Sequence record: OZ346212.1
Strand: one strand, 5' to 3'
Length of the DNA stretch: 64,000 nt
From: a phage
Part shown: positions 1 through 64,000 of the stretch, in pieces
How positions within the stretch are numbered: the first letter of the stretch is position 1
Layout: each line of letters begins with the position of its first letter
Made by a program: the position numbers and the translations under genes
The notes under the pieces: model-generated
What the model was told of the DNA's origin: nothing
The model's input: only the letters and a program-made list of their open reading frames with translations
Databases searched by the model: none

Positions 1-351
1 ACATCTGACGGTCAAACTGAAAGAATTTATTACTCCAAGGCAAACACCTACCGCCTAGATGTAAGAATTACCTACTCCGGTGCTGCGCTTTCTACAACCG
101 AAAAAGATGCCATTATAGAGGCTCTTTTGCAGGTTGTTAACGGACTGGATGTTGCAGATACGTTGTATAATATCCAATTGGTAGGTGCTGCATCTGCTGC
201 TGTGTCAATAGGCAGATTTAATAGGCTGGTAATTCAAGTTAAATCCGTAGGAGCTTCTGATGAAGCTTACACTACAAACGATATTGTTGCGAACATGACC
301 GAGGTGTTTGACCTCGACGAAAGTAATATAACTTTCCAACAAACTATTTAA
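1..351 (+). CDS. structural (baseplate-region) protein, C-terminal fragment; 5' end lies outside window
   Basis: Frame 1 is open from nt 1 with no stop and is in frame with track ORF 127..351; sits directly upstream of baseplate/tail fiber genes. Confidence 0.5.
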   Translation, partial: TSDGQTERIYYSKANTYRLDVRITYSGAALSTTEKDAIIEALLQVVNGLDVADTLYNIQLVGAASAAVSIGRFNRLVIQVKSVGASDEAYTTNDIVANMTEVFDLDESNITFQQTI

Positions 352-362
352 GGCGGCGAGAT

Positions 363-1049
363 ATGGCAGAGATTAAGTCGGATGTTAACCACATCCACAC
401 TCTGCCAGATTTTGTTCAGGGAGGTCTTGACTACCTGCCTGGAGATTTTCTGGCTGAGAAGGTTAATTTAGTCACATTCTTAACCGTATACCTTAAAAGG
501 TTGGAGGATGTTGATAAGATGCTGGTAGGTTTGGCTGAAGGAAGATTGCTTAACAATGCCAGCGGAAGATACCTTGACGAAGTTGGTAATCAACTTGGTA
601 TTCTTAGGAATGGACTTTCAGATGCTGATTTTCGTGCCACACTAATTATTCAGCAGGCCGCAGCATCAAGGGGCGGGACTCGCGAAGATGTCATCTCCAC
701 CTTGCGACAATTGTTCGGAAGAGACAATTTCGATACGTGGAAAGGAGACAACTTCAGGTTTGACATAAATATTAGAAAAACTTGCTTTGACATATTGCAG
801 TCTATCGATCAGATCTTAGATATGCTACCATTGCCTTGTCATTTGCGTCTTACAGAATCGCAAGGGCAAGCTTTTGGTTTTGAAGGGGACTCTACAGCTC
901 TTGGCTTCGGATCAGTATGGGAAGAAAACCAGTTTGGAGTTGGTGGACTGGCTACTTTGCTGTATGTTCCTGACGTAAGACCTGATTGGGACACCACAAC
1001 CATTTATTGTGAAAGTATTACAGTAAACGCAACTAGACAGGAGGGTTAA
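363..1049 (+). CDS. putative baseplate/tail structural protein (228 aa)
   Basis: ORF in structural operon, start 11 nt after previous stop, stop overlaps next start (TAATG). Confidence 0.6.
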   Translation: MAEIKSDVNHIHTLPDFVQGGLDYLPGDFLAEKVNLVTFLTVYLKRLEDVDKMLVGLAEGRLLNNASGRYLDEVGNQLGILRNGLSDADFRATLIIQQAAASRGGTREDVISTLRQLFGRDNFDTWKGDNFRFDINIRKTCFDILQSIDQILDMLPLPCHLRLTESQGQAFGFEGDSTALGFGSVWEENQFGVGGLATLLYVPDVRPDWDTTTIYCESITVNATRQEG

Positions 1050-2767
1050 TGGCAACAGCTGTTTTTAAACCTTACCGTGATTACTCTACAATGGCTGCAC
1101 GGTTTCATTACCGAACAGTTCAGGATACTGCCGTTCCTGGTAGGGATTATGATCATGTTGAGGGCGATGTAACTATCCCAGTTGGGGCAACCAGTATTGA
1201 GATCCCCGTGGAAATTGTTGACAAATTACCCAACAGGTTGCCAAGAAGCTTCTTTATGGAGTTTTCATCAAAATCTCAAGGGGTGATGATTGGAACACAA
1301 AGGGCGAAATGTACAATAGTTTCAGATGAGAATCTTGACAGGATATCTTGGGATACTGTTGAGGAGAGAATGTTTCACCCAAGATATTGGGTTACAACCA
1401 CTCAGCAGACTGAAAGTACCTGTATTGTTGCAGATAACAACTGTTGTATTAACCGTTTAGTGTCAAGAACATATGGAGGTATGGCTGGGTGCATTTGGGA
1501 AACAGTTGACAAGTATGACCATTTCGGTATTGGGTTTGATGATCACTATGAGATGAGAAACACCAAGCTTTGGTTCAGAATGTCAATAACCAACGCCAGC
1601 AACTTCTCCACTCCTGAAAAGATGATTATGACTGTAGACCTTGTTGATGGCACAATCATCTATGTTCCTTTAGCTCAATATGCTGTCAGCATCTCAGAGG
1701 ATAAGAATGTTGCAGAAATTCATATTGATTTTGAGGACTGCGTCGGGATGGACCAGAACAACAACATGATGGGTGTTGATCCTCGGCAGGTGAGAAGGAT
1801 TTTAATACCGCTTATGCCTAAAGACTGGGTAAGTAATAGCACAGACCCGAGAACGGAAAATGTAAAGTGTGAGTTGCGCCTAGATCTGCTTCAGCCAGAC
1901 ACAGGCTGGAAAATGATGCAACTTAACAATATCCAGGTGAGAGAGCACGATGTTGGGATCTGCACCGCATATGACGATATGTGGAACGTGTCTCCTTTAA
2001 GGGTGTTGAACAATATCAAGCGTCTGGGCTATACCGGAACCATAAACCATTATGTTGGTATGAGTCATTATTATGACTACACATGGTCAGGAACCCAATG
2101 GTCTATAAACAGAACAGGAGCGCTAAACGCTGCAGCTTATAAATGGCATGATGATTTTATGTACAATGCCAAACGACATAACTTCGACGTTATGCAATCT
2201 GTAAGTTTTGAGCTTTTCAGCGATGCCTGCCCGTTGGAATGGACCCAAAGAGACTGGAACGATAACTACGCTAAAACAGGGTATACACCTTGTAGCTACC
2301 TCCTGTCTCCAACCATTGAAGAGGGTATGAATTTCCTTACTGCAGTATTTAAGAATTTTGCATCAGCCGCTATGAGAAACAACCTGCCAGTGATTATGCA
2401 GGTTGGTGAACCGTGGTGGTGGTACAATACCGATACTCGTAGACCTTGTATTTATGATTACCCTACAAAACAGGCGTTTTATGATGAGACAGGCGAGTAT
2501 GCATTAGATATTGGGACTATTGACGATCCTAAAACTGGCGGTGTTTACGATAAGTATGTAGCATTTTGTCGTGGTAAGCTTGGCGCTCGTATTGCGGCTA
2601 TTTCAAAGGCAATAAAGGCACACGCTGCATCAGCTCAGATGACAGCTCTGCTGTTTTCCCAACCATTATGGAAACCGAGCTTACGCAAAAGCTTAACCTT
2701 GCTGACCAATATAAAAAGGAAGCAGGTGCTCTTGATTTCTTCTGCACCGAGTGCTACGATTGGGTGA
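1049..2767 (+). CDS. putative tail fiber / baseplate-attached protein (572 aa)
   Basis: Large ORF translationally coupled to upstream gene; N-terminal stretch DYDHVEGDVTIPVGATSIEIPVEIVD resembles a Calx-beta-like beta-sandwich motif; position equivalent to fiber gene after baseplate genes. Confidence 0.65.
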   Translation: MATAVFKPYRDYSTMAARFHYRTVQDTAVPGRDYDHVEGDVTIPVGATSIEIPVEIVDKLPNRLPRSFFMEFSSKSQGVMIGTQRAKCTIVSDENLDRISWDTVEERMFHPRYWVTTTQQTESTCIVADNNCCINRLVSRTYGGMAGCIWETVDKYDHFGIGFDDHYEMRNTKLWFRMSITNASNFSTPEKMIMTVDLVDGTIIYVPLAQYAVSISEDKNVAEIHIDFEDCVGMDQNNNMMGVDPRQVRRILIPLMPKDWVSNSTDPRTENVKCELRLDLLQPDTGWKMMQLNNIQVREHDVGICTAYDDMWNVSPLRVLNNIKRLGYTGTINHYVGMSHYYDYTWSGTQWSINRTGALNAAAYKWHDDFMYNAKRHNFDVMQSVSFELFSDACPLEWTQRDWNDNYAKTGYTPCSYLLSPTIEEGMNFLTAVFKNFASAAMRNNLPVIMQVGEPWWWYNTDTRRPCIYDYPTKQAFYDETGEYALDIGTIDDPKTGGVYDKYVAFCRGKLGARIAAISKAIKAHAASAQMTALLFSQPLWKPSLRKSLTLLTNIKRKQVLLISSAPSATIG

Positions 2768-3120
2768 TGCAGGGAGGTATTGAAAAGGCAAAAGAGTCTG
2801 TAAACATACCTATCGTTAAGTTAGGTTGGCAACCGTCTGAAATACAATACCTTGCAGGGTTCGTTCCTAGTAAAGAGCTTGCTCCGGTATATGGCTACGA
2901 CCCAACCAGGAATTACCAAGAATTTTTATGGAGATGTATCTGCGGAAACATGGCAACCATAGAGTATAGATACCCTGAGGTAAAACAGTATGTGTGGGCA
3001 TACCCGCAAGTAATGTCTGACAGCATCACTGTTACAGCCAGAGATTCTACCGTGCTTCATATGGGGCAGGTTGCTCTGAAAGGGTATGTAGAAGATGTTG
3101 TCCCTCCAGACTTCTCATAA
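2767..3120 (+). CDS. hypothetical structural-module protein (118 aa; alternative start 2668 gives 150 aa)
   Basis: ATG at 2767 overlaps the TGA of upstream gene (TGATG); track ORF 2668..3120 would overlap upstream gene by 100 nt. Confidence 0.5.
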   Translation: MQGGIEKAKESVNIPIVKLGWQPSEIQYLAGFVPSKELAPVYGYDPTRNYQEFLWRCICGNMATIEYRYPEVKQYVWAYPQVMSDSITVTARDSTVLHMGQVALKGYVEDVVPPDFS

Positions 3121-3132
3121 TCAGGAGATAAA

Positions 3133-4173
3133 ATGTCAAAACCTAGTTTTCCATTAGAGATTTGGGCAGAGGAGGATCAGGTTCTGCCTAACACCCACAG
3201 ACAGAACAGGCTACGCCCGATCGATGATTTGTGGAGAAAAGGTTGGGATCTTGGTCAAAAGCCATCCTGTGAAGAACTTAACTATATTTTCAATATGCTC
3301 GGAACTTGGGCAAAATACATTGCTGACGAGCAGATCCCCGCTCAAGAAGGCCGTTATCTGGTACGTGATAATAACTTGAGCGATCTTTTGAACATCCCTG
3401 TTGCCCGTAGAAACCTTGGGATTATCACTAAGGAAGAGGCAGACGCCAGGTATGTAAAAGTTACAGGTGATACAATGACAGGCCCCTTGGGGTTGCAACG
3501 TATCAACTTTAAAGCTGCCGAGACAGATAAGGCTTGGATAGAGACAACTATTGGCCCAGATAAGACAACTCTCGACTTTGGGTTAAGTGATAATACCGGG
3601 TCGTTTGATGATGGTGGTACATCTACAGTGGATGCGTTTCGTTGGAGATTCCAGCCAACTCAGCCGGATATTAATCCAGAGTTCACTTTGATGTACCTTA
3701 ACGCGATCACGGCTAATCGTGCGCTGTTGAAAGTGGTAGGCAATGTTGAAGTTGTCGATAACATGAGGTGCAATAACCTTACTATCAGCAATACAGCAAC
3801 ATTCACCAACTGTAATGTGGCTAGTCAGTTGACGGCTGGGTCAGTATATGTTAATGGTGGTGCAAGTTGTGACAGTATGGTTGTAAGAAGCCAGCACTGT
3901 GTTGTCGGTAACAGAAATGTGGTGCGCTCCGTGAATGGAGTGACGGCTAACGGTAACGGTGATGTAACGATCACTATCCCGCAGACAGGTGTGCAAGACA
4001 TCAGAATCGGTGCAAGACTTGTGGACGGCGTTTCTGAATCTCCAATCCGCAACGGCTACGTTGTCACAGGCTGGCATTTCGGTGACAAAAAAGAGATGCG
4101 TGGTTCAACCTACTGGGCAGGACCCTTACAAAAACTTGTAAATGGTCAATGGATCACTGTTAATTATGCATAG
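3133..4173 (+). CDS. tail fiber / receptor-binding protein, paralog A (346 aa)
   Basis: SD AGGAGA upstream; N-terminus PLEIWAEEDQVL and C-terminus YWAGPLQKLVNGQWITVNYA shared with ORF 5186..6229, central region divergent; GDTMTGPL fiber-like motif. Confidence 0.8.
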   Translation: MSKPSFPLEIWAEEDQVLPNTHRQNRLRPIDDLWRKGWDLGQKPSCEELNYIFNMLGTWAKYIADEQIPAQEGRYLVRDNNLSDLLNIPVARRNLGIITKEEADARYVKVTGDTMTGPLGLQRINFKAAETDKAWIETTIGPDKTTLDFGLSDNTGSFDDGGTSTVDAFRWRFQPTQPDINPEFTLMYLNAITANRALLKVVGNVEVVDNMRCNNLTISNTATFTNCNVASQLTAGSVYVNGGASCDSMVVRSQHCVVGNRNVVRSVNGVTANGNGDVTITIPQTGVQDIRIGARLVDGVSESPIRNGYVVTGWHFGDKKEMRGSTYWAGPLQKLVNGQWITVNYA

Positions 4174-4187
4174 ATCGGAGGGCTAGC

Positions 4188-4772
4188 ATGAAAATACTTC
4201 AAGAGTTTAAACTTTACCAACCAGGATCTGGCGAATACCACTCCAACAAGGAAACCAAGGAGCTGACCCCTCAAGAGGTAGAGGATTACACCGCATACAC
4301 TGGGTATTTTTTACGTAATGATGATGGTGATTGGTATGTGCAGTCACGAACATTACGACAAGAAAATCCAGGGTGTATCTTCCTACTTGTTGACGAGAAG
4401 GGAATTCTTAAGACATCTACAGAAGAACCTGATGCCTTATGGCCTGCTCCAGGTCTTCGTGTGGTTATCGCCAAAAAAGAAGAGGTACCAGAAAACATTA
4501 TGCTTCACCACGACGCTTTGCGTTTAGTTGGTGATGAATTTGTCACAGACAATGAATTCTTTGTTCAACAGGCAGAGGGTGTCATAGAGACAGAACTTGC
4601 TTGGGCTACTGCTAGAATTGGTGCCTATCAAGACATGATTGACCTTGAATATGATCTTACTGATGACCAGAAACGTAACATCAGAGATTTGAAAATGTAC
4701 AGGGTAAAACTTCTTGAAATAGATACATCTAAAGCCCCTGACATTTTCTTCCCAGAGCGACCTACCCTCTAA
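4188..4772 (+). CDS. tail fiber assembly chaperone (Tfa-like, 194 aa)
   Basis: C-terminal segment ...DLTDDQKRNIRDLKMYRVKLLEIDTSKAPDIFFPERP matches the conserved C-terminus of caudoviral tail fiber assembly proteins; lies immediately downstream of a fiber gene. Confidence 0.75.
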   Translation: MKILQEFKLYQPGSGEYHSNKETKELTPQEVEDYTAYTGYFLRNDDGDWYVQSRTLRQENPGCIFLLVDEKGILKTSTEEPDALWPAPGLRVVIAKKEEVPENIMLHHDALRLVGDEFVTDNEFFVQQAEGVIETELAWATARIGAYQDMIDLEYDLTDDQKRNIRDLKMYRVKLLEIDTSKAPDIFFPERPTL

Positions 4773-4783
4773 GAGGAGGTGTT

Positions 4784-5098
4784 GTGGAGTTGGATTTGGC
4801 GGCATTGTACGGTATCTGCATGGGTACCGTTGTCCCGATCTGTGTATGGGCTTTCAACCAGTGGCACACCAAATGGAAAGACATTTCCAAGAGGTTGGAT
4901 GAGCTGGAGAAAGACCTCATCTTAGTGAAAAACAGTATGGTTACAAAAGATAAACTTGATTCCGTTATAGAGACCCGGTTAAGCAAGCTAGAGGCCGATA
5001 TTAACGACCTTAAGCAGGATGTCAGGACAGATGTCTCCGGCATCAGAGCCGATGTACAAAAGATTTTGCACATGCTCGTAGAGCATAGTAAAAGGTAA
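4784..5098 (+). CDS. hypothetical protein with N-terminal hydrophobic segment and coiled-coil (104 aa, GTG start)
   Basis: ORF preceded by GAGGAGG; start codon uncertain (GTG 4784 or TTG 4790). Confidence 0.5.
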   Translation: MELDLAALYGICMGTVVPICVWAFNQWHTKWKDISKRLDELEKDLILVKNSMVTKDKLDSVIETRLSKLEADINDLKQDVRTDVSGIRADVQKILHMLVEHSKR

Positions 5099-5125
5099 AC
5101 AAAGGTCAGAACGGAAAGGACTCCT

Positions 5126-5154
5126 CTTGCATTTTGTTCCCTAAAGTGTTAAAA
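5126..5154 (+). promoter_or_regulatory. sigma70-like promoter (TTGCAT-N17-TAAAAT)
   Basis: -35 TTGCAT at 5126, 17-nt spacer, -10 TAAAAT at 5149, followed by SD and ATG 5186. Confidence 0.5.
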
Positions 5155-5185
5155 TAGTCCTAAGGAATTTTCTCAGGAGAACGTG

Positions 5186-6229
5186 ATGACTAAACCAGTT
5201 ATCCCTCTTGATATTTGGGCCAATCAGGATGTTGTGCTTGAAAATACGGGAGAGTTGAATAAGTCTCAACCAAAAAAAGAAGAGAGATTGAAAGGTTGGG
5301 ATATGACACAAAGAGTGGCATGTGAAGTTGTTAACTTTGAACTTCACATGCTTTCTGCGTGGTTAAAGCATTTAACAGAAGATGTTGTCCCAGGATGGGA
5401 TAATAGATTCTTAAGGGTCACTAATAATCTAGCAGACGTTCCAGACAAAGCTGCTGCACGTCAAGTTCTCAATGTATACTCGCCTGAAGAAATGGACGAT
5501 CTGTATGTTGACAAGTCTGGAGACATAATGACTCAGACTCAAACTTTAGGCCTTCAAAGAATCGAGTTTGCATCTGCGTCAACAGACAATGCGGCAATAT
5601 ATACCACCATAACTCCAGACAAGACGACGATGGACTTCTGGATTATGGACAACATCGGTGGTGCTGACGGCACAGACCTTGATGATCCTTCTCACCAAAT
5701 AGACGGGTTCCGTTGGAGATTTCAACCTTCTGGTGGGCAGCCTGTGTTTTCGGCTATGAAGCTCAATGCTATAACTGCCAACCGTGCAAGACTGGCTATC
5801 CAAGGAAATCTTGAATGCAACGATGCAAAAAGTTCCTCTGCAAATGCCAATGCGGTCACGATACCAAGAGCCACTGTTAACGGACAACAATCCTGCGGAA
5901 GCGCTCAAATAGGTGGAAGAGTTGATTGTAACGATGAAACCGTTAGAGGCCAATATGCAACCGTTGGTGGAAGAAACGTGGTCCGCAGGGTAAACGGTAA
6001 CAGCGCAGACGGTAGTGGTAACCTTACTGTCCCTATGCCCAGTAGAGGGGTTGACGATGTAAGGATAGCGAACCGTTTCAAAACCACCTACAGAGAGTCA
6101 AGGGTCTACCCTGGACATGTGATGTGCTCTGGTAACTACGCTTATAAACACCCTTATCAAGGTGATTACTGGACAGGTGCTATCCAAAAACTTGTAAACG
6201 GTCAATGGATCACTATATCTTATGCTTAA
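5186..6229 (+). CDS. tail fiber / receptor-binding protein, paralog B (347 aa)
   Basis: ATG 5186 preferred over GTG 5183 by alignment with paralog A (MTKPVIPLDIW vs MSKPSFPLEIW); conserved C-terminus YWTGAIQKLVNGQWITISYA. Confidence 0.8.
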   Translation: MTKPVIPLDIWANQDVVLENTGELNKSQPKKEERLKGWDMTQRVACEVVNFELHMLSAWLKHLTEDVVPGWDNRFLRVTNNLADVPDKAAARQVLNVYSPEEMDDLYVDKSGDIMTQTQTLGLQRIEFASASTDNAAIYTTITPDKTTMDFWIMDNIGGADGTDLDDPSHQIDGFRWRFQPSGGQPVFSAMKLNAITANRARLAIQGNLECNDAKSSSANANAVTIPRATVNGQQSCGSAQIGGRVDCNDETVRGQYATVGGRNVVRRVNGNSADGSGNLTVPMPSRGVDDVRIANRFKTTYRESRVYPGHVMCSGNYAYKHPYQGDYWTGAIQKLVNGQWITISYA

Positions 6230-6240
6230 AAAGAGGGTAA

Positions 6241-6507
6241 ATGAAACTAACTCAGTTTTTATGGGGACTGGTTGCGGAATCTGATGACCCTACGAAAGTA
6301 TCCCAATCTAAGCTATGGTCGAACATAGGCATGGTGGTGATGACTGGGGTGTTTATTCATATGGGGTATAATGATACGCTTCCTGAATGGTATGCGTGGA
6401 TATATGCACCTTCAGTAGCCTGCCCCCAGCTTATTAGCAAATTCATCTCGCTCCGGTGGGGTTGCCAGCACCCTGACCACGTTAAAAACGAAGAGCAAAA
6501 AGCTTAA
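6241..6507 (+). CDS. hypothetical small protein with hydrophobic segments (88 aa), accessory gene downstream of fiber paralog B
   Basis: ORF with SD AAGAGGG upstream, 11 nt after fiber gene stop. Confidence 0.55.
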   Translation: MKLTQFLWGLVAESDDPTKVSQSKLWSNIGMVVMTGVFIHMGYNDTLPEWYAWIYAPSVACPQLISKFISLRWGCQHPDHVKNEEQKA

Positions 6508-6516
6508 GGAGAAATC

Positions 6517-8262
6517 ATGGCGCAAGACATGACAAGCTTCGAGCAGGCGGTAGATCAAGTAATTGTTGATTCTGAACGTTTGCACTTGATTGTCAACGGT
6601 AACGCTGTGGATGAAGTTGTCGTAGAGGATGGGACCACTATCCCTACGGTACGAAAAGCCATGCTTGACACCCTTTATTTTAAAACGCCACCAATCCCTT
6701 GGGCGTATGGTGCATCCACAACAGTTTTTAACCAGTTGTATGAGTTTAAAGGGGATACAGGCACTCAGTGGTGGTACGCCCCAGCAGCATCAAAATCTAA
6801 CCCGGTTAGAATGCCAGCAGATCCTTCACAATCTCCAAACTGGAGATTATACACCGACTCTGCAGTAATGGCAAAATACTACGCAAAACTTAACAGCCCA
6901 AGGTTCGAAGGTGACCCGCGAGTACCTACACCTCCAATGGACGATAAGTCAGAGTCCATAGCAAACACAGAGTTTGTTGTTGACTATGTTGATAGCATAT
7001 TTAAAGCCATGGAGGGGATGAAAGTTACTGTAGGATCTTTGGTGGTAAAAGGTCTTACAGAACTCGCTAACACTATAGTTGGTGGCACCCTTACCTTACA
7101 TGGACCTGTTAATGGGGCAGATTCTACTGCACGCTTTAGGAATCTAATCCTCACGGCAAATACTTCTACACTTACTTTTGCGTGGAGCGATCCTAAGCAT
7201 GCAGACTGGAGAAGTACAGAGCTGCAACCTCATGAAGTGTCCACCCACAGGGTTATAGCTGACACTATAACTTCTGGGAAACCAGTGGCTAATAATAACG
7301 ATGTGCATTTTGATGGTCTGGGTAATAACTTTTTTGACTACGTGTACATTCGTGGTAATGCCATGAAGGCAGCAACCGAACCGACATTGCAGGTAGATGG
7401 GACCACCAGGGTTAAGAACCTTGAGGTGACAGGTACCGTTACAGGGATAACATACTCTGTCGATGGCACCATGATCTACCCTAGCTATATTGAAAGCACT
7501 GGTGATGCATTGATAAATGGCGATTTGGAGGTTGGCGGGTCTGTAGTTATTCGAGGTACGGCCTCTATCCAAAACATAGCTCTGAATACCTTAAGAGTCA
7601 ATGAGCGTGCAACTTTTGAAGGAGAAGGGCTTACAGCCAACAAAGGTGTAATTACCGAGCTGACAACAACCACTTTAACTGCAACAGCTGCAAACTCTGA
7701 AAACTGCAACGTTACCCGCAACTTGCAGGTAAATGGAGATGTCAGTTTAAACGCAGCAGGGCCTGGCACCACCTCTGTTCACAACCTTGAAATATCCGGC
7801 ACGGTGACTGGGTGGTTGCCTGACTTCTCTAATGTCACCTTTGTCTGTAATGGCATTAACTCCAGTGGCAAGATAACCACCTCTCAAGAAATTGAGGCGG
7901 GTAAAACCATTACTGCCCCTACTTTCCACGCAGGAAAGGTAGATTTTGATTTAGAGGAGGTTGACGCGTCCAGTGGGACATGGACACCTAACGGGCAGGC
8001 CAGTATGTATGTTGTTCACGCGAAAGGGGATTTTACAATAGGACAGTGGCCTGGGACATCAGCGGAAGATAAACCTTATCCATTCACTGCGGTTATCTAT
8101 GTAATTCAGGATGCTGTAGGTCACAACGTGACTTTGCACGATAAGTATGCTATCCTGTCGGCAACACCTGTTATTAACAACAAGGCTAACAGTGTTACCT
8201 TGCTGCAATTAACGTATTGTGGTGTTGGTGATATCGTAGACGTAGTAATTGCACAACGTTAA
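6517..8262 (+). CDS. putative tail fiber protein (581 aa)
   Basis: SD AAGGAGA upstream; large ORF in structural operon, Thr/Gly/Asn/Val-rich composition typical of fiber shafts. Confidence 0.7.
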   Translation: MAQDMTSFEQAVDQVIVDSERLHLIVNGNAVDEVVVEDGTTIPTVRKAMLDTLYFKTPPIPWAYGASTTVFNQLYEFKGDTGTQWWYAPAASKSNPVRMPADPSQSPNWRLYTDSAVMAKYYAKLNSPRFEGDPRVPTPPMDDKSESIANTEFVVDYVDSIFKAMEGMKVTVGSLVVKGLTELANTIVGGTLTLHGPVNGADSTARFRNLILTANTSTLTFAWSDPKHADWRSTELQPHEVSTHRVIADTITSGKPVANNNDVHFDGLGNNFFDYVYIRGNAMKAATEPTLQVDGTTRVKNLEVTGTVTGITYSVDGTMIYPSYIESTGDALINGDLEVGGSVVIRGTASIQNIALNTLRVNERATFEGEGLTANKGVITELTTTTLTATAANSENCNVTRNLQVNGDVSLNAAGPGTTSVHNLEISGTVTGWLPDFSNVTFVCNGINSSGKITTSQEIEAGKTITAPTFHAGKVDFDLEEVDASSGTWTPNGQASMYVVHAKGDFTIGQWPGTSAEDKPYPFTAVIYVIQDAVGHNVTLHDKYAILSATPVINNKANSVTLLQLTYCGVGDIVDVVIAQR

Positions 8263-8271
8263 TATATCTAA

Positions 8272-8298
8272 CCGCTCCTGACGGGGCGGTTTTCTTAT
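8272..8298 (+). terminator. rho-independent terminator
   Basis: Hairpin CCGCTCC-tgac-GGGGCGG followed by TTTTCTTAT. Confidence 0.6.
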
Positions 8299-8310
8299 CT
8301 GGAGAACACA

Positions 8311-11300
8311 ATGCTTCCAATCCCTTTGCTAAAACTTGGTCGTCATTTCCTCGATAAGAGGGGTGGAATTAAGGAACTTGCTGTTCTGTCATACCCAATA
8401 GACAACAGTGATGGTACAAGCAACACAGTATCCTATGTAAATAGCTTAGCTATACTTTTTGATGATGGTCAGCTTAATATTACTGGCTATAACAAGTTCG
8501 GAGAGTGCCGCACTGGGGATCGTAGCCCTATAAACTATCCGAGCGAAACAGCCTGGAATGTTGATCATGTGTGGAGAGCAGACCGCGCGTTTGTGATCCG
8601 GACTTTTGATAACCAGTTTTTCTACATCGGCTGCACTGCAGGTCTTATCGGATCCACTGCGGCAGGCGGTAATGATGTTTGCGTAAACGAGTGGACACCA
8701 CTCCCAGAGCAGATTGTTAAAGGATTGCACCTTGACACCCACCCAGAACGCCTTATTGAGGTGATGGGCGGTATTAACAACACTGTCTGGGTTATTGCAG
8801 AGGCAGAAGGTACTGGCATACTTAACCTGTATGGATCTGGTAACAACACCTACGGATCTTTGCATGTAGATAAAAATCAGCATGCAACCCCTGTAAAGAT
8901 TGGTGAGACATCGGAAAATCCTGAAACAGGCCCTTGGAAAAACCCAAGCATCAACTGTGAGGTGCATGACAACTCTGTTATTTTCGGTGGTCCTAGGGGT
9001 TTCTGGATTGCTGGATACGACTTTCTGAGAAATAACAGTAGAAACGACCTTGTTTGGCCTCCTGTGCAGATTACTCGTAACGATTTGAGGGGCATTCCTG
9101 CAGATGAGGAGTGGAAAGGGTTTATGTGTGGTCCTAACGGGGCAGTAATTGCTACACAGAGGATGCATAGACCCGATGACCAGCAGCTTGTTAACGTATT
9201 TTATGGTCAAAACATTTGGGGAGATGATACATGGCGGGAACTGAATATCACCTACACCCATGAGGTAATGATGGCTCGTGGGTACGGCACAAGTGGCATT
9301 TTCTTCAATAATGGCACTAAGCAGTATCGTGGGTTCTCTCGCAACTTATGTAATGATATTGGTGCACAATCTGCAAACAATAGTCCTAGGGCCGATTTTA
9401 TCCACTATCAAGCTCTTGCTACAGCTAAATATGTTGAGCAACGCCTGCCAGTCAGCTGGACAGAGAGTGTTTATTTCCAAGGCATCCACAGAGAAGGTTT
9501 CTTAGGGACCTTTACTGTTGTTAATGGTAAACTTTGGTGGTCAGGTATCCCAAGGGGAAGTTTTACAGGCTCTAATAACCTGTTTGGCGGCAGACTTAAT
9601 AGTCAGGGGTTCACAGAGGTTCCTGAGAATTGGTATAAAAATGTCCCAGTAGACAGTTGGGGCGTTGATGATATTTTCGACGTTAATGGTGTTAGCAGTG
9701 TTAGCAATATCTACATTGGTGACACGGTCAAGATGAAATTGAAGCCTCAGCCAGAGGGAGCTACGTTCATCATTGACAAGATTGAACTGGTGAATGCTGC
9801 AGGTACGGTTGTTACAGATGCAAATTACCAATTCTCCACCAACTGGAACCACGGCGGGGCCAACGAAGTTGTTGTTACCCAGTATAACAGAAATGTTAAC
9901 AGACGTGGCCTGTACTCTGTAAAAATAACCTATCATGACAAGCATGGCACAGGCAGAACTCACACGACAAGGACTTTGAACTGGAACACCATAGTTCCTG
10001 CGTATCCGTCCAACGGCAAGTGGCATACCGTTGGTAGAAACAAGCAGTTCCATGTTAACGATACTGTATACTTTGGGCTGAATGGGACCCAGCCTGCAGT
10101 AGAAGGGGATACATCGTATATGGTCAGACTCCACAGAATGGATGCTGGATCAGTCACTTATGATGTGACCCAAGAGATCTACGATCAAAGACGCGCCACG
10201 TATGACAATATTGTGAAAACACAAGCCTTGTGGGAGTTCAATCCTAATGGCAAGGGTGGTAAAATGTTGCAGGTTAATGAGCAGAACGGAACGTCGTTGA
10301 CTGTTCACGAACACCCAGACCCTTGGCCTGATCCTGGAAAACCTCACCCGGGAGCTCGTACACTGAAAATTGTCAGCCATGATGCAGGATATTTCGGAAT
10401 ACGCTGGGAAGCTACAGTAAGATATGTCGACGGGACAACAAACAACATAGGGATTACACTTGGCGGCACTAGTGAAGATAGCTCGCTGAAAATTGCCTAC
10501 ACGCCCAGAGGTATCTCTATTGATAATATGGATGTTGTTCGCAATGGTTACGGCGATGTGAATGTCAAAGTTACTCTTGGCGAACATCTTGGTGGGGAAA
10601 GGATCATCATGTATGCCTTTGATCATGATCCACGCACCAATGGAACTTATGCAAATCAGGCATGGAGTTACCTGATAAATGCACCTGAGCCGAATACTAA
10701 AGAGTTCTACTATGGCATGAAGCGAGATGTGTGCAAGAAAACAGGAACACATGACTGGATTGCTATCTGCGTTAAAGATGAGCGCACAGCTTGGGATGAG
10801 CCTGTTAACAGATGGTTCATAGGTATTCCTACCAGAAGTGATAAGTATGTCGCAGAATATATTGTATGCATGGGCGGTACCAACCTAAACATGTGTTGGA
10901 ACGAAGATGTAAACAAATACTCTGATTATGACTATATGAGGGATTACTCTTGTAATTTGTGGTTTAACCAAACTACAGGTTACCCTCCAAGACAGGCGAG
11001 AGTAAACCCTGCAATCTTCACAGACACGCAGGTTTTCTTGACAAAACAGGCCAACGAGGTTCAGACCTTCAAGAATAAATACGATCCTAACAAGTGGTTC
11101 TACAACTGTTACGGCGCATTTTTCTGGGGACCTGGTGAGTTACCTGGTGGTGGATCTTGCTTGAATGAGGCAACTTACGCAAGTGACTACATCATGGGGC
11201 AGGTCAAGAAGTATAAGATAATCCCCGGTCCTGAGACTTTGGGCAATGCCGTTGACCCTTATATCATCATGACTGCACTGAGATCAAACATGGATGGGAC

Positions 11301-13947
11301 ATCCATGTCCATGCAAATTCCGGTAACAAACGGATACAAACGTGTTGTGATGATCATTAAGTGCGACCTGATAGGTAAACAAGTTCTTGCAGAAAACGGG
11401 ACATCCACACATCCTTTTGAGATCGCTCTGCACTATCAGTTTGCTGACTCACCTTTTGCAGGGGATAAGAGAATATCTGATACAGACGCACAGCGTTGTA
11501 AGAAAGTATTGTTGGGTGCAGGTTGGTGGTGGTATGAGTTTGATTTAACAGACAAATTCACCGACACGTCTAAAGTTGTAACAGGACTTCGTCTAGACCT
11601 TGGCGAGAACATGCACAAAGCTGTTTGTGATGGCACCTATGGTGACCCTACAATATACCTAAAATATGTTTCTTTTGAGCATCCGGAAGATGTTGTCTAC
11701 GGTCCAAAACTGAGATTGTTTGGCAGCTGGATTGCAAAAGATAGGGTAGGCATGGGTAAGAAGGTAAGAGGGTTCTTGGTTGATGCAGGAACAGAAGACA
11801 TGCTGGTTAATGCAGTATGGCCTGAATTACCTGGGACTCAGTGGGACAACTCAGCCAAATCTATAAACTGGTTTAACATTCATAGGGCCATGTGGACCAC
11901 TAACTGCTACTTGTGGAGAGAGCTTAACGATCAGGCCTTTGGATTCAGCGAGGGTAGAAGGATGGCGATCATTTGCTGGACAACACTGCAAAGATGTTAT
12001 GACCATGACTATGAGATTGGAGGCAGGGCATGGAAAAATATCAGGGATAGAATCATAACCAATTTTGCAGACGACAACGGTGGTGGAGCACATAACTTTG
12101 GCACAAGCCGACTCATCCATTTGAACGGATCCTCAGCCTACAAGAAAGAAGGTTACTCTGGGTCTATGATCGAGCGGGGTCTGGTGAAAGATGCTCGCGT
12201 ATTGATGGGCCAGCAACTTGCTGCCGCAGTAGGTCCCAGCGCAGTGCAGTCGGTTAAACCAGCGTGGTTCGATATTCCATTGTGGTCACCCGGAACACCG
12301 GGAACTGCTGCAATCAACCCTACCACTGGGGATCTGGAAATCTCCTGGGAAGACCTGAAGCAGGTCGGTGGTTGGGACAAAACAGGGTATCAGGTTCAAT
12401 GGTGGAGGGCTGACGGATCTTTAGCCGCTGATGAGTTTGTTAAGGACAATTTCTACACTATGTCCTCTGCAAAAGCACAGCAATTATTTGGTCAGGCAAC
12501 TCCGTCAACGATCACCATGTCTATGTGCTGTAAAGACAACAGGACTGGAGCTTTGGGGCCAAGGGTTGCTAAAGTTTTCTCAGGTATTAAATGGAATCTA
12601 CCTGTCCAAAGTATTTCATGGAAGCAAATAGGTGATAACAAGCTGCTGGTTACCCCTGCCTGTCAGTTCAACGCAACTCTTAACGTTGATCCTGCTGTTG
12701 CGGCAAACTCAGCTAAAGCTTCTGACTTCTCTGTGTCTAACACTGCTATGGCAGATGTGAGGAAGATTGACACGCTGAACGCCAGAATTACCTGTAAAAA
12801 CACTTATGGCACATTCCAAATCATCAACAACTTCACAGATGCTGATTCTAAGGTAGTGAGGACAGCAAGCCAGACTCTGAGTTTAGGAACTCTGGCCTAT
12901 GCGGCCCTGATCACCGAACAGTCGGCAACACTCCAAGGAGGTGGTGTAGGCAAGTCCATTACAACACCTGTGTGGAAGCCAAATGAGTGGGTTGTGTTTG
13001 ATTTGACTGTGGACTTCTCCAGCGATAATAACTGGACATGGGTAAGGAATTGTTTGTCACAGTTGATGGGCGGTCCAAGCTCCGTTAGTGATAGTCACGA
13101 CTCTACTGACCCGAGTGTGTTCCAGGTAGGTAAAACTCACCCAGAGACTGGAGAAACGTTGCCTGACAGGAAGTATGCTTTGGTTTGCATCTCTTACGGG
13201 AAGGCAGATGTCGCCTTCTCAGGGACACACACTTATAACGGAACCTACAACTTCTCAAGGAAGTATAGTCTCAAAGCAGGGAACATTATAGACGAGGTTG
13301 GTGCGCTGTATAATCCGGGCAACGGCATAGGGATTGTTGGTGGTAAACTGCAGATGCAGGAACCTTCTATTACCCCTTCCAACGTATCCGGGATTAGAAA
13401 GACTTGGGAAAGTAGTAATACCAACATTGCAACAGTGGATGCCACCACAGGACTGGTAACATTTAAAGCTACTGGGAATGTCACCATAAAGTTTGTAGTT
13501 ACTGATGATGTAGGGCGCAAAACGTCTTCAACATCTTTTACTGTCAAACAGATGGCACCACAGTGGAGAATGTGGATAGGTACAGCAACAAACGGGGCAT
13601 ACCCTAATCCGTCAGGTACTTCTGGTATGAAGACTTTCTCTACAAGCAAACCGATGGAGTACGGCAGCGGTCCTAAGGTAGGGCAGATGGTGTACTTTGG
13701 TGCGTATATTCCTGAAATTATAGGGCTTCCTAGAAGTCAGCTTCAGTTGCTGTTTGGGGCTGGTGTTGACGATCTTGCCACTTTCGGGTATAGCGACAAC
13801 ATCGAGGCTGCAAGGAGTTCAGGATGGGTAGGGTTCAGAATGGAGTCTGGAAAGGAAGGCAGGATTCTAGGGACAGCCTCTATAGGTGTTATGTTCCCTG
13901 GTGACCAGCAGTATCGTCTAGAAGCCTACGCAACCTTTTCTCGTTAA
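8311..13947 (+). CDS. giant multi-domain structural protein (1878 aa), putative tail fiber/adhesin with RCC1-like, FN3-like and Big_2-like segments
   Basis: Single uninterrupted ORF; N-terminal repeats (GYNKFGECRTGD, YGSGNNTYGSLHVD) resemble RCC1 propeller blades; near C-terminus ...IRKTWESSNTNIATVDATTGLVTFKATGNVTIKFVVTD matches the bacterial Ig-like group 2 pattern. Confidence 0.8.
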   Translation: MLPIPLLKLGRHFLDKRGGIKELAVLSYPIDNSDGTSNTVSYVNSLAILFDDGQLNITGYNKFGECRTGDRSPINYPSETAWNVDHVWRADRAFVIRTFDNQFFYIGCTAGLIGSTAAGGNDVCVNEWTPLPEQIVKGLHLDTHPERLIEVMGGINNTVWVIAEAEGTGILNLYGSGNNTYGSLHVDKNQHATPVKIGETSENPETGPWKNPSINCEVHDNSVIFGGPRGFWIAGYDFLRNNSRNDLVWPPVQITRNDLRGIPADEEWKGFMCGPNGAVIATQRMHRPDDQQLVNVFYGQNIWGDDTWRELNITYTHEVMMARGYGTSGIFFNNGTKQYRGFSRNLCNDIGAQSANNSPRADFIHYQALATAKYVEQRLPVSWTESVYFQGIHREGFLGTFTVVNGKLWWSGIPRGSFTGSNNLFGGRLNSQGFTEVPENWYKNVPVDSWGVDDIFDVNGVSSVSNIYIGDTVKMKLKPQPEGATFIIDKIELVNAAGTVVTDANYQFSTNWNHGGANEVVVTQYNRNVNRRGLYSVKITYHDKHGTGRTHTTRTLNWNTIVPAYPSNGKWHTVGRNKQFHVNDTVYFGLNGTQPAVEGDTSYMVRLHRMDAGSVTYDVTQEIYDQRRATYDNIVKTQALWEFNPNGKGGKMLQVNEQNGTSLTVHEHPDPWPDPGKPHPGARTLKIVSHDAGYFGIRWEATVRYVDGTTNNIGITLGGTSEDSSLKIAYTPRGISIDNMDVVRNGYGDVNVKVTLGEHLGGERIIMYAFDHDPRTNGTYANQAWSYLINAPEPNTKEFYYGMKRDVCKKTGTHDWIAICVKDERTAWDEPVNRWFIGIPTRSDKYVAEYIVCMGGTNLNMCWNEDVNKYSDYDYMRDYSCNLWFNQTTGYPPRQARVNPAIFTDTQVFLTKQANEVQTFKNKYDPNKWFYNCYGAFFWGPGELPGGGSCLNEATYASDYIMGQVKKYKIIPGPETLGNAVDPYIIMTALRSNMDGTSMSMQIPVTNGYKRVVMIIKCDLIGKQVLAENGTSTHPFEIALHYQFADSPFAGDKRISDTDAQRCKKVLLGAGWWWYEFDLTDKFTDTSKVVTGLRLDLGENMHKAVCDGTYGDPTIYLKYVSFEHPEDVVYGPKLRLFGSWIAKDRVGMGKKVRGFLVDAGTEDMLVNAVWPELPGTQWDNSAKSINWFNIHRAMWTTNCYLWRELNDQAFGFSEGRRMAIICWTTLQRCYDHDYEIGGRAWKNIRDRIITNFADDNGGGAHNFGTSRLIHLNGSSAYKKEGYSGSMIERGLVKDARVLMGQQLAAAVGPSAVQSVKPAWFDIPLWSPGTPGTAAINPTTGDLEISWEDLKQVGGWDKTGYQVQWWRADGSLAADEFVKDNFYTMSSAKAQQLFGQATPSTITMSMCCKDNRTGALGPRVAKVFSGIKWNLPVQSISWKQIGDNKLLVTPACQFNATLNVDPAVAANSAKASDFSVSNTAMADVRKIDTLNARITCKNTYGTFQIINNFTDADSKVVRTASQTLSLGTLAYAALITEQSATLQGGGVGKSITTPVWKPNEWVVFDLTVDFSSDNNWTWVRNCLSQLMGGPSSVSDSHDSTDPSVFQVGKTHPETGETLPDRKYALVCISYGKADVAFSGTHTYNGTYNFSRKYSLKAGNIIDEVGALYNPGNGIGIVGGKLQMQEPSITPSNVSGIRKTWESSNTNIATVDATTGLVTFKATGNVTIKFVVTDDVGRKTSSTSFTVKQMAPQWRMWIGTATNGAYPNPSGTSGMKTFSTSKPMEYGSGPKVGQMVYFGAYIPEIIGLPRSQLQLLFGAGVDDLATFGYSDNIEAARSSGWVGFRMESGKEGRILGTASIGVMFPGDQQYRLEAYATFSR

Positions 13948-13960
13948 CAAGGGGATAAAT

Positions 13961-13990
13961 AAAAAGGGGCCAAACGGCCCCTTTCTTTTT
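13961..13990. terminator. bidirectional rho-independent terminator between convergent operons
   Basis: AAAAA-GGGGCC-aaac-GGCCCC-TTTCTTTTT; A-tract upstream and T-tract downstream. Confidence 0.75.
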
Positions 13991-13994
13991 ATAG

Positions 13995-14195
13995 TTAGTA
14001 ATACTCCCAACATGCCCCATCTTCAGACGGCTTGACGCGCTTACCTTTATGGTCAACATAGGTATAGCCACAACCTTCACAAATAACAGGTGCTGCATAG
14101 CCTTCCTTCCACTGATCCTCAGTGATCAGACCTTCCAAATCTTTGCAGTCAAAGCCAAACAACTCTTCAGAGCAATCTTTACAAAAATCAGCCAT
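13995..14195 (-). CDS. small Cys-rich zinc-ribbon-like protein (66 aa)
   Basis: ORF with two CxxC pairs (CKDC...CEGC), SD GAGGA upstream. Confidence 0.55.
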   Translation of the reverse strand: MADFCKDCSEELFGFDCKDLEGLITEDQWKEGYAAPVICEGCGYTYVDHKGKRVKPSEDGACWEYY

Positions 14196-14198
14196 TTC

Positions 14199-14606
14199 TC
14201 AGTCCTCGCATTTAACAAATTTTTCTATAGATCCACCAAGCACAGCTTGTTGTTTGATGGCACTTTCTTCATCATAGTGGATAGACTTATGTTCCGTACC
14301 TCCAAACTTACCTGTGTGGAAGGTGTGCACCCAAATCTCTTTAGGAAGGGATTTATTCTCTTCCTCCACCAACTCCCACATACCCCACAAGTGATCTGTG
14401 ATATCTCTGATGAAATATCCCTCGCCGAGGTTTGTATTCACACTGTAAGCTGATTCGTGATCTCCGCAAATATAACGGAAGGCAGTGTACTCTTTACCTG
14501 GTGTGAAGTGAGTATCCATTAGTATGGCTGTTAAAGAATAAGGGTCTCGAAAGCCCAAGAACTTTAGTTTAACAATTTCGACATTTACATCTGCAAGATT
14601 ATCCAT
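14199..14606 (-). CDS. hypothetical protein (135 aa)
   Basis: Start moved to ATG 14606 (MDNLADV...) because SD GAGGAG and a - strand promoter lie inside the longer track ORF 14199..14663. Confidence 0.6.
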   Translation of the reverse strand: MDNLADVNVEIVKLKFLGFRDPYSLTAILMDTHFTPGKEYTAFRYICGDHESAYSVNTNLGEGYFIRDITDHLWGMWELVEEENKSLPKEIWVHTFHTGKFGGTEHKSIHYDEESAIKQQAVLGGSIEKFVKCED

Positions 14607-14634
14607 GACGATCTCCTCTGTTTGGTTGGTGAGA

Positions 14635-14664
14635 ATTATATATAGATCTGGTGGTGGCGTCAAG
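14635..14664 (-). promoter_or_regulatory. sigma70-like promoter on - strand (TTGACG-N18-TATAAT)
   Basis: Reverse complement of 14659..14664 is TTGACG and of 14635..14640 is TATAAT. Confidence 0.55.
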
Positions 14665-14767
14665 CTTAATTTTAAGAGATCTGAGAGGGTATTTTATTCA
14701 GGAAGGCAATCGCACAGGGTGGAGAAATTTATGAAGGCACAGGCCTCGTTTGAGGCCTTAAATTCTA

Positions 14768-15148
14768 TTATGACACTTTGACATAGCGCTCTGACAAAGC
14801 TGGGAAGCCAAAAGTAGTGCCTATACTACCATAGGCTATCCACCATTGGAGTTCATCGTGACACCATTTTCCGATCAGGAAGGTGCTGGGATAGCGGGTC
14901 AGTATTTTGGCATAAGCTTTAGGATCTGCATCTTCTGGGATAATGATGCTTGGAATATCTTTGTTATGACCACAGCAGCAGTTTAGCGTTTTCAAACCTG
15001 CTGCCCACAAACTCATGATAGGCTTAGCCATACACTTATCAAGGCACACACGTTTTTTGCCGTCACGAAGATTTTTAGGCACATCAACGATAACATTTGG
15101 ATGCTTGGCACCTTTTACTTTCCAATTATAGGATTTACACTTGCACAT
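14768..15148 (-). CDS. hypothetical Cys-rich protein (126 aa)
   Basis: ORF with SD GGAGAC upstream; multiple Cys clusters (CKCK, CLDKC, CCCGH) suggest metal binding. Confidence 0.6.
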   Translation of the reverse strand: MCKCKSYNWKVKGAKHPNVIVDVPKNLRDGKKRVCLDKCMAKPIMSLWAAGLKTLNCCCGHNKDIPSIIIPEDADPKAYAKILTRYPSTFLIGKWCHDELQWWIAYGSIGTTFGFPALSERYVKVS

Positions 15149-15198
15149 TTAATCAGTCTCCGTCTAGAAAGCCGCACTATACGTTTTTGAGGTATACT

Positions 15199-15369
15199 TT
15201 ACTTAAAGTCTTTATCACCTGCCACGATTGCATGAATCCACTCATTGTGATGCTCAATAGCGGTGAGATGTAACATGATGTAGTGATCGTCATTGCCAAA
15301 CATGATATGATAGGCTTTGGCAGCATTTTGATATAACTTCCACATCAGGTAATGATATCTTCGCCTCAT
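15199..15369 (-). CDS. hypothetical small protein (56 aa), not in ORF track
   Basis: ATG preceded by GGAGTAAGAG; fills the gap between flanking - strand genes. Confidence 0.4.
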   Translation of the reverse strand: MRRRYHYLMWKLYQNAAKAYHIMFGNDDHYIMLHLTAIEHHNEWIHAIVAGDKDFK

Positions 15370-15374
15370 GGCTC

Positions 15375-15845
15375 TTACTCCGGTTCAGGATCTGGGTAAT
15401 CTTCAATAATAAAGGGCCATCCGTTCCGCTTAGCCTCAGACTTATACTCAATCTCCTTCATTGCAAACTCTAACTGATTCTTAGCCGGAATACATGCCGG
15501 AGAATCATCAATCCAGATATCTGGGTAGATATCAAACTGCGCCAGGTAGGCTGCCTTCTGAACACCACCTGTGTAGAACACACCAACATCGAGCTCCTTG
15601 CGCCAATACTCAATGTCTACATTGTCTTGAGTAATGAATCGGAAAGTCACAAGGTAGACTGTCCACCCCTCCTTCTTCAGATCCCTGATCAGGCGGGAGA
15701 AGATGAAAGGGCTCGCATTAAACGTTCCATCAAAGTCGATGGCAATGATGTGCGTGCCGTGGCGAGTCTCATATGGATTGCTCGTGGTAAGATTGCTGTA
15801 ATTAAAAGGGACTTCTTCCCCGCAGTAGCTGTAGTCCATATTCAC
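15375..15845 (-). CDS. HAD-superfamily hydrolase, putative nucleotidase/phosphatase (156 aa)
   Basis: Motif I IIAIDFDGT (DxDxT) of HAD-like phosphatases; SD AAGGTG upstream. Confidence 0.65.
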   Translation of the reverse strand: MNMDYSYCGEEVPFNYSNLTTSNPYETRHGTHIIAIDFDGTFNASPFIFSRLIRDLKKEGWTVYLVTFRFITQDNVDIEYWRKELDVGVFYTGGVQKAAYLAQFDIYPDIWIDDSPACIPAKNQLEFAMKEIEYKSEAKRNGWPFIIEDYPDPEPE

Positions 15846-16117
15846 ACCTTCTCGTTGATAAATTTACGGGCGGTTTGGTGAGTTGTTTCTGCTGTCTTCA
15901 GAATGATATTAATTTTATCGTCAAGATCATTCATCTCGGCAGTTAATTCAGGAATCTCTCCGGCATGCATGGTGAAATCATACATAGACATGCCCAAGAT
16001 CTCATTGATGCGGCGGTTGCATTCTGCAGCACGCTGGTTCATTTTCCAAGCTAACACCAAAGCCTCCTGCGTAGCCTCTAGTGCAAAATCTAATACGTCG
16101 GCCTCTTCTTTCGTCAT
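15842..16117 (-). CDS. hypothetical protein (91 aa)
   Basis: ORF with SD GGAGAG, start overlaps downstream gene. Confidence 0.6.
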   Translation of the reverse strand: MTKEEADVLDFALEATQEALVLAWKMNQRAAECNRRINEILGMSMYDFTMHAGEIPELTAEMNDLDDKINIILKTAETTHQTARKFINEKV

Positions 16118-16174
16118 CTTAGTCTCTCCTGTTGTATTGTTGGTAGGTGTATGAATACCTTATAACTCACCTTT

Positions 16175-16741
16175 TTATTCAAACTGCAATAGTAAGTCCA
16201 CCACCGCGCTAGGTCTGTCAACAAATTCCCCAGGTCCACATGCCCACAGAGGGTATCCGTCTACATACCGCCAAATCCAACCTGCAGTGTGGAGTTCGAG
16301 CAGGGCAGTACCGTCCTTACTGTCAACCACTCTTTCCCACAGTGTCGGGCAGCGAAGCTTGAGGATCGGATCCCCTCCCTTATACCCATCCATGTAGATA
16401 CCCATTGCAAAGTTCAGCATCATCTTTTTGTGCACTGATCTTTTACTGAGGGTACTCATCACTTCCTCTTTGTGAATGTTTGTAAGCTTCTCCTTGGCTA
16501 CCCGCAGATCGTTGCAACCATTGTTCAGCAGATCTTCCAGACACTTGATCCGAAGGTCGTGAATGTCTTTGTCGTGTACCGTTGGCACAGGGTCGTAGCG
16601 GTATAGCACTGTTGATACAAGGTTGCTCGGGTGTGGGTCTGACAGCAACCCATAACCCCAATACTCTTCTGTATCTGAAAGGACAAGACACCCAATGTCT
16701 CTGTCAAGCTTTCCTGTGTTGTAAGCCACATTGACCGCCAT
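16175..16741 (-). CDS. hypothetical protein (188 aa)
   Basis: ORF in - strand operon with SD-like GGAGC upstream. Confidence 0.6.
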   Translation of the reverse strand: MAVNVAYNTGKLDRDIGCLVLSDTEEYWGYGLLSDPHPSNLVSTVLYRYDPVPTVHDKDIHDLRIKCLEDLLNNGCNDLRVAKEKLTNIHKEEVMSTLSKRSVHKKMMLNFAMGIYMDGYKGGDPILKLRCPTLWERVVDSKDGTALLELHTAGWIWRYVDGYPLWACGPGEFVDRPSAVVDLLLQFE

Positions 16742-16743
16742 GA

Positions 16744-16989
16744 CTATAGCTCCACTAGCAAAGTGCTTTCAAAGTGACGTTCATGCAGACCGTTGTAAGG
16801 GACCACTTCCACAACGCCATCACGGACATATGGGGCCATCATGGTGGTATAATCTCCAAACGGGTTGGTATTGTCACTAACCACAACCACCTTCTGCCCT
16901 TCCTTGGCAGAGTGCCAAATAGATCTGCACTTCATCAGGTGTTCGAGAGCCCCAGGTAAAATTTTGTTACGTTCTTTACGGGTCTTCAT
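16744..16989 (-). CDS. hypothetical protein (81 aa)
   Basis: ORF with SD AAGGAG upstream. Confidence 0.6.
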   Translation of the reverse strand: MKTRKERNKILPGALEHLMKCRSIWHSAKEGQKVVVVSDNTNPFGDYTTMMAPYVRDGVVEVVPYNGLHERHFESTLLVEL

Positions 16990-17435
16990 AACAGGTATAG
17001 CTCCTTATGAAAGTGATCTTTTAATTTCTCACTGAGAAACTTCTTGATACCTTCCTCTAAAGTGTTTTCGATGTAGTCCAGCTTAACTGCTTCGATGGAC
17101 ATATCATAGATCGCCAGCTCTAAGCTGTCAAGTCCCATCATAGCATGAACCATAAGATTTTCATCTTCAGATACATTCAGGGGACTTCCTATAACATCTG
17201 GAGGCAGAATAGTTTCCCAATTATTCTGGGTGGTAGTTCTCCCTCCCTCTACTTTACGGCGCAGTTCGAATGTGTTCTTAGTGTAGAACACTTCATAAGA
17301 AACGATACGACTGTCGCTCTCGTAATAAACGAAGTTCAGGTAGGAGCCTAGCCGCAGTCGGCAAACTTCTACCCCAAACCATTGTTTCTTATAAGAATTC
17401 AGGCTAATGCTGTCGCATTCACGTTTGCTCAACAC
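16986..17435 (-). CDS. hypothetical protein (149 aa; start GTG 17435 or TTG 17432)
   Basis: ORF preceded by AAGGAGAGAG; non-ATG start. Confidence 0.55.
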   Translation of the reverse strand: MLSKRECDSISLNSYKKQWFGVEVCRLRLGSYLNFVYYESDSRIVSYEVFYTKNTFELRRKVEGGRTTTQNNWETILPPDVIGSPLNVSEDENLMVHAMMGLDSLELAIYDMSIEAVKLDYIENTLEEGIKKFLSEKLKDHFHKELYLL

Positions 17436-17451
17436 GGCTCTCTCCTTTTTG

Positions 17452-17688
17452 TTAATCTTCGTAAATCAGGATTTCTGCTTTAGGTTTTCGTGCTTTCATG
17501 TCCAGCTCTATCCAGTGCACCATAGCTGTTTCAAGAAAAACAGCCTGGATGCATCCGTCCTCAGCAGCGTGTCCTAGCAGCATAACAAGATCTTCTCCTT
17601 CGTCATCTGCACCACGAACATACAGAATCTCCCCGGGTTCAAAATCTTTAACAACCTGATTGTTGGATAATTTACGAATTTTCGCCAT
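17452..17688 (-). CDS. small protein, member 4 of tandem paralog array (78 aa)
   Basis: Shares the PGE..V....DDEG...V..L...WIELDMK pattern with the three upstream 87-aa genes. Confidence 0.6.
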   Translation of the reverse strand: MAKIRKLSNNQVVKDFEPGEILYVRGADDEGEDLVMLLGHAAEDGCIQAVFLETAMVHWIELDMKARKPKAEILIYED

Positions 17689-17689
17689 A

Positions 17690-17953
17690 TTAGAAACCCT
17701 CTAAAAAGCTCTTGTAGAAAATAATTTCAGTATCTACACCAGTCACGATCTTATCGTTCCTGATTTCATCTGTAAGGTAGGTGTCAAAACGCAGAACCTG
17801 TGTGGTGTTGTCACACATCCACTCAGCTGTGACCATTGCGAAAATCTTAGCATCTTCATTATCTGGTGTGAATGTTACCACCTCACCGCACTTAAACTTT
17901 TCGATAGGCTGAGTGTTAGCTTTCGGTTCTGCGATAGTGATTTTTGTGGTCAT
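17690..17953 (-). CDS. small protein, member 3 of tandem paralog array (87 aa)
   Basis: SD GGAGGAG; motif F.CGEVV...IVTGVDTEIIFY parallels the neighbours. Confidence 0.65.
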   Translation of the reverse strand: MTTKITIAEPKANTQPIEKFKCGEVVTFTPDNEDAKIFAMVTAEWMCDNTTQVLRFDTYLTDEIRNDKIVTGVDTEIIFYKSFLEGF

Positions 17954-18216
17954 TATTCTCCTCCTTCTTTTGAATAGCTTGTCTCTCCAAGGATGGTAAT
18001 TTTGGTGTCAAGCTCTGTAACTTTCATGTTTGGCGGCAGATCGTACAACTCATTATTTTCTAAATCGAACCCCCACACACAATGTTCTCCTGTTTTGACA
18101 ATCATAACTATGTTTTGAATGCCGTCTCCGTCGCAACTTACCACAGTCCCACACGGAAAGCTGTCTGCACGCTTTTTGTTCTTCACCTTAGAATTGAATA
18201 CAATGCTGGTAGCCAT
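17953..18216 (-). CDS. small protein, member 2 of tandem paralog array (87 aa)
   Basis: SD GGAGGA; CGTVVSCDGDG...VTELDTKITILGE aligns with 18216..18479 product. Confidence 0.65.
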   Translation of the reverse strand: MATSIVFNSKVKNKKRADSFPCGTVVSCDGDGIQNIVMIVKTGEHCVWGFDLENNELYDLPPNMKVTELDTKITILGETSYSKEGGE

Positions 18217-18479
18217 TATTGTTCCTCCACCATAACTTCGCCAATAATTTCTATGCAGGCATCCATTTCTGTAACAACCAAACTGTGAGGTAGTTCTACA
18301 AACACCTTTCTGAACAGGTCAAATACCCCAACATATATGTTTGCAGGATGTGATTTTACAACAAGTGCTGTATTCACATCCCCAAGTTCATCAACAAACA
18401 TCACCACAGTGCCTGGAGCTACTGAGGACAGATACTTCTTAGTTTTACGGTTTGATGCAAATTTTAACTCTGTTGCCAT
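18216..18479 (-). CDS. small protein, member 1 of tandem paralog array (87 aa)
   Basis: SD GAGGAGG; PGTVVMFVDELGD...VTEMDACIEIIGE. Confidence 0.65.
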   Translation of the reverse strand: MATELKFASNRKTKKYLSSVAPGTVVMFVDELGDVNTALVVKSHPANIYVGVFDLFRKVFVELPHSLVVTEMDACIEIIGEVMVEEQ

Positions 18480-18494
18480 AAATAACCTCCTCTC

Positions 18495-19955
18495 TTACTT
18501 AGCGTACTCGATTAATTCCACAGTTTTACCAAAGCTCGGGATATAATTTTTATTATACCCCTCAGTGAGGACCCATAGAGTATCGTACTTTTTCCACTTG
18601 TTGTCAACAACCTTTTGTTCAAAGTTATGCTCAAAGTATAGGTCGGTCAGGACGATGACATCTTTTGCATTAGGTATGTTGGCATCCAGATACTCGAACA
18701 CGCAAGCAGCTGTTGTGCCCCATGTTGAGTGGACCTCATAGTTGATCATCTCGTCTATGTTGCCGCGAGTGTATACTTTAACCTCTCCAACCTCAGTTGA
18801 CCAACAGAACATTGTAACCTTAAACTCTTTATACAGATTGCACAATCCGGTGATTTCATTGAACATTTTCTTTAAAGTTCTTTGAGAGATCGAGCCAGAA
18901 ACGTCTAAAGCCACCACAATATCTATAGTGTTTTCCGGATTACGACCAGGAACAATAACGTGCTGGTTCTTGTTTATAGCCCCAACTTTTCGCATTGTGC
19001 TGGTCAAAGACCCAGATCGGCGACCAGGTTTTCTGTAGGTCAGTTCGGCCTTTCTTTTAGACAACATACGTTGCTTAATGATGTCTATATAGTTGATTAC
19101 AGGCTTACCTCTGTTCTTGACAAACTCACGCACCGCCTCAGGGCAACGGCCTCCGGACGCTTGCATTGCTGCCTCCAGCATATCACCAGAGTCCTGCATG
19201 GCCTGATCTTTATCAGATTGGCTGATTACAGGTTGTGGCTGATCATACCCCATAGCCTTTCCAAGATTATCACTGGTGCCACCGTTCCCACTCATGTGAT
19301 CATCGGTTTGTCGCTTATCACTTTGAGAGTTCTCACCTTTACCGTTCTTACTTTTACCGTTATTCTGATCTCTTTGCTTATCAAGAACTGCATAAACGTT
19401 CTCAGCAATCCATCCATGAAACTTCATGTCGCAGTAGCAGCTGGCTAAGAAGCCAAAAGGCTTACCTTTCATGAACGTAGTGCTTTTCCCCTTCGGGAAG
19501 AAAACACAAGGGGGTTTGCTAAAGTCAACCACAAGGCCTGTGTTGATAACGTGATCACAAGCAATATTGAACAGTTCCGGCTCAAAGCTTTTACCACGGA
19601 CTAGGTGATCACAGATAATATGCCCCACCTCATGTGACAGAAGGAAGGCCACCTCTTTCACAGATTTTGGGGAATAGAAAACTTCAGCCATCTCAAACTG
19701 CTCGTCAGTTAGAGAAGCCTTAAGAATAGCCTTGCGCTCATCAGCCAATCCCATAATGAACTCAGGACTGTAATAGATGCGTTTATGGTCGGTTGCCATG
19801 GTGGAGCACCATGTGTGGTTTTCTACGAACTGCAACCCTGACAGTAGTGTGCCATAAAACGGCAGCTTTTCAAGGAGATACATACGTGCAGCCTGCAACA
19901 TTCTCAGGGCATCATCTTTCTGCGAGGCAATGATTTCTGAACTTCTGCTATCCAT
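18495..19955 (-). CDS. metallopeptidase-like / von Willebrand factor A domain protein (about 486 aa)
   Basis: HExxH zinc-metallopeptidase-like motif (HEVGHIICDH) in N-terminal half; MIDAS-type VWA motif (VVALDVSGS) in C-terminal half; start set to ATG 19955 (SD GGAG) because ATG 19976 lies in the loop of a hairpin. Confidence 0.7.
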   Translation of the reverse strand: MDSRSSEIIASQKDDALRMLQAARMYLLEKLPFYGTLLSGLQFVENHTWCSTMATDHKRIYYSPEFIMGLADERKAILKASLTDEQFEMAEVFYSPKSVKEVAFLLSHEVGHIICDHLVRGKSFEPELFNIACDHVINTGLVVDFSKPPCVFFPKGKSTTFMKGKPFGFLASCYCDMKFHGWIAENVYAVLDKQRDQNNGKSKNGKGENSQSDKRQTDDHMSGNGGTSDNLGKAMGYDQPQPVISQSDKDQAMQDSGDMLEAAMQASGGRCPEAVREFVKNRGKPVINYIDIIKQRMLSKRKAELTYRKPGRRSGSLTSTMRKVGAINKNQHVIVPGRNPENTIDIVVALDVSGSISQRTLKKMFNEITGLCNLYKEFKVTMFCWSTEVGEVKVYTRGNIDEMINYEVHSTWGTTAACVFEYLDANIPNAKDVIVLTDLYFEHNFEQKVVDNKWKKYDTLWVLTEGYNKNYIPSFGKTVELIEYAK

Positions 19956-19968
19956 TAAAACTCCAGAA

Positions 19969-19983
19969 GGGGCCATCGGCCCC
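19969..19983 (-). terminator. hairpin between - strand genes, possible terminator/attenuator
   Basis: GGGGCC-atc-GGCCCC, followed on the - strand by U-rich ttctggagtttta. Confidence 0.35.
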
Positions 19984-19988
19984 TGTCA

Positions 19989-21029
19989 TTATTTAACGTG
20001 TTTGAAAATACCTGCCAACTCGGTCATTGTCATGCGGGTGGTCTTCATAAGATCTGTCATAGCTTTCTCCATAATTGGAGATACTACCATAAAGTTTCCT
20101 TTAGTGAAACCTTTATTCCAGTCGGTCACCAACAGGGGTTTAAGTCCAGCTCCAAGACGTTCACCAGTTAAAGCACAGCATTTGCGAATATACGAACTCT
20201 TAAATTGGCTGAACGACAGATCAACTTTCATACCTACATCGTAGAACGTTTGACAATAGAAAGTGTAAGCTTTGGCAATCTCAACATCATCAGGTAGTGC
20301 AGGAACCTCTTCTGTAAGCTCCTCTTCGACCTCCTGAGTCTCTTTTTCCTCTTCATGCACCTGTTGCGTCATTTCTTCAATCTCTTCTGTGATAGGCTCG
20401 TTTACAATGTCGGAAATGTGCTTCTTGGGTGCACGATAAGTAACTTTAGACATCGGTAGCATATCTTCCTCCTCTTCTTCGTCAAAGAGTGCTAGTTTAT
20501 CCTCTTCCGTTCCATATTGCAAGATGAAATCTTCAAAAGTATAATCACCTTTCAATTTCTCCATACGCTCTTCGCTCAGGTGGAGCATCATCTGCTGGAC
20601 AATTTTTCGATCAGTTTCGTCTTTAATCAAGACTGCAGTCTTTTTATCTACCAGACAGTCCTTTAGAGAGTTGCATCTCAATCCCACCACACAACAGTTA
20701 TCAACCGCATAAGGACCTTCATCATCTATCCGCTCCAGAGATGGGTAGAAAGGATTCCCCAGCCCGTTTTCATCTGTGTGCATGTCAAAAGGTATAAGGG
20801 TATAGTCGCATACTCCATCTCCTAAAAGTTTTTTACCAAATAGGAGGTATTCTTCCCATGACAGGTCGAACTCTATATCTCGTTTCCGTGCGTTATTCTG
20901 TTTGCGTCTATATTTTTTGAGCAAGCGCTCTAACTCTTCTGGTGTATAATATTTTTCAAGATTCATGAGTCGTCTCTCGTGCTCTGTAAGTGAAGAAATC
21001 GTATCAATTGTCTCAACAGATGTCAACAT
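19989..21029 (-). CDS. hypothetical protein with two related Cys-containing domains and an acidic linker (346 aa)
   Basis: ATG 21029 preferred over TTG 21032; internal duplication (...PSLERIDDEGPYAVDNCCVVGLRCN... and ...CCALTGERL...NFMVVSP...); internal ATG sits in a 29-bp repeat shared with 22292..22320. Confidence 0.6.
   Translation of the reverse strand: MLTSVETIDTISSLTEHERRLMNLEKYYTPEELERLLKKYRRKQNNARKRDIEFDLSWEEYLLFGKKLLGDGVCDYTLIPFDMHTDENGLGNPFYPSLERIDDEGPYAVDNCCVVGLRCNSLKDCLVDKKTAVLIKDETDRKIVQQMMLHLSEERMEKLKGDYTFEDFILQYGTEEDKLALFDEEEEEDMLPMSKVTYRAPKKHISDIVNEPITEEIEEMTQQVHEEEKETQEVEEELTEEVPALPDDVEIAKAYTFYCQTFYDVGMKVDLSFSQFKSSYIRKCCALTGERLGAGLKPLLVTDWNKGFTKGNFMVVSPIMEKAMTDLMKTTRMTMTELAGIFKHVK
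20431..20459. repeat. 29-bp sequence identical (inverted) to 22292..22320, includes an ATG
   Basis: Reverse complement of 20431..20459 = TACCGATGTCTAAAGTTACTTATCGTGCA = 22292..22320. Confidence 0.8.
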
Positions 21030-21039
21030 CAAAAACGTG

Positions 21040-21068
21040 TTGACTTTACTCTAACTCCACAATATAGT
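21040..21068 (+). promoter_or_regulatory. sigma70-like promoter (TTGACT-N17-TATAGT)
   Basis: Hexamers at 21040 and 21063 in the divergent intergenic region upstream of 21109. Confidence 0.55.
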
Positions 21069-21108
21069 GCACCCATTCGAAAGAAAACTAACATAGGAGC
21101 ACTTACTT

Positions 21109-22008
21109 ATGGCAAATCTTAACAGTTTTAGTACGCGGTGGAAACAGGACATAACAACCAATCTTTCAGCTGGGGACATCCTTTCTGCAATTTACGAGGC
21201 TTTAGATGATAAAGCTACTTCAAAAGCGGTTTGTACCAACCCATTAATTCCTATAGTGATGAAGGTTATTGAGCGTAGATTGGTATCTGGGTCTGATAAG
21301 TGGACATATTTAGATAATGAAGGACACACCTATTCCAATGGGTATGTCGATATAAAAGTAGAATACGCGGTATCATACCGCCGGAGCGGTTCTGTAACTT
21401 TCAACTTCTCTGGAGGTTTTCGATCTCTGGCTACCTCACCTTTTGTTTCCTCAGAGGAGAAGTATGAGCTGCCATTTCTTTGGATGATGGCTAACGCGAC
21501 AGGAAAAACCCCCGTTAGCATCCGAGTAAAATACAACTACAACGGATCTAGTAAGATCTATGCCGAAAGTGTCTCAGCAAGTTTTTATTTTGTGATGGGG
21601 GATGGAATCCTCAAACATATAAAGATGTGCGATATGCATGATGTTATAAATGAAGTGACTGATAAGAATGTTCTAGTGAAAGACCTCAACAATTTTTATA
21701 CACCTGGAGACTATTACGTCAGCCGTCCACTGTGCATCTTTAATGCCGCACACCCTCTAGGTGAGTATTTGATCGCCAATAGCGATATTGCCAATAACCG
21801 CTTCGAGGTAGCAAGAGTTCAGAATGAGGTATTGACATCTTGCAAGAGCGGTGATAAGTTTACCGAAGAAGAGATGGGTGTTTTAGAAATGATGGGATAT
21901 AAGTGTAGCCTTTGGGTAGATGAGGTGTTTAATGATTGCATCTATGGACAGGATATTTACCCATTAAAGAAGTATACTGATACAAGTTTAATTTATGCGA
22001 GGGTTTGA
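21109..22008 (+). CDS. hypothetical protein (299 aa)
   Basis: ORF with SD AGGAG 9 nt upstream. Confidence 0.65.
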   Translation: MANLNSFSTRWKQDITTNLSAGDILSAIYEALDDKATSKAVCTNPLIPIVMKVIERRLVSGSDKWTYLDNEGHTYSNGYVDIKVEYAVSYRRSGSVTFNFSGGFRSLATSPFVSSEEKYELPFLWMMANATGKTPVSIRVKYNYNGSSKIYAESVSASFYFVMGDGILKHIKMCDMHDVINEVTDKNVLVKDLNNFYTPGDYYVSRPLCIFNAAHPLGEYLIANSDIANNRFEVARVQNEVLTSCKSGDKFTEEEMGVLEMMGYKCSLWVDEVFNDCIYGQDIYPLKKYTDTSLIYARV

Positions 22009-22283
22009 CTATGATGAAGGCATGTGGTAATGTATATTACGTCGGTGAACATGTTCAGGCAGACAGTGTGTGGAAATCTATTAAGTCCACCACTGACGAT
22101 GCCCTTCTGAGTGGACTATGTTTCCCCAATCCGGGAGACATCCTCCCTCATCCTGGAGATTTTGTTGTCAACAAGATGGACGGTTATACCGTGTGCCTGA
22201 TGGTTGAAAAAATCTTTTTAGACACTAGACACAATCACCGTCTTGTGTTAAAATTTCAAGAATGTAAAATGACAATTGCCTAA
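22005..22283 (+). CDS. hypothetical protein (92 aa)
   Basis: ORF overlapping upstream stop (ATGA), SD GAGGG. Confidence 0.6.
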   Translation: MTMMKACGNVYYVGEHVQADSVWKSIKSTTDDALLSGLCFPNPGDILPHPGDFVVNKMDGYTVCLMVEKIFLDTRHNHRLVLKFQECKMTIA

Positions 22284-22291
22284 GGAGACCT

Positions 22292-22320
22292 TACCGATGT
22301 CTAAAGTTACTTATCGTGCA
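22292..22320. repeat. 29-bp repeat copy spanning the start codon of gene 22297..22653
   Basis: Identical to the reverse complement of 20431..20459. Confidence 0.8.
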
Positions 22321-22653
22321 GCTATTTACTGCAATGAACACCCAATCAATAATGATGGTCACTGCCTTTTTAAAGAAAATCAATTGGGCTGTATTGTCCT
22401 CCCTGATGAAGGGGAAGGTTATCTGATTGCATTGACAGGGTTTGAACCTGAGGCTCTGGAAGCCAATCTGGACTACCTGGTAGAAGAGGGTGCTGCAGAC
22501 CTGGTTGCCAATGGCCTCTCCATAAGCCTTGACGAAGTAGAGCGCTTCATGGGCAATTACCGTGTAGTGCGTGAGTTTACTATCGAGGTGGAAACTCCCG
22601 AGTGGAGTAGCCATGAAACTAATGCCGAAGAAAAAGAAGAGGAGGTAGAATAA
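22297..22653 (+). CDS. hypothetical acidic protein (118 aa)
   Basis: ATG 22297 with SD AAGGAG at 22282 preferred over track start 22276; N-terminus MSKVTYRA. Confidence 0.6.
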   Translation: MSKVTYRAAIYCNEHPINNDGHCLFKENQLGCIVLPDEGEGYLIALTGFEPEALEANLDYLVEEGAADLVANGLSISLDEVERFMGNYRVVREFTIEVETPEWSSHETNAEEKEEEVE

Positions 22654-22910
22654 TGAAAGTGCAGATCTTGACTAATGCCGAGAAGATGTTTATTGAAGAT
22701 ACACCTTTTGAAGCTGGTGAGCTACAGTTCGTTTATTTTGTTGACTTAGATAAGGTGTTTCCTGCACTGAATCTAGGTTTGGATGAAGTTCCTCATAAGG
22801 TTTTGTGCCAAGTTGTTCGTGCCTTAGCGGCAGAGGGGGAGTTCCACACCCTTCAAGATGTCCAGACCTACGGGTATCTTGAACTACAACGAGAAGAAGA
22901 GGTGGACTGA
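22653..22910 (+). CDS. hypothetical protein (85 aa)
   Basis: SD GAGGAGG upstream, start overlaps previous stop. Confidence 0.6.
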   Translation: MKVQILTNAEKMFIEDTPFEAGELQFVYFVDLDKVFPALNLGLDEVPHKVLCQVVRALAAEGEFHTLQDVQTYGYLELQREEEVD

Positions 22911-22912
22911 TA

Positions 22913-23293
22913 ATGGCTCAGTGGAAGACGACAGTTGACCTTCATGATCAGTGGTTAGGACGCATCACTGAAGACGGGAAGCTAGTGGAGTGGGACAATA
23001 AGCATGTTAGCGAGTTGGCAAGTATTGTGGCTGGCAAGTTACGCTCCAAGTTCCCTGAACAACTGGATCCTGATAGTTCAAAGTTCGATCCTGAGTTGGA
23101 GGATGTTGTATACTACTTCGATACCGTGGATGACTACGATGCGTGGTTTGCAGCACGGGAGCTTTACCCACAAGGCTCTGCTATGCGCCAGATGGAAGAA
23201 GATTATCCTCCGTGTGAGCAATTCAATAGTGCAATGACTTGCCTCTATGATTGGGCAGATAAGAACCTTGTCTGGATTCGGACTGCATTTTAG
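22913..23293 (+). CDS. hypothetical protein (126 aa)
   Basis: ORF with SD GAGGTGG upstream. Confidence 0.6.
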   Translation: MAQWKTTVDLHDQWLGRITEDGKLVEWDNKHVSELASIVAGKLRSKFPEQLDPDSSKFDPELEDVVYYFDTVDDYDAWFAARELYPQGSAMRQMEEDYPPCEQFNSAMTCLYDWADKNLVWIRTAF

Positions 23294-23337
23294 TGGGCAG
23301 GAATGGCGGCAAGGATGCCGCTTAAGGAGTAGTAGAG

Positions 23338-23607
23338 ATGTTATACCAGCAATATGAACTTCGTGCAGAAAAAGAGTTAAATTTTGACAAAGATATTCAC
23401 AGATATTATTATGGGAAAGTTAGAGGGCAAGCAAGAAAGTGTACTCCAACACTCTTTTATGCCAGCAGACGACTAGCGCCAGAAGAGGCAACAGCAGAAA
23501 GGGTTGCGTACAACTGGAGAGTCACGTATGATATTGACAGATTCGATGTGATATCTGTTTTGGAAAACTTTGAAAACACTTACACACAAGTAGAGGACTT
23601 TTACTAA
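23338..23607 (+). CDS. hypothetical protein (89 aa)
   Basis: ORF with SD AAGGAG upstream. Confidence 0.6.
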   Translation: MLYQQYELRAEKELNFDKDIHRYYYGKVRGQARKCTPTLFYASRRLAPEEATAERVAYNWRVTYDIDRFDVISVLENFENTYTQVEDFY

Positions 23608-24791
23608 TGTCAAGAAACGTATTCGAAAGTGGTCAAATCACTGTCCGTGAGTTGCCAGCTATTATTCAGTTTGCCCAACGTCATAGCCGATCTGTCCTAA
23701 TTTTGGGACCAATGGGTGTGGGTAAAAGCCAGGTGATGAAGCAGATCGCTGATAATATGTTCGGTGAGCGAGATGACAACCTTGTTGACGTGCGACTGTC
23801 AGATAAAGATCCTGCCGACTTATCTGGGCTACCTATCCCTGTAGAAGCGGATGGAACTACACGTACAGTGTTTGCAATTCCAGAATTTTGGCCTGCGGAT
23901 CCTGACTGGAGCGGAATTATCTTTCTGGATGAGCTCACTCATGCAGATAACTACCTGCAAAAGGTTGCAATGCAAATTATGCTTGACCACAAGTGCGGCA
24001 CCTATGCATTCCCTAAGGGTTCTGTTTTTGTGGCTGCGGGTAACCGTTCTACAGATGGTGCGGTTCTTTCGGCGCTCGAAGCCCCTCTGGCTAACCGTTT
24101 TATCATTGTAGAGGTTACAAGCAATGCAGAGGTGTTTATTGAGGACTACGCATTCCTCAACGGGGTTCACTCCTCTGTAATTGGGTATCTGAAAAGAGTT
24201 CCATCAGCTATTGATAATTATGAGGCTATGGCTGAGATTAATTGTCCATCTTTTGCCACACCACGATCTTGGGTTGCTGCATCTGACATCTTGCACGATT
24301 TTGACAGCGGTATTATTTCTGACGCTATGGCCCGTGTTCTTCTGCAAGGTGCTATTGGTCACACTGCAGCGGTAGAGATCTGGACATACCACACCAAGAA
24401 ACGCAATTTACCGGAAATCGGTCGGATTATGGCAGGTGGCTGCAAAGAATACGTAGGCCCTAAGCAGCCAGACATTTTGTGGATTCTTGGATCTGAAGGT
24501 TGTATCGCTATTCGTAATATGATGGAAAATGCAAGTATCTCAGACGAAGATCTTGTCAGCTGTGTGGCAAACTTCCTCGATTTCCTTTGGGAAAACTTCA
24601 AGGACGAGAACCGAGATTTTGTATTCTCAGTCTTTATGGCGATGATGAAACCTAATGCCTTAGGAAATGCCTTGCTTATCGGTAAAGGGCGTGACAAGAT
24701 TGTTGCTCAGCTGATCAAAGCATACCCAAACCTGATGAAGATTGTAAAAGAGTTTGGTGAAGAGTTTAGCGCCATTTTGGCTAAAGCTTAA
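23607..24791 (+). CDS. MoxR-like AAA+ ATPase (394 aa)
   Basis: Walker A GPMGVGKS and Walker B IIFLDELTHA; size and layout typical of MoxR/AAA_5 ATPases. Confidence 0.75.
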   Translation: MSRNVFESGQITVRELPAIIQFAQRHSRSVLILGPMGVGKSQVMKQIADNMFGERDDNLVDVRLSDKDPADLSGLPIPVEADGTTRTVFAIPEFWPADPDWSGIIFLDELTHADNYLQKVAMQIMLDHKCGTYAFPKGSVFVAAGNRSTDGAVLSALEAPLANRFIIVEVTSNAEVFIEDYAFLNGVHSSVIGYLKRVPSAIDNYEAMAEINCPSFATPRSWVAASDILHDFDSGIISDAMARVLLQGAIGHTAAVEIWTYHTKKRNLPEIGRIMAGGCKEYVGPKQPDILWILGSEGCIAIRNMMENASISDEDLVSCVANFLDFLWENFKDENRDFVFSVFMAMMKPNALGNALLIGKGRDKIVAQLIKAYPNLMKIVKEFGEEFSAILAKA

Positions 24792-24801
24792 GGGGGGTTG
24801 T

Positions 24802-25182
24802 ATGGCTAAAGTAGGTAAGCGGGGAAACTACCTGGTGGTATTGACCGAGGAGCCGGAGAAGGAGTACGAATGCAGCTCCACTTGCGTGATCGATATCCGA
24901 GAAAAAGATGTAGATGAAATCTGGTTTAAAATATTGGACGCTTGCGATAGCAGTGATTATTTCTTCATTTATGTCAACGATAAGGCTGGATTCTTCCATG
25001 ACGACGGAGAGTTGCCGTATGAAATCTATGAACTTGTAGAGGCTTGCCATCGTGGAGATGCGGAGTTGTTTGGCCTACGGCTGAAAAGCGGTAAATTCTT
25101 CTATCAAGATGAGTGCATGAATCTTCATAACTTTGTAGAGGGAACTTGCAACGATGGAGAGATTTTGGCACACTACGATTAA
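24802..25182 (+). CDS. hypothetical protein (126 aa)
   Basis: ATG 24802 with SD GGGGGG preferred over track start 24754, which overlaps the upstream gene. Confidence 0.6.
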   Translation: MAKVGKRGNYLVVLTEEPEKEYECSSTCVIDIREKDVDEIWFKILDACDSSDYFFIYVNDKAGFFHDDGELPYEIYELVEACHRGDAELFGLRLKSGKFFYQDECMNLHNFVEGTCNDGEILAHYD

Positions 25183-25194
25183 TTTCTAAGACCT

Positions 25195-25222
25195 CCCCCG
25201 CTTCGGCGGGGATTTTCTATTT
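25195..25222 (+). terminator. rho-independent terminator
   Basis: CCCCGC-ttcg-GCGGGG followed by ATTTTCTATTT. Confidence 0.65.
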
Positions 25223-25231
25223 GGAGTCATT

Positions 25232-25732
25232 GTGAAAATTAAGATCTTTGCTATTATTTTGAGCGCACTTTTATCGCTGCCTGTTGTTGCAGCACCAAAA
25301 CAAAAAGTATATCATACTTGCAAGCCCTCAGATACTAAGGAAAACATTCTGGCATGCAATATCTACAGGGAGGCTAGAGGGGATGGCACGATGGGTATGC
25401 TGGCATCAGGGTTTGCCACACTAAACAGGAAATCTCACCCCAAATACCCAGACACTATAAGAAAGATTGTCTACCAACCTAACCAGTTTTCGTGGACAAA
25501 CCACGGCAAAACTTTTAAGGTGACAGAAAAAGATTCATGGGATCACGCTAAAAGTCTTGCAAAGATGCTTCTAAAGGTCTATAATAACAACCATGTTGCA
25601 TACATGGCTATGGACATAACAGGTGGAGCAACACACTACCATACAACCAAAGTACGACCGAAATGGGCAAAAAAGATGCAGAGGACAGCTCAATTCGGGA
25701 GTCATATCTACTACAAGGAGCGCAATAAATGA
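25232..25732 (+). CDS. secreted SleB-like cell wall hydrolase (166 aa, GTG start)
   Basis: N-terminal signal-peptide-like segment (KIFAIILSALLSLPVVAAP); core NIYREARGDG...LNR...YPDTIRKIVYQPNQFSW matches the SleB-type lytic hydrolase pattern. Confidence 0.7.
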   Translation: MKIKIFAIILSALLSLPVVAAPKQKVYHTCKPSDTKENILACNIYREARGDGTMGMLASGFATLNRKSHPKYPDTIRKIVYQPNQFSWTNHGKTFKVTEKDSWDHAKSLAKMLLKVYNNNHVAYMAMDITGGATHYHTTKVRPKWAKKMQRTAQFGSHIYYKERNK

Positions 25733-26274
25733 TTGTAAACAGTAATGAAACTAAAGCAGTACTAACCGGAAATATGGAGGTCACCAGGGGCTCAATTTCT
25801 CTGAACAAAGAGACTTTTGGGCTAATCATTAAAGGGATTTACGAAGATAAGGTGCTGGCAAGCTGCCGTGAACCAATCTTCAATGCTGTGGACTCCCATG
25901 TTGAGTCTGGACGGGGTGATGTACCGATCATCATTCACTCTCCTACAGACCTTGAACCATACTTCTTTGTGCAGGACGTTGGATTGGGCATGTCGGAAGA
26001 GATGGTCCGCAACACTTTCATGAACCTCGGGGAGTCAACCAAGCGCAACAGCAACGCTCTGGTAGGTAATAAAGGTGTAGGTTCAAAGGCCCCGTTCAGC
26101 ATGGTGGACACTTTCGATGTGATCAGTGTGCCATACCAACACAACAGTGCTAAGTGCCGTGCATGCCGCTACGAAATAGTAGCAGCACCGGAATCACGCA
26201 AAGATGGCGATCCGATTGAATACGTAGTTGACCGTGATGGTAACATCATCGACATTATCTACGAGGAGGCGTAA
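25729..26274 (+). CDS. small GHKL-fold (HATPase_c-like) ATP-binding protein (181 aa)
   Basis: Bergerat-fold motifs in canonical order: N-box EPIFNAVDSH, G1 VQDVGLGM, G2 GNKGVGSKA; SD AAGGAG. Confidence 0.55.
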   Translation: MIVNSNETKAVLTGNMEVTRGSISLNKETFGLIIKGIYEDKVLASCREPIFNAVDSHVESGRGDVPIIIHSPTDLEPYFFVQDVGLGMSEEMVRNTFMNLGESTKRNSNALVGNKGVGSKAPFSMVDTFDVISVPYQHNSAKCRACRYEIVAAPESRKDGDPIEYVVDRDGNIIDIIYEEA

Positions 26275-27644
26275 TGGAAAAAGGGCAGTATGACGTAGGC
26301 ACAGATGCTGCCCTCATTGCAATCATGAGTGGTGAGAATGTCTTCGTTTCAGGACCTGCAGGTTGTGGGAAGACGTATCTCATCAACATGATCCAGTCAA
26401 TGTATGGAGACTCTTGCATAACGGTTGCCCCGACAGGGGTAGCCGCTTTAAACGTTAATGGAGCAACAGCACACCGAACATTCGATCTTGCAGCAGGTGT
26501 GAGCATGGAGTCGGACTGGACCGCAATAAGGGCAAAAACAGCAAAGCCTTTGAAAAGCAAGGCATTTACCATCCTAATTATCGATGAAATCTCTATGATC
26601 CGTGCTGATAAGTTTATAGAGATGGATAGGAAACTCCGCTTCCTTCGAAAAAATGACAAACCTTTCGGAGGCATACAGGTCATATTGTTTGGCGATTTTT
26701 ACCAGGCACCTCCTGTTGTCTCTTCTATGGAGAAGGAAGCCTACTTCAACTTCTACCATACGGACCTGTGTTGCTACACCGAATCTTGGAAAGAGCTTGA
26801 CCTCCACAACATAGCCCTAATAGATCAGTTCCGACAGGAGTCTATTCGATTTGCCACAATGCTTAACTGTGTTCGTGAGGGTCGTCGCATAAAAGAGGTT
26901 GTAGCAGAACTTAATGCTCGCTGTTACAAAGGTGGTGTACCAACAGATGCTCTCACAATTTGCGCCACCAACAAACAAGCAGAGGAAGTAAACAGAAGGT
27001 TCTATGATGCCATCAACGCCCCAGAGAAGGTATACACTGGTGAAATGAAGGGTAAGTTTCCCTCCACCCTGCCAGTTGAGCAGGAGATGAAGTTGAAAAT
27101 TGGCATGAAAGTTATGATAACCGCCAACGATGTTGACCCGACGCACAAAGTACCTTATTATGTTAACGGAACACGTGCCACAATTGTTAAATTTAAGAAC
27201 AAGGCGGTGGTGGTAGAGCTTGAAGATGGAACACAGGTTGACATAGAGCAGAGGTTGTGGGAGAATAACGAGTATAAGCCCTCTCAGAGATACAACATTG
27301 CAGAAAGGAAGATGGAGAAGTTTATAGAGAGGGTAGTGATTGGGTCATACAAGCAACTTCCTCTGAAATCTGGGTACGCCGTAACATCTCATAAAAGTCA
27401 AGGACTTACGCTAGATTGTTACAACCTAGACCTTGGAAAGAACGGAGCTTTCTCTCCTGGGATGACGTATGTCGCTTTGAGTAGAGTTAAGACAATACAA
27501 GGAATAAACTTGTTGCGTCCCCTAAGAGAAGTTGACATTATTGTTGACCCGCGAGTAGTAGAGTTTTACAATACAACATTCCCTGACTTAGACAAAATTG
27601 TCAGGAAAGATTTTGAAACCAGAGCAGAAGAGGGGGACGTATGA
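26274..27644 (+). CDS. Dda/Pif1/RecD-like SF1 DNA helicase (456 aa)
   Basis: Walker A GPAGCGKT, motif II IIDEISM, ...ILFGDFYQAPPV..., C-terminal ...SHKSQGLT... Confidence 0.85.
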   Translation: MEKGQYDVGTDAALIAIMSGENVFVSGPAGCGKTYLINMIQSMYGDSCITVAPTGVAALNVNGATAHRTFDLAAGVSMESDWTAIRAKTAKPLKSKAFTILIIDEISMIRADKFIEMDRKLRFLRKNDKPFGGIQVILFGDFYQAPPVVSSMEKEAYFNFYHTDLCCYTESWKELDLHNIALIDQFRQESIRFATMLNCVREGRRIKEVVAELNARCYKGGVPTDALTICATNKQAEEVNRRFYDAINAPEKVYTGEMKGKFPSTLPVEQEMKLKIGMKVMITANDVDPTHKVPYYVNGTRATIVKFKNKAVVVELEDGTQVDIEQRLWENNEYKPSQRYNIAERKMEKFIERVVIGSYKQLPLKSGYAVTSHKSQGLTLDCYNLDLGKNGAFSPGMTYVALSRVKTIQGINLLRPLREVDIIVDPRVVEFYNTTFPDLDKIVRKDFETRAEEGDV

Positions 27645-27982
27645 GTTTGTGGAGAAATATCGTTAACTACGTGTGTGGCAATCCGACTCCTGAAGAGAAG
27701 GATGTTGTGATTCACGATTTTACTAAAAGATCTCGTGAAAAAGATCTACTGCTAACAAAGGTGACTGATAAAGATCCTGCAGTAGGGGACTGGGCAGGTT
27801 TTGCGTTTACATCGGACAAATACACCTTTAACAAAGGTGACTACCTTGTTGTGGATTTTAACGAAGACATTGAGGGTGCTGAACCTTACTATCAAACCCT
27901 TATTGTTGCAGGGTGTGTTAATCTCTCTGCAGGTATGCACAGTTTGATTCTTTTTGAGCTTGACTCTGAAGACCTTGAGTAG
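27641..27982 (+). CDS. hypothetical protein (113 aa)
   Basis: ORF overlapping upstream stop, SD GAGGGGG. Confidence 0.6.
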   Translation: MSLWRNIVNYVCGNPTPEEKDVVIHDFTKRSREKDLLLTKVTDKDPAVGDWAGFAFTSDKYTFNKGDYLVVDFNEDIEGAEPYYQTLIVAGCVNLSAGMHSLILFELDSEDLE

Positions 27983-28043
27983 TAAGATGTGAGTATAAAG
28001 GGGAGGCACTCCTCCCCACAAAAACTAAGGAGAGCACCAAACG

Positions 28044-29369
28044 ATGAGTAAAACCAAATTAGAACTAACCTGGATAGGTAAAAACGAGCGCAAAAAGTTA
28101 GAGCCGCACATTTTGTTAGAAGATTCTAGCAAGTCTTACCACAGCCAGAAAGTGACCGAAAACGATATTTTTGATAATAAACTGATTTTTGGAGATAACT
28201 TATTAGCATTGAAGGCGCTAGAGCAAGAGTATGCAGGCAAAGTGAAGTGTGTTTACATAGACCCGCCATTCAATACCGGGAGGGCTTTTGAGCACTACGA
28301 TGATAGCCTGGAGCATTCCATTTGGCTGGGCTTAATGAGGGATAGGTTAGAAATAATTCGTAATCTTCTAAGTGATGATGGGGTAATATTCGTTCACTTA
28401 GATGATTGCGAAATGGCGTATTTAAAAGTTTTGATGGACGAGATTTTTGGTCGTGCAAATCAGTTAAATACCATATCGATGACCACAAATTCCCCTTCGG
28501 GATTTAAGGCAACAGGAGCCACAGTTTTCTCCACAGCAAACTTTTTGCTTGTATATGCAAAAGATCGCACCCAGAAACCGCTTAATAAAATCTATATACC
28601 TAAAGGGTACGATACAGGATATAACAAATACCTATTAAACCCGGATGACCATTATAAAAATTGGACGTGGTGCAGTATTGCCGATGCGTTTGCAAAGGCC
28701 AATGGCTATAAGGATGCAAAAGAAGCCAAGAAAAAACTGCCTGACACATTCGATGATGAATTAGCACAATTCGCAATTGATAATGCAGAACGTGTATTTC
28801 AATCTGTTGCAATTGGTGGTGGTGCTAAAATAAAGAGAAAAGAAACTATCGAGAAGTCAAAGAAAGATAGGGATAAGGTTTATGTACATCCAAATGAGGA
28901 TGTTGAAGGATTTTATATCGCAAATGGTAGGCAAATGGTCTTTTACTCCAATAGGCTTTTGGAAATTGACGGTGAGATGCAACCTGCGGAACTAATAACT
29001 GATGTTTGGACAGACATTAGTTGGAATGGAATAGCAAATGAAGGCGGCGTTAGTTTCAAAAATGGGAAAAAACCAGAAGCGCTTTTGAAGCGGATTTTCG
29101 AAATGTGTACGCGAGAAGGCGATTTGGTATTGGATTCATTCGGTGGTTCGGGAACTACTGCTGCTGTAGCTCACAAGATGAAAAGACGTTGGATCTCAAT
29201 CGAGCTAGGTGATCATTGTCATACCCATATTATTCCGCGCTTAGAAAAAGTGATCGATGGCGAAGATCAAGGTGGTATTTCTAAGTCTGTAAGCTGGCAA
29301 GGTGGTGGTGGCTTCCGTTATTACAAACTCACCCCGGCCTTAGTTGCGAAAGATAAGTCTGATCAATAA
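28044..29369 (+). CDS. DNA methyltransferase, N6-adenine/N4-cytosine class, beta-type motif order (441 aa)
   Basis: Catalytic motif IV IDPPFNTG precedes AdoMet motif I LDSFGGSGTT; SD AAGGAGAG. Confidence 0.8.
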   Translation: MSKTKLELTWIGKNERKKLEPHILLEDSSKSYHSQKVTENDIFDNKLIFGDNLLALKALEQEYAGKVKCVYIDPPFNTGRAFEHYDDSLEHSIWLGLMRDRLEIIRNLLSDDGVIFVHLDDCEMAYLKVLMDEIFGRANQLNTISMTTNSPSGFKATGATVFSTANFLLVYAKDRTQKPLNKIYIPKGYDTGYNKYLLNPDDHYKNWTWCSIADAFAKANGYKDAKEAKKKLPDTFDDELAQFAIDNAERVFQSVAIGGGAKIKRKETIEKSKKDRDKVYVHPNEDVEGFYIANGRQMVFYSNRLLEIDGEMQPAELITDVWTDISWNGIANEGGVSFKNGKKPEALLKRIFEMCTREGDLVLDSFGGSGTTAAVAHKMKRRWISIELGDHCHTHIIPRLEKVIDGEDQGGISKSVSWQGGGGFRYYKLTPALVAKDKSDQ

Positions 29370-29382
29370 AGAGTACAATCAA

Positions 29383-29688
29383 ATGATGAAACGTTATAAA
29401 CCATACACTTTTGAAATCGATTTCGAACTTGACGATATGTTCACTGTGGAAGCTCAGGCAGTTGTCCAGTTGCCAGACCCAGAGTGTCGTGATTCTGATG
29501 TTGACTATTATGGATTTAGACAGATCACTGATGTGCATGTTTACCACAACGGTGAAGAGGTGGACTTCCACCAATTGCCAAACGATATGCGCCACTCAAT
29601 TTACAAACGTGCAGCCCGTGAACTAGAGTCCTATCTGGATGCAGCGACGACAGCAGCTGCATTTGCTGAAGAAGTGGGAGGTTTCTGA
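29383..29688 (+). CDS. hypothetical protein (101 aa; track start 29344 is TTG overlapping MTase gene)
   Basis: First in-frame ATG after the MTase stop. Confidence 0.5.
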   Translation: MMKRYKPYTFEIDFELDDMFTVEAQAVVQLPDPECRDSDVDYYGFRQITDVHVYHNGEEVDFHQLPNDMRHSIYKRAARELESYLDAATTAAAFAEEVGGF

Positions 29689-30083
29689 TGATTACAGGTG
29701 TGAAGATTATCCAATACCACTTAACCAAATTGGAAGATGCTGAAAAAGAGCTTGCAGAAGTTCTAAATAGTGGATATACTTTGCTATCATGCGCCTGCTC
29801 AGACACCTACGCTGTGTGGACACTTATCCGGAAGGAGGAGCCTGCAGGGATCTTGGTGCCAAACCCTAAGATTATCAGTGAAGTGGATGACTGCTCTCAG
29901 GACGGCCTGTCAGAAGACTGGGAAGCATGGGAAGGTGGTGAAAACCCTGCACCAGGTAAGTGGGTAAAATACAAACTACGTAGCGGTGCACAGCACGCTG
30001 GATACTCTGATAACCTGGACTGGAGTCATTCTTCACCGGAATCATTGGTAAGTGCATATGATATCGTTGCTTTTCAGGAATAA
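29688..30083 (+). CDS. hypothetical protein (131 aa)
   Basis: SD GGGAGG, start overlaps upstream stop. Confidence 0.6.
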   Translation: MITGVKIIQYHLTKLEDAEKELAEVLNSGYTLLSCACSDTYAVWTLIRKEEPAGILVPNPKIISEVDDCSQDGLSEDWEAWEGGENPAPGKWVKYKLRSGAQHAGYSDNLDWSHSSPESLVSAYDIVAFQE

Positions 30084-30095
30084 GGAGAGAGTGTT

Positions 30096-30578
30096 ATGTC
30101 AGATTTTATGTGGAAAGTAGGTTATGCCTCTCCTGAAATGTGCGAGGCTTGCTTTGTAAAAATAGGCCGCGAGGATATTGACAAAGTGATCTTTAAGTTT
30201 CGTGATGTATCTGTGATCGGCAACCGAGTGCTTAAGCACTTAAAGAATCTGAAGCTCACCAAAAAGAAGTTCTTCGGACTTTTCGAAGAGAAAGTTGATG
30301 CTTGGACCCATTGCATTCAGGAAGCTAAATCTCACTACAGTGCTATCGTTACCCCAGAACGGGTAGCCAAGATGGAAGGATTCATCAACAGCACAGAGTT
30401 TGAGTGCCTAAAGGCTGCCCTTAATAGTTATCCAAAGTGCCTCAAACACCTTGACAAGTATGTAGAAAAGGATGGGGAAATGTATCTCACCCTGGACGCA
30501 TATTATGAGATGCAAGAAATTTTAAATTTAGATTTGACATTGGTATCCACCGAGTATACAATAGGTATCCGGGTTTAA
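30096..30578 (+). CDS. hypothetical protein (160 aa)
   Basis: SD AAGGAGAGAG upstream. Confidence 0.65.
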   Translation: MSDFMWKVGYASPEMCEACFVKIGREDIDKVIFKFRDVSVIGNRVLKHLKNLKLTKKKFFGLFEEKVDAWTHCIQEAKSHYSAIVTPERVAKMEGFINSTEFECLKAALNSYPKCLKHLDKYVEKDGEMYLTLDAYYEMQEILNLDLTLVSTEYTIGIRV

Positions 30579-30584
30579 CACTAG

Positions 30585-30611
30585 GCCCTGCCCGAAAGGG
30601 TGGGGCTTTTT
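30585..30611 (+). terminator. rho-independent terminator with GAAA tetraloop
   Basis: GCCCTGCCC-gaaa-GGGTGGGGC followed by TTTTT; near-identical hairpin recurs at 41573. Confidence 0.7.
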
Positions 30612-30629
30612 GCATTAGGAGACAGCAAA

Positions 30630-31394
30630 TTGAAATTTATCTACAAAGAACACTACCACAAAGGTGTTGTGTGGAGTCTATTTGACGGGTCTGGTGGTGC
30701 AGTCATTGACTGGGCAAAAGCTGGGTACCTGTGCCTGTGCTTTAATGCAGAAGGCGCTGATCACGGCAGTTATGCAGAGGTTATAACCGATCATCCCAAC
30801 ATTCACTATGTGGATTATTGGATTGACCCATGGTTCCCTCAGGAAACTTTTTGCATGTACCCAGCTCCAGACTTTATTCTTGCATTTCCTCCGTGCACGC
30901 ATTTAGCGGTATCAGGTGCTGCACATTTTAAGAAAAAGCTGGCTAAGGACCCTCTGATCCAAATTAATGCCGTAAAGGATGCTCGGGTTGCGGAAGAGCT
31001 GGGAGAGATTTACGATTGCCCGTGGCATGTAGAGAATCCTGTGGGTGTTATGTCCACACTGTGGCGCAAACCTGATTACCGTTTTCATCCTTCTGACTAT
31101 GGTGGGTATTTACCGGAGGATGATGTAAACCCTTGGTTTCCTGAATTTATAGCTCCACGTGATGCCTATCCAAAAATAACTTGCGGCTGGATAGGTAATG
31201 GATTTATAATCCCGCCCACAAAACCTGTCCCGCAAATAGTTGACGCGGTTAGCGGGTATTCTATGCAACACGCCAAGCTGGGTGGAAAGAGTGCAAGAAC
31301 GAAGATGATTCGAAGTCTCACACCACGTGGCTGGGCAAAAGCCGTATTCTTAGCAAACGAGCCTGTAGTAAGGAGCAGAATTAATGGGAAGTAA
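30630..31394 (+). CDS. DNA (cytosine-5)-methyltransferase-like protein (254 aa, TTG start)
   Basis: Motif I LFDGSGG, motif IV FPPCTH (PC dipeptide, Q replaced by T), motif VI VENPVG; TTG start at 30630 with SD AGGAGA because track ATG 30600 lies in the terminator hairpin. Confidence 0.5.
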   Translation: MKFIYKEHYHKGVVWSLFDGSGGAVIDWAKAGYLCLCFNAEGADHGSYAEVITDHPNIHYVDYWIDPWFPQETFCMYPAPDFILAFPPCTHLAVSGAAHFKKKLAKDPLIQINAVKDARVAEELGEIYDCPWHVENPVGVMSTLWRKPDYRFHPSDYGGYLPEDDVNPWFPEFIAPRDAYPKITCGWIGNGFIIPPTKPVPQIVDAVSGYSMQHAKLGGKSARTKMIRSLTPRGWAKAVFLANEPVVRSRINGK

Positions 31395-33462
31395 ATTTAT
31401 GGCATCTGCATACAACCGTTTCGGTGAGCCAAACCCGAAAGCAACTAAGTATAAAAGTGGGGGGAGTGTGAAACGAGACTATCGTGATGAAAAAGAAGTT
31501 GAAACTGTAGAGACTGTTTTAGAAAATACTAAAATTGTCCCTGTCCCACAACAAAATATCGGTCTGATGGCTGCACAATATTTTGGTGTGCGATCAGCAT
31601 TGTCCCAAGAAGACGGTGTGACAGTCACTGCAACATATTTCCCATATTACGACCGCTACGGAAATCTGTCTGGTTTCAAAAAGCGTGACTGGACTATTCC
31701 TAAAGAGCAAAGGGGCCATTTCTCCGTTGTTGGCATCGTAAAGGCCAACTCCCAGATGTTTGGTCAAAAGCTGTGTGCATCTTCCAACAACCGTAAGCAG
31801 ATTAATGTTTGTGAGGGAGAAGGTGATGTTATTGCAGCATGGCAGGCTGCATATCAAATACAAGTAAAAGGGATTCTCACCAACGCTAAAGCCCCGGCAA
31901 AGGTGAAACAGTGGGCTAAAGAGGTCCAGGACGGGATCGATGCAGTTATCAACGGGGGTGATTTGGCAGGAAAACCCTGCCTGCCTTTTGTTGGAATTAA
32001 CTGTGGATGTGCAAACGCAGTAGATACTTTTGCAAACAATGAGAAATTTATCCGTAGCTACGGAACAGTGGTCCTTGCAATGGACAACGATGCGGCTAAC
32101 GAGGTAGAGAAGCAAAAACACGTTATCAAAGGTGTTGAAGCCACACATAATATTGCAGCATTTTTGATGGCTGACAACGTTTACCACGTGGAATATCCTG
32201 GCGAGGTAAACGACCCTGATGGTGTAAAAGATATCCGTGACATGCTGAAGGCTAAAAAGCTGGAAGATATTGTAAACATGTTCCGGCATCCTGTTAAGTA
32301 TGTGCCTGATGCTGTGTCGGATTTAGAAGACTTCTCTATCGAATCTTTGCGGAAAAAGACTTCCAACGGGGTAGATATCAGCGCAGAGTTTCCAAAACTG
32401 CAAAAAATGCTAAAAGGCTTGCACAAAGGGACACTCGTAATGCTTACAGGTCCATCAGGAGGTGGTAAAACAACTGTAGCCAAAAAACTGGAACACTGTA
32501 TTGCAAGATACCTAATGGACCCGACATGTCCAAAGGCCGATGACTACGAAGAGGATGATCGTCTATGCATGATTCATCTTGAGGAGGACCCAGAGGAAGC
32601 AATTAACTCCTTGTATGCAAACCAGTTAGGGTTTGATGTTAAAGAGTTTGTTGAAGATCCTAGCCAGTTTTTAACTGATCAAGAACATGCAGAGATTCAC
32701 CAATCATGGGCAAAAGCTGGAAAAATCAAAGTGTTCAAACATTTCGGGTCTATTCCAGTGGACGAGTTGATTACCAAGCTTAAGCAAATGGTCTGCCTGT
32801 ACCATTGTCGCTATATTGTGCTGGATCACCTGTCTATGGTAATTTCAGGGCTTAATGTTAAAGATGAGCGAAAAGAACTGGACATGGCTATGACTCAGCT
32901 GGCTGCGTTTTGTAAGCAGTTTAACGTGTTTATCTTGGTGATCGCTCACCTCAAACGTACAGAGATTGTGCCTCCTAAGGACAAGGATGGTAACCCATTA
33001 CCTTTCTGGTATCCTGTGCGAAAAGAGAATTTGCGAGGATCGGCTGGGCTTGAACAGTTGAGTTGGGTAGTCATAGGTGTCGAGGCCGAAGAAATGGTGG
33101 ATCGTTCTCGTGGGCGTGTCCGTCTGGTAGGTCTTAAAAACCGTCCAGCAAAAACTTTAGGTATTGCTGACACTTTAGTTATGGACCCACATACAGGTAA
33201 GTTCCATGATGCCAGTAATTGGTACTGGGACAAAGAAATGCAGATGTTTACAGACGGAGAAGGTGGGGAGGTTGTTTGGAGACCTCAGGCCATGTTTGAG
33301 GACCAAGAGCATGCAGTTGTAGAAACACCTATGGGCAAGGTTGTAGCCGATAAGGTTGTAACTCCTACTATTAAGCCTGTTGACACGCAGGAAGACCTTC
33401 AGTACGATGATCCATCCTCTGATCCGGTCCCCGGTTTTGAGGATGATGAAACACCTTTTTAA
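31384..33462 (+). CDS. T7 gp4-type primase-helicase (692 aa)
   Basis: N-terminal TOPRIM-like acidic motifs (CEGEGD, AMDNDAAN); C-terminal DnaB-like helicase Walker A GPSGGGKT and Walker B IVLDHL. Confidence 0.8.
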   Translation: MGSKFMASAYNRFGEPNPKATKYKSGGSVKRDYRDEKEVETVETVLENTKIVPVPQQNIGLMAAQYFGVRSALSQEDGVTVTATYFPYYDRYGNLSGFKKRDWTIPKEQRGHFSVVGIVKANSQMFGQKLCASSNNRKQINVCEGEGDVIAAWQAAYQIQVKGILTNAKAPAKVKQWAKEVQDGIDAVINGGDLAGKPCLPFVGINCGCANAVDTFANNEKFIRSYGTVVLAMDNDAANEVEKQKHVIKGVEATHNIAAFLMADNVYHVEYPGEVNDPDGVKDIRDMLKAKKLEDIVNMFRHPVKYVPDAVSDLEDFSIESLRKKTSNGVDISAEFPKLQKMLKGLHKGTLVMLTGPSGGGKTTVAKKLEHCIARYLMDPTCPKADDYEEDDRLCMIHLEEDPEEAINSLYANQLGFDVKEFVEDPSQFLTDQEHAEIHQSWAKAGKIKVFKHFGSIPVDELITKLKQMVCLYHCRYIVLDHLSMVISGLNVKDERKELDMAMTQLAAFCKQFNVFILVIAHLKRTEIVPPKDKDGNPLPFWYPVRKENLRGSAGLEQLSWVVIGVEAEEMVDRSRGRVRLVGLKNRPAKTLGIADTLVMDPHTGKFHDASNWYWDKEMQMFTDGEGGEVVWRPQAMFEDQEHAVVETPMGKVVADKVVTPTIKPVDTQEDLQYDDPSSDPVPGFEDDETPF

Positions 33463-33520
33463 TGTTTAACAAAGAGTGGGAGGGGTAGTACAACCGCCTC
33501 CCCTTTAAGGAGAACTGTAT

Positions 33521-35944
33521 ATGAGCATGTGGTCGTTCGACTTTGAGTCATCCGGTTTGCTGGAAGACCCAGATCTTTATTATCACTGCGGCCTGTTTAA
33601 AGAGCTGAATAAGAACCGTTTTATGCTGTTCCTTCCTCTAAATGACCGCACACACTACTCCGAGGAGGATATAGAAAAGGCTAAGAACTTCATTCTGGCA
33701 AAGAAAACTCTTTATAAAGATTTTGAAGTTCGCATAGCAGATTTTTCAGAGTTGGAAGGTTGGCTTACAGGAAATTCTGACTGGTCACCAACAGCTTTGA
33801 ACTGCCATAACTGCTACAGTTATGACTTTATGCTGATGGAAAGATTATCTGGTATTCATTTTGATATGTTCCGTGATCCTAAGTGTATGGGGACTATCAA
33901 CGATCACCAGGTTAACCTGTTTGATACGTTGGCGATGAGCCGAATCTTGTGGCCTGATCGCCCTTTACCAAAAGGTTGTCCGGACTCTGTATTCAACCCG
34001 GTTACTAAGAAAATGCAGCCTGTTGGTCCTCACGGCCTTATGGCATGGGGCTACGCCCTTGGTAACCAGAAAGTTCAAATTGATGACTGGCGCGATCTTC
34101 CGTTATGGAAGTATGTGGATCGTGTATTTGAGGACGTTATCATCCAGGAGCTGCTCTGGAAAGAGCTGGTAGCGGAATCAAAAGGTGTATTCTACGGCAA
34201 ATCTGACATGCAGAACTTTATGTACGATCCTGCCAAAGAGAAGCCGAAAGGGTTCAAGAAGATCACCTGGAAGAACGCATTACGTCGAGGCATGTTGCAG
34301 CACTTCCTGATGGAGCTGCAGGCCCGTCAGGGTGTATACTTCGACATAGATGGGGCTATTGCTTTACGTGACCGCTGCGATGCGTGGATGAAAGAGATCG
34401 CTGATCGTGTTGAACCACAACTGCCTTTAAAAGAGCTGTCAATGTCTCAGCGGCCCAAGTTCCCTGAAAAGCCGTTTAACCAAGATGGGACAATCTCTAA
34501 TAATGGTTGGAAATGGTTAAAAGATAAGCTTGGCTATCCTGTGGACATGAGTGCTTTAGAGTTCAAAGCCCCACCTAAGCGAGCATTTACCTCTACAGGA
34601 GATGTCAGTAAGATGGGGATAAAATGGTGTGAAGAGATGGGCTGCAAAGACCACGATAAGATGGCTGATTTCTTGAGAGGTTATATTAAGGGCACCTCCA
34701 CACCACAACCTTTACCTAAAGAGCTGATGGATCAGGCAATAAGCGATCTGCAACAGAAGCGAATGCCTGACTGCAAGATACCTATGAAAATCAGCAATCA
34801 GGACGACATTAAGCGATACCTGATCAGTGCTGGTTGGCTTCCGACAATGTGGAGAACTAAGGATGTAACTAAGGACAGCAAGAAGAAAGCTCTACCTGAT
34901 GCAGATGTTGATGCACGAGTATATGCATACATGGACGAGCTTTTAGAGTCAGAGTATTGTGACCTAATTATCAACTTCTGGAACAAAACTGATGCTAAGT
35001 TTCAGACAACAGTGCACAAGTTCCGAAGCTTTCCTAACTCCGAAAGGATTAAAAAGGAAGTGTTCGGGAAAATACGCAGAAAAGCCAGGGCACTTATTAC
35101 TTCTCCGCAACTGAAAGATACGTTTGGACACCTATGTCCGAATCTTGAAAAATTGAACGGAGAGATGGCTAAAGATATCGTCTTGTGGTTATCATTGCGA
35201 AACCGCAGATCGGTCCTTGATCCAATCAAGGAGGATAAGGTTGATACTGGTCTTCTTAATCACCCACGTTTGAAGATTGACCATAAGCTTCCTGCTAAAA
35301 GCTCTGGATTAACAAACACTTCCCGACAGAAACACAGTATTTGTGCAAACATGCCTAAACCATCTCCTAAAGTGGTTATGGGTAAAGAGATGCGTAGCTT
35401 GTGGGGTGTTCCTCCTGGATACTTTGAGATCGGTATTGACGGGTCCAACTTAGAGCAGCTTATCGGGGCTTGGGGTGCCTTTGAGTTCGACAACGGCTTG
35501 TACTATGATGTTGTAAGTAACGGGGACGCACACCAAAACAATGCTGAGGCATATACAAAAGTAGCAGGCAGAGAGGTGTCTCGTAACGACGGTAAACCTA
35601 TCACGTATGGGGTTATGTACGGGGCACAAAAAGATAAAGTTGCAGATATGCTGGATATCTCCCCAGAGTTGGGGCAAAGGGTGATCGATGCACTTTGGGA
35701 TGCCAACCCAGGTCTTAAGGGGCGCAAAGAGGATCTGGAGAAATTCTGGGAAGCAACAGGTAAGAAGTTTATCTACTCTTTTGATGGTCATGCTATCTGG
35801 ACCCGATCTAAACACTCTTTACTTAATGCATACCAACAAAATGGCGGCGCATCGTTGTGTGACTTAGTTGGGATACTCATGCACCATCAAATGGTGAAGC
35901 GTGGGTGGTACGATGAAGGTGTTCGTCGTATTATCTATTACCAT
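33521..35944 (+). CDS. DNA polymerase, family A, exon 1 (exo domain through motif B)
   Basis: Exo I SFDFES; motif A ...EIGIDGSNLEQL...; motif B ...RNDGKPITYGVMYGA...; the ORF reaches a stop 2 codons after the proposed 5' splice site and lacks motif C. Confidence 0.8.
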
Positions 35945-36786
35945 AAATAACATTGTGGCTTCGTGCAGTGATGCACGTCGAAAACCTCTTTAATTGACGG
36001 GAAGGCTAAGTTGACTTTTACACCTAAACATGGTAAAAGCTCAATATGCTAATCCGCAGCGAAGACTAAAGGGGTGTAGTTAAAATGGCTAGATCAGTTG
36101 AGTATCACGGATATACCGTGTTTGATGATGGAACAATACCTTTATCGAAACGTGATCATACAACAATGTTTTGTTTTGATAATGGTCGAGGTTACCTTTG
36201 CGTAACCATGTTCATCGAGGGGAAGCAGTGCACAAAAGGTGTCCACCACTTGGTTGCTGAATGCTTTGTATCAAACCCTGATCCTGAAAGGCTCACATGG
36301 GTGAACCATAAGGACGGAAACAAATACAACAATGCATACTGGAACCTTGAATGGACCACCCCTGGTGGAAATATCAAACACGCTTATGATAATGACCTCA
36401 GAGTAAGGCCAGTCGGTGAGTATAATGCCAACGCTGTACTGACCGAGGATGAGGTAACGGAGATTTGCGAACTGTTACAAAGTGGTTTACGACAATGCGA
36501 GATTAGGGATCTTGGGTATCCTTATGAGACGGTCAGAGCCATAAAGCAAAGAAGACAGTGGAAACATATCTCTAAAAACTACACCTGGTAGTAACGTTCA
36601 GAGACTATCGAAAGCATAGCGCCAACATAAATTGGTGCGAAGAAGCGAGTAGAGTAGACCAGCAAGTGCGGTCGAAATGGGAGGTGCCTTGGTAACAAGG
36701 TAGTGAGATAGTCCGATCCATACAGGAAACTGTATGGCTGTGCACGTAATGGTGCGGGGTAGCTTAACGACCTACCTGAACTATTG
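35945..36786 (+). ncRNA. group I self-splicing intron (842 nt) interrupting the DNA polymerase gene
   Basis: Core elements P aattgacgggaagg (35992), Q aatccgcagcgaag (36051), R gttcagagactatcg (36596), S gagatagtccgatcc (36705); exon ends in U pairing with intron GUGG; intron ends in G; removal restores RIIYYH-DEYQLQV (motif C). Confidence 0.75.
36085..36591 (+). CDS. HNH homing endonuclease encoded within the intron (168 aa)
   Basis: HNH_3-like motif VHHLVAECF...VNHKDGNKYNNAYWNLEWTT; lies between Q and R elements (P6-loop position). Confidence 0.8.
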   Translation: MARSVEYHGYTVFDDGTIPLSKRDHTTMFCFDNGRGYLCVTMFIEGKQCTKGVHHLVAECFVSNPDPERLTWVNHKDGNKYNNAYWNLEWTTPGGNIKHAYDNDLRVRPVGEYNANAVLTEDEVTEICELLQSGLRQCEIRDLGYPYETVRAIKQRRQWKHISKNYTW

Positions 36787-37140
36787 GATGAGTACCAACT
36801 TCAAGTCCCTGACACACCGAAGTATAAGACTGTGTACACCTTCGACACAATCGAAGAACTGGAAGCATTTAAGGCAGAGCAGGAGGCCAAACTTCATGTG
36901 TTCGACGGTCATAAGTACAAAAAGGCACGCAAGGATGAGGACGGAAACGAAGTGGTTGACAGAGACGGAAACACGGTGTACGATCCTATCCTGAACGATG
37001 ACGGAAAGCTTGAACTTATCTGGAGCCCTGTGGGTGAAATGGTGGTGCATTGCTTCTGGCAAGCTTCTAAAATGATGGGCGTCCCGTTCCAGATCACGGG
37101 TGAATACCTGTGTGGTCGTAATTGGGGTGATTGTCACTAA
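36787..37140 (+). CDS. DNA polymerase, family A, exon 2 (motif C to C-terminus)
   Basis: Begins DEYQLQV in frame with exon 1; no plausible independent start or RBS. Confidence 0.7.
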   Translation, partial: DEYQLQVPDTPKYKTVYTFDTIEELEAFKAEQEAKLHVFDGHKYKKARKDEDGNEVVDRDGNTVYDPILNDDGKLELIWSPVGEMVVHCFWQASKMMGVPFQITGEYLCGRNWGDCH

Positions 37141-37189
37141 TGTAAACTATCAACACATGGAAGTGTTGTTGAGCAAAGAGGAGACTTTT

Positions 37190-37474
37190 ATGGTAGTAGA
37201 ACCAACAAAAACATTTACATCCATGACTATCCCTGTTATTATGCAGGTGGAGTGTGTTCAGGTATCTCAAGTGTGGCCTGGCACCAAAATCCCGACAGGG
37301 CCTGATTTCTTTCAGGTTGGCAAAGTGTACAATGTCTGGAAGGCACCAGATTGTTACCCTTTCATCAAAGATGACCGTGGGATGCTGTGGTATCTTGGAA
37401 ATGATTTGACACTGCACCTTGGGAATGCTATTATTGCAGTATTCAGACTTAACAAGAAGGAGACTGATCAATGA
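37190..37474 (+). CDS. small protein of the KDDxGxxW family (94 aa)
   Basis: ATG 37190 with SD AAAGAGGAGA; motif FIKDDRGMLWYL shared with the next two genes. Confidence 0.55.
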   Translation: MVVEPTKTFTSMTIPVIMQVECVQVSQVWPGTKIPTGPDFFQVGKVYNVWKAPDCYPFIKDDRGMLWYLGNDLTLHLGNAIIAVFRLNKKETDQ

Positions 37475-37698
37475 CGACTTTGGTTAAAGCTACCTTTGTA
37501 GAAGAAAAGATGACAGACCTGTCATTCTTTAAAGAAGGAAAGACCTACGAGGTTTATTACGATAAAGCTCGTGCAAATAAAATGATTAAAGACGAGGAAG
37601 GGGTTGCCTGGTTTATCTCCCATCTGGCAAACGGTGAGTATCATATCTACGGAACCACCCTGCTTGCCAAGTTTGTAGCTGTTGAAGAGGACCTATGA
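37471..37698 (+). CDS. small protein of the KDDxGxxW family (75 aa)
   Basis: SD AAGGAGA; motif MIKDEEGVAWFI. Confidence 0.6.
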   Translation: MTTLVKATFVEEKMTDLSFFKEGKTYEVYYDKARANKMIKDEEGVAWFISHLANGEYHIYGTTLLAKFVAVEEDL

Positions 37699-37889
37699 AA
37701 GTAAAGTATCTGGCTGAGGGTATGAGTAGGTATTTCACCCTTGGTGAAGAATATTGGCCATTTACAAGCAACGGCGATGTCTACGTGAAAGATAATTTCG
37801 GCACGCCATGGTTTTTGCACCCTAACGGGTTAGGGTATTCTATTTATCGCAGTGCAATGAGCGACACAACCCTTGCAGAGTTTGTATAG
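37695..37889 (+). CDS. small protein of the KDDxGxxW family (64 aa)
   Basis: SD-like GAAGAGG; motif YVKDNFGTPWFL. Confidence 0.6.
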   Translation: MKVKYLAEGMSRYFTLGEEYWPFTSNGDVYVKDNFGTPWFLHPNGLGYSIYRSAMSDTTLAEFV

Positions 37890-37899
37890 AGGAGGTAGA

Positions 37900-38271
37900 A
37901 TGTTAGTAAAAGGTACTCACACAGTCAAACAACGTATCGAAGTTGAGATCGATGACTGCGAGCTGAAGCATATTTTACGGTCATGTTCCAACGTTTTGCT
38001 CCTTAGTATTCTCCAGGAGCGAGCGGAGAACGAGTTCTTAAATGCACTGGCAGGCCGCCCTGGTGATTTCTGTGTGCGTAAGCGTGGTGACAACAAGTCA
38101 TGGCTGTGGGAGATAGACGCAGAATGGGATTACCATAAAAATGAGGGTATAGATGAACCTATTCGTGAATTGACGGACAACGAGGTTCAGATGTACAATG
38201 AAGTTTGTCAGTGGGCAAAAAGTCAACAAACTTATCTTGATCCTTGGTGGATGATCGAAAATAGTCGTTGA
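37900..38271 (+). CDS. hypothetical protein (123 aa)
   Basis: ATG 37900 with SD GAGGAGG preferred over upstream track start 37873. Confidence 0.6.
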   Translation: MLVKGTHTVKQRIEVEIDDCELKHILRSCSNVLLLSILQERAENEFLNALAGRPGDFCVRKRGDNKSWLWEIDAEWDYHKNEGIDEPIRELTDNEVQMYNEVCQWAKSQQTYLDPWWMIENSR

Positions 38272-38347
38272 CAGGAAGTAAGATTAGATATAAGATGCTT
38301 CACACAAACAGAGCGTTGATTGTTTAACACTTAAGGAGACCGCTAAG

Positions 38348-38602
38348 ATGAAAATTACTCTGAAGCCAGAATGCGTTGAAAATGACCGAGCTTTTAAAGA
38401 TTGCACAATCGGTGCAATTTATGAAGCAGAGTTTTGTGAGAACCCTTTGGTAAAAGCCCTTCTGGAAGAAGGAGCTCCTCTATCACAGGAAGAGCTTGAT
38501 GAGTTGGAAAACTCAGCACAGTGCCTTACCTTTAAAGATGATGAAGGAGACTCTGTCTGGTGCACTGTTAATGAAGTAGTTTTTGTAAAACCTGAACATT
38601 AA
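38348..38602 (+). CDS. small protein, paralog pair member (84 aa)
   Basis: SD AAGGAGA; KPECVENDRAFKDCT...TFKDDEGDSVWCT aligns with 38666..38938. Confidence 0.6.
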   Translation: MKITLKPECVENDRAFKDCTIGAIYEAEFCENPLVKALLEEGAPLSQEELDELENSAQCLTFKDDEGDSVWCTVNEVVFVKPEH

Positions 38603-38605
38603 TGC

Positions 38606-38634
38606 TTGACAACAGTCATAGGGCCTACTATAAT
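38606..38634 (+). promoter_or_regulatory. consensus sigma70 promoter (TTGACA-N17-TATAAT) with inverted repeat AGGGCC/GGCCCT flanking the -10
   Basis: Perfect hexamers at 38606 and 38629. Confidence 0.7.
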
Positions 38635-38665
38635 GGCCCTATCAAAACGAAAGGGGACCACAGCA

Positions 38666-38938
38666 ATGACCAAACAATATCAACGAATTAAAGCCAAGGT
38701 TAAGCCAGACTATCTGGAGAAGGACTCTGCTTTTCGGGACTGCACAGCTGACAAAGTTTACACAGGGGCCGTCCTGTTGAACGATGAACTTGAAGTAGAT
38801 ATTCTGGGTAAAGAGGCCACTATTAAGGACGACCAAGGCGATTATGTTTGCTGCACCACACGTGAGCTAGAAATCTTAGAATACTTCGGTGAAATCTTCA
38901 CCTCTCTTGATGATTACTTAGATGATGAGGAAGCGTGA
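38666..38938 (+). CDS. small protein, paralog pair member (90 aa)
   Basis: Start moved to ATG 38666 because track start 38606 lies inside the promoter; KPDYLEKDSAFRDCT...TIKDDQGDYVCCT. Confidence 0.6.
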   Translation: MTKQYQRIKAKVKPDYLEKDSAFRDCTADKVYTGAVLLNDELEVDILGKEATIKDDQGDYVCCTTRELEILEYFGEIFTSLDDYLDDEEA

Positions 38939-39327
38939 TGAAAAATATTTGGGATATCGATATCTTTGAAGCCTCTAAGCTTGATGGTGCTGATGGAGTG
39001 ATTATGGTGTCTGATGGCAAAGCAACACTAACTTCCGGAGATATCATCTATGCCTTGGACGAGCTGGCGCTTCTGAAATCTACCGGTAACACTTTAGAGG
39101 AGCGTCTTCAAGGCTTCGCCTTCAAAGAAGGCACAAATACCGCCATGATGTGCACCACACGGACAGTTCAAGTTGGTAACGGTGTCTATATGATCATTGC
39201 TGTGTGTCCTAAATTCAGCAACGTCAACAAAGATGATGCTGACGCTGTCAACGATGTGGTTGTTCTCTTCGTGGGTGACGCTATGGCAGATCTGATGAAT
39301 GCAGGAGAAGCAGCAAATGAAGACTGA
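38935..39327 (+). CDS. hypothetical protein (130 aa)
   Basis: SD GAGGAAG, start overlaps upstream stop. Confidence 0.6.
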   Translation: MMKNIWDIDIFEASKLDGADGVIMVSDGKATLTSGDIIYALDELALLKSTGNTLEERLQGFAFKEGTNTAMMCTTRTVQVGNGVYMIIAVCPKFSNVNKDDADAVNDVVVLFVGDAMADLMNAGEAANED

Positions 39328-39619
39328 AAACATCACCCCCGCAGGGTTCTTAAAAGTATACCGTGAACTGCTATATACTACAGAGGACAGTGTTCTAGAG
39401 TATCCAGAATATCTTTTGCTGTATAAGTATCTGCAGGAGGCTGGTGAAAATCTGCCAGTTAGTGCAGAAGGTGGTCCGAACTGGATATACAGCGCATGGA
39501 GAAAGGTTGACATTCTCCCAGATCCGGGTAAAGATATGGTAGTTTGGCAGCTTATCAACAACATCGGGATTCCAATCTTTGATGAAGCTGTTAAAATCTA
39601 TTTTGAACTTGACGATTAA
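39317..39619 (+). CDS. hypothetical protein (100 aa)
   Basis: ATG 39317 with SD AGGAGAAG; overlaps end of upstream gene. Confidence 0.5.
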   Translation: MKTENITPAGFLKVYRELLYTTEDSVLEYPEYLLLYKYLQEAGENLPVSAEGGPNWIYSAWRKVDILPDPGKDMVVWQLINNIGIPIFDEAVKIYFELDD

Positions 39620-39636
39620 TATCAGGAGACCTTAAG

Positions 39637-39882
39637 ATGGCTGAAGTAGTTGCTCGCGCAGGACAGAAAGTACGTTGTGTGGAAGTAGGTTTTGGTGGCA
39701 AAGGGTGTCAAAACTTGACTCAAGGTAAGGAATACGCTGTTATTTCTGGTGGTGGCGACGAGAGTATTGTGTTCGAGGGCCACATCCTGGATGCTGAAAA
39801 CTTTGAAATCTTTGACGACGATGGAGATCCGATCACCTGCCTGCTGGACGGGAATTGGGGAACTTTCGAAGTGATTGGCTAA
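39637..39882 (+). CDS. hypothetical Gly-rich small protein (81 aa)
   Basis: SD AGGAGAC upstream. Confidence 0.6.
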   Translation: MAEVVARAGQKVRCVEVGFGGKGCQNLTQGKEYAVISGGGDESIVFEGHILDAENFEIFDDDGDPITCLLDGNWGTFEVIG

Positions 39883-39965
39883 CAAATACCTATTGTAATT
39901 TACAGAAGGGGATGCTAAAATAGTGTCTCCTTCTATGTTGTTCAAATAAAATCGGAGATTCCATA

Positions 39966-40331
39966 ATGGAACAAATGAACGATCAAGCGTCGGTTGCGAT
40001 GAACGAGCAAGAACAACCTCAAGAATTTTTCTTAGGGTTAAGTAAAGATCAAGTGTCTCTTCTGCTAGTGCTTTCTTCTTTCATGGGAAGACTTCAGGAG
40101 CTCACACAACAGCCAGAGGCTGAACAATTATTCCAAGCTTTGCGTGAAGAAGAAAAATATCGTCGTTTGGACTATGCCTTAGGTTGGGTAGCTCAACAAC
40201 GAGATATGCTGATGGCCCTCTCTGGGACCACAAGTTTTGCAATGGGGCTGTTGGCTCAAGTTCAGGACAAATTAATTCAAGCAGGGTTTGCACACACGGC
40301 AAACACTAACGAAGAACAAGGAGACAAATAA
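39966..40331 (+). CDS. hypothetical protein (121 aa)
   Basis: SD GGAGA upstream; start of next gene overlaps stop. Confidence 0.6.
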   Translation: MEQMNDQASVAMNEQEQPQEFFLGLSKDQVSLLLVLSSFMGRLQELTQQPEAEQLFQALREEEKYRRLDYALGWVAQQRDMLMALSGTTSFAMGLLAQVQDKLIQAGFAHTANTNEEQGDK

Positions 40332-41557
40332 TGAGCGTTATTCAACAATTCGCTAACCCGATGAATCCGCGTGAAACTGTTTTACTGGCTCACGGCATGA
40401 TTAAACGTGTCAGCATCAAGCCTATCAAAGGTGCTGATCCTACAACAGGTATTAAAACCACTGTGTGGCAAGGTAAGAAAATTGAATCCAGCCACACCAT
40501 CTCTTTACTGATTTCTGAACTGGATTCCTCTGATAACCTGCTTCAAGGTGGTGAAGAAGTTTGGATCAGCATGGGTGATAAGCTGCTTAAACCTGGTCAT
40601 CAAGACTCTGTCTCTGTTAAAATTGATGACAAGTGGGAAACCGTAACGCCGGGATGGATCGTAAATATTCCTTTGAAGGCAAACGAGCATAACGGTAAGA
40701 CCTATTACAAAGGCTCACTGGCTAAGATGGTCAAGCTGGGTGCAGGAGAGGCTCCAGCAGCGACTCAGCAGCAAAAACAGCAACAAGGTGCACAATCACA
40801 AGGCCAGAAGCAGAAACCTCAGCAGAATGCCAATCAGGACGTTTTACGCATCTATGGTGATGTGACTCAGATTGTTGGCAACGTGGTTACTGTTAATGAC
40901 CACAAGATTGGCGAAGGTGCTATGGTTGTAACTGATGAGCAGCTTAAAGACCTGGTGGTAGGTGGTCGTGTTGCAGCCATTGTTGACAAAGACACCGGAA
41001 ACATTATCAGTGGTTTCAAGGCCTATCCTCCTAAGGCAGAGAACGGCACTCAAGGCTCTGGTGGCAAGCGTAAATCCTCTTACGACCCTATCGGTGTGGA
41101 AACGGGGCATAGCATCAATGCGTTGCAGATCATCCTGGATCGCGGGTTTAAGGTAGACGACCCACTGGGCGTGGCTAAAACACTGCACGTAGTCACCATT
41201 GAGCTTAAGAAAGAGTATGCTCAAGCCACCAACCGAGCTGAAGATGAAGTAGGTGCCAGTGTCGGTAATGCGGTGTTGAACGCTTGTCGCCGTATTGACA
41301 AGAAAACGAAAGTTGATGATTTTGCAGTGGCAATTACTGCAGAAGCAAAAGATGTCTTGACTAATCTAGCTGAGCCGTTGTACGATTGGATCAAGAACGG
41401 TGCTGAGTCCACTGACCATCAAGAACCTCAGGCTGCCAAACAGGAAGCAGCTCCACAGCAAAACACTGTAGACGCTCCTCCTGTAAATGATGCGGAAGAT
41501 GACCCAATGGATCAGAATCCAGCACAGTACGTCTTTGATGATGACATCCCATTTTAA
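40331..41557 (+). CDS. ssb: single-stranded DNA-binding protein with host-like acidic C-terminal tip (408 aa)
   Basis: C-terminus ...VFDDDIPF ends in the hexapeptide DDDIPF of E. coli SSB; Gln/Gly-rich linker precedes it; located in replication module. Confidence 0.65.
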   Translation: MSVIQQFANPMNPRETVLLAHGMIKRVSIKPIKGADPTTGIKTTVWQGKKIESSHTISLLISELDSSDNLLQGGEEVWISMGDKLLKPGHQDSVSVKIDDKWETVTPGWIVNIPLKANEHNGKTYYKGSLAKMVKLGAGEAPAATQQQKQQQGAQSQGQKQKPQQNANQDVLRIYGDVTQIVGNVVTVNDHKIGEGAMVVTDEQLKDLVVGGRVAAIVDKDTGNIISGFKAYPPKAENGTQGSGGKRKSSYDPIGVETGHSINALQIILDRGFKVDDPLGVAKTLHVVTIELKKEYAQATNRAEDEVGASVGNAVLNACRRIDKKTKVDDFAVAITAEAKDVLTNLAEPLYDWIKNGAESTDHQEPQAAKQEAAPQQNTVDAPPVNDAEDDPMDQNPAQYVFDDDIPF

Positions 41558-41572
41558 CATTTAGTTAACATA

Positions 41573-41600
41573 GCCCTGCCAGAAAGGGTGGGGTATTTTT
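41573..41600 (+). terminator. rho-independent terminator
   Basis: GCCCTGCC-agaaa-GGGTGGGG followed by TATTTTTGT. Confidence 0.65.
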
Positions 41601-41619
41601 GTATAAGGAGATCTAAAAA

Positions 41620-42036
41620 ATGACATTAGAAGATATCATTGTTAAACCTGAGAACTATGACCAATACAACCTGTCAACTCAATCTGTAGACCTTGGATGC
41701 GCCACGGTCAGTGCGTGGCTGGTTAACGGAAAAGAGCTGGATAAATGCTTAGAAGCTCACATGTCTATTAACAAGTTTCTGGATGAAAATACTCACTGGC
41801 TTGAGGGTGCAGGAGTATATGCTTCATGGTTGGAAAGTATGGGATTCGACTACCAATCTGAAGAAGGGTGGTGGAGCTATTTAGCTATCTGCCCAGAGAC
41901 GCTGCAATGCTTCATGAAATATTCTGAAGATTTGGAGTACCGGGCGGTGGTTGATAGTGCTATTGCCCGTTATAGCCGTAAACCTTTTTCCCACGACATT
42001 AAAACTGTGGAAGAGTTTGTTGAAGTTTTCTGTTGA
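41620..42036 (+). CDS. hypothetical protein (138 aa)
   Basis: SD AAGGAGA upstream. Confidence 0.6.
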   Translation: MTLEDIIVKPENYDQYNLSTQSVDLGCATVSAWLVNGKELDKCLEAHMSINKFLDENTHWLEGAGVYASWLESMGFDYQSEEGWWSYLAICPETLQCFMKYSEDLEYRAVVDSAIARYSRKPFSHDIKTVEEFVEVFC

Positions 42037-42132
42037 CACAGGTGGAAAGGTGTGCAATTATAACTTCATAGAACGGGAGGACGTGATGAACGAAGAAAAC
42101 TGGGATGTATAACTAACAGGAGGCCACTGCCC

Positions 42133-42330
42133 ATGATTTATCGAATCCGTGTAAGAGAAGATGCACCAGGCTGTTACTTTGACTGGCGTGGGTGGTGGTT
42201 TCTCCACCCAATGGATGGACTCACAGATAGAATGCTGGATGCTGCCCTTTATACAGATACCGACATAGAATATAATCTCTATCTGAAGGACGGTATAGAT
42301 AACGGCCTGTTTGAAGCAATTCCTGTGTAA
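42133..42330 (+). CDS. hypothetical small protein (65 aa)
   Basis: SD AGGAGG upstream. Confidence 0.55.
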   Translation: MIYRIRVREDAPGCYFDWRGWWFLHPMDGLTDRMLDAALYTDTDIEYNLYLKDGIDNGLFEAIPV

Positions 42331-42398
42331 GAGACTGTAATAGCTATGTTTTATGATCTTCCTGTAGCACCACCACCTGTTGAACCCGGAGAACTAAG

Positions 42399-42824
42399 AT
42401 GATCTATGAAATGCCAAAACTGATTCGTGACGATGCCCAAAACGCCCACACCTTTATCATGGGCAAGCGCATGGATATTATTTGTCATAAAGATTTCTGG
42501 GAAGGTAGTTACTTCACAGAATATTTTGGTAAACTGGATAATGGTCTGCTGATCCAGTTCTACACCGATGCGGAAAACAATATCTGCTGGGAGTTCGAAA
42601 CTGAAGATATCCATAAACTTTTCACCTTCCTAGGTATTAAGGTTGAGGCCAAGTTTGAAGAAGGCGAGTGCGACGATTGTGGATTCTACGAGGTAACAGA
42701 TTTCTATCTCCCAAGTGGTGAGAACCTTTACTATGAAAGCCACTTCGGCAACTCAAATATGCCACAAGGTTGGGATGAGTTTTTTGAAATTGCGGAAGAG
42801 GAGCTGACATACCGTGATTATTGA
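42399..42824 (+). CDS. hypothetical protein (141 aa)
   Basis: SD GGAGAA upstream. Confidence 0.6.
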   Translation: MIYEMPKLIRDDAQNAHTFIMGKRMDIICHKDFWEGSYFTEYFGKLDNGLLIQFYTDAENNICWEFETEDIHKLFTFLGIKVEAKFEEGECDDCGFYEVTDFYLPSGENLYYESHFGNSNMPQGWDEFFEIAEEELTYRDY

Positions 42825-43272
42825 TACTGTAGCGGGAGATTTAATCTCCCTTTTTAAGAGCGGTGCTGGTCACCTGATCCACGGTTGTAACTGCTTTCAT
42901 ACAATGGGTGCAGGCATAGCGAAAGATATTGCCCGTGAGTTCCCTCAAGCACTGGCAGCCGACAAAGAGACTGCCTATGGTAATCTGGACAAGCTGGGTA
43001 TGTTTTCTTGTTGGGAGCATTTTGCCAAGAACAGGGTCGTATATGGAATCAACCTGTATACCCAGTTCTACCCAGGGCCCAATGCTGAATACTTCTCAAT
43101 AATGAAAGGTTTTGAGCGAGTCAACGAGGTATTCAAAGGTGTGTCATTGCCGTTCTACATTCCTAAAATTGGATGCGGTATTGGCGGTCTAAAGTGGGAA
43201 CATGTAGAAGATGTAATTAATCTTGCAACCACAGATATTGATGTGGTTGTAGTAGAGTACAAAAAGTGTTGA
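42814..43272 (+). CDS. macro-domain (ADP-ribose-binding/processing) protein (152 aa, GTG start)
   Basis: Macro-domain pattern: ...GDLISLF...AGHLIHGCNCFHTMGAGIAKDI (matches VNAAN...GGGV..AI region) and ...LPFYIPKIGCGIGGL (matches the FP.I.TG..G region). Confidence 0.65.
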   Translation: MIIDTVAGDLISLFKSGAGHLIHGCNCFHTMGAGIAKDIAREFPQALAADKETAYGNLDKLGMFSCWEHFAKNRVVYGINLYTQFYPGPNAEYFSIMKGFERVNEVFKGVSLPFYIPKIGCGIGGLKWEHVEDVINLATTDIDVVVVEYKKC

Positions 43273-43297
43273 CGACCATCTTCTGAGGTGATATAGT
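43269..43297 (+). promoter_or_regulatory. sigma70-like promoter (TTGACG-N17-TATAGT)
   Basis: Hexamers at 43269 and 43292. Confidence 0.6.
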
Positions 43298-43523
43298 TTC
43301 CACAACAACTAAGAGAGGAGAGCACTGTGGAGACTAAAATCTTAATTCTTGCTGTGGTAGATACAACCGAAGGAGCTATATTCGAATCTGCAGGGGGGTA
43401 TTTCTACCTACCATACGGAAAAAGAACTTCCGAGCCAAGTAAAGATTCAATCCTCAAGGTGTTCCCGTGTGCTTTCTGGCTGGAGATTTTGGTATAAGAT
43501 TGCAGAGGATTTGGGAGAGAATT

Positions 43524-43718
43524 ATGAGAAACAAGAAAGAGCTTTACTCTGGTGAGTGGATCAACGATCAACAGGTGGGAGAGGTAACCTGCTTCCGATG
43601 TTTTACCAGGTACAATCTTAAAACTGCACCAAAAAGTGTTCCAAAGACTGACGGTTATTACATAAAAGAACCTCATTGCCCAAAATGTAAATGCCGATTA
43701 TACTGGAGTAACCTGTAA
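43524..43718 (+). CDS. small zinc-ribbon protein (64 aa)
   Basis: ATG 43524 with SD GGGAGAGA; CFRCF...CPKCKC cysteine pairs. Confidence 0.55.
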   Translation: MRNKKELYSGEWINDQQVGEVTCFRCFTRYNLKTAPKSVPKTDGYYIKEPHCPKCKCRLYWSNL

Positions 43719-43722
43719 AAGA

Positions 43723-43750
43723 TTGACATCTGAAAACTGCAGTGTATAAT
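43723..43750 (+). promoter_or_regulatory. consensus sigma70 promoter (TTGACA-N16-TATAAT)
   Basis: Hexamers at 43723 and 43745. Confidence 0.7.
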
Positions 43751-43781
43751 ATATGCATAAACTAACAGAGAGTGATGTATT

Positions 43782-43973
43782 ATGGTAATTTTTAACCGGG
43801 ATGGTATCATAGTTAGACAGCACCCGTTCCTTGAATACTATCAAATTGAGCAATGGTGCTACGGGGATTGCAGTCACTCCTATGGGCAAAGTTGGGGATA
43901 TCGTACAGTTTTTGAATCCACAGACCTTGACAAAGTAAAACAGAAAGTTTTAGAACTTCTTAACAACAAGTGA
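43782..43973 (+). CDS. hypothetical small protein (63 aa)
   Basis: ORF downstream of promoter 43723. Confidence 0.55.
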   Translation: MVIFNRDGIIVRQHPFLEYYQIEQWCYGDCSHSYGQSWGYRTVFESTDLDKVKQKVLELLNNK

Positions 43974-43983
43974 GTATCGTGCC

Positions 43984-44316
43984 ATGGTAACATTGGAAAG
44001 ACGTAAAGCTATTGCCGCCACACTGGCAGACATCTTTTGGGATTGTAATTTAAAATCTACCCGAAATTGTGGTGCATCTGTAGATGTATTATTCCCACGG
44101 CCTACTATTGTTGCAATGGGCAACCTGCTCGATGTGGTATATGGAGCATGGGACAAGGAAGGTGGATTCTATATCTGGCAACCTGACTACGGGACTTGGA
44201 AAGAGGTTAGTGGTTCTTCGGACTTCACTCCTGCAGTGGCTAAAATGGATGGCTGGAAAATCTATGTCGGTAACGACATGGAACTGAAAGGCGAAATTGT
44301 TTACTGGTTACCTTAA
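43984..44316 (+). CDS. hypothetical protein (110 aa)
   Basis: ORF in + strand early operon. Confidence 0.55.
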   Translation: MVTLERRKAIAATLADIFWDCNLKSTRNCGASVDVLFPRPTIVAMGNLLDVVYGAWDKEGGFYIWQPDYGTWKEVSGSSDFTPAVAKMDGWKIYVGNDMELKGEIVYWLP

Positions 44317-44337
44317 GAAAGTCCAGGAGATAAAGTT

Positions 44338-44583
44338 ATGAACAAAGGGTGGACATTTGTAGACGGCGTTAAAAACATGCCTCTAGGAAAGTATATTGTA
44401 GCCATGGCAGATGAGAATGGCAAGGTTGATTTCGGAGTTTGCGAGGTTGTTCTTGCAGGATCTGGTGACTATGCTCACAAAACTGGGATAATTAACGGTC
44501 ATTTCTACTTTGATTACAACCCTGTTGTGGCGTATATGGCTATGCCAGAGTTCGAGCTCCCAAAGGAAGGTGCAGATGTTTAA
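44338..44583 (+). CDS. hypothetical protein (81 aa)
   Basis: SD AGGAGA upstream. Confidence 0.6.
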   Translation: MNKGWTFVDGVKNMPLGKYIVAMADENGKVDFGVCEVVLAGSGDYAHKTGIINGHFYFDYNPVVAYMAMPEFELPKEGADV

Positions 44584-44773
44584 GCTTAAATCTGCATGGA
44601 ACATCGCTGTGGGGGACGAGATCCGTATCCCAGGTGGAAAGACCATTATGAAAATATCTCGTATCGAGTACGAAGGTGATCGTGTATTTCATATCTTTGC
44701 AGAAGATGGTCGAGAGATTTATATACAGGTAGGATCTCACATCTATATTCGTAAGAAAGGGGAGGACAAATGA
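44576..44773 (+). CDS. hypothetical small protein (65 aa)
   Basis: ATG 44576 with SD AAGGAAGG; track start 44510 lies deep inside upstream gene. Confidence 0.5.
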   Translation: MFKLKSAWNIAVGDEIRIPGGKTIMKISRIEYEGDRVFHIFAEDGREIYIQVGSHIYIRKKGEDK

Positions 44774-45099
44774 CAGAGATCATCATTTCAACTGCAGGGT
44801 ATGTATTCCTGACAATCATTGCACTGGCTATTTTGGTGACAGTGTATGGGTTTGTTATCCTTCCTATCCTTGAGACATTTAGTTTGTGTCGGTGTTGGAG
44901 AAAAGCTTACGGTCCACAACCATGGAAGGACTGGCCCCACCTGGTGCGCTTAGCGTTCTCTTATGCTTACGATCACTCCAGTAGTGCATGCATAACCGGA
45001 TACCACGCCCACAACTGGAGCTGGGAAGGGTTGAGGAAATGGAATGTTACAAAGACCATACCTCTGCGCATGTACAAACCTAAAAACAAAGACAACTGA
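44770..45099 (+). CDS. hypothetical membrane protein (109 aa)
   Basis: SD GGGGAGG; N-terminal hydrophobic helix IISTAGYVFLTIIALAILVTVYGFVILPIL. Confidence 0.6.
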   Translation: MTEIIISTAGYVFLTIIALAILVTVYGFVILPILETFSLCRCWRKAYGPQPWKDWPHLVRLAFSYAYDHSSSACITGYHAHNWSWEGLRKWNVTKTIPLRMYKPKNKDN

Positions 45100-45129
45100 T
45101 ACTTGAAAATTCCTGGCATATCAAGTATA

Positions 45130-45600
45130 AGGGGGATTTCTAAAATGGATTTCCTCCTTTTGATATTTCACCGGGCTGGATATTTTAAAATTCTTAGAAA
45201 ATCAGAAAATGGATCGAAAACTAAAATGGATTTTTCAGAGTAGGCGCGACAAGCTGAATAACTCATCCTATCGTTTGCACCATATTCCAGGCCACCATTA
45301 TAGATTTCCCACACATGCTAACCTCTCCCTACTAGAACTTCCTCCACTTACCCTTGACCTTCTATGGTAACAATCTAACCGCTATCTTGAAGTTGCGGTG
45401 CAGCTTTCCAGGTACTCGATCTACTTTTCATTTCAGGGCTTGGATTTTCTGAAAATTTTTCTCGATAAATTTCTCAGTACTCGATCTGTTTTTCGTTTTC
45501 TGAATCGGATTTTCTGGAAATCGTTCCGGCTCTCAACCTGAAATTTTTGGGGACGAAATCGATTTTTCGTTTTCAGAAATGGATTTTTAAAATTTCTATA
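45130..45600. repeat. AT-rich noncoding region with iteron-like short direct repeats
   Basis: AAATGGAT(T/C) x4, GTACTCGATCT x2, GGATTTTCTG x2, TTTCGTTTTC x2; no credible ORF. Confidence 0.6.
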
Positions 45601-45648
45601 TGGGAATATTTTAGTGGATACTGTTTTATAGGAAATTGTTACGGAGGG

Positions 45649-45666
45649 TAATTAGCATGCTAATTA
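45649..45666. promoter_or_regulatory. 18-bp perfect palindrome TAATTAGCATGCTAATTA (candidate protein-binding site)
   Basis: Perfectly self-complementary 18-mer in noncoding DNA. Confidence 0.5.
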
Positions 45667-45689
45667 AATTTATTAAATGCGAGGAGTTC

Positions 45690-45960
45690 TCATTTAGAAT
45701 TTTGAATGATAATCATTCTCGTTTGCAGAATAACGGGCAGGCCCGGTGATTGTCTCCCGGCCCCTGTTGCCCCGGCTTGTTATTATAGTATCACACAGGA
45801 CAAAGAAAGCAAGGACTTTTTGCATAAATTTTTAAATGATAATGATAACCGTTCTCATTTTATGCAGCGCCCATCCCCGGTGGTTGTCTCCCCCGTCACC
45901 GGTGCCTGCCGTCCTTTCGATATGTATATTGTGCCACCTGGCGGGGCCGCTGTCAACACT
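45690..45960. repeat. two tandem structured noncoding repeats with Fur-box-like head (ATGATAAT...) and conserved core CCCGGTG(A/G)TTGTCTCCC
   Basis: Copy 1 about 45692..45790, copy 2 about 45838..45960; track ORF 45706..46062 spans them but looks noncoding. Confidence 0.5.
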
Positions 45961-46120
45961 TTTCAAAAAATTTTTCTAACCTGGTGCGCTAACCGTTGCA
46001 ACCTGGCGGGGCCAGCCTGGCAGGACCTAACTGACCAGGTAGGGGAGAATGAAGGCTTGTAAACCTGGTGGGCCTATGCTACAGGATAGGTAACAATTGA
46101 AGAGGAGGTACAAAAATGAT

Positions 46121-46231
46121 ATGATCCCCCTGGAAAATGTAGCTATTAATGACTCTGAGGCTATCGCCCTGGTTGAAAAGGCTATGGCGGGAGCGTTGGA
46201 ACATAAAGAAGAGTACGAAAATGGTGGTTAA
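46121..46231 (+). CDS. hypothetical small protein (36 aa), not in ORF track
   Basis: ATG preceded by strong SD GAGGAGG at 46102; ends in TAA inside motif GGTTAACCTGGCGGGG. Confidence 0.4.
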   Translation: MIPLENVAINDSEAIALVEKAMAGALEHKEEYENGG

Positions 46232-46283
46232 CCTGGCGGGGGCGGCAGGTGGATTCTATCATAAAAATAATTTAAAATAGTAG

Positions 46284-46311
46284 TTGACAACAAGGTTAAT
46301 CATGGTATTAT
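46284..46311 (+). promoter_or_regulatory. sigma70-like promoter (TTGACA-N16-TATTAT)
   Basis: Hexamers at 46284 and 46306. Confidence 0.6.
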
Positions 46312-46361
46312 TACCCTACAAGGTGAACAACACCGCACTAACCAGTAAAGAGGATAAATTT

Positions 46362-46559
46362 ATGAACGCATACGGGATCAAAGTACGTCGCAACACTCGC
46401 CAGGTGGTCACCAATCAAGTGATTTGCCGGGTGGATGTAACCATCAACAACGGGCAAGGCCTTTATAAATTTCGTCGCGGTCATAGCTATACCCTGCAAC
46501 AGCTTAATCGTTGCGCCCTGACAAAAGGTCAGATCAACCACTGGTTTAATAAAAAATAA
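46362..46559 (+). CDS. hypothetical small basic protein (65 aa)
   Basis: ATG 46362 with SD AAAGAGGA; track start 46284 lies in the promoter. Confidence 0.55.
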   Translation: MNAYGIKVRRNTRQVVTNQVICRVDVTINNGQGLYKFRRGHSYTLQQLNRCALTKGQINHWFNKK

Positions 46560-46562
46560 GTA

Positions 46563-46591
46563 TTGACATACAGTCAGACACCAAATACACT
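46563..46591 (+). promoter_or_regulatory. sigma70-like promoter (TTGACA-N17-TACACT)
   Basis: Consensus -35 with weaker -10. Confidence 0.5.
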
Positions 46592-46623
46592 AAAAGCACA
46601 AAAGACACTAAGAGGATAAAATC

Positions 46624-46809
46624 ATGAAAACCACTACCTTTAATTTTGATAATGCAGACTTTTCTTTTTCTGATGTCAAGAACTGCCGCCGTGATCGTGG
46701 ATTTTACAAGGCTTATAATCTGGTGGGCCTGGACGATGACAATAATTTGCACGAAGTAGCTGAGATCCAGCTTGACAGATTGGACGGGAAAGTACTAAAA
46801 ACTTATTGA
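46624..46809 (+). CDS. hypothetical small protein (61 aa)
   Basis: SD AAGAGGA upstream. Confidence 0.6.
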   Translation: MKTTTFNFDNADFSFSDVKNCRRDRGFYKAYNLVGLDDDNNLHEVAEIQLDRLDGKVLKTY

Positions 46810-46810
46810 G

Positions 46811-46857
46811 TTTATTTTTAGATGGCCTTGACACCAGGGCCATCAATAAAGTAAACT
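46811..46857 (+). promoter_or_regulatory. promoter-stem-loop cassette, copy 1
   Basis: TTTATTTTTAG-ATGGCC-ttgacaccag-GGCCAT-CAATAAAGTAAAC; -35 TTGACA sits in the hairpin loop, -10-like TAAACT 18 nt downstream. Confidence 0.6.
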
Positions 46858-46889
46858 AACCACAGTTGAGCGGAAAAGGAGGCTTAAAG

Positions 46890-47009
46890 ATGAGCACTAC
46901 ACGCCAGCACACAAAGGTAACCATCATCGTTTGCATCATTGGGTACATCCTGGCGCAAATGTTGATGGGTAGCGCCAACGGTGTCGCAAAATTTTTCTTA
47001 AACTTTTAA
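46890..47009 (+). CDS. hypothetical small hydrophobic peptide (39 aa), not in ORF track
   Basis: ATG with SD AAAGGAGG directly downstream of cassette copy 1. Confidence 0.4.
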   Translation: MSTTRQHTKVTIIVCIIGYILAQMLMGSANGVAKFFLNF

Positions 47010-47037
47010 TTGACAAGCTAACTTAAATCGATATAAT
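47010..47037 (+). promoter_or_regulatory. consensus sigma70 promoter (TTGACA-N16-TATAAT)
   Basis: Hexamers at 47010 and 47032. Confidence 0.7.
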
Positions 47038-47088
47038 AAGCACATAAACGGGAAAACTTCCCAGAACACACAAAAGGAGAAAAACACC

Positions 47089-47430
47089 ATGACTACTATG
47101 ACCGCCTCAGAAAAAGCTATGCAGATCGCTGAACTGAAAAAACAGATCGCAGACCTTGAGAATAAGATCGATAACTTTGAAATCGACGAGGACAAGTACG
47201 ACGAAAACTATGATGAATGGTTAGACGAGATCTACGGCGAAATTATGATCGGAAACATTTCTTTTCTTCCGTCGCGTATCCTCAAGGAGCTAGATCCTAT
47301 CGCTTACCGCTGCGGATTTAGCGACTACATCGACAGCCTGGATATTGAGGACGATGAAGAATACCAGGAATTACAGACAGAGTTAGAAGAAGCAAAAGAA
47401 GAGCTTGCGGAGCTGGAAGAAAACGAGTAA
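47089..47430 (+). CDS. hypothetical acidic coiled-coil protein (113 aa)
   Basis: SD AAAGGAGA; leader hairpin GGGAA-aac-TTCCC at 47050. Confidence 0.65.
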   Translation: MTTMTASEKAMQIAELKKQIADLENKIDNFEIDEDKYDENYDEWLDEIYGEIMIGNISFLPSRILKELDPIAYRCGFSDYIDSLDIEDDEEYQELQTELEEAKEELAELEENE

Positions 47431-47433
47431 GCT

Positions 47434-47478
47434 TATTTTTAGATGGCCTTGACACCAGGGCCATCAATAAAGTAAACT
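47434..47478 (+). promoter_or_regulatory. promoter-stem-loop cassette, copy 2 (identical to copy 1 over 45 nt)
   Basis: TTATTTTTAGATGGCCTTGACACCAGGGCCATCAATAAAGTAAAC. Confidence 0.6.
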
Positions 47479-47519
47479 TTATACTGTTAACACTGAACTA
47501 ATGCATAGGAGTTAAAACC

Positions 47520-47765
47520 ATGGCAGCACTAATCACCAAATATTATGCCCCTACCAACACCAAAAGCGCCCGTATCATGGTAAAAGGCTTCGGACGTAAA
47601 AAGGTGTACACCTGGGATTATGCCTTAGACACGGAAGACAACTACACCAACGCAATGACCGATTTTATTAATGAACTAAATAAGCAGATCTTGACAAGTT
47701 ATAAAGTGACCGATATTGCTTATATAGGTGAAGGCGGGATCTGTTTTGTAGGCATTGTGAAATAG
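47520..47765 (+). CDS. hypothetical small protein (81 aa)
   Basis: RBS context ATAGGAGTTAAAACCATGGC shared with gene 51771. Confidence 0.6.
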   Translation: MAALITKYYAPTNTKSARIMVKGFGRKKVYTWDYALDTEDNYTNAMTDFINELNKQILTSYKVTDIAYIGEGGICFVGIVK

Positions 47766-47815
47766 TTATTTTTTCGGTGGTCCTGGTTGCAGGGCCATCT
47801 ATAAAGATAATTTAT
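47766..47815 (+). promoter_or_regulatory. degenerate copy of the promoter-stem-loop cassette
   Basis: TTATTTTTTCGGTGGTCCTGGTTGCAGGGCCATCTATAAAGATAA aligns with the cassette but -35 and stem are degraded. Confidence 0.35.
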
Positions 47816-47839
47816 TAACACCATGAAAGGAGAAAGTAC

Positions 47840-48193
47840 ATGATCAGCGGGGCAAGTTTTATTATTGGCGCTATTGCTACGGCTTTAATTGTAAATAAGA
47901 TCCAGGATAAAAAGGAAAGAGGAAGTACCGCCCTTGCAGAATATCCATTTTGGGCATTCAACGATAACGAAGATTATATTATAAAGTATAAAAATAAAGA
48001 AGGTGACCAAGTAACACCGCGACCGATCCCGGCTTACAAAATGCAGGAAACACTATACCGCCTGGAGGCGGGTGGCGCAAAAATTGTAGACTTTTGGGGA
48101 TACGACCACACAGATCAGGAAGTTATAAAGCGCCGTATCCGGGCTATTCAGGCCAATATTGAAGTTAGCAAGGGGGGAATATATGAAAATTAA
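47840..48193 (+). CDS. hypothetical protein with N-terminal transmembrane helix (117 aa)
   Basis: SD AAAGGAGA; N-terminus ISGASFIIGAIATALIV. Confidence 0.6.
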   Translation: MISGASFIIGAIATALIVNKIQDKKERGSTALAEYPFWAFNDNEDYIIKYKNKEGDQVTPRPIPAYKMQETLYRLEAGGAKIVDFWGYDHTDQEVIKRRIRAIQANIEVSKGGIYEN

Positions 48194-48380
48194 TTTCGAG
48201 AAAATTGTAAAGCGCCCTCATGATTCCGAAGAGCTGCCAGAACGCCGCCAGCGTAACAATAAACTGAATAAGCCAAAAAGGTTTGGGAAGATCTGGCGTA
48301 ATCATTATGATCGTAAATTGCCCGGCCTACTTTTGGAACGTGAACGACAGGCAGAACGATACCGCCATAAAGACAAATAA
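48183..48380 (+). CDS. hypothetical small basic protein (65 aa)
   Basis: ATG 48183 with SD AAGGGGGG; overlaps end of upstream gene. Confidence 0.5.
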   Translation: MKINFEKIVKRPHDSEELPERRQRNNKLNKPKRFGKIWRNHYDRKLPGLLLERERQAERYRHKDK

Positions 48381-48388
48381 CAACCAAC

Positions 48389-48417
48389 GCCCCGCCATTG
48401 TGCGGGGCTTTTTATTT
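48389..48417 (+). terminator. rho-independent terminator
   Basis: GCCCCGC-cattgt-GCGGGGC followed by TTTTTATTT. Confidence 0.75.
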
Positions 48418-48537
48418 CTATCCTACGAATAGCGCCCCTGGTTGGCCCTGTAAGCGCCAAAAAGGCCCCCACCTATGCAATCGCCCCTTTAACCTGAAAA
48501 CATCGCCCAGGGCCGTTTCATGGCGTTAAAAATATCA

Positions 48538-48565
48538 TTGACATCGTCAACAGGTTAGCTATACT
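48538..48565 (+). promoter_or_regulatory. sigma70-like promoter (TTGACA-N16-TATACT)
   Basis: Hexamers at 48538 and 48560. Confidence 0.6.
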
Positions 48566-48597
48566 AACCACATCAAAGAGAGAAAGGAGTAAACGCC

Positions 48598-48858
48598 ATG
48601 CGTAAATTAAAAAATTTTGATAAAGTTGATGTTATCCTGAATAATTTTTACTACTGCAACAACAAGGCTATTTGGTGGCGTGATAGTTCCACCGATAAAG
48701 TCAGGGCGCGCTTTCTTCAGGGGCACTGGCAAGGCCGCCCAGTGATTAAAATCATGGGGCAATCGGTAGCGTTTAAAAATTGCCGCCGTGTTGATGACGT
48801 TGAGGAGATTTTAAACATTTTGCGCCACAATAATTTAAAAAATAGTGTTGACAAGTAA
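48598..48858 (+). CDS. hypothetical basic protein (86 aa)
   Basis: SD AAAGGAG upstream. Confidence 0.6.
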   Translation: MRKLKNFDKVDVILNNFYYCNNKAIWWRDSSTDKVRARFLQGHWQGRPVIKIMGQSVAFKNCRRVDDVEEILNILRHNNLKNSVDK

Positions 48859-48875
48859 GCCTCAATAAGTATACT
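48848..48875 (+). promoter_or_regulatory. sigma70-like promoter (TTGACA-N16-TATACT) overlapping the 3' end of the upstream gene
   Basis: Hexamers at 48848 and 48870. Confidence 0.55.
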
Positions 48876-48932
48876 TAAACACACAGGCGGGAAAACTTCC
48901 CGCCACTAACAAAGAAAATAGGAGAAAATATC

Positions 48933-49556
48933 ATGACCACCGTTAACATTACCGCAGGTTACAATTTATCTTTCGACGTGCTGACCGACGAACAAAAAGA
49001 AAAAGCCGTTGAAATGGTCCGCGAAAGAGAAGAACACAGCGGGGATAACTTTTTTGCAGAAAGTGTAATTGAATACTATAAAGAATATGTTTTTCCAGAG
49101 TATGGCCTTGAAGATACCGAAGTACATTGGTCAGGCTTTTGGTGCCAGGGTGACGGCGCGTCAATCAGTGCTGAAAACGTGGATTTAGAAAAATTTTTAC
49201 GTAAAGTAAAGGCCCTGACCAAGTTCCGATCAATTCGTCACTTGTTCGGCACAATGCACGATGGCGAGTTATCAGCCAGTGTTGAACGCGACAAGTACAG
49301 CCATTACAGCCATGAAAACACTGTAAGCGGGTACATTGATACCACTTGGCTAGATCTGACCGCCAAACAAGAAAACAAAGTGGAAGACCTGGAAGAACTG
49401 ATCACCGAGACGGTACGGGAGCTATCCCGCAAGGTTTACGTAGACCTGGAGGAGGCCTATCTAGAACAGTTCACCGCAGAAAACCTGATCGGCCTTATCG
49501 AGGCCAATGATTGGCGGTTTGATGTCGATGAATATGGTGAGATGACTTTTTCATAA
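48933..49556 (+). CDS. hypothetical acidic protein (207 aa)
   Basis: SD AGGAGAA; leader hairpin GGCGGGAA-aac-TTCCCGCC at 48886. Confidence 0.65.
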   Translation: MTTVNITAGYNLSFDVLTDEQKEKAVEMVREREEHSGDNFFAESVIEYYKEYVFPEYGLEDTEVHWSGFWCQGDGASISAENVDLEKFLRKVKALTKFRSIRHLFGTMHDGELSASVERDKYSHYSHENTVSGYIDTTWLDLTAKQENKVEDLEELITETVRELSRKVYVDLEEAYLEQFTAENLIGLIEANDWRFDVDEYGEMTFS

Positions 49557-49564
49557 ATAAAGTG

Positions 49565-49592
49565 TTGCAATAACCTAAAAACCTGCTATATT
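49565..49592 (+). promoter_or_regulatory. sigma70-like promoter (TTGCAA-N16-TATATT)
   Basis: Hexamers at 49565 and 49587. Confidence 0.5.
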
Positions 49593-49646
49593 AAAACTCA
49601 AGGGGGCAAGACGTTTGCCCCAACACAAAACAAAGAGGATAACATC

Positions 49647-50027
49647 ATGAAAAACACTACCAAGGCTATTGACACCGTTATGTTTAACCTGGTTACATTC
49701 CGTGAAGATATGAAAGATCTTCCTCGTGAAACAGTGTGCGACCATATCGAAAACTATCGCAAACTAATCAAAGAGTTGCCTTTAAAACGTGATCAATATG
49801 CGGCTAACGCCATGCTTAATGCCATGATCAAAAAGATGATCCAGTGTGATTTAACCCTGGCCTATGATTATGCAGGCGGTCGTTTTGCAGTATACAATCA
49901 GCCCGTGCCCGGTATGAGCACCACCGAAGAATTGCACGCGCTCAATCTAAAACAAGACGTGTGGGATAGTATGCCTCGCGTGGTGGTATGGGTAGAAAGC
50001 GGAAAGATTTACGGCGATAATTTTTAA
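49647..50027 (+). CDS. hypothetical protein (126 aa)
   Basis: SD AAAGAGGA; leader hairpin GGGGCAA-gacgt-TTGCCCC at 49603. Confidence 0.6.
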   Translation: MKNTTKAIDTVMFNLVTFREDMKDLPRETVCDHIENYRKLIKELPLKRDQYAANAMLNAMIKKMIQCDLTLAYDYAGGRFAVYNQPVPGMSTTEELHALNLKQDVWDSMPRVVVWVESGKIYGDNF

Positions 50028-50036
50028 TCAGGTAGC

Positions 50037-50063
50037 AGGCGGCATATTTGCCGCCTTATTGTT
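50037..50063 (+). terminator. terminator-like hairpin with weak U-tract
   Basis: AGGCGGCA-tatt-TGCCGCCT followed by TATTGTT. Confidence 0.5.
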
Positions 50064-50091
50064 AATCAGAACTGTAAAAGAGGTACATAGA

Positions 50092-50463
50092 ATGGAATTT
50101 ATTATTTTGGCTGTATTGGTTGCCTTGTTTAACGCCTGGATCGCTGGCAAGATGGGAAGATCCGCCTTTTTATGGTTTATTATATCTATTTTCCTGGGGG
50201 TGGTTGCAACTATTGTATTGGTTATCCTTGCAATTGTTGACAAGGGGAATAATAGAAAGGGTAAAGTATTTTCAGACCTGTACGACGCTCAAACGTTTGT
50301 CAACGCCTATTATAGTGATCTTCCAGTCTCCCTACGTTGCAGCCTTGCACAACAGGTTTTCGATGAAGCTAAAACCAGAGATCACGCCCATGAGATTTGT
50401 TTAACTGAGGCGGATCGCCTATTTGAGAGGAATAGAAAATATGTGGACCAGCCGTTTAAATAA
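50092..50463 (+). CDS. hypothetical membrane protein (123 aa)
   Basis: ATG 50092 with SD AAAGAGG; two hydrophobic helices near N-terminus. Confidence 0.55.
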   Translation: MEFIILAVLVALFNAWIAGKMGRSAFLWFIISIFLGVVATIVLVILAIVDKGNNRKGKVFSDLYDAQTFVNAYYSDLPVSLRCSLAQQVFDEAKTRDHAHEICLTEADRLFERNRKYVDQPFK

Positions 50464-50573
50464 TGCCACGTTAATTAACCCCTTTAGTAAAGATTTGAAG
50501 CCAGCCGCCTGGCGGGATGGATTCAATAACGAACGCTTTATTTTCAGGCCTGATCTTGAGGAATTTTATAACA

Positions 50574-50699
50574 ATGGATCGAACAACAGCGGAGATAATT
50601 TTTCTTGTGGTGTGTGTCGTGATAGGACTCCTGGGGGCCATTGTAGATCGCGTCACTACTACCAGAAGGAAAGGGGGAGACGATGACAACCAAGGATAA
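50574..50699 (+). CDS. hypothetical small membrane peptide (41 aa)
   Basis: Internal ATG of track ORF 50517..50699; hydrophobic helix IIFLVVCVVIGLLGAIV; start uncertain. Confidence 0.35.
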   Translation: MDRTTAEIIFLVVCVVIGLLGAIVDRVTTTRRKGGDDDNQG

Positions 50700-50802
50700 G
50701 CCCCGCACCGATAAGGTGCGCCGTGTTATGGTATGGCTTGAGATCATCGCCCTTGAAATATTGTTAGGCGTAGGGATGTATTTTATCTCTGTAAGTAACT
50801 GA
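50683..50802 (+). CDS. hypothetical small membrane peptide (39 aa), not in ORF track
   Basis: ATG preceded by AAGGGGGAGA; hydrophobic helix; followed by terminator. Confidence 0.4.
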   Translation: MTTKDKPRTDKVRRVMVWLEIIALEILLGVGMYFISVSN

Positions 50803-50806
50803 TAAC

Positions 50807-50838
50807 GGCCCCCGATCCCTGGGGGGCCTAACTTTTTT
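50807..50838 (+). terminator. rho-independent terminator
   Basis: GGCCCCC-gatccct-GGGGGCC followed by TAACTTTTTT. Confidence 0.7.
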
Positions 50839-50861
50839 CAAAAAATTTTTCTTCCGGGGTG

Positions 50862-50890
50862 TTGCAATCCGGTCCTGAATATGGATAATA
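50862..50890 (+). promoter_or_regulatory. sigma70-like promoter (TTGCAA-N17-ATAATA)
   Basis: Shares AATATGGATAATA with promoter 51679. Confidence 0.5.
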
Positions 50891-50945
50891 ACAATCAACG
50901 GGGAAACATCCCCACCAACACAAAAACCAGAAAGGAGAAACAAAA

Positions 50946-51146
50946 ATGAGCAACAATATCCGCGTTATTAACTTCAAAAAAGAAGAAAAAATTGCCGTGC
51001 TGATTGACGGTCAAGAAATCTTCAAGGGCGACTATGAAGATCATCAAACGGCGATTAGTATCACTCGCGTGATTGGTTACCATAATTTTTACCCCCAAGG
51101 CGCTGAGGCGGCGGTTAAACGAATCAAAGAGATTGTAGGCCTGTAA
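50946..51146 (+). CDS. hypothetical small protein (66 aa)
   Basis: SD AAAGGAGA; leader hairpin GGGGA-aaca-TCCCC at 50900. Confidence 0.6.
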   Translation: MSNNIRVINFKKEEKIAVLIDGQEIFKGDYEDHQTAISITRVIGYHNFYPQGAEAAVKRIKEIVGL

Positions 51147-51148
51147 AA

Positions 51149-51194
51149 TTTATTTTTAGATGGCCTTGACTCTAGGGCCATCAATAAAGTAAAT
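51149..51194 (+). promoter_or_regulatory. promoter-stem-loop cassette, copy 3
   Basis: TTTATTTTTAGATGGCCTTGACTCTAGGGCCATCAATAAAGTAAAT; differs from copies 1-2 at 3 positions. Confidence 0.6.
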
Positions 51195-51239
51195 TTAAAC
51201 CCTGTTAAAATACCACGCAGTTAACAAGGAGTAATGATC

Positions 51240-51539
51240 ATGTTTATCCAGGCTAATAATCTTTATTTCTTTGATGGTCAGATCGTAGATGGTGTGGAAG
51301 TGGAGATCACTGGGTGCCCTGGTGGTCAGGCTATGACTTTTCGGAATAATGCCTTTGATGATTCTCATATCGTTATGAGAATGGAAGTTACAAAGCTGGA
51401 CGACAAGAAAACGCTCATTGACTATTCCGTGAAAGATCATCCAGACTACCACATGATCTATGGTGATTTGTGCATTGTTGACCGTGACAAGGTGGGCGGC
51501 ATTGTGATCGCTATTGTGAACGATGTTTTCTCTGTATAG
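51240..51539 (+). CDS. hypothetical protein (99 aa)
   Basis: ATG 51240 with SD AAGGAG. Confidence 0.55.
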   Translation: MFIQANNLYFFDGQIVDGVEVEITGCPGGQAMTFRNNAFDDSHIVMRMEVTKLDDKKTLIDYSVKDHPDYHMIYGDLCIVDRDKVGGIVIAIVNDVFSV

Positions 51540-51597
51540 TTCCGGCAAATGATGCAAAATAAGGCCCCTAGCAGGGCCTACAGCGATATAATCACAT

Positions 51598-51632
51598 AAA
51601 GGCCATGCAACCGCATGGCCTTTATTATTTTG
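51598..51632 (+). terminator. rho-independent terminator
   Basis: AAAGGCCATGC-aacc-GCATGGCCTTT followed by ATTATTTTGG. Confidence 0.8.
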
Positions 51633-51678
51633 GCGTTACAGCGGCCCCAAGGCGCTTAAAAATTTTTTAAAGAAGTAC

Positions 51679-51707
51679 TTGCATCAAGCCCTACAATATG
51701 GATAATA
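51679..51707 (+). promoter_or_regulatory. sigma70-like promoter (TTGCAT-N17-ATAATA)
   Basis: Hexamers at 51679 and 51702. Confidence 0.5.
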
Positions 51708-51717
51708 GGACGTGTCA

Positions 51718-51731
51718 GGGGGGGGGGGGGG
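51718..51731 (+). repeat. homopolymeric G14 tract between promoter and RBS of gene 51771
   Basis: 14 consecutive G, then a, gg, cccc. Confidence 0.9.
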
Positions 51732-51770
51732 AGGCCCCAATCATTAACCGGATAGATAGGAGTTAAAACC

Positions 51771-52055
51771 ATGGCTATTGTTACCGCTGGCGATGTAGTA
51801 GAAATGGAAGCAAAATACTTAAAAGCGGGTATGCATATCCTACGCAACGATCTTGAACTGGTCCTGACAATGGTTGACTATAACCCAGGGCAAGATTATC
51901 CAAGTGTTGACTACTTTTTTGAGTATGTTGATGAAGAGTTGAAAGAGGATGAGGCCTATTGCGGTGAGTTCTGCAACTTCTTTTGTCCTGATGAGGTTGT
52001 AAAGGTTATCTATCAACCTGGCGTAGCTTTCCCGCTGCACGCTATCAATAAATAA
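51771..52055 (+). CDS. hypothetical acidic protein (94 aa)
   Basis: RBS context ATAGGAGTTAAAACCATGGC. Confidence 0.6.
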   Translation: MAIVTAGDVVEMEAKYLKAGMHILRNDLELVLTMVDYNPGQDYPSVDYFFEYVDEELKEDEAYCGEFCNFFCPDEVVKVIYQPGVAFPLHAINK

Positions 52056-52060
52056 ACCTG

Positions 52061-52084
52061 GCGGGGCCGAAAAGGCCCCCGCCT
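52061..52084 (+). terminator. GC-rich hairpin (terminator-like, weak U-tract)
   Basis: GGCGGGGCC-gaaaa-GGCCCCCGCC directly after the stop codon. Confidence 0.45.
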
Positions 52085-52117
52085 GAAATTATGAAAAATA
52101 AAAAGAGGCAAACTATC

Positions 52118-52351
52118 ATGATGGAACAAATTAAACGCGCTGAGGCTATTAATGGCAATGTAATCTATTTTGTCAGCAAAAACGAAAAAGGCGTACCCTA
52201 TGCGGCGGTAATAGTACAGCCTGACGGCGATTATTGGTGCACTGTGTACGGCGCTTATTCTTTTGGGCGTCCAGTGCATGATAAAATTTTGAAAGTAGCG
52301 AACCCTACCGGGAAAAATATTACAGCAGAAAAATTTTTTGAAAAAAGTTGA
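52118..52351 (+). CDS. hypothetical small protein (77 aa)
   Basis: ATG 52118 with SD AAAGAGG. Confidence 0.55.
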   Translation: MMEQIKRAEAINGNVIYFVSKNEKGVPYAAVIVQPDGDYWCTVYGAYSFGRPVHDKILKVANPTGKNITAEKFFEKS

Positions 52352-52378
52352 CATGACCATATAAAACTGTAGTATATA
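52348..52378 (+). promoter_or_regulatory. sigma70-like promoter (TTGACA then AGTATA/TATATA)
   Basis: Consensus -35 at 52348; -10 register ambiguous (17 or 19 nt spacer). Confidence 0.45.
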
Positions 52379-52427
52379 AATCAAAGGGGGCAACAAGCCC
52401 CACCAACCACAAAGAGGATAAAAAATC

Positions 52428-52607
52428 ATGGCTATTATTGCAAAGACCGAGATCGTAGGCTTAGATTCTATTCTCCTCGCATATGAGGAAGCTATAGAAA
52501 TGTATGTGGTTTCCTATGGTGAGTATATCCGTGAATATGAATCTATTGATCTAGCTTTTGAATGTTATATTCGCCAGGTTAATAAAGCGTACGATGATTA
52601 TCGTTAA
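52428..52607 (+). CDS. hypothetical small protein (59 aa), not in ORF track
   Basis: ATG with SD AAAGAGGA downstream of leader hairpin GGGGC-aacaa-GCCCC at 52386. Confidence 0.5.
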   Translation: MAIIAKTEIVGLDSILLAYEEAIEMYVVSYGEYIREYESIDLAFECYIRQVNKAYDDYR

Positions 52608-52698
52608 AATAGTTTGACAACAAACAACCATCTAACAAAGCATAATACATAAGGTGGTAGAATGATCCGCCACCCGGAACAAAGAAGAGGTAAACACC

Positions 52699-52944
52699 AT
52701 GAAAAGCAATAAAGGTTATAACGGTTACAAAAACAAAACTCATTGGAATGTAAGCCTTTGGATTAATAACGATGAGTCATTGTACCGGTTGGCCCAAGGA
52801 TTTATTAACGCTAATGCTAATCGTAATGATGCGGCGCGGGATATGATGCTTTTTCTGGAGCTAACCGGACAAGATAAGACCCCGGACGGCTTCAAGTACA
52901 GCACTACGGCGATCCGTGCCGCGATGGTTGGAATGAAACACTAA
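52699..52944 (+). CDS. hypothetical small protein (81 aa)
   Basis: SD AAGAAGAGG upstream; last + strand gene before convergent intergenic region. Confidence 0.6.
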   Translation: MKSNKGYNGYKNKTHWNVSLWINNDESLYRLAQGFINANANRNDAARDMMLFLELTGQDKTPDGFKYSTTAIRAAMVGMKH

Positions 52945-53259
52945 AAGCACATAGCCGCCAGATCTCAGAATTTACGTACGCTCACCAGTCTATAGCCTGC
53001 TAAGTATTTATTCCAACCATAGAATAACGGAATAGTCAATACCTGCATAAAATAATTATTCGTGTAAACTGCATAACATAAATCGGCTAGGATGTCAACA
53101 TTTTTCGTAAACAGCTCGAAATTATAACGGTGAGTTATAATAAACAGAGAAATCTTTAGTCGTCTAATGTTTACTGTACATTACTATACTGACTGGAATC
53201 ATTAGATGACTAAGAGAAAGATAAGAAATCATTAACAATGCAATTGTTTTATTCGTAAC

Positions 53260-53560
53260 AATAAGGCAACTATGCAAACGGATGGCATGGCGCGACGGAG
53301 TCGCGACATAATATAAAAGCAGTAACCATCACCCCCGTGATAGTTTGTCTGCAAACTATTAATCAGATCATAGTTGCCTTGTATTTAGTTAATCATGACA
53401 TAACAAGCAAGGCAACTATAGATCTGCTAATAGTTGCCCTGCTTTTATATTATGTCATAGATTATTAGCCTGTTAATTGTTAGTCAGTCAAATCAACAAC
53501 GTTATCATTTCAGTCTTTATTGTTGTTGATCGTTATTGTTATCATGCAAACGAATGGCAT
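53260..53560. repeat. repeat cluster in convergent intergenic region
   Basis: AAGGCAACTAT in forward (53262, 53411) and inverted (53372, 53432) orientation; hairpin TAGTTTG-tctg-CAAACTA; direct repeat TGCAAACG(G/A)ATGGCATGGC at 53273 and 53541. Confidence 0.6.
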
Positions 53561-53936
53561 GGCTTATCATTTTTGAGTAAACAATCTATACGTGAACAGT
53601 GAGGCAAGTTAGCAGCCGATAGATTAGATATTAACCTGCAGACTTCTGACCGTCTAGACGTCTAAACGCCCACACAACAAGGATTATACATACAATACTG
53701 AATGTAAACAGGGCCGCAAAAATGCTACCATACCACAGATTGTAAATTTTTCATGCAGCACTTGACAAAGAGGAGAACTTAATTTTATCAGGATAGGCAA
53801 GAATGTCAAGGCATGACTGCTCACTAAACAAGCAAACAGTCATGTGTGGGAGGTAAGTGATTGTGGTGGTAGGAAATTTAGTTGAAAGATGTGTTATAGG
53901 TGCTTCCAGCACTTTAGCCGGGCAGCTAATTGTGTG

Positions 53937-54152
53937 TCAGTCCAGCGGTTCATCCTCTACTTCACTGAAATCAATGTTCATGGTCTCTTCCCAACCATCG
54001 ATCTCAGCACAAGAGTGGAGTTCTTTAGGGTTTACTCCTAAAGCCTCAGCAACAGAGTCTATATTTAACACCTCTGGCAGGTATGATTCATCAAATTCAA
54101 GGTAAATCAGGCCACGAGTGTTGTCAGCTCCACCAAATATTTCTATCTTCAT
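53937..54152 (-). CDS. hypothetical acidic small protein (71 aa)
   Basis: SD GAGGAG upstream on - strand. Confidence 0.6.
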   Translation of the reverse strand: MKIEIFGGADNTRGLIYLEFDESYLPEVLNIDSVAEALGVNPKELHSCAEIDGWEETMNIDFSEVEDEPLD

Positions 54153-54273
54153 AAAATCTCCTCTGGAAATGAGAGTGTGAACAGGGTTTTATACGTCCCA
54201 ATGCACAGGAATTATGCACGTTTTCCTCTTCAGGCCATGCTTTAGCATGAGGAACCTGTGTGGGCTCGGTGCT

Positions 54274-54486
54274 TCATAGTCTACCACCTCTGAACTCTTC
54301 GTGCTCAGGCATAATAGAGAACCAGATATCTACGATGTCCTCCCACGTCAGGTCATCAGCCTCAGGATCTGTCTGGGACGAAGATGAAGAGTCCTCAGAA
54401 TCTAAGTTTTCCTCTTTAACTGGCTCATCCAAGGGACATATGGTCACTCCTTCGGATGTCTCTTCAGATGCATGTGTGTTGATCAT
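54274..54486 (-). CDS. hypothetical highly acidic small protein (70 aa)
   Basis: ORF in - strand block; weak SD. Confidence 0.5.
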   Translation of the reverse strand: MINTHASEETSEGVTICPLDEPVKEENLDSEDSSSSSQTDPEADDLTWEDIVDIWFSIMPEHEEFRGGRL

Positions 54487-54791
54487 GTTCCACCCGTGAG
54501 TATTCCGGCAACAGCTGCTATGGACGTAATGATCATCAGGATCACCACTAAAACTTCGGACAATGTTCTCATTGTGTACTCCATATTCTACAAACTATGT
54601 GTGGATACTATCACTGGATCGGTAATGTGTCAACAGAAACGCCGCGAGGGTTTGGTTAAAATCCGAGCGTATGGTGATTTGGGTCAAAACGGACGTGCGT
54701 TCTCGCTACGCTCGAAAGAGAGATTTGTTTGTAGGAAGCTCTTAAACGCTCTGTAATGAGATTATCTGTCCAAGGTATGCAATCGTGCACC

Positions 54792-54821
54792 AGATAAAGA
54801 AAAGGACGCCACAGAGCGTCC
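54792..54821 (-). terminator. rho-independent terminator on - strand
   Basis: GGACGC-cacaga-GCGTCC with U-tract on the - strand side. Confidence 0.6.
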
Positions 54822-54846
54822 TAGGTGTCTTAAATTTGATATTTTG

Positions 54847-55146
54847 CTATACCCATGAGGGCTTATCAAGGTTGGAGTAGCTGAAAGGTGTCAAAAGGTG
54901 ACTGTCAAAATCTCTCAAACTATCTAAATCTTTTTCCTCGTCCTGACACCATCTGTGCCTACATTTATTGTTGTAGTGCATAGAATGCATAGCGTTCTGC
55001 AACTTAACAGGTACAAGTGATTCAGGAGTAGATAGTATTGTTGGGTATGCCAGAATCACCTCAAACAGTGGAAACACATCGAAACTAAAGTCTACCTCTG
55101 CAGAGGTTGATGGCATATAGGAGTATTTAGCCGCCTTTGTAGACAT
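54847..55146 (-). CDS. hypothetical protein (99 aa)
   Basis: ATG 55146 with SD GAGGTGG preferred over the first Met of the track ORF. Confidence 0.55.
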   Translation of the reverse strand: MSTKAAKYSYMPSTSAEVDFSFDVFPLFEVILAYPTILSTPESLVPVKLQNAMHSMHYNNKCRHRWCQDEEKDLDSLRDFDSHLLTPFSYSNLDKPSWV

Positions 55147-55154
55147 AATCCACC

Positions 55155-55481
55155 TCACACAGGTTTGATAATACCTTTACCGAATAATTCTTCGTATCTA
55201 ATCTTATCCGGATCCCACTCTTGGATAATTTCGAAGACAATATCCAACCCAGGGATAATCACTTCTCCAGTGTCAAGTTTGGCAAGAACAAAACCAGAAG
55301 GCTGAATGGTTTCCCAGTTGCGCCGATTGGAATAGAAGACCTCGAAAATATCGCCGACCTTTATCTGTTGATCAAGATGTTCAAGATTCTCTTTCATATA
55401 GACGCAGCGGATTTTTCGTGCAGGCCATAGACCACCTGCATCACGTTCATTTAGCTCTTTTACAGTAATCGGTATACCCAT
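55155..55481 (-). CDS. hypothetical protein (108 aa)
   Basis: SD AAGGAG upstream. Confidence 0.65.
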   Translation of the reverse strand: MGIPITVKELNERDAGGLWPARKIRCVYMKENLEHLDQQIKVGDIFEVFYSNRRNWETIQPSGFVLAKLDTGEVIIPGLDIVFEIIQEWDPDKIRYEELFGKGIIKPV

Positions 55482-55504
55482 CTCAAATCTCCTTCATAGA
55501 TAGT

Positions 55505-55530
55505 AAAGAGGGGCCCAAGCCCCCCTCTTT
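55505..55530 (-). terminator. GC-rich terminator hairpin after gene 55535..55840
   Basis: AGAGGGGC-ccaa-GCCCCCCTCT, U-rich on the - strand side. Confidence 0.55.
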
Positions 55531-55534
55531 GTCA

Positions 55535-55840
55535 TCATTCTACAGAGCGTTTGAACAGAATGTCTGCCTCAGACATGTGCTCAACCTCTTCTTCGATTTT
55601 AGCGCGACGTTTTTCAGCCTCATAGCGAATATCGAACTCGGTAGCCACCAGAGATTTGATGAATTTAGGAGAATACAGGTGATCCTGCTTCTCAACGAGA
55701 ATGATATCCTTAATGGCATCTTTCAGATCTTTAATCTGAAGTTGGAGTTCTACCAGTTCTTCGATTGTTTTGCGAAGGCGATCACGCTCTGCAGTGTCAG
55801 AAGGAAGAGAGGTGAACAGTTCAACTTTAGATTTAGCCAT
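55535..55840 (-). CDS. hypothetical coiled-coil protein (101 aa)
   Basis: SD AAGGAGAC upstream. Confidence 0.65.
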   Translation of the reverse strand: MAKSKVELFTSLPSDTAERDRLRKTIEELVELQLQIKDLKDAIKDIILVEKQDHLYSPKFIKSLVATEFDIRYEAEKRRAKIEEEVEHMSEADILFKRSVE

Positions 55841-55868
55841 AGTAAGAGTCTCCTTATGTTGTTTTAAA

Positions 55869-56120
55869 TTAACGTTCTACAAAAATACCGTTCAGTTCAA
55901 TAACCAGGAATTTCTGGTCTTCACTATCGTCTCGTGCCAGCACCTCACAGACGTATCGGTCATCCCCATCATCATCGCAGTCAAATACAAGACTGAGGAC
56001 TTTATCATGGTAAACCTTCGCCACTACCGCCTCGTAAGTATTGCCGATTGTGAATCCAAGATAATCTCCGATGCATTTGACAACAACATGGTCTCCAGCA
56101 TTTAAGTCAATCTTCGTCAT
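55869..56120 (-). CDS. hypothetical acidic small protein (83 aa)
   Basis: ATG 56120 with SD AAGGAG preferred over track start 56186. Confidence 0.55.
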   Translation of the reverse strand: MTKIDLNAGDHVVVKCIGDYLGFTIGNTYEAVVAKVYHDKVLSLVFDCDDDGDDRYVCEVLARDDSEDQKFLVIELNGIFVER

Positions 56121-56275
56121 TACTGCGCTCCTTGGGTAATAATACTGTATGTAAAACTTTAACCAGAGATGTGAATAACGCCCCAAAACACACCGATAGC
56201 GCTAAAACAGACAAGGCCATCATTAAAGCTTCAGTAAAATCAGTCATTCCTCACCTCTTGTTAGCCACTATACTA

Positions 56276-56539
56276 TCATTTATCCTTTTCGTCAAGAACT
56301 TTTTTAAATCTTTCAGGGATATCTCCCGTTCTTAGATAGTTCATGACCTCGCAAGGTTCCCACTTGAATTTCTTACAGAGCAGGGCGGCTGAGATTGTTT
56401 CATTGCGAAAAGAAAGGATATTAATATCCCACTCTGAGAACCCCAACTTCCGAAGGGTAGCTACAGAAATCCTCACCGCAACCCAGCAGCAAAAACATGC
56501 AACAAACGCCACTGCTACAACCCACATCAGGATGTTCAT
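56276..56539 (-). CDS. hypothetical membrane-anchored small protein (87 aa)
   Basis: SD AAGGTG; N-terminal hydrophobic helix ILMWVVAVAFVACFCCWVAV. Confidence 0.6.
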   Translation of the reverse strand: MNILMWVVAVAFVACFCCWVAVRISVATLRKLGFSEWDINILSFRNETISAALLCKKFKWEPCEVMNYLRTGDIPERFKKVLDEKDK

Positions 56540-56628
56540 ATAAGCACCTTACTGAAATACAAGACACAGTGTTAAGGTTACTGACCAGCAAATAATTAGC
56601 AGGACCATTGCAACCTTGGCAAGATTTA

Positions 56629-56916
56629 TCATAGTGCCTCTAAGATTTCATATCCTTCAGGTCGAAATACAAGCCACTCCGTGGCTCCGTTTGGTCGATA
56701 CGCTTTATACAGAACAACCTGATCTCGGCACATGCACATGGCTACATAGTTTTCATCCACACCTGCAGCCTGCATTGCATCTTCTTCTCCGGCAACTGCT
56801 TTGCTTACAACTTCCTTGGTAGGTAGGTGTGCGATCAGCTCGTCACCATCATTAATTCCAAAATGACTGAGTTCTCCATTGGTATCTTTAATCTTAATCT
56901 TAACCAGATCTTTCAT
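56629..56916 (-). CDS. hypothetical small protein (95 aa)
   Basis: SD GGAGAAAG; start overlaps the stop of gene 56916..57245. Confidence 0.6.
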   Translation of the reverse strand: MKDLVKIKIKDTNGELSHFGINDGDELIAHLPTKEVVSKAVAGEEDAMQAAGVDENYVAMCMCRDQVVLYKAYRPNGATEWLVFRPEGYEILEAL

Positions 56917-57245
56917 TAGTCTTTCTCCAGGTTCAAAGGTCCTAAGATTTCATATGCCAGATTAGAAGTTACCAGAGGGTCTTCTGCATCTTTAGTATTG
57001 TACCACCCGTGAATAACCAGAGTCCCACTTTGTTTCATATCCAACTGGAACTGTTCTGCAGTTTCCTCATCCAGCTCCAAGATTTCCATAAGGTATTTGA
57101 TGTTAGGAAGGTATGCAGCTGTTACAGTTCCCTCCACCAAACCTTCGGGCCAACCTACATCCGGATGACAAGTAGGAACCAGGTTGGTCAACTTAATGGT
57201 GTACGCTTTTTCTGCACGAGCCTTCAGTAACGGGTCAATCTTCAT
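56916..57245 (-). CDS. hypothetical protein (109 aa)
   Basis: SD GAGGAGG; translationally coupled. Confidence 0.6.
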   Translation of the reverse strand: MKIDPLLKARAEKAYTIKLTNLVPTCHPDVGWPEGLVEGTVTAAYLPNIKYLMEILELDEETAEQFQLDMKQSGTLVIHGWYNTKDAEDPLVTSNLAYEILGPLNLEKD

Positions 57246-57595
57246 TATTCGTCCTCCTCTTCGGTGCCTGCTTCCAGTAATAAGTTAAGAATATCTTCTG
57301 CACAAGGCTCATAGAACTCTTGGCCTTCATTATCGATGATTTTGTAGTCATCTCCACGAATAATCAGGGGATCACTCTCAAAATTATCGAGACCTTTAAC
57401 AACGACAACACGATCGATTGCCATCATTGTAAGAACTTTATCGACATCTTCCTCTGCTACACCATACTGCAGCAGAATGTCTTTGGTAGGAGGAACAGCA
57501 TCCACCACAACGCCGTTACCAAAACCTTCTGGAAGTTTAGCTAAAATATCTTCCGGAACCACATTCACATCAAAACCGGTAATTTCTACTTTCAT
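57245..57595 (-). CDS. small acidic protein, MK(I/V)K family A (116 aa)
   Basis: MKVEITGFDV...LPEGFGNGVV resembles products of 57596..57856 and 59020..59289. Confidence 0.6.
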   Translation of the reverse strand: MKVEITGFDVNVVPEDILAKLPEGFGNGVVVDAVPPTKDILLQYGVAEEDVDKVLTMMAIDRVVVVKGLDNFESDPLIIRGDDYKIIDNEGQEFYEPCAEDILNLLLEAGTEEEDE

Positions 57596-57856
57596 TTACA
57601 GCACCTCTTCGTCAACTACTTCATAAAAATGGCCTGGGATTGCAATAGCGTTCTCACCTTCACCTGCAAACACAGTTCCGTCAAGAATCAACATCATAAG
57701 AATTTCTGTAATATCCTCTTCCGGAACGTTGCCAAAACCTTTAATCAGCTCGTAGGTTGGAATATTTACATCTAAGATGTCACCATCTTTAGAACGGAAA
57801 TCAACACCGTCCTGAATCTCTGCCGTTTCAAGGTTTTTCAATTTAATCTTCATCAA
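57596..57856 (-). CDS. small acidic protein, family A paralog (86 aa)
   Basis: SD AGGAGAC; MMKIKLKNLE...IKGFGNVPEED. Confidence 0.6.
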   Translation of the reverse strand: MMKIKLKNLETAEIQDGVDFRSKDGDILDVNIPTYELIKGFGNVPEEDITEILMMLILDGTVFAGEGENAIAIPGHFYEVVDEEVL

Positions 57857-57932
57857 TCGGTCTCCTGTCTTGTTAAGATGAAGGTATTATTTCACACAGG
57901 GTTGGCGTTGTCAACACCTGTGTGCAAGAAAA

Positions 57933-58328
57933 TTACTGAAACAGTGCGGATAAATTACCTTCTGGTGGGAACTTATCTGCCAAAAACGGTGTTAGCACAG
58001 TAGCCTTCTGAAGATCTGGGGTCCACTCGTTGTTCAGAACATCCCAGTAGTACGCAATGTTGCTGTGTGGGTGCCGCATTACGAACTTTTTCCCTTCGTA
58101 GTCGTCTGAAACCTCTACAGAAGAAATAACAACAGAATCTTCAAGGGTTTCTTCATAGAAAGATCCCCCTTCAAATTTCCAACGAGATGCAAGAGCCCCT
58201 GCCTTGAACGCTGCAGATAACGGACTGTCGGCAAGAACATACATTTCTTGCACTCTGTCGCTGCGATCTTTGCTTCTTACGTTGTATACAGTATCTGAGC
58301 TATACTCAACACGGTATAGGCTTACCAT
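57933..58328 (-). CDS. small protein, family B paralog (131 aa)
   Basis: SD GAGGAGG; ...RHPHSNIAYYWDVLNNEWTP... aligns with ...HPDSRVKHYWNSRTKTWTP... of 60140..60538. Confidence 0.65.
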   Translation of the reverse strand: MVSLYRVEYSSDTVYNVRSKDRSDRVQEMYVLADSPLSAAFKAGALASRWKFEGGSFYEETLEDSVVISSVEVSDDYEGKKFVMRHPHSNIAYYWDVLNNEWTPDLQKATVLTPFLADKFPPEGNLSALFQ

Positions 58329-58660
58329 TACCGCACCTCCTCAATAACTTCCACATCTGAACCTACCACAAATGCAAAAGGACAGGTTTCATGAAAGACA
58401 TCTGGATCGCCGCCAAGCTTGCTAACAATCTCTCCACCACTAATAAACACAAGCTCACCGATATTCATCAGATTGCTGAAATAGTAACCATAATGATTAA
58501 AGAATGCAGCAGGGTCAGGTAGACTGGTAGCCTCAAGCACTACATCGGTTGAGGTTACTTTCTTATCATAACCTCTCGCCTTTTGAGATGCAAGATCTGC
58601 AGAATCCTCAGGAGACCGGAGATGCACAGGAATTGTTTCACCAATAAAGCGTACTTTCAT
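58328..58660 (-). CDS. small protein, family C-like (110 aa)
   Basis: ATG 58660 preferred; C-terminus ...VGSDVEVIEEVR resembles family C endings. Confidence 0.55.
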   Translation of the reverse strand: MKVRFIGETIPVHLRSPEDSADLASQKARGYDKKVTSTDVVLEATSLPDPAAFFNHYGYYFSNLMNIGELVFISGGEIVSKLGGDPDVFHETCPFAFVVGSDVEVIEEVR

Positions 58661-58664
58661 ATTA

Positions 58665-58928
58665 TCACCCAACAACCATAGCTTCAAAAGGAGTCATGAA
58701 CGAATAAACGGCATCATCATCTGCTTCAGGGAATGCTCCCAAAGACTTCATATCTGAACCCTTGACAAATACAAGGTTTTGATCAAAGGCTTCTTGGGGG
58801 TCAATCCGATACATATTTCGTAGAATATCGCTTACCTCCTCATCAAGAGGTGAGTATGCTGTGCACGTTTTTCCGATCAAGCTTTGAGAATCAGGGTATC
58901 CACCTGAAGTTTTAAAATAAACAATCAT
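58665..58928 (-). CDS. hypothetical small protein (87 aa)
   Basis: SD GAGGTGA upstream. Confidence 0.6.
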   Translation of the reverse strand: MIVYFKTSGGYPDSQSLIGKTCTAYSPLDEEVSDILRNMYRIDPQEAFDQNLVFVKGSDMKSLGAFPEADDDAVYSFMTPFEAMVVG

Positions 58929-59019
58929 ATAGTATCACCTCTGGTAAGAGATTGGGATTCCTTTCCCACAAATAATTACAAATCTTCCTTATCGAGGAAG
59001 TATGCTAATCCAAGCAGGA

Positions 59020-59289
59020 TTATTCCTCTACAATCTCATACACATCAGGAGTTACAATCAACTCTTCTCCGTTACCCGGTGCAACAAACACCACCAAACC
59101 TTCAGGTGTGTGCTTTTTAGCCATCTCGATAACATCTTCTCGCAGAGCTGGCTCCATCAGATCAAAACCTTCACCCAGGGCATCACGAACCACCTTCATA
59201 TAGTCAACTGGTTGTGCTTCAACAATCATGCCTTCAACCAGTCCACAGTTTTTGTCTGCCAGCTCAGTTTTGAATAATTTAATTTTCAT
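59020..59289 (-). CDS. small acidic protein, family A paralog (89 aa)
   Basis: SD GAGGAGAC; MKIKLFKTELA...ALGEGFDL. Confidence 0.6.
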   Translation of the reverse strand: MKIKLFKTELADKNCGLVEGMIVEAQPVDYMKVVRDALGEGFDLMEPALREDVIEMAKKHTPEGLVVFVAPGNGEELIVTPDVYEIVEE

Positions 59290-59426
59290 TTAGAGGTCTC
59301 CTCAATTATTTGATATTAATAGCCGTAACCTAACACATTAACTACAACTGCGATTGCAAACATAATTTCAAAGCATGCAATCTCTACATTTGGGACTAAT
59401 TTCTTAATCACACCCATTGTAGCACC

Positions 59427-59747
59427 TCATTCTCCAAAGTCAATCTTTACTTTGCCTTTCCCCTTACCTTTCTTTCCACCGCATTTAGCCAGCTGACGTG
59501 CTGCAACATCTACCATACGGTCAGTTGCCTCGTAAGCATCACTGCCTTTAGCCTTGGCAATAACTTCTTTTCCAGAATTGTCAAAAATGAACGCCATAAC
59601 TTCCTGGTGATCATTTTCAACTTTTACACTTACACGTGCATAGTTAACAGAGGGATGTAAACGCTCCAGCTTGGACATTTTGCGGGAAATAAAAGATACC
59701 ATACCTTCTGTGATTTCTACATTGTTGCCAGTGATTTCAATTTGCAT
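59427..59747 (-). CDS. ribosome hibernation promoting factor / RaiA (S30AE family) homolog (106 aa)
   Basis: MQIEITGNNVEITEGMVSFISRKMSKLERL...VKVEND...GSDAYEATDRMVDVAARQLAK parallels bacterial HPF/YfiA along the whole length; Lys/Gly-rich C-terminal tail. Confidence 0.75.
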   Translation of the reverse strand: MQIEITGNNVEITEGMVSFISRKMSKLERLHPSVNYARVSVKVENDHQEVMAFIFDNSGKEVIAKAKGSDAYEATDRMVDVAARQLAKCGGKKGKGKGKVKIDFGE

Positions 59748-59830
59748 AACGTGTTCCTTTTAAGGAAGAGGGAATAACTATCTCTCTTTGAAAACAATGA
59801 TACTAAATCTGAAGCGTTGTGTCAACAGTT

Positions 59831-60122
59831 TTTACAGCTTGTTGTCGATAGTTTTTAAAATATCCACAGCAAGATCTGCCATTTTTCGAACATACTCTGC
59901 AAACTCAACAGGATCCTTGATCAAAGAATTCACAGGGTCGTACCCTAGAGCGTTTAAAATGGCTGCAGCATCTACAACCTTCTCATCATTTGCGAAGATC
60001 TCTCCGTCAAACTTGTAGGTCTATTTTGAGTCAACCTTAGCAGAGCAGGGTTTGTCCATGCTTGTTACACCATCGTCTTTAAACTCTCCTGCGTTATCAA
60101 TATTTAGAATTAAATCCATCAT
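59831..60122 (-). pseudogene. disrupted small gene: in-frame TAG then a second stop and a frame change
   Basis: ATGATG at 60122 with SD GTGAGGTG; 33 codons to TAG (60021..60023); 26 more codons to TAA; protein-like sequence continues in the +1 frame to the stop at 59831. Confidence 0.4.
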
Positions 60123-60139
60123 GGTGACACCTCACTGTT

Positions 60140-60538
60140 TCAGTTTAGCTTTTCTTCAACAACCCCATAACTTGGGGCAGAGTCAAGAGCTTTCTGGTTT
60201 AAAAGTGGCGTAGCAGAATCTGCAAACGGTGTCCAAGTTTTTGTTCTGGAATTCCAGTAATGCTTCACTCTGGAATCTGGATGCACTATAACAAAAACTT
60301 TTTCACTTGTCAACACATTAATTTCTTCTACACCCTTGCTGATAATTTCTCCGTCATAGCCCCCAGTCTGGTATCCTTCGTACCAGGTTCTTGCATAGGC
60401 ATAGCCAGCCTGCCAGCATGCAGCCTCCTCCGAGGTGGAGACTACGTAGAAGTCTTTCTCAAATTCCGGAATACGCCCTTGCTTTACGCTCCAAGCTCCG
60501 CGAATTTTCATTGTTACTTTGAAAAGCTTGTTCTTCAT
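60140..60538 (-). CDS. small protein, family B paralog (132 aa)
   Basis: Coupled to upstream gene; aligns with 57933..58328 product. Confidence 0.65.
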   Translation of the reverse strand: MKNKLFKVTMKIRGAWSVKQGRIPEFEKDFYVVSTSEEAACWQAGYAYARTWYEGYQTGGYDGEIISKGVEEINVLTSEKVFVIVHPDSRVKHYWNSRTKTWTPFADSATPLLNQKALDSAPSYGVVEEKLN

Positions 60539-60539
60539 A

Positions 60540-60794
60540 CTACCGCTCTACAATCTCTACGTCTGTTCCTACACCGAAGGCATAGTAATGTTCTTCCCCA
60601 AAGTAATACTTGGGGACACCCGCTTTGATCAGATCTAACCCGCGAATAAATACCACACCGTGTGATACAGTGGAATGCTTCTGACGCACAGGATCGTTGT
60701 CAGGCAACCATTCAAAGTACACCGCAGGTACAACCTTTCCCTTCAGGAAGGATTGTCCCAAGTAGACGTTAGAATCAAGAATTTTAACCTTCAT
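60540..60794 (-). CDS. small protein, family C paralog (84 aa)
   Basis: SD GGAGGAC; MKVKILDSNVYLGQSFLKGKVV aligns with MMKVKVLDSSFYIGQEPLVGKVF of 60784..61011. Confidence 0.65.
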   Translation of the reverse strand: MKVKILDSNVYLGQSFLKGKVVPAVYFEWLPDNDPVRQKHSTVSHGVVFIRGLDLIKAGVPKYYFGEEHYYAFGVGTDVEIVER

Positions 60795-61011
60795 TCTCGT
60801 CCTCCACTATCTCTGCATCCTCACCAAGGGCAAAGTTGTAGGTCCACTGGCTGTCAAAGCAGTCCTGAGATGCACCAGCGGCAATAAGATCTGCACCTTT
60901 TATTTTTAAAAGGTCAGGATAATCTTCGTTAGGGATAGCGGTAAACACTTTCCCCACTAAGGGCTCCTGACCAATATAGAAGCTTGAATCTAAAACTTTA
61001 ACTTTCATCAA
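60784..61011 (-). CDS. small protein, family C paralog (75 aa)
   Basis: SD GAGGGAG; overlaps downstream gene start by 11 nt. Confidence 0.65.
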   Translation of the reverse strand: MMKVKVLDSSFYIGQEPLVGKVFTAIPNEDYPDLLKIKGADLIAAGASQDCFDSQWTYNFALGEDAEIVEDENEG

Positions 61012-61295
61012 CGGTCTCCCTCAGGCGGTTGTGGGACGTAAACACTGTTACGAATATCGTCAGCAGTGTAGTAATAAGTGGTTCCAACCCTATCTCGGGC
61101 TGCAATGTACTCTGCTATACCAACAAGTGCCATTGATTTGGTGGCGTATCTTCCCCACTCGTTAGCTCCCCAGTAGAATTTAGACCAGTAGGGAATAAGA
61201 CCGAACAAATATACCTTTTGACGAACTTCCCAGTAAGTGCCTTTTCCGACAAGTTTAAACTCTACTTCACTACTGTTAATCTTTTTCATTATCAA
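61008..61295 (-). CDS. hypothetical Trp/Tyr-rich small protein (95 aa)
   Basis: SD GAGGGAG; start overlaps stop of upstream gene. Confidence 0.6.
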   Translation of the reverse strand: MIMKKINSSEVEFKLVGKGTYWEVRQKVYLFGLIPYWSKFYWGANEWGRYATKSMALVGIAEYIAARDRVGTTYYYTADDIRNSVYVPQPPEGDR

Positions 61296-61588
61296 TCTCC
61301 CTCTACCGTGGTCGGATTGTCAGTAAGAAATTGAGCATTGGCTGGAGGCACGCCTGACATTTTCCACACAACCATAAGTTTATAACCAGGCACTCTATTA
61401 AGTGCAGATCGAGTAGAGTTTGTGCACGTATACTTTCGCTTTCCAAACCCGTTCTCCATCATAATCCAGTACCCAGTATCTTTGTCACCAGGTATCGGTA
61501 GACCACCTTCATCAACCCACTGAATTGACCACGGCACGATGGCTACAGCTTTATATTTAAACTTTTTAAACCACTCAAAAAGTTTCAT
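61292..61588 (-). CDS. hypothetical small protein (98 aa)
   Basis: ORF coupled to downstream gene. Confidence 0.6.
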   Translation of the reverse strand: MKLFEWFKKFKYKAVAIVPWSIQWVDEGGLPIPGDKDTGYWIMMENGFGKRKYTCTNSTRSALNRVPGYKLMVVWKMSGVPPANAQFLTDNPTTVEGD

Positions 61589-61888
61589 AATTCAGCCCCG
61601 CATAGACATAATCACTATAAATAGGCAAACAATGAATCCGAATGCCACGCCACCCATAAACGTTAATATTGATGCAATCATAGTCAATCAGCCTCGCCTG
61701 GCAACTCTTCTACCTTAACATGCCGAAAAGTGTTACCGTAATGGTTGATCCATGACATCAGCTCACTTTCTTGCTCTTCCTCTGGGATGAACTCTCGAAT
61801 ACTGACAAGTTTTAAGAAAACCTAATCACAATCTGCACCCATTCTACCAGACAGACAATAGTGCTTCATAAAAACCCTCCCGCCCGGT

Positions 61889-62083
61889 TTAGAATATTGC
61901 TTCTTCCATTGCGCCTGAGAGCAACAAAGAGGTGATCTGGCTAACATTCATCTCAGACTCTACTTCCTCCCCTTTGAAAGGTTCGCGGCAGAATAGGACT
62001 GTTTCAGGACTTTTACTTCGAACAATATAATACAAATCATTCAATGTGTTGTAGTAATAAGTGTTAAAACGTAAGTTTTTCAT
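61889..62083 (-). CDS. hypothetical small protein (64 aa)
   Basis: SD AAGAGGA; followed by a weak hairpin and about 200 nt with no credible ORF. Confidence 0.55.
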   Translation of the reverse strand: MKNLRFNTYYYNTLNDLYYIVRSKSPETVLFCREPFKGEEVESEMNVSQITSLLLSGAMEEAIF

Positions 62084-62367
62084 TTTCTAGTCCTCTTCTT
62101 AGATTTTTGGGGAGAAACGCTTTCTGCAATACGAGACAGACGTTCTTCTGAAGCCTTACCTACTCCAGGTTTTTTGAGTGGATTATCTTTATGACCACAA
62201 TCCAACTGGATATTGGATACCTCTCCAACTTTGTAAGTCAATTCTAGCAAAAGGTTGTCGTCCTTGTCAAATGTTTTTACGATAAATTTTTTATCGTTCT
62301 CCTGAACTTCATATCTGGTACCTGCAGTATACAGCATGGTGCCATCAGCATAGGATATCCAGATCAT
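62080..62367 (-). CDS. hypothetical basic small protein (95 aa)
   Basis: SD AAGGAGG; coupled. Confidence 0.6.
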   Translation of the reverse strand: MIWISYADGTMLYTAGTRYEVQENDKKFIVKTFDKDDNLLLELTYKVGEVSNIQLDCGHKDNPLKKPGVGKASEERLSRIAESVSPQKSKKRTRK

Positions 62368-62711
62368 TGAGCCTCCTTTTGCTGCAACAGCATTAACTCT
62401 TTGTTAGAGATCTTTACTGCTGTTTTTATTGTTCCATCTTCACGAAACCACGACCAGAACTCTACAGTGTCACCACTATCAAGTAAAGCATGCCCATGGT
62501 AAAAATCTTTGTCCTTAGACAGTTTCTCATCTATATCTGCATCAACACATTCGTGATCCAGAGCATTTTGCCTGAACGCATCGGTTATGCCAATGCACGC
62601 CTTGCTCTCAAGACTGGTATATCCGATATCTTTTAATTCAGTTTCCCAAGTCCAGTACCCTATAAAAGCTAAAACAGCTACCCACAGTAATAACGTTTTA
62701 ATCTTTGGCAT
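62364..62711 (-). CDS. hypothetical exported/membrane-anchored protein (115 aa)
   Basis: SD AAGAGG; N-terminal hydrophobic segment TLLLWVAVLAFIGYWTW. Confidence 0.6.
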   Translation of the reverse strand: MPKIKTLLLWVAVLAFIGYWTWETELKDIGYTSLESKACIGITDAFRQNALDHECVDADIDEKLSKDKDFYHGHALLDSGDTVEFWSWFREDGTIKTAVKISNKELMLLQQKEAQ

Positions 62712-62773
62712 TCTCTCTACCTCTTTCTTAGTTTATTTCACTATGGCACATCCTTTGTGCCATATCTCAACTA

Positions 62774-63238
62774 CTACTTAAATAGTAGTTCAAAATAGTG
62801 CAAAATTAACAGAAGTTGAACTACACCTAGTGCAACGGCGAGTATGTTAATCTTAGAATCGAAAAACTTCTTAACTTTTACTCTAAAAGGTTCCTTAATG
62901 TCCTTTACGATCCTATCTATAGATGACCTCATATCTCTGATTACCATCCTGAACATTAAAGACGGATGCTCCCCCATCTCCGTAACGGAATCGAAAACAT
63001 ACTCTCTTCGGTCATAAGGGCCGCCAGCTCTGCGTATTAACCTCTCCACAGAGACCTCGAACGTCACACCTGTAACGTAATCATCTATAACAAGTCGTGA
63101 CGGGTCTTTACCTTTACTATCAAGAGGTATCAAAGTTATCTTTCCAGATTTTGTTAAAATTTCCCCTTTTTCAAGCAAGGTGTACCAATGCTCTCTGCCA
63201 AGACTGTTGAGGCACGTTTTTACATATTTAACAAACAT
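62774..63238 (-). CDS. hypothetical protein with C-terminal transmembrane helix (154 aa)
   Basis: ATG 63238 with SD GAGGGGTGA preferred over GTG 63244; C-terminus ILAVALGVVQLLLILHYF. Confidence 0.55.
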   Translation of the reverse strand: MFVKYVKTCLNSLGREHWYTLLEKGEILTKSGKITLIPLDSKGKDPSRLVIDDYVTGVTFEVSVERLIRRAGGPYDRREYVFDSVTEMGEHPSLMFRMVIRDMRSSIDRIVKDIKEPFRVKVKKFFDSKINILAVALGVVQLLLILHYFELLFK

Positions 63239-63240
63239 CG

Positions 63241-63426
63241 TCACCCCTCATCGCACGTCTGATATAACCACTCTATAAAATCTTGATACCATTCGCCCTC
63301 TGAGCGCTCCGTAGGCCAATAATCTTCACCCTCTCGTGCATTAAAATCTGAGTATTCAACTTTCCACTCCTTTACCAGCTCGTGGAGAAGGTTTTCAGCC
63401 TGCTCTAAAGATTTATTTTTTACCAT
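63241..63426 (-). CDS. hypothetical acidic small protein (61 aa)
   Basis: ATG 63426 with SD AAGGAG preferred over TTG 63444. Confidence 0.55.
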   Translation of the reverse strand: MVKNKSLEQAENLLHELVKEWKVEYSDFNAREGEDYWPTERSEGEWYQDFIEWLYQTCDEG

Positions 63427-63509
63427 TGCTGTCTCCTTTTTCAAGATAGTTATACATCAGAACTGCACCACCTAAGATGGCTACCAGTAACAATATCCCA
63501 GATAGCATC

Positions 63510-63662
63510 TCAATAAACATGGCTTGAAACACTGGAAGGTCTCCCTAAATTAACGCACCATTTTAAATACATGCTCTTTTCCCATAAAGGTGCCTGGCTA
63601 AGATCTGCGTAGAACGCAATCTCTTTAAGAACAGTATAGATAGTTTTAGGTGCGGTCTCCAT
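63510..63662 (-). CDS. hypothetical small protein (50 aa; start uncertain)
   Basis: Internal ATG of track ORF 63510..63698 with SD AAGGAG; a competing 35-aa hydrophobic ORF overlaps in another frame. Confidence 0.35.
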   Translation of the reverse strand: METAPKTIYTVLKEIAFYADLSQAPLWEKSMYLKWCVNLGRPSSVSSHVY

Positions 63663-63873
63663 CCCTACTCTCCTTCCTGATATTCTTGTAGTAATCAACT
63701 AGGCACATTATTACGATGAAGATAACAACAGGCCAAAAAGGTGCAGCAGTGATGATGGTGATAAAATCATCAAACTTCACCCTTCGTCTGGACACGATGC
63801 ATACACCTGTCAAGAATACCGCTGTTATAACGGACATTACCAGGTAACCTATTAGCACAACATTTATACTCAT
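63646..63873 (-). CDS. hypothetical small membrane protein with two transmembrane helices (75 aa)
   Basis: SD GGGAGG; hydrophobic helices VVLIGYLVMSVITAVFLTGVCIV and PVVIFIVIMCLV. Confidence 0.6.
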   Translation of the reverse strand: MSINVVLIGYLVMSVITAVFLTGVCIVSRRRVKFDDFITIITAAPFWPVVIFIVIMCLVDYYKNIRKESRDGDRT

Positions 63874-63903
63874 TGGTCCTCCCTTTGTAGGTTAAATTGT
63901 ATA

Positions 63904-64000
63904 CTACAAATGGTCGCTGAGGGTGTCAAGAAAATTATCCCGTTCTTTCTCAGAGTTTTCATGTGTGTAGCTGAAAAACATATCGAGAATAACCTTATTG
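63904..64000 (-). CDS. 3' end of a - strand gene whose start lies beyond the window end
   Basis: Frame open from the window edge to TAG at 63904..63906; no RBS before the internal ATG at 63981. Confidence 0.3.
   Translation of the reverse strand, partial: NKVILDMFFSYTHENSEKERDNFLDTLSDHL

What the first reader, a model, noticed from the sequence alone, without database searches (positions are those of the whole stretch)
40331..41557. Large phage SSB ending in the exact host SSB C-terminal hexapeptide DDDIPF
The 408-aa protein ends ...VFDDDIPF, identical to the E. coli SSB tip that recruits many host replication and repair proteins, preceded by a Gln/Gly-rich flexible linker. The body is more than twice the size of bacterial SSB and is not obviously OB-fold from sequence. 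This looks like mimicry of the host SSB interaction hub and points to an enterobacterial host.
Basis: partly seen in the sequence, partly recalled or inferred. Interest (0 to 1): 0.5.

Follow-up and report, generated by a model that had tools for sequence, protein, structure and literature searches.

The report
Phage SSB-like protein with host tip

Summary
ORF 40331..41557 (+) encodes 408 aa ending VFDDDIPF.

The window is a Vequintavirus, 99.9% identical to phage Murica. Pfam, NCBIfam and PDB sequence searches do not recognise the globular parts; PHROG 4477 is "unknown function".

An AlphaFold model shows:
- a Q/G-rich linker
- a small OB-like barrel
- a four-helix bundle with no specific structural neighbour
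- a disordered acidic tail

The family has 246 cluster representatives and is essentially phage-only. Among complete members nearly all keep an acidic tail with [ILV]P[FW]. The genome has a T7-type replisome and no other SSB.

The 98.5%-identical orthologue Bas52_0087 was reported in a 2026 preprint as an SSB-like trigger of the DRT10 defence, so the finding is already known. ssDNA binding remains untested.

New here:
- The primase-helicase also ends in an acidic ...TPF tail.
- About a quarter of Vequintavirus records, including rV5, append a conserved 15-residue extension (APVGLQY...) after the tip, often next to a homing endonuclease.

Host mimicry is plausible but unproven, and the motif does not identify an enterobacterial host.

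The parts
39966..40331 (+). Upstream 121-aa ORF (PHROG 7310, function unknown). Its TAA stop shares its last base with the ATG of the SSB-like gene (TAATG), so the two are probably co-translated.
   Evidence: It lies directly upstream of all long-form family members in related loci. JLBYU08 annotates it as 'putative ssDNA-binding protein' without visible basis.
40331..41557 (+). SSB-like protein gene, 408 aa. It belongs to PHROG 4477 and is the orthologue of Bas52_0087 (QXV84166.1).
40331..40747 (+). Residues 1-139: a basic (pI 9.1) N-terminal OB-fold domain, the predicted ssDNA-binding core. Conserved aromatic and basic residues are W78, W102, Y126, K97 and K123.
40748..40840 (+). Residues 140-170: a disordered Gln/Gly/Lys-rich linker.
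   Evidence: pLDDT is 25-36.
40841..41026 (+). Residues 171-232: a small five-strand barrel with a short helix between strands 3 and 4, which is OB-like topology. It is absent from the short (250-310 aa) family members.
   Evidence: Secondary structure is from DSSP. Mean column occupancy over these positions is 35%, and the length distribution is. The preprint calls it a second OB fold. It was not fold-searched on its own.
41087..41395 (+). Residues 253-355: a four-helix bundle and the most conserved part of the family (G255, G259, H260, N263, G308, G312). It holds or abuts the DRT10-escape positions D252 (41084-41086) and Y351 (41381-41383). It is a putative oligomerisation or partner-docking domain.
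41396..41554 (+). Residues 356-408: a disordered acidic tail (pI 4.05). The tip VFDDDIPF is at 41531-41554 and is identical in its last 7 residues to the E. coli SSB-Ct ...DFDDDIPF.
41573..41604 (+). Intrinsic-terminator-like hairpin plus T-run, 16 nt after the stop codon.
39893..39921 (+). Sigma-70-like promoter match (TTGTAA-17-TAAAAT with TG) ahead of the two-gene unit. This is a consensus match only.
31384..33462 (+). T7 gp4-type primase-helicase, 692 aa, whose C-terminus (33436-33459) is FEDDETPF. This is a second acidic ...PF tail in the same replisome.
33521..37140 (+). Family A DNA polymerase gene and candidate reader of the tails. It is split by a group I intron (35935-36736) that carries an HNH ORF (36085-36591).

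Best explanation
The gene encodes the phage's own replicative ssDNA-binding protein. It belongs to a phage-restricted family (PHROG 4477) that sequence libraries do not link to any SSB family. Proposed mechanism: the basic N-terminal OB fold, helped in the long forms by a second small OB-like barrel, coats ssDNA exposed by the phage's T7-type primase-helicase. The conserved four-helix bundle mediates self-association or cooperativity. The disordered acidic tail ending in a free ...DDDIPF-COOH is a docking peptide. Because its last seven residues equal the host SSB-Ct, it can plug into the SSB-Ct pockets of host proteins such as exonuclease I. By analogy with T7 gp2.5 and gp4, it probably also contacts the phage DNA polymerase, and it may fold back on the OB cleft when no DNA is bound. 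What is shown here: the sequence, the conservation, the predicted folds, the genomic context and the orthology to the DRT10 trigger. What is inferred: ssDNA binding, oligomerisation and every tail partner.

For: Tail: 127 of 142 diverse members end in P[FW], and the other 15 carry the same P[FW] followed by an extension. The consensus is D-F-D-D-D-I-P-F. Some members end NEPPMDFDDDIPF, exactly as E. coli SSB does.

Context: the gene lies about 4.4 kb downstream of the end of the family A DNA polymerase exon 1 (35950) and about 3.2 kb downstream of its second exon (37140), and downstream of the primase-helicase. The same gene order holds in distant relatives. No other SSB is annotated in a complete sister genome, and E. 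coli SSB matches the genome only at this tail.

Distribution: among one genome for each of 185,579 bacterial and archaeal species, a pattern scan (close-ish relatives) found one hit, in a MAG contig.

Independent work: Bas52_0087, which is 98.5% identical and also 408 aa, was predicted to be SSB-like by Phold and AF2. DRT10 escape mutants were two missense changes (D252V, Y351C) and no nulls, which fits an essential gene. SbcB (ExoI) dosage modulates the defence.
Confidence: 0.7

Rival explanations
1. The protein is mainly a hub decoy, or hijacker. Its job is not to coat phage ssDNA but to present many copies of the host SSB-Ct. In this way it would sequester or redirect host SSB-interacting proteins (ExoI, RecQ, PriA, chi, UDG) away from host SSB, protecting phage DNA ends or shutting down host repair.
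For: Seven of the last eight tip residues are identical to E. coli SSB. DRT10 activity responds both to this protein and to ExoI dosage, and the preprint's authors raise competition with SbcB as a possibility.
Against: Arabinose-induced expression of the orthologue did not affect E. coli viability, whereas titrating the SSB hub should be harmful. The conserved OB fold and the replication-module synteny are not needed for a decoy. No other SSB is available for a phage that brings its own replisome. Many natural alleles mask the tip.
Confidence: 0.12
2. The tail is primarily an intra-phage replisome connector, and its identity to the host tip is incidental (convergence on the same acidic-hydrophobic solution). 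As in T7, where the gp2.5 tail contacts the replication proteins, the SSB-like tail and the primase-helicase tail would both dock on the phage family A polymerase. Host proteins would not be functional partners.
For: In six frames of the 64-kb window, the acidic-x-PF pattern occurs only twice, at the C-termini of the primase-helicase (FEDDETPF) and of this protein. The pairing persists in other Vequintavirinae: EDEDCPF with FEDVPF. In Seunavirus GAP31 and in Klebsiella phage K54_rec1 (unclassified in its record) the helicase tail carries the same APIGLQY extension seen on SSB-like proteins. The helicase is related to T7-group gp4 proteins. The T7 gp2.5 tail binds replication partners; that the gp4 tail does the same is my own knowledge.
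Against: phi92-like phages keep ...PPMDFDDDIPF on the SSB-like protein, but their helicase ends ...GSY with no acidic PF, so the pairing is not general. Some tails copy 13 residues of the enterobacterial SSB tail, which is more than convergence on a short motif requires. This rival is compatible with the best explanation and differs only in excluding host partners.
Confidence: 0.13
3. The protein is a recombination mediator, an annealing protein or a helicase loader built on an OB fold plus a helical domain (RecO-like architecture), rather than a general SSB.
Against: The RecO matches cover only about 90 residues, consistent with the OB fold alone (inferred; the tool gives no aligned ranges). 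The helical domain searched on its own does not list RecO. RecO binds the SSB-Ct rather than carrying it (abstract of PMC7913777). No other SSB is left for the phage replisome.
Confidence: 0.05

Closest known systems
Bas52_0087 (QXV84166.1) of Escherichia phage RudolfGeigy, described in bioRxiv 10.64898/2026.04.29.721553
   Same: Orthologue: 98.5% amino-acid identity, 408 aa, the same position between the same neighbours, the same FDDDIPF tip, and D252 and Y351 both present. The preprint describes it as SSB-like, with two OB folds and a C-tip like E. coli SSB.
   Different: Nothing material differs. The preprint gives genetics (a DRT10 trigger) and a structure prediction. It gives no DNA-binding data, family survey, helicase-tail comparison or extension variant.
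Bacterial SSB (E. coli SSB, Pfam PF00436)
   Same: It has a predicted OB-fold ssDNA-binding core, a disordered low-complexity region, and an acidic tip of which seven of the last eight residues are identical.
   Different: The body shows no detectable sequence homology. It is 2.3 times longer. It has an extra small barrel and a conserved four-helix bundle between the OB fold and the tail. The Q/G-rich linker sits between the beta domains. The family is essentially absent from cellular genomes. Its oligomeric state is unknown.
Phage T7 gp2.5 (with the gp4 primase-helicase and gp5 polymerase)
   Same: It is an OB-fold SSB with an acidic C-terminal tail ending in Phe, working beside a gp4-type primase-helicase and a family A polymerase. 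The helicase also carries an acidic tail ending in Phe (for T7 gp4 this is own knowledge).
   Different: There is no match to DUF2815/gp2.5 profiles, only weak fold-level BFVD similarity (E 3e-3). The tip is of the bacterial ...IPF type, not ...DGDF. The helical domain has no counterpart in gp2.5.
Thermus/Deinococcus SSB (two OB folds per chain, dimeric)
   Different: The second barrel here is only 62 residues, is missing in most family members, and was not fold-searched separately. The domains are joined by a 30-residue disordered linker.

Membership tests
PHROG 4477 (phage protein family, function unknown) | Full-length match to the family profile | tested here: met
   E 1.7e-172 over residues 1-408 against profile positions 1-393 of 393. 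All 142 diverse relatives also match.
Bas52_0087-type SSB-like DRT10 trigger (preprint 10.64898/2026.04.29.721553) | Orthology: same length, same locus and near-identical sequence, including D252, Y351 and FDDDIPF | tested here: met
   98.5% identity to MZ501102.1 75981-77204. That CDS is bas52_0087/QXV84166.1. The residues were checked.
Bas52_0087-type SSB-like DRT10 trigger (preprint 10.64898/2026.04.29.721553) | Triggers DRT10 (UG17) defence during infection | not testable with these tools
   Shown genetically for Bas52 only.
Bacterial SSB family (Pfam PF00436 / NCBIfam PRK09010) | Sequence-profile match of the DNA-binding core | tested here: not met
   There is no Pfam hit for the query at E <= 1 or for 142 relatives at E <= 0.01. 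NCBIfam PRK09010 matches only the last 24-46 residues of three relatives, far below its cutoff. PDB profile hits cover the tail only.
Bacterial SSB family (Pfam PF00436 / NCBIfam PRK09010) | OB-fold core | tested here: met
Bacterial SSB family (Pfam PF00436 / NCBIfam PRK09010) | Disordered linker followed by an acidic tip ending [ILV]PF-COOH | tested here: met
   In this window the Phe is the last residue.
Bacterial SSB family (Pfam PF00436 / NCBIfam PRK09010) | High-affinity, sequence-independent ssDNA binding as a homo-oligomer | not testable with these tools
   No tool here measures binding, and no published assay was found.
T7 gp2.5-like phage SSB (DUF2815) | Sequence-profile match | tested here: not met
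   Searches give no hit. There is only a weak fold-level BFVD match to a DUF2815 protein (E 3.1e-3).
T7 gp2.5-like phage SSB (DUF2815) | Acidic C-terminal tail ending in Phe, partnered with a gp4-type primase-helicase and a family A polymerase | tested here: met
   This concerns context and sequence only, not interaction.

The most novel reading that the evidence does not exclude
The acidic ...[IT]PF tip is a portable docking module carried by two different replisome proteins of Vequintavirinae, the SSB-like protein and the primase-helicase, and read by a common partner. The DNA that encodes it is a homing site for endonucleases with a shared CxxC N-terminal domain. Their insertion is associated with a conserved, translated 15-17-residue cap (APIGLQYG..IH..) that removes the free C-terminal Phe. 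Natural populations would then be polymorphic for an exposed or a masked SSB-Ct, with consequences for host-factor recruitment and for defence sensing such as DRT10.
Probability: 0.3. Interest if true: 0.6.

Novelty: already known. Interest (0 to 1): 0.38.

Why it matters
Phage SSBs are recurrent triggers of bacterial immunity: abstracts retrieved here report this for Retron-Eco8 and DARNA, and the DRT10 preprint cites DRT9. This protein's orthologue is the DRT10 trigger. Recognising PHROG 4477 as an SSB-type family would let hundreds of "hypothetical proteins" in rV5-, PVP-SE1-, CR3- and phi92-like phages be annotated, several of which are used in therapy and biocontrol. It also gives a compact system for asking whether a phage uses the host SSB-Ct code for its own replisome, for hijacking host factors, or for both. 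The natural exposed-tip and masked-tip alleles are a ready-made experiment on that question.

Tried and rejected
- **Sequence searches of the whole protein.** Pfam, NCBIfam and PDB gave nothing for the globular parts. PIN_9 and DCX hits at E about 0.1 are noise.
- **A RecO-like reading.** Rejected, because only about 90 residues align and the helical domain on its own does not list RecO.
- **The C-terminal extension as a read-through artefact of homing-endonuclease insertion, or as intron sequence.** Rejected. Codon differences among five loci fall mostly at third positions while the peptide is kept. The extension occurs without an endonuclease gene in L016, L019 and L022. Rfam finds no intron in L006.
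- **A canonical SSB elsewhere in the genome.** None is annotated in the complete sister genome JLBYU08. tblastn with E. coli SSB, using a sequence recalled from memory, hits only this tail.
- **Technical limits.** The search for related loci failed with the 142-sequence alignment because it had no conserved stretch; the 27-sequence alignment worked.
- **Literature.** The DARNA preprint concerns T3, T4, T5 and T7 SSBs only and says nothing about this family.
- **Host-tip covariation.** This could not be tested. All family members with a named host in the phage collection infect Enterobacterales, apart from one BFVD structural match from an Aeromonas phage.

Full report
**1. Observation**

ORF 40331..41557 on the + strand starts with ATG, encodes 408 aa and ends ...DDPMDQNPAQYVFDDDIPF followed by TAA. 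No competing long ORF exists on the other strand. With the window's own amino-acid composition, an ORF ending in DDDIPF is expected 2.7e-6 times per window.

The tip equals the E. coli SSB-Ct...PPMDFDDDIPF is visible in PDB chain 7f2n aligned to the family profile, and DDDIPF is quoted as the SSB-Ct in PMC5872125.

The stretch directly before the tip is disordered and rich in Q, P, A, E and D.

**2. What the window is**

The gene is 99.9% identical in DNA to Escherichia phage Murica and more than 90% identical to 116 phage records, nearly all Vequintavirus (rV5-like myoviruses of E. coli).

The neighbourhood is a replication module:
- a Dda-like helicase
- DNA methyltransferases
- a gp4-type primase-helicase (31384..33462)
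- a family A DNA polymerase (33521..)

The gene forms a two-gene unit with an upstream 121-aa ORF whose stop overlaps its start (TAATG). A terminator-like hairpin follows at 41573-41594.

**3. What the protein looks like**

Sequence libraries are silent about the globular parts:
- Pfam gives no hit at E <= 1.
- PDB sequence search gives nothing.
- NCBIfam gives nothing.
- PHROG 4477 matches at E 1.7e-172 but is "unknown function".

An AlphaFold2 model built on a 27-sequence alignment has mean pLDDT 75 and three confident domains:
- a beta domain at residues 1-139
- a five-strand barrel with a short helix after strand 3 at 171-232
- four helices at 253-355

The disordered segments are 140-169, 238-249 and 365-408.

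This domain is basic (pI 9.1). It carries family-conserved W78, W102, Y126, K97 and K123, as expected for base stacking and phosphate contacts (inference).

**4. The family**

A profile search of 1.84 billion representatives finds 246 clusters at E <= 1e-3. Lengths are bimodal:
- 250-310 aa: the OB fold, the helical bundle and the tail
- 350-430 aa: the same plus the middle barrel

Of 142 complete, diverse members, 127 end in P[FW] and the other 15 have the same motif followed by an extension. The consensus of the last eight residues is D-F-D-D-D-I-P-F, with I, L or V at position -3. Several members end NEPPMDFDDDIPF, exactly like enterobacterial SSB.

In the phage collection the family occurs in Vequintavirinae and in PVP-SE1-, CR3/phiTE-, 4MG-, phi92- and Phapecoctavirus-like phages. 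It is nearly always annotated "hypothetical", occasionally "SSB".

In one genome per species for 185,579 bacterial and archaeal species, a pattern-based scan (which finds close-ish relatives) found a single hit, in a MAG contig. This is therefore a lytic-phage family, not a cellular SSB lineage.

Gene order next to the primase-helicase and polymerase is kept in distant members.

**5. No other SSB in the genome**

The completely annotated sister genome JLBYU08 lists no other SSB. tblastn with E. coli SSB, using a sequence recalled from memory, hits the genome only at this tail. A phage that brings its own helicase-primase, polymerase, ligase and RNase H needs an ssDNA-coating protein (established knowledge). 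This is the only candidate.

**6. Prior description**

A bioRxiv preprint of 30 April 2026 (10.64898/2026.04.29.721553) reports the following:
- Bas52 escapes the DRT10 (UG17) reverse-transcriptase defence through D252V or Y351C in Bas52_0087.
[quoted passage not shown] - SbcB (ExoI) dosage modulates the defence.

bas52_0087 (QXV84166.1) is the CDS at MZ501102.1 75981-77207. It is 98.5% identical to the window protein over all 408 residues. D252 and Y351 are present here at 41084-41086 and 41381-41383.

No DNA-binding or partner-binding assay was found.

Two further points follow from that paper. Only missense escapers were recovered, which fits an essential gene (inference). Over-expression in E. 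coli was not toxic, which argues against a potent hub-sequestering decoy.

**7. How it most likely works**

- The OB core binds ssDNA (inferred from the fold, the charge and the context).
- The helical bundle mediates self-association or cooperativity. This is inferred from its conservation and from escape substitutions lying at its N-terminal edge (D252) and in helix 4 (Y351). The preprint also calls this region a putative oligomerisation interface.
- The tail is a docking peptide. SSB-Ct pockets in DnaG, ExoI, RecO, chi and PriA combine a hydrophobic pocket for the Phe, a basic residue that pairs with the terminal carboxylate, and a basic rim for the Asp residues (PMC5872125). A free ...DDDIPF on a phage protein should fit these pockets (inference).

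**8. A second tail in the same replisome (new here)**

In all six frames of the window, the pattern three-acidic-x-P-F occurs only twice: at the C-terminus of this protein and at that of the primase-helicase (...PVPGFEDDETPF).

Related Vequintavirus-like contigs pair helicase ...EFPEDEDCPF with SSB-like ...EWDFEDVPF. The helicase domain is 35-39% identical to the gp4 proteins of T7-group phages.

In T7 the acidic, Phe-terminated tail of gp2.5 contacts the replication proteins. That the gp4 tail does likewise, and that the two are interchangeable, is my own knowledge. The phage polymerase is therefore a strong candidate reader of both tails.

The pairing is not universal. phi92-like phages keep ...PPMDFDDDIPF on the SSB-like protein, but their helicase ends ...GSY.

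**9. A masked-tip variant (new here, unexplained)**

In Bas50 (DrSchubert) the gene is 423 aa...DFCDDIPF is followed by APVGLQYGKSRIHAL, and a homing-endonuclease gene starts inside the extension.

A 161-nt probe across this junction is covered at 80% or more in 27 phage records, including the type phage rV5. The 90% cluster with this ending has 533 member sequences.

The same motif ([AS]P[IV]GLQY...[HY]x[LI]) follows the tip in distant family members. It also follows the primase-helicase tails of Seunavirus GAP31 (...DFDNDTPF-APIGLQYANHAIYAL) and of Klebsiella phage K54_rec1 (...DDDTPF-APIGLQYAKHAIYVI). Each of those is followed by an endonuclease gene.

Differences among five loci fall mostly at third codon positions while the peptide is preserved, so the extension is translated and under selection. 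It occurs with and without an endonuclease gene. Endonuclease genes also sit directly after normal ...IPF stops.

The endonucleases after the SSB-like gene and the one after the GAP31 helicase share an N-terminal CxxC...CxxC domain, 65-68% identical over 40 residues. No group I intron is detected at this site.

A non-terminal Phe should not fit canonical SSB-Ct pockets (inference). Either the free tip is dispensable in those phages, or the extension is removed, or it provides another contact. This weakens any claim that host-hub mimicry is essential.

**10. Comparison and novelty**

- In function, the protein most resembles a bacterial SSB (an OB core plus an acidic IPF tip) operating in a T7-like replisome.
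- In membership, it is neither PF00436 nor DUF2815 by sequence. Both were tested and not met.
- It is a member of PHROG 4477 and the orthologue of Bas52_0087.

As a finding it is already known. What this analysis adds is the family-wide survey, the absence of any other SSB in the genome, the shared helicase tail, and the extension and homing-endonuclease polymorphism.

**11. Verdict**

The best explanation, a replicative SSB of a distinct phage family with an SSB-Ct-type docking tail, carries a confidence of about 0.7. Interest is moderate to low for the finding as stated (0.38). The tail-module and masked-tip reading is the more novel lead.

Noticed in passing
window 33436-33459 (C-terminus of the primase-helicase, 31384..33462): The gp4-type primase-helicase ends FEDDETPF. 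Together with the SSB-like tip, this is the only three-acidic-x-PF pattern in six frames of the 64-kb window. Other Vequintavirinae keep an acidic ...PF helicase tail, whereas phi92-like phages do not.
   Followed up: partly
L006 2725-2772 (Bas50), L012, L016, L019, L022; helicase genes in L029/L031 and L030/L032: A conserved, translated 15-17-residue extension (APIGLQYG..IH..) follows the ...PF tip. It occurs in about a quarter of Vequintavirus SSB-like genes (including rV5), in distant family members and on primase-helicase tails. It is often next to homing endonucleases that share a CxxC N-terminal domain. Its function is unknown, and it removes the free C-terminal Phe.
   Followed up: partly
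window 35935-36736 (HNH ORF at 36085-36591): The family A DNA polymerase gene is split (33521..35950 plus 36784..37140) by a probable group I intron carrying an HNH endonuclease ORF. The Rfam RF00028 match spans the full model at 39.1 bits, E 4.6e-8, below the gathering score of 50. A 97%-similar relative (L008) has an uninterrupted 925-aa polymerase.
   Followed up: partly
window 39966-40331: A 121-aa acidic ORF (PHROG 7310, unknown function) is translationally coupled to the SSB-like gene (TAATG). It is conserved directly upstream of all long-form family members. One GenBank record labels it 'putative ssDNA-binding protein' with no detectable support.
   Followed up: partly
GenBank records MG065635, MG065647, MG065654, MG065655, MG065666, MG065672 and others (hits): Sixteen to 21 records named 'Campylobacter phage', with host given as C. 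jejuni, are 98-99.9% identical to E. coli rV5-like phages across this gene. The host label looks doubtful.
   Followed up: no
window 42814-43272: A macro-domain protein (Pfam PF01661, E 1e-5 with no matched stretch passing on its own) is encoded about 1.3 kb downstream of the SSB-like gene. It may be an ADP-ribose-removing counter-defence function.
   Followed up: no

Follow-up and report, generated by a model that had tools for sequence, protein, structure and literature searches.

DarTG2 ADP-ribosylates thymidine in DNA, and in phage T4 the gene tk.4 was the single significant match of a transposon screen carried out on this system. A clean T4 tk.4 knockout is DarTG2-sensitive, and the gene has been renamed adfM (anti-DarT factor Macrodomain) in the 2025 preprint that reports these genetic results (10.1101/2025.11.20.689424). 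A second phage-encoded standalone macrodomain of the same name, PhiKZ gp104 (Cell Rep 2026, PMC13309987), removes DarT2-made ADP-ribose from DNA, is required against DarTG2 and works inside the phage nucleus. It is the only phage AdfM with biochemistry and represents a different, Lys-type and DarG-like lineage: it clusters with DarG (87 bits and 40% identical residues against the macro domain of M. tuberculosis DarG), keeps the lysine (FPTKDNW), and its activity is reduced by the mutation N23A (PMC13309987).

Hydrolysis of thymidine-linked ADP-ribose on DNA is an activity of the TARG1-like class as a whole (PMC9411070, PMC13036486). SCO6735 of Streptomyces coelicolor (PDB 5e3b) and BT1257 of Bacteroides (PDB 2fg1/2afc), which are 56% identical to each other, are bacterial chromosomal, standalone members of this class that carry a glutamine in place of the lysine and protect against DarT outside any DarTG operon. 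SCO6735 requires both Gln85 and Asn27 to hydrolyse dT-ADPr DNA, N27S nearly abolishes its activity, and its extended mobile loop (Lys89, Lys94) has been proposed as a possible DNA-binding aid (PMC9411070). Human TARG1/OARD1 and yeast Poa1p, the latter with a small molecule as substrate, are eukaryotic housekeeping enzymes.

A macrodomain gene of the TARG1/ALC1-like class

The window analysed here, 64,000 nucleotides of sequence record OZ346212.1, is 99.8% identical to Escherichia phage JLBYU08 and represents a Vequintavirus (rV5-like E. coli phage). On its plus strand, 42814..43272 (stop codon included) is a T4 Tk.4/AdfM-type standalone TARG1-like macrodomain gene of 152 aa with a GTG start and a TGA stop, for which the first-pass annotation had the coordinates and length exactly right. 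A Shine-Dalgarno sequence, AGAGGAG, can be read at 42797..42803 (+), 10 nt 5' of the GTG, where the record of phage Murica also has an annotated RBS; this site, together with the alignment of residue 1 to residue 1 of T4 Tk.4, supports the GTG as the start. Each vequintavirus record holds one copy, already labelled in public records as a macro-domain protein or a 'phosphatase'; the copy in the BASEL vequintavirus Bas59 (EduardKellenberger) is 95% identical. Of 50,697 phage records, 2742 contain a homologue.

The proposed macro domain was borne out at the level of profile, where the matches far exceed chance, and of structure. Pfam PF01661 (Macro) matches the protein in two stretches with 25.9 bits (E 1e-5), above the curated gathering cut-off of 22 bits, PHROG 335 matches with an E-value of 1.4e-59, and a profile of the family recovers BT1257, DarG, SCO6735 and TARG1 from the PDB at 1e-13 to 1e-14. 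The AF2 model (pLDDT 96.4) has the three-layer alpha/beta/alpha macro fold. In Foldseek, TARG1 is its best match (3e-10), followed by Poa1p (2.5e-9); its nearest structural neighbours belong to the TARG1/ALC1-like class, with the MacroD, viral nsp3 and PARG classes clearly further off. The protein is thus a member of the macro domain superfamily and of its TARG1/ALC1-like class, sharing overall fold and ADP-ribose pocket with TARG1 and Poa1p. The sequence pattern by which the macro domain had originally been recognised needs one correction: at the C-terminus the protein reads IPKIGCGIGGLKW, a motif of the TARG1/DarG type, and not the MacroD-type FP.I.TG..G that had been read there. With the pocket conserved at N26 and in the loop G120-G125, binding of ADP-ribose is predicted.

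DarG is the best single-sequence PDB match (5m3i, 5m31, 7omu; 1.4e-5), and HMMs of DarG reach E-values of 1e-12 to 1e-13, in each case over the macro part only: positions 9-143 of 329 in the PADLOC model (1.4e-13) and 4-144 of 338 in the NCBIfam model, where 47 bits fall below the equivalog cut-off of 250 bits. Although DarG and the vequintavirus protein have the same predicted substrate, the C-terminal DarT-binding domain of DarG is absent from the 152-aa phage protein.

Kinship with T4 Tk.4 and a lysine-free active site

T4 Tk.4 aligns to the macro protein over its full length (residues 1-150 to 1-152) with 39% identity and an E-value of 1e-43, and by this comparison the protein belongs to the T4 Tk.4 family. 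The two have in common that they are standalone proteins of about 150 aa with the motifs IHGCNCFHTMG, NLYTQ and P-x-IG-x-GIG, that a Gln stands at the position of the DarG lysine, and that they are phage-borne orphans without a nearby DarT. They differ in their setting, as T4 belongs to the Straboviridae and the phage analysed here to the Vequintavirinae, with different flanking genes, and in their score against the PADLOC DarG model, which is higher for the vequintavirus protein (49 bits) than for T4 Tk.4 (36 bits). In sets of 60 and 80 homologues the family motifs IHGCNC, NxYTQ and PxIGxGxxG are invariant.

Asn26 of the IHGCNC motif (codon 42889..42891, +) is equivalent to N23 of PhiKZ AdfM and N27 of SCO6735 and is found in 60/60 and 80/80 homologues, in part a consequence of how the search pattern was built. 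Gln84 of the NLYTQ motif (codon 43063..43065, +) occupies the position of the catalytic lysine of DarG (Lys80 in M. tuberculosis) and TARG1 (Lys84) and corresponds to Gln85 of SCO6735, as placed by HMMER alignments to 5m3i, 5e3b, 2fg1 and 4j5r and by a MAFFT alignment. This residue lay outside the search pattern and is a Gln in 79 of the 80 viral homologues. The diphosphate-binding loop G120-C-G-I-G-G125 (codons 43171..43188, +) was located by alignment to TARG1; its G120 and G122 are invariant in both homologue sets, and G124 stands where TARG1 has the catalytic Asp125. The TARG1 dyad Lys84/Asp125 is therefore replaced by Gln84/Gly124, whereas IH-x-C is common to TARG1, Poa1p and the phage protein and the Asn (IHxCNC) is present in Poa1p too.

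The pairing of Q84 and N26, aligned with Gln85 and Asn27, reproduces the Gln + Asn arrangement of SCO6735, from which catalytic roles of the two residues in the phage protein are inferred. As the family has Gln for Lys and matches SCO6735 in this, it forms a lineage separate from the Lys-type AdfM of PhiKZ, to which the macro protein is only 22% identical (26 bits). Overall similarity to the bacterial Gln-type enzymes is also modest (35-39 bits), with 23% identity to SCO6735 (39 bits) and, in a local alignment of shorter extent, 34% to BT1257, and the lysine-bearing insertion that follows the Gln in these two proteins appears as a gap of 5-6 residues in alignments with the viral protein.

Genomic setting and allelic history

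The gene shares its strand with primase, DNA polymerase and SSB-like genes that lie upstream of it, and near-consensus sigma-70 promoters are scattered along this strand. After the SSB-like gene, the scan gave a strong terminator-like hairpin (41573-41594), which is followed by a candidate sigma-70-like promoter at 42033..42061 (+; TTGACA-17-AATTAT + TG, 10/12) that would drive a small operon including the macro gene. Directly upstream, the ORF list has a gene of 141 aa (42399..42824, +) that matches PHROG 8157 (unknown function) and has no match in Pfam. The last 11 nt of this gene overlap the beginning of the macro gene, which makes translational coupling likely. Codons 7-14 of the macro gene contain a terminator-like hairpin (GGGAGAT-TTA-ATCTCCC then TTTTT; 42834..42850, +) that was returned by the terminator scan and is carried as a 'terminator' in the Murica record. 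Its MFE is -10.1 kcal/mol with a z of only -1.71, and it is present in 11/80 homologues; in tk.4 of T4 and Krischvirus the stem recurs with an A:U pair exchanged for C:G.

A further sigma-70-like promoter (TTGACG-17-TATAGT, extended -10 TG, 10/12) overlaps the macro stop codon at 43269..43297 (+) and is predicted to serve the genes downstream. This is the promoter that had been noted behind the gene, and both of its hexamers are kept in three diverged relatives. The zinc-ribbon gene that had been placed next is real (43524..43718, +; 64 aa, CxxC...CxxC, Pfam PF23903 Phage_zn_bind_2, 8.1e-23) but is separated from the macro gene by a 56-aa ORF of unknown function (43327..43497, +; PHROG 15268, 3.5e-43; an annotated CDS in JLBYU08), which makes it the second gene downstream. 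No tRNA or Rfam match at gathering score was obtained anywhere in the window. In the best-labelled relative, PMBT16, almost all genes are annotated as hypothetical.

A comparable arrangement occurs in Krischvirus UPWr_E1, where a gene 69% identical to the macro gene occupies the tk.4 position between vs and tk (order regB - vs - macro - ... - tk) and is directly followed by a 78%-identical copy of the zinc-ribbon gene. The zinc-ribbon protein was considered as a functional partner and rejected, since only 6 of the 80 viral loci have a homologue of it within 4 kb of the macro gene. The two-gene block common to Vequintavirus and Krischvirus, at these identities, rather points to horizontal transfer than to shared function. 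T4 itself does not share the synteny of the vequintavirus macro gene, and the gene after its tk.4, Tk.3, encodes a DUF7202 protein unrelated to the zinc-ribbon. When all ORFs of the 80 viral loci were clustered, the only recurrent neighbours were those of T4-type synteny (vs.1, vs, tk, regB), and no ADP-ribosyltransferase, NADAR, Tpt1 or RNA ligase gene was recurrent in these loci.

The macro gene is an orphan. A tblastn search of the window, the 80 viral loci and 80 bacterial loci gave no darT next to the gene at E <1, at BLAST sensitivity and with P. aeruginosa DarT2 as the one query. An origin from a DarTG operon is accordingly unsupported, with no DarT2 homologue beside any of the 160 loci, viral or bacterial. 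In bacteria, homologues of the macro gene are rare (94 stretches when each of 185,579 species is represented by one genome) and mostly from Rhodobacteraceae, and the recurrent ORFs that neighbour them include no toxin partner.

Between two vequintavirus alleles the gene has a dN/dS of 0.11 and is under purifying selection. Between the allele of the window, which is also that of Murica, and the one of phage NWU366V, amino-acid identity is 83.6% and dS reaches 1.05, against 95-100% identity for most flanking genes and a dS of at most 0.53 for all of them; the amino-acid changes cluster at residues 53-75. The gene is an allelic hot spot in Vequintavirus, and the pattern looks like allele replacement by recombination. 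Diversifying selection was rejected, as the values of dN/dS and dS fit recombinational replacement.

Proposed function and competing explanations

Based on these comparisons, the macro gene probably encodes a standalone ADP-ribosylglycohydrolase of the Tk.4 (AdfM) family that acts in counter-defence as an 'orphan antitoxin'. The reversal of an ADP-ribosylation-based defence, suggested in the first-pass annotation, gains support from membership in the Tk.4 family, the adfM phenotype of T4 and the TARG1-like class. For the vequintavirus protein itself, T-ADPr on DNA as substrate, DarT2 as target and the timing of expression are inferred. Host RNA polymerase would transcribe the gene from the sigma-70-type promoters, in the same direction as the upstream replication genes. 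The protein would then bind the ADP-ribose left by a DarT2-type toxin of the host on thymidine of single-stranded phage DNA and hydrolyse the N-glycosidic bond, which would free the ADP-ribose and restore replicable DNA. In this reaction Gln84, held by Asn26, would position the distal ribose and the catalytic water in place of a catalytic lysine, a chemistry predicted to be of the SCO6735 type and not of the DarG/TARG1 type. Points against this reading are that the phage AdfM with biochemistry belongs to the other lineage, that the lysine-bearing mobile loop of SCO6735 is missing from the vequintavirus protein, and that an identity of 39% to T4 Tk.4 is no guarantee of the same substrate. The papers covered that mention both DarTG2 and vequintaviruses give no data on resistance or sensitivity of these phages, and no DarTG2 result is reported for the transposon library of the vequintavirus Bas54.

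Alternatively, the protein could block DarT2 mainly by stoichiometric binding of the toxin instead of hydrolysis of the adduct, with the variable surface segment tracking DarT2 variants. In vitro, the catalytically dead variants SCO6735 Q85A, DarG K80A and TARG1 K84A remain inhibitors of DarT, with SCO6735 the strongest of the three proteins (PMC9411070); the clustered changes of the allelic hot spot would also suit a binding surface of this kind. Yet the conservation of N26, Q84 and the G-rich loop across 80 diverged homologues is what an enzyme predicts, selection is purifying with the hot spot looking like recombination, and the domain with which DarG binds DarT is missing, so that inhibition by binding is considered unlikely.

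The kinship with TARG1, its best structural match, raises a further explanation, namely that the phage enzyme strips mono-ADP-ribose from acidic residues of proteins and thereby undoes the action of a host transferase or tunes phage-made modifications. TARG1 and SCO6735 do hydrolyse glutamate-linked protein ADP-ribosylation (PMC9411070), but the Lys84 and Asp125 that TARG1 uses for protein substrates are both replaced in the phage protein. The 80 viral loci contain no recurrent ADP-ribosyltransferase gene beside the family, and the vequintavirus Bas54 is Mokosh-sensitive unless given T4 Alt, which hints, indirectly, at the lack of an Alt-like transferase in Bas54. Among the published screens covered, the T4 orthologue has a conditional phenotype only on DarTG2. 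Such a role on proteins is, on balance, improbable.

Several records label the gene 'phosphatase', 'Poa1p-like' or 'A1pp motif', and IH-x-CNC is common with Poa1p; residue 30, the site of the crystallised S30A mutant of Poa1p, is a Ser in that enzyme and a Thr in the phage protein. These features would fit a small-molecule enzyme, either a Poa1p-like ADP-ribose-1''-phosphate phosphatase or an O-acetyl-ADP-ribose deacetylase, that clears by-products of RNA repair or NAD consumption. The 'phosphatase' label, however, stems from the old domain name A1pp and not from an assay, genes for Tpt1/KptA, RNA ligase or sirtuins are not recurrent beside the family in the 80 viral loci, and the polynucleotide kinase fragments of the phage itself lie far off on the opposite strand. 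With the phenotype of the T4 orthologue being defence-specific, a small-molecule function seems quite improbable.

That the protein counters another NAD-based defence, either by reversing RNA ADP-ribosylation (CmdTAC-like) or by destroying or sequestering ADP-ribose-derived signals (Thoeris), is very improbable: TARG1, DarG and SCO6735 also free uracil in RNA from ADP-ribose (PMC13036486), but CmdTAC is robust against T4 and ADP-ribosylated RNA accumulates in T4-infected cells despite Tk.4 (PMC11618068), so that the family does not neutralise adenine-linked RNA ADP-ribosylation, while a literature search gave no bacterial defence that ADP-ribosylates uracil in RNA, no link of the family to Thoeris was found, and the role in NAD-derived signalling that had been offered as an option is left without support.

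Returning to the preferred reading, an enzyme that removes ADP-ribose from DNA, a tentative and rather doubtful extension is that phages recruited anti-DarT2 macrodomains at least twice, once as the DarG-derived Lys-type exemplified by PhiKZ AdfM and once as the much more widespread Tk.4 lineage, which would descend from standalone bacterial 'guardian' macrodomains and not from any DarTG operon. If so, the Tk.4 lineage, including the gene described here, may rely on a catalytic water in place of a lysine, a chemistry that has until now been reported for SCO6735 alone. Perhaps, the old recombining alleles of Vequintavirus may then match DarT2 variants or extra substrates, for instance phage RNA that is ADP-ribosylated on uracil.

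The concept of phage orphan-antitoxin macrodomains directed against DarT2 is already known from T4 (2025 preprint) and PhiKZ (2026), and the vequintavirus gene extends these findings without opening a new question. Its product is a small, well-folded Gln-type representative in which lysine-free, TARG1-like cleavage of T-ADPr could be studied. Phages of the rV5-like group are widely used in typing of E. coli O157, in biocontrol and in therapy cocktails. If the proposed function is true, these phages would hold a ready-made enzymatic answer to DarTG2, and the presence of the gene would help to predict their host range on strains with DNA-ADP-ribosylating defences.

The macro gene and its genomic setting

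The first-pass annotation had placed a standalone macrodomain gene at 42814-43272, and an open reading frame is present there exactly, on the + strand, with 152 codons running from a GTG start to a TGA stop. A Shine-Dalgarno sequence (AGAGGAG) ends 10 nt 5' of the GTG, and the start is confirmed by the alignment with T4 Tk.4, which begins at residue 1. The last 11 nt of an upstream 141-codon gene (42399-42824, + strand) contain this GTG, an overlap that makes translational coupling of the two genes probable. A 7-bp hairpin with a U-run (42834-42850) falls inside the macro gene, at codons 7-14, and carries a 'terminator' annotation in the Murica record. Its stem is kept in tk.4 of T4 and Krischvirus with an A:U to C:G swap (GGA/TCC to GGC/GCC; Ser12 to Ala12); all 7 pairs occur in 11 of 80 homologues, the hairpin is absent from most others, and its energy z-score is only -1.71.

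The promoter and small zinc-ribbon gene described 3' of the macro gene are both real, but the zinc-ribbon gene (43524-43718, 64 codons; Pfam PF23903, 8e-23) is the second gene rather than the next, because a 56-codon ORF (43327-43497) lies between it and the promoter-like site. This sigma-70-like site (TTGACG-17-TATAGT with an extended -10 TG, 43269-43297) overlaps the macro-gene stop codon, and both hexamers are retained in three diverged relatives. The macro and PF23903 genes form a block common to Vequintavirus and the T4-like Krischvirus UPWr_E1 (window 42814-43718 against 3001-3637 of the UPWr_E1 locus; 69% and 78% amino-acid identity, respectively); they overlap in UPWr_E1, while promoter and 56-codon ORF separate them in the window.

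Over 2.8 kb around the macro gene, identity to Escherichia phage JLBYU08 (Vequintavirus murica, rV5-like) is 99.8%; this stretch has matches of 80-100% identity in 121 phage records, in which existing labels include 'putative macro domain-containing protein', 'Macro domain protein', 'Poa1p-like family protein' and 'phosphatase (contains Macro domain)'. The gene belongs to a long + strand run, in which it lies 3' of the genes for primase, DNA polymerase and an SSB-like protein and is surrounded by numerous small genes of unknown function. Near-consensus sigma-70 promoters scattered along the + strand between about 23 and 49 kb fit transcription of the region by the host polymerase, and we infer early expression. 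Perfect 12/12 consensus sites (TTGACA-N16-18-TATAAT) occur on the + strand at 43723-43750, 38606 and 47010; minus-strand matches of at least 11/12 occur at 140-17,131 and from 53.8 kb on, with none in between. The 64-kb window holds no tRNA genes and no Rfam families at gathering score. An endonuclease VII gene that follows the SSB-like gene in PMBT16 and NWU366V is absent here (between 41557 and 41620) and in JLBYU08.

Other differences from relatives include an in-frame rIIA-rIIB fusion gene (25729-26274), in which about 2.6 kb of JLBYU08 sequence is missing. Residues 1-134 of its product are the rIIA N-terminus and residues 125-181 correspond to rIIB residues 345-401, the junction (26116-26131) lying within a 16-nt near-identical stretch, GATGTGATYAGTGTGC. 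This deletion, absent from all of 120 related phage records, is reminiscent of the classical rII deletions of T4, and the phage may be a rapid-lysis variant selected in the laboratory. About 3 kb of small genes (JLBYU08 record 36207-39236) are missing at 52959/52966, and at 53467-53767 about 300 bp stand in place of about 1.5 kb (34177-35706); both lie near the divergent-transcription region, where a study of the related phage Bas54 saw no transposon insertions. About 530 bp are additional at 36064-36593, where the JLBYU08 DNA polymerase gene is split.

Fold, class and active site of the predicted protein

The macrodomain assignment of the gene product (the window protein) held in profile searches (Pfam Macro, 25.9 bits against a curated cut-off of 22), and the fold was borne out by an AlphaFold2 model built from an alignment of 59 homologues (pLDDT 96.4, pTM 0.91), for which Foldseek ranked TARG1, Poa1p and DarG highest. 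Figures in the structure comparison were 18.9 for BT1257, 18.3 for both the M. tuberculosis DarG macrodomain and Poa1p, 17.5 for TARG1, 17.0 for a Thermosipho DarTG fusion, and 13.8 or below for coronavirus, alphavirus, MacroD and PARG types. Similarly, the family profile matched BT1257, DarG, SCO6735 and TARG1 at 1e-13 to 1e-14 and SARS-CoV-2 Mac1 at only 1e-3. DarG models matched over the macro part alone (PADLOC 1.4e-13, NCBIfam 1.7e-12), the NCBIfam score of 47 bits falling far under the equivalog cut-off of 250. Based on the modelled structure ranking and these profiles, the protein is assigned to the TARG1/ALC1-like macrodomains; a MacroD-like class (13.8 or below against 17.5 for TARG1) and an identity as DarG were both rejected.

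Residues N26, N80, Y82, Q84, P117, G120 and G122, and further G24, C27, M31, G34, A36 and D50, are invariant in 60 diverse homologues. Across 80 viral loci Q84 is retained in 79, Y82 in all 80 and D50 in 78, all three lying outside the search pattern by which these loci were collected. In HMMER and MAFFT alignments, Q84 occupies the position of DarG Lys80 and TARG1 Lys84, G124 that of TARG1 Asp125, and Q84 and N26 correspond to Gln85 and Asn27 of SCO6735. On DNA carrying thymidine-linked ADP-ribose, SCO6735 loses its hydrolytic activity with Q85A or Q85E and nearly all of it with N27S; the mechanism proposed for this enzyme is water-mediated and involves no acid-base residue (PMC9411070). SCO6735 and BT1257 carry a lysine-bearing insertion after the Gln, which is missing from the window protein. 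The NLYTQ motif of the window protein recurs in T4 Tk.4, and the Gln type is therefore compatible with protection in vivo.

Relation to Tk.4 and a proposed counter-defence role

Relatives were found by tblastn in 2742 of 50,697 phage records, and many of the matches listed adjoin vs (valyl-tRNA synthetase modifier gene) of T4-like phages, where the macro gene is tk.4. T4 Tk.4 is 39% identical to the window protein over its whole length (E 1e-43), and the gene at the tk.4 position of Krischvirus UPWr_E1 (regB, two genes, macro, three small genes, tk) is 69% identical, seemingly bridging the Vequintavirus and T4-like groups. By pairwise scores the three form one group (129-222 bits), about equally distant (20-45 bits) from DarG, SCO6735/BT1257, TARG1 and PhiKZ gp104.

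DarT2 attaches ADP-ribose to thymidine in ssDNA and is paired with an antitoxin, DarG, that is a macrodomain (PMC11825919). Transposon sequencing of T4 on a DarTG2 host identified tk.4 as the sole significantly depleted gene, and a clean knockout was DarTG2-sensitive; the gene was named adfM, for anti-DarT factor Macrodomain (preprint 10.1101/2025.11.20.689424). Independent work on PhiKZ gp104, which also bears the name AdfM, showed that it clears an oligonucleotide of the ADP-ribose added by DarT2 and that the phage requires it against DarTG2 (PMC13309987). PhiKZ gp104 groups with DarG (87 bits, 40% identity), retains the lysine (FPTKDNW) where the window protein has Gln, and is only 22% identical to the latter, so that two separate phage lineages bear one name.

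A tblastn search with a single P. aeruginosa DarT2 query yielded no homologue in the window or in the surroundings of 160 related loci, and no ADP-ribose-related gene recurred beside family members. The family is rare in bacteria, mostly Rhodobacteraceae, where no toxin partner was seen among recurrent neighbouring ORFs. Compared with phage NWU366V, the macro gene (83.6% amino-acid identity, dS 1.05, dN/dS 0.11) is more diverged at silent sites than all its flanking genes (most 95-100% identical; dS 0.53 or less in all, 0.03-0.5 in the neighbouring genes), which points to an old allele, brought in through recombination and maintained by purifying selection. Among vequintaviruses it is an allelic hot spot (42814-43272 against 2001-2459 of the NWU366V locus); the alleles hardly differ over the first ~60 nt, and amino-acid changes concentrate in residues 53-75.

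The gene itself is thus confirmed, and the proposed reversal of ADP-ribosylation-based defence is supported by analogy, through the Tk.4 family. We consider it reasonably likely that the gene encodes an AdfM-type orphan hydrolase against DarT2, which would free the thymidines of replicating phage DNA from the ADP-ribose that DarT2 attaches, by SCO6735-like chemistry. Action by toxin binding instead of hydrolysis is unlikely, and a role as a protein de-ADP-ribosylase is similarly improbable. The old label (PHROG 335 'phosphatase', 1.4e-59) suggests a phosphatase or deacetylase of small molecules, which seems quite unlikely. Least credible is an action against other NAD-based defences, as CmdTAC still blocks T4 although T4 carries Tk.4 (PMC11618068). 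Since TARG1-like enzymes also remove uracil-linked ADP-ribose on RNA (PMC13036486), the substrate range of the putative AdfM-type hydrolase could be wider. The difference between Gln and Lys types, not brought out in the AdfM and macrodomain papers cited, is a mechanistic nuance, and the macro gene adds a new member, its own function predicted by analogy, to a family whose role came to light only recently.

Follow-up and report, generated by a model that had tools for sequence, protein, structure and literature searches.

A conserved noncoding control region with Fur-operator-like boxes, triple repeats and predicted leftward promoters in rV5-like phages

Introduction

Fur operators and promoter-plus-AT-rich origins are the known kinds of element to which the region described here can be compared. 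What is new is that, in virulent phages, features of both are joined to a conserved triple repeat, and that the boxes are confined to this element and to genome ends. The region lies in a stretch of phage DNA of 64,000 nucleotides (sequence record OZ346212.1), referred to here in its full length as the window.

The Fur box of Escherichia coli is described as a 19-bp sequence, GATAATGATAATCATTATC, or in a 7-1-7 form, TGATAATNATTATCA, and Fur and its box are conserved in Enterobacterales. The phage boxes are likewise palindromic and 19 bp long and, like strong natural Fur operators, stand in tandem with in-phase hexamer extensions. Unlike E. coli Fur operators, the boxes of these virulent phages are placed downstream of promoters, clear of the −35 and −10 elements, and form arrays with a fixed 29-bp period and a preference for G at heptamer position 4.

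In phage T7, a family A polymerase and gp4-type machinery use promoter-plus-AT-rich origins. The locus resembles the origins of T7, T4 and c2, where a transcript opens the origin or primes it, in that predicted tandem promoters fire into a noncoding AT-rich stretch, in a phage with T7-related replication proteins; it differs from them in that the promoters are of the type read by host sigma70 polymerase, and in that three long repeats and the Fur-like boxes intervene before the AT-rich DNA. Direct repeats adjoining AT-rich DNA are shared with lambda ori, phage P1 oriR and SPP1 oriL, from which the locus is set apart by its three units of 65–74 bp and the lack of DnaA boxes and of a recognisable initiator gene adjoining or enclosing the repeats.

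The first-step-transfer DNA of phage T5 makes up 7.9% of the genome and ends at a conserved, repeat-rich 1.6-kb noncoding region with host DnaA boxes, the role of which is itself a hypothesis only. Like this T5 region (repeat region 3 of the left terminal repeat), the locus is large, conserved and untranslated, contains direct and inverted repeats, lies about 8% from a genome end, is conserved above the neighbouring small genes and carries candidate sites for a host protein (DnaA boxes in T5). Unlike it, the locus has no sequence similarity to the T5 region, which is situated inside a 10-kb terminal repeat.

Results

A gene-free gap of about 1 kb

The preliminary description of the window singled out positions 45130–45600 as a noncoding block of about 470 bp. 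Genes around it are on the plus strand without exception; the last one upstream stops at 45099, and coding resumes on the right with the next credible gene after promoters at 46097 and 46284, leaving a gene-free gap of about 1 kb (45100–46096). The block is thus noncoding as described, and the size given for it was about half that of the gap, of which it is the left part. ORFs overlapping the block are all of 53 amino acids or fewer, in agreement with the earlier view that none is credible, and eight annotators of near-identical genomes placed either discordant small ORFs, differing in frame and strand, or none in it. Many GenBank records draw small ‘hypothetical protein’ ORFs across the gap, and these are almost certainly spurious.

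The closest relative of 44700–46300 is phage EdH4 (98.6% identity), and the region is 95–99% identical to many Vequintavirus (rV5-like) coliphages. The map in the rV5 genome paper (2013) carries a box labelled ‘non-coding’, which is taken here to be the gap 45100–46096; the same paper sought an origin by skew analysis, which revealed none. The gap appears to have been noticed in 2013 and left without analysis then.

The AT-richness reported earlier was borne out: at a scale of 200–300 nt, no stretch of the window has a lower GC content than 45421–45730 (0.295–0.317, window mean 0.435). The block had also been placed between the replication genes and a hyperplastic small-gene region, and this does not hold, as small-gene regions lie on both sides. 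Pfam searches gave no match for the small ORFs next to the gap, and no domain was recognisable in them. Both flanks are dense in strong predicted sigma70-like plus-strand promoters, and equally so; the block is therefore not a border between gene classes, and a border of early versus middle genes was rejected on this ground. From left to right, the gap and its edges contain the following features.

45096–45131, minus strand: inverted repeat with 11-nt arms and a 14-nt loop, overlapping the stop codon of the last plus-strand gene (repeat finder)
45137–45235, no strand: short direct-repeat block with AAATGGATTT motifs (repeat finder)
45240–45400, plus strand: variable spacer, C-rich and G-poor on this strand (composition, alignment)
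45402–45600, no strand: direct repeats R1, R2 and R3, units of 65–74 bp (repeat finder)
45649–45666, no strand: perfect 18-bp palindrome TAATTAGCATGCTAATTA, Vequintavirus only (repeat finder)
45676–45732, no strand: Fur-like array 1, with boxes at 45676–45694 and 45705–45723, at a distance of 29 bp and with an in-phase GCAGAAT hexamer after them
45733–45778, minus strand: GC-rich conserved segment with GGTGATTGTCTCC, the would-be 5' leader of the P1 transcript (alignment)
45785–45812, minus strand: P1, predicted sigma70 promoter TTGCTT-16-TACTAT with extended −10 TG (read from the sequence)
45835–45859, no strand: Fur-like array 2, GATAATGATAACCGTTCTC, matching consensus and weight matrix, 0.97 conserved
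45862–45921, minus strand: second copy of the GC-rich leader, CCCGGTGGTTGTCTCCC (repeat finder; hairpin z −1.73)
45928–45977, minus strand: P2, predicted early-type promoter TTGACA-17-CACAAT with TG and an upstream A/T element (promoter scan)
46097–46125 and 46284–46311, plus strand: rightward early promoters where coding restarts (promoter scan)

The inverted repeat at the left edge is followed on the minus strand by UUGUCUUUGUUUUU and could possibly, as a tentative assignment, be a weak terminator of leftward transcripts; it folds into a hairpin, but the energy of the region is no better than that of shuffles (z +0.61).

Short and long repeats

The short direct repeats of the preliminary description were all recovered in place, clustered far above chance. 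All four copies of AAATGGATY in the 64-kb window fall inside 45143–45585. Exact copies of GTACTCGATCT are at 45412 and 45477, those of GGATTTTCTG at 45442 and 45507 (0.17 expected), and those of TTTCGTTTTC at 45491 and 45565, with one more copy elsewhere in the window (0.23 expected); each of the three thus has two copies in the block against 0.2–0.6 expected per whole window. These pairs are pieces of the three direct repeats, which start at 45402, 45467 and 45541 (spacing 65 and 74), comprise about 47–57 aligned nt each and share a unit order of (G)TACTCGATCT, TTTTTCGTTTTC, GGATTTTCTG and an A/T tract. In the short-repeat block to the left, AAATGGAT(T/C) occurs at 45143, 45207 and 45224, within a longer repeat pair spaced 81 bp apart.

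Folding of R1–R3 as RNA or single-stranded DNA is no better than that of shuffles. T tracts in helical phase (10.5 bp) are not significant, and intrinsic curvature was rejected on that basis. The spacer between the two repeat blocks is strongly biased in composition, with plus-strand fractions of 0.35 for C and 0.07–0.09 for G in 45261–45380, an excess of C over G that ranks in the top 1% of the window; this bias is present in Vequintavirus only and absent in other genera.

Leftward promoters and their GC-rich leader

Pointing leftward from the right part of the gap are the predicted promoters P2 and P1. The −35 and −10 elements of P2 (45956–45928) match consensus at 10 of 12 positions, with an extended −10 TG, and are fully conserved within the genus (1.0); its −35 and upstream A/T part resemble the ordinary early promoters of this phage in reversed orientation. 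P1 is weak by consensus in this phage and under the threshold of the promoter scan in the window, yet all 11 aligned sequences keep its −35 and −10 on the minus strand. PVP-SE1 and KB57 have three tandem predicted minus-strand promoters at homologous sites, comprising a counterpart of P1 and a third leftward promoter, P0, located immediately left of the boxes; no plus-strand promoter was found inside the gap of these two phages by the promoter scan. As plus-strand promoters are dense on both flanks, the region is an island of reversed predicted promoters within an early region.

Between the boxes and each promoter is a GC-rich leader, in which GAGACAAnCACCG is near-invariant among the 11 sequences. 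The unit of Fur-like box, GC-rich leader and promoter is duplicated in the window, at a distance of 134–136 bp. The leader folds into a hairpin in single sequences, and no consensus structure or consistent covariation was found for it. On the minus strand, the P1 leader and Fur-like region have a consensus fold of −4.9 kcal/mol, and Rfam searches of the gap and its homologues at E values up to 1 gave no match; across the loci of five relatives there was a single Rfam match (E 0.78), far below the gathering threshold and about 2 kb from the element. A structured RNA gene was rejected owing to the lack of an Rfam match, the negligible consensus fold and repeats that fold no better than shuffles.

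No conserved target gene was found on the minus strand in this phage. EdH4 has a third copy of the leader, located 3' of a promoter-like site (read by eye) and 5' of an ordinary early gene, so that P1 and P2 could be relics of a leftward gene cassette.

Boxes resembling Fur operators

Array 1 contains TTGAATGATAATCATTCTC at 45702, with four mismatches to the 19-mer Fur consensus, and shares 16 consecutive nucleotides, ATAATCATTCTCGTTT, with the E. coli fhuA operator; within Vequintavirus, 45690–45719 of this array is 100% conserved. In array 2, GATAATGATAACCGTTCTC at 45838 has three mismatches to the 19-bp consensus and is the sole site in 64 kb with three or fewer (0.06 expected). Authentic E. 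coli K-12 Fur operators, scanned with the same 19-mer consensus as a positive control, have three (fepD-entS), four (entC), five (fhuA) and six (fepA-fes) mismatches.

A weight matrix was built from 28 phage boxes (consensus AATGAGAATCATTCTCATT), the spacing of which within arrays is 29 bp in 8 of 10 loci. In 20 kb of the E. coli ent locus, its four matches fall in the three known Fur-regulated intergenic regions and nowhere else, and the fhuA operator is picked up as well. The boxes of array 1 score 18.4 and 25.5 bits, and array 2 scores 26.2 bits. With a cut-off of 14 bits, a scan of the window together with the remainder of the EdH4 genome (about 143 kb) yielded matches only in the gap (45676, 45705 and 45841) and in the EdH4 terminal repeat (10, 126 and 144). 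Klebsiella phage KPP-1 has boxes of the same motif in and beside its terminal repeat, and the terminal-repeat boxes of both EdH4 and KPP-1 are near promoter-like sites (read by eye). Judged by sequence, the phage palindromes are as good a match to the Fur operator as authentic sites are; a protein binding them may instead be a phage protein of similar specificity.

Relative to P1 and P2, the boxes start at about +50 and extend further downstream, with no overlap of the −35 or −10 elements, and in some genera also at about −45 to −75 from the further leftward promoter P0. A position at least about 50 nt downstream of the start is not a usual geometry for a repressor. A Fur-controlled plus-strand small RNA was considered and rejected for this phage: the would-be promoter over the boxes, TTGAAT-18-CAGAAT, matches at only 8 of 12 positions, copy 2 lacks it, and Phapecoctavirus does not retain the −35 (alignment by eye). 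No paper was found in a full-text literature search pairing ‘Fur box’ with Vequintavirus or lytic-phage terms, and the ferric uptake regulator goes unmentioned in those papers on rV5-like phages that a wider search listed.

Conservation and layout in relatives

Within the genus, conservation was assessed in an alignment of eight Vequintavirus genomes that are 86–99% identical overall. The identities are listed below by segment.

Flanking genes: about 0.8
45180–45239, short repeats: 0.94–0.98
45240–45419, spacer: 0.60–0.77, the least conserved part of the gap
45450–45599, long repeats: 0.92–0.99
45690–46019, Fur-like boxes and promoters: 0.91–1.0

Noncoding DNA conserved above its neighbouring genes is under selection. 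In other genera, sensitive blastn searches match only about 45670–45813 of the gap. The loci compared were those of Seunavirus PVP-SE1 and EC152, Mydovirus KB57, Certrevirus POP15 and PBES02, Henunavirus Hena1, and Phapecoctavirus anhysbys, phiWec179 and ZCKP1. Common to them is an order of short GAAATGG-type repeats, a variable spacer, three long repeats, one to five palindromic boxes, the GC-rich element and leftward promoters. This layout was found at the same locus in six Vequintavirinae genera, counted as Vequintavirus, Seunavirus, Mydovirus, Certrevirus (Pectobacterium, Cronobacter) and Henunavirus, even though most of the sequence is beyond alignment. In a seventh genus, Phapecoctavirus, the boxes and a promoter are kept and the triple repeat is replaced by different AT-rich repeats, with two full copies and a shorter three-copy family.

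The three long repeats are present in the five other Vequintavirinae genera with a spacing of 52–78 bp; in EC152 two are complete and the third is cut by the start of the record. Their unit in these genera consists of a near-palindromic core (GGTTCTCGATCG...) together with TTTTTCAAAAT, CGTATTTTTTCT and GAAAAAATTTTT. Repeats of GAAATGGTTTT, similar to the 45137–45235 block, are at the same place in PVP-SE1, KB57 and EC152. Conservation across genera, and within the genus above that of the neighbouring genes, strongly supports a function of the block as a cis-acting noncoding element. The hosts are all Enterobacterales with a conserved Fur box, which fits the conservation across genera of the box-containing piece alone.

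The sole minus-strand gene adjacent to the element in other genera encodes a DUF7170 protein. Further right in other genera is a plus-strand terminator-like double hairpin. Satellite or plasmid mimicry was rejected, as the only match in a plasmid database was a whole Vequintavirus genome and E. coli genomes contain no copies of the element. A link to the pseudo-ToxI repeats of phage phiTE was also rejected, the locus being a different intergenic one and the unit 36 nt.

Genome ends

The terminal redundancies of EdH4 are reported as 458 bp (Korf et al.). In the EdH4 record, 1–459 is repeated at 135573–136031, giving 459-bp direct terminal repeats, and these ends map to a second noncoding block of the window, at about 53.5–53.8 kb. 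In KPP-1, a 514-bp terminal repeat lies 8.5 kb from the homologous element, and its DNA has no similarity to the window. The large terminase gene of EdH4 is at 90.4–92.0 kb and the element at 11.0–12.2 kb. In EC152, the sequence simply continues from the last position of the record into the first and carries no terminal duplication. Other relatives are reported to be circularly permuted or headful packagers, the pac site of some being unknown. The ends of relatives thus argue against the region being a genome end in this phage.

Features of known origin types

Features of the oriC kind were rejected. Within 45100–46100 there is no DnaA box or IHF consensus, and GATC occurs 3 times per kb, below the mean of 4.8 per kb for the window, and is enriched only in the repeats of some other genera. 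No GC-skew switch is found at the block, although the direction of transcription is identical on both sides of it. No recognisable initiator gene is next to the block.

Among the Pfam matches of the window are a DnaB-like helicase C-terminal domain, a PIF1 helicase and, weakly and below threshold, a family A polymerase; a family A polymerase and a T7 gp4-type primase-helicase are described for this phage group in the rV5 paper. These replication genes fit a transcription-activated origin loosely. The predicted promoters P2 and P1 point into a downstream noncoding AT-rich element, as in T7- and T4-type origins, and the AT-rich minimum of the window is directly downstream of them. Another origin candidate in the window is the repeat-rich noncoding block 52945–53936.

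Discussion

The region is a conserved noncoding control region of about 1 kb, and four of its features need to be explained jointly: strong early-type promoters in reversed orientation, a noncoding target, the most AT-rich DNA of the window and three conserved repeats of a size to hold a protein. The best-known arrangement of this kind, by analogy, is the transcription-activated origin, as in the T7 primary origin, T4 oriF and oriG, and lactococcal phage c2. Our preferred reading, held tentatively and with less than even confidence, is a transcription-activated replication origin gated by Fur. Fur binding, the existence and extent of leftward transcripts, and any origin activity are inferences within this reading.

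In such an origin, host RNA polymerase would start leftward at the early-type promoters P2 and P1, and the transcripts would cross the GC-rich leader, then the Fur-like array and then the AT-rich R1–R3 stretch, which encodes nothing. A sequence-specific protein probably occupies the AT-rich repeat block; leftward transcription would open this block or prime it, and iron-bound Fur on the boxes would gate the amount of transcription passing through. In this genus only, the G-rich leftward RNA of 45261–45380 would favour an RNA–DNA hybrid (R-loop). Ribonucleotide reductases need iron, and the phage has its own annotated; an iron-dependent gate would have a rationale in this need.

A transcriptional switch is possible and nearly as likely as a transcription-activated origin. 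The region would then be an iron-responsive transcriptional control region without origin function, in which Fur gates leftward noncoding transcription from P2 and P1 (and P0 elsewhere) that collides with, or is antisense to, rightward early transcription, and the long repeats would be bound by a phage or host regulator or form a termination zone. The match of the boxes to Fur operators, with its positive control on E. coli operators, is consistent with this explanation, as is the leftward orientation of these promoters where almost all other strong predicted promoters point right. The box motif beside promoter-like sites at the ends of EdH4 and KPP-1 suggests a small Fur regulon of early promoters, and the untranslated C-rich, G-poor stretch 45261–45380 resembles a Rho loading site for rightward transcripts; this resemblance is real in Vequintavirus and not conserved in other genera, and the spacer is therefore not a core feature. 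Transcriptional control alone leaves unexplained the three 65–75-bp repeats present in all examined Vequintavirinae genera, and no conserved RNA structure or Rfam family, nor in this phage a conserved minus-strand target gene, was found.

Extending beyond the locus is the unlikely proposal that Fur is recruited at both the terminal repeat and the control region, so that iron would gate an early step at the level of DNA rather than merely tune genes. In EdH4, the outermost terminal-repeat box is 10 nt from the physical end and, with the internal region, brackets the terminal 8–9% of the genome. The iron-gated steps, if this were true, could be origin firing, genome entry or end pairing.

Improbable, too, is a site for pausing or anchoring DNA entry, analogous to the T5 injection stop signal, at the inner edge of a terminal block of early genes, where a repeat-rich untranslated region would carry binding sites for host proteins. 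The position of the EdH4 element, 11.0–12.2 kb from the left physical end (about 8–9% of the genome), the small size of the genes between end and element, and the occurrence of Fur-like boxes only at the two borders of this segment, terminal repeat and element, are in line with such a role. The terminal repeat is, however, 0.46 kb and not 10 kb, other genera are reported to be circularly permuted with no fixed end, and the far flank is equally rich in early-type promoters, so that the element does not divide early from later genes.

The preliminary description had proposed an iteron-type origin. In an origin of this type, a phage initiator protein would attach to the direct repeats so that the AT-rich DNA beside them melts. 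As stated, this is unsupported, the units being three of 65–74 bp where about 20 bp would be expected, and it is more doubtful still than an entry pause. The placing of direct repeats where the window is richest in AT, with 45421–45730 as the adjacent AT-rich element, and their strong conservation would suit an iteron origin, and the near-palindromic core of each unit (CTCGATCGAG in other genera) would suit a dimeric DNA-binding protein. Against it stand the unit size, which is not that of 17–22-bp iterons in helical phase, and the lack of DnaA and IHF sites and of a recognisable initiator gene nearby.

The other role proposed earlier, a terminase recognition region, is disfavoured, and a packaging site (pac or terminase) is the least probable of all: the repeat-rich noncoding DNA, the report of headful packaging for some relatives, the start of the EC152 record inside the repeats and, in several genera, GATC-containing repeat cores that recall the pac site of phage P1 speak for it, but the terminal repeats lie about 8 kb (EdH4, to the right of the block) and 8.5 kb (KPP-1) away, the element is far from the terminase genes and no satellite or plasmid carries a copy.

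The rV5-like phages are among the commonest coliphage isolates and are used in typing, biocontrol and therapy, and the region offers a concrete, conserved and experimentally tractable candidate for an origin or for early regulation in them. The Fur-like boxes are the less expected part of it. If Fur binds them, host iron status, a dominant variable in the gut, would be tied to the infection programme of a strictly lytic phage, and this, if true, would bear on phage efficacy at iron-limited infection sites.

A second non-coding block and the genome ends

At the convergent junction where the plus-strand genes end (52944) and the minus-strand genes begin (53937) lies another large non-coding block. 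Its features are:

52945–53936, non-coding block
Within the block, both orientations, repeats CAAGGCAACTAT / ATAGTTGCC(T/C)TG, four copies
Within the block, repeat ATGCAAACGRATGGCATGGC, two copies
Within the block, perfect inverted repeat of 18 nt

Because the physical ends of EdH4, the closest relative, map into this block with their 459-bp terminal repeat, the block is likely to be the terminus and packaging region. It is also an alternative candidate for the origin. The terminal region itself differs between the two phages: comparison of window 53458–53777 with EdH4 1–656 and 134784–136031 showed that about 0.3 kb stands for about 1.7 kb of EdH4 sequence, and that a piece of the EdH4 terminal repeat (282–450, 171 nt) corresponds to window 53607–53777 in inverted orientation. 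Either a genuine rearrangement or a collapse of the terminal repeat during assembly could account for this difference.

Present in the terminal repeats of EdH4 (1–459, identical to record positions 135573–136031) are Fur-like palindromes, predicted matches to the Escherichia coli Fur operator, of the kind found in the control region. Their positions are 10, 126 and 144; just 10 nt separate the first of them from the physical end. The terminal repeat of Klebsiella phage KPP-1 and its flank (locus L006, 2395–3160) likewise carry such palindromes. Across the window plus the rest of the EdH4 genome, strong matches are confined to the EdH4 terminal repeat and the control region.

Composition and annotation of the control region

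On the plus strand, the segment 45261–45380 is rich in C (0.35) and poor in G (0.07–0.09), a bias that ranks among the strongest 1% in the window and is specific to Vequintavirus. A rightward untranslated RNA would offer Rho a loading site here, or else a leftward RNA would have a G-rich segment prone to R-loop formation. Located between the long direct repeats and the Fur boxes is a perfect 18-bp palindrome, TAATTAGCATGCTAATTA (45649–45666), for which no counterpart was found in other genera.

The 'hypothetical protein' ORFs annotated across the gap (45100–46096) and the homologous stretches vary in frame, strand and number between GenBank records, with two small ORFs across the gap in EdH4, three in MaxTheCat and six in NHEP1; these are most likely spurious. 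PLSDB record CP057073.1, catalogued as an E. coli plasmid, is 137,565 bp long, which is the size of a Vequintavirus genome, and contains the control region with 93.5% identity; about 16–19 GenBank 'Campylobacter phage' records (MG0656xx) are near-identical to E. coli Vequintaviruses. Mislabelling or carry-over is likely in both cases.

The control region in other genera

Genera outside Vequintavirus have some 110 nt of highly conserved sequence between promoters P1 and P2 (L007 1640–1735, L005 2675–2770, and homologues in L003, L004 and L008–L011, all loci from related genera); this block is absent from the window. Read on the plus strand, it forms a pair of hairpins and then a U-rich tail, with G–U pairs workable on that strand only and a few compensatory changes. 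No Rfam family matches the block, which may act as a terminator or form the 3′ end of a small RNA.

The right edge of the control region in Seunavirus and Mydovirus is occupied by a single small minus-strand gene for a DUF7170 protein of 60–63 amino acids, with a promoter-like site, read by eye, upstream:

L007 1794–1976, minus strand, DUF7170 gene
L005 2827–3012, minus strand, DUF7170 gene
L004 572–763, minus strand, DUF7170 gene

Phapecoctavirus has an unrelated minus-strand ORF of 88 amino acids at this position, and Vequintavirus has no gene there.

In Raoultella phage Ro1 (MG250486/NC_048682, 19001–20541), a gap of about 0.7 kb divides the homologous region in two, and an HNH endonuclease gene is annotated under the match; in the Seunavirus PVP-SE1, too, an HNH gene lies directly upstream. 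Apparently the control region can accommodate a homing-endonuclease insertion, or such insertions are drawn to it.

In EdH4 the GC-rich leader occurs a third time (2205–2295), with 23 nt identical to window 45736–45758. This copy lies 3′ of a site that by eye resembles a promoter, lacks Fur boxes, and is 5′ of an ordinary early gene in that gene's orientation. The GC-rich leader may be part of a reusable early-promoter module.
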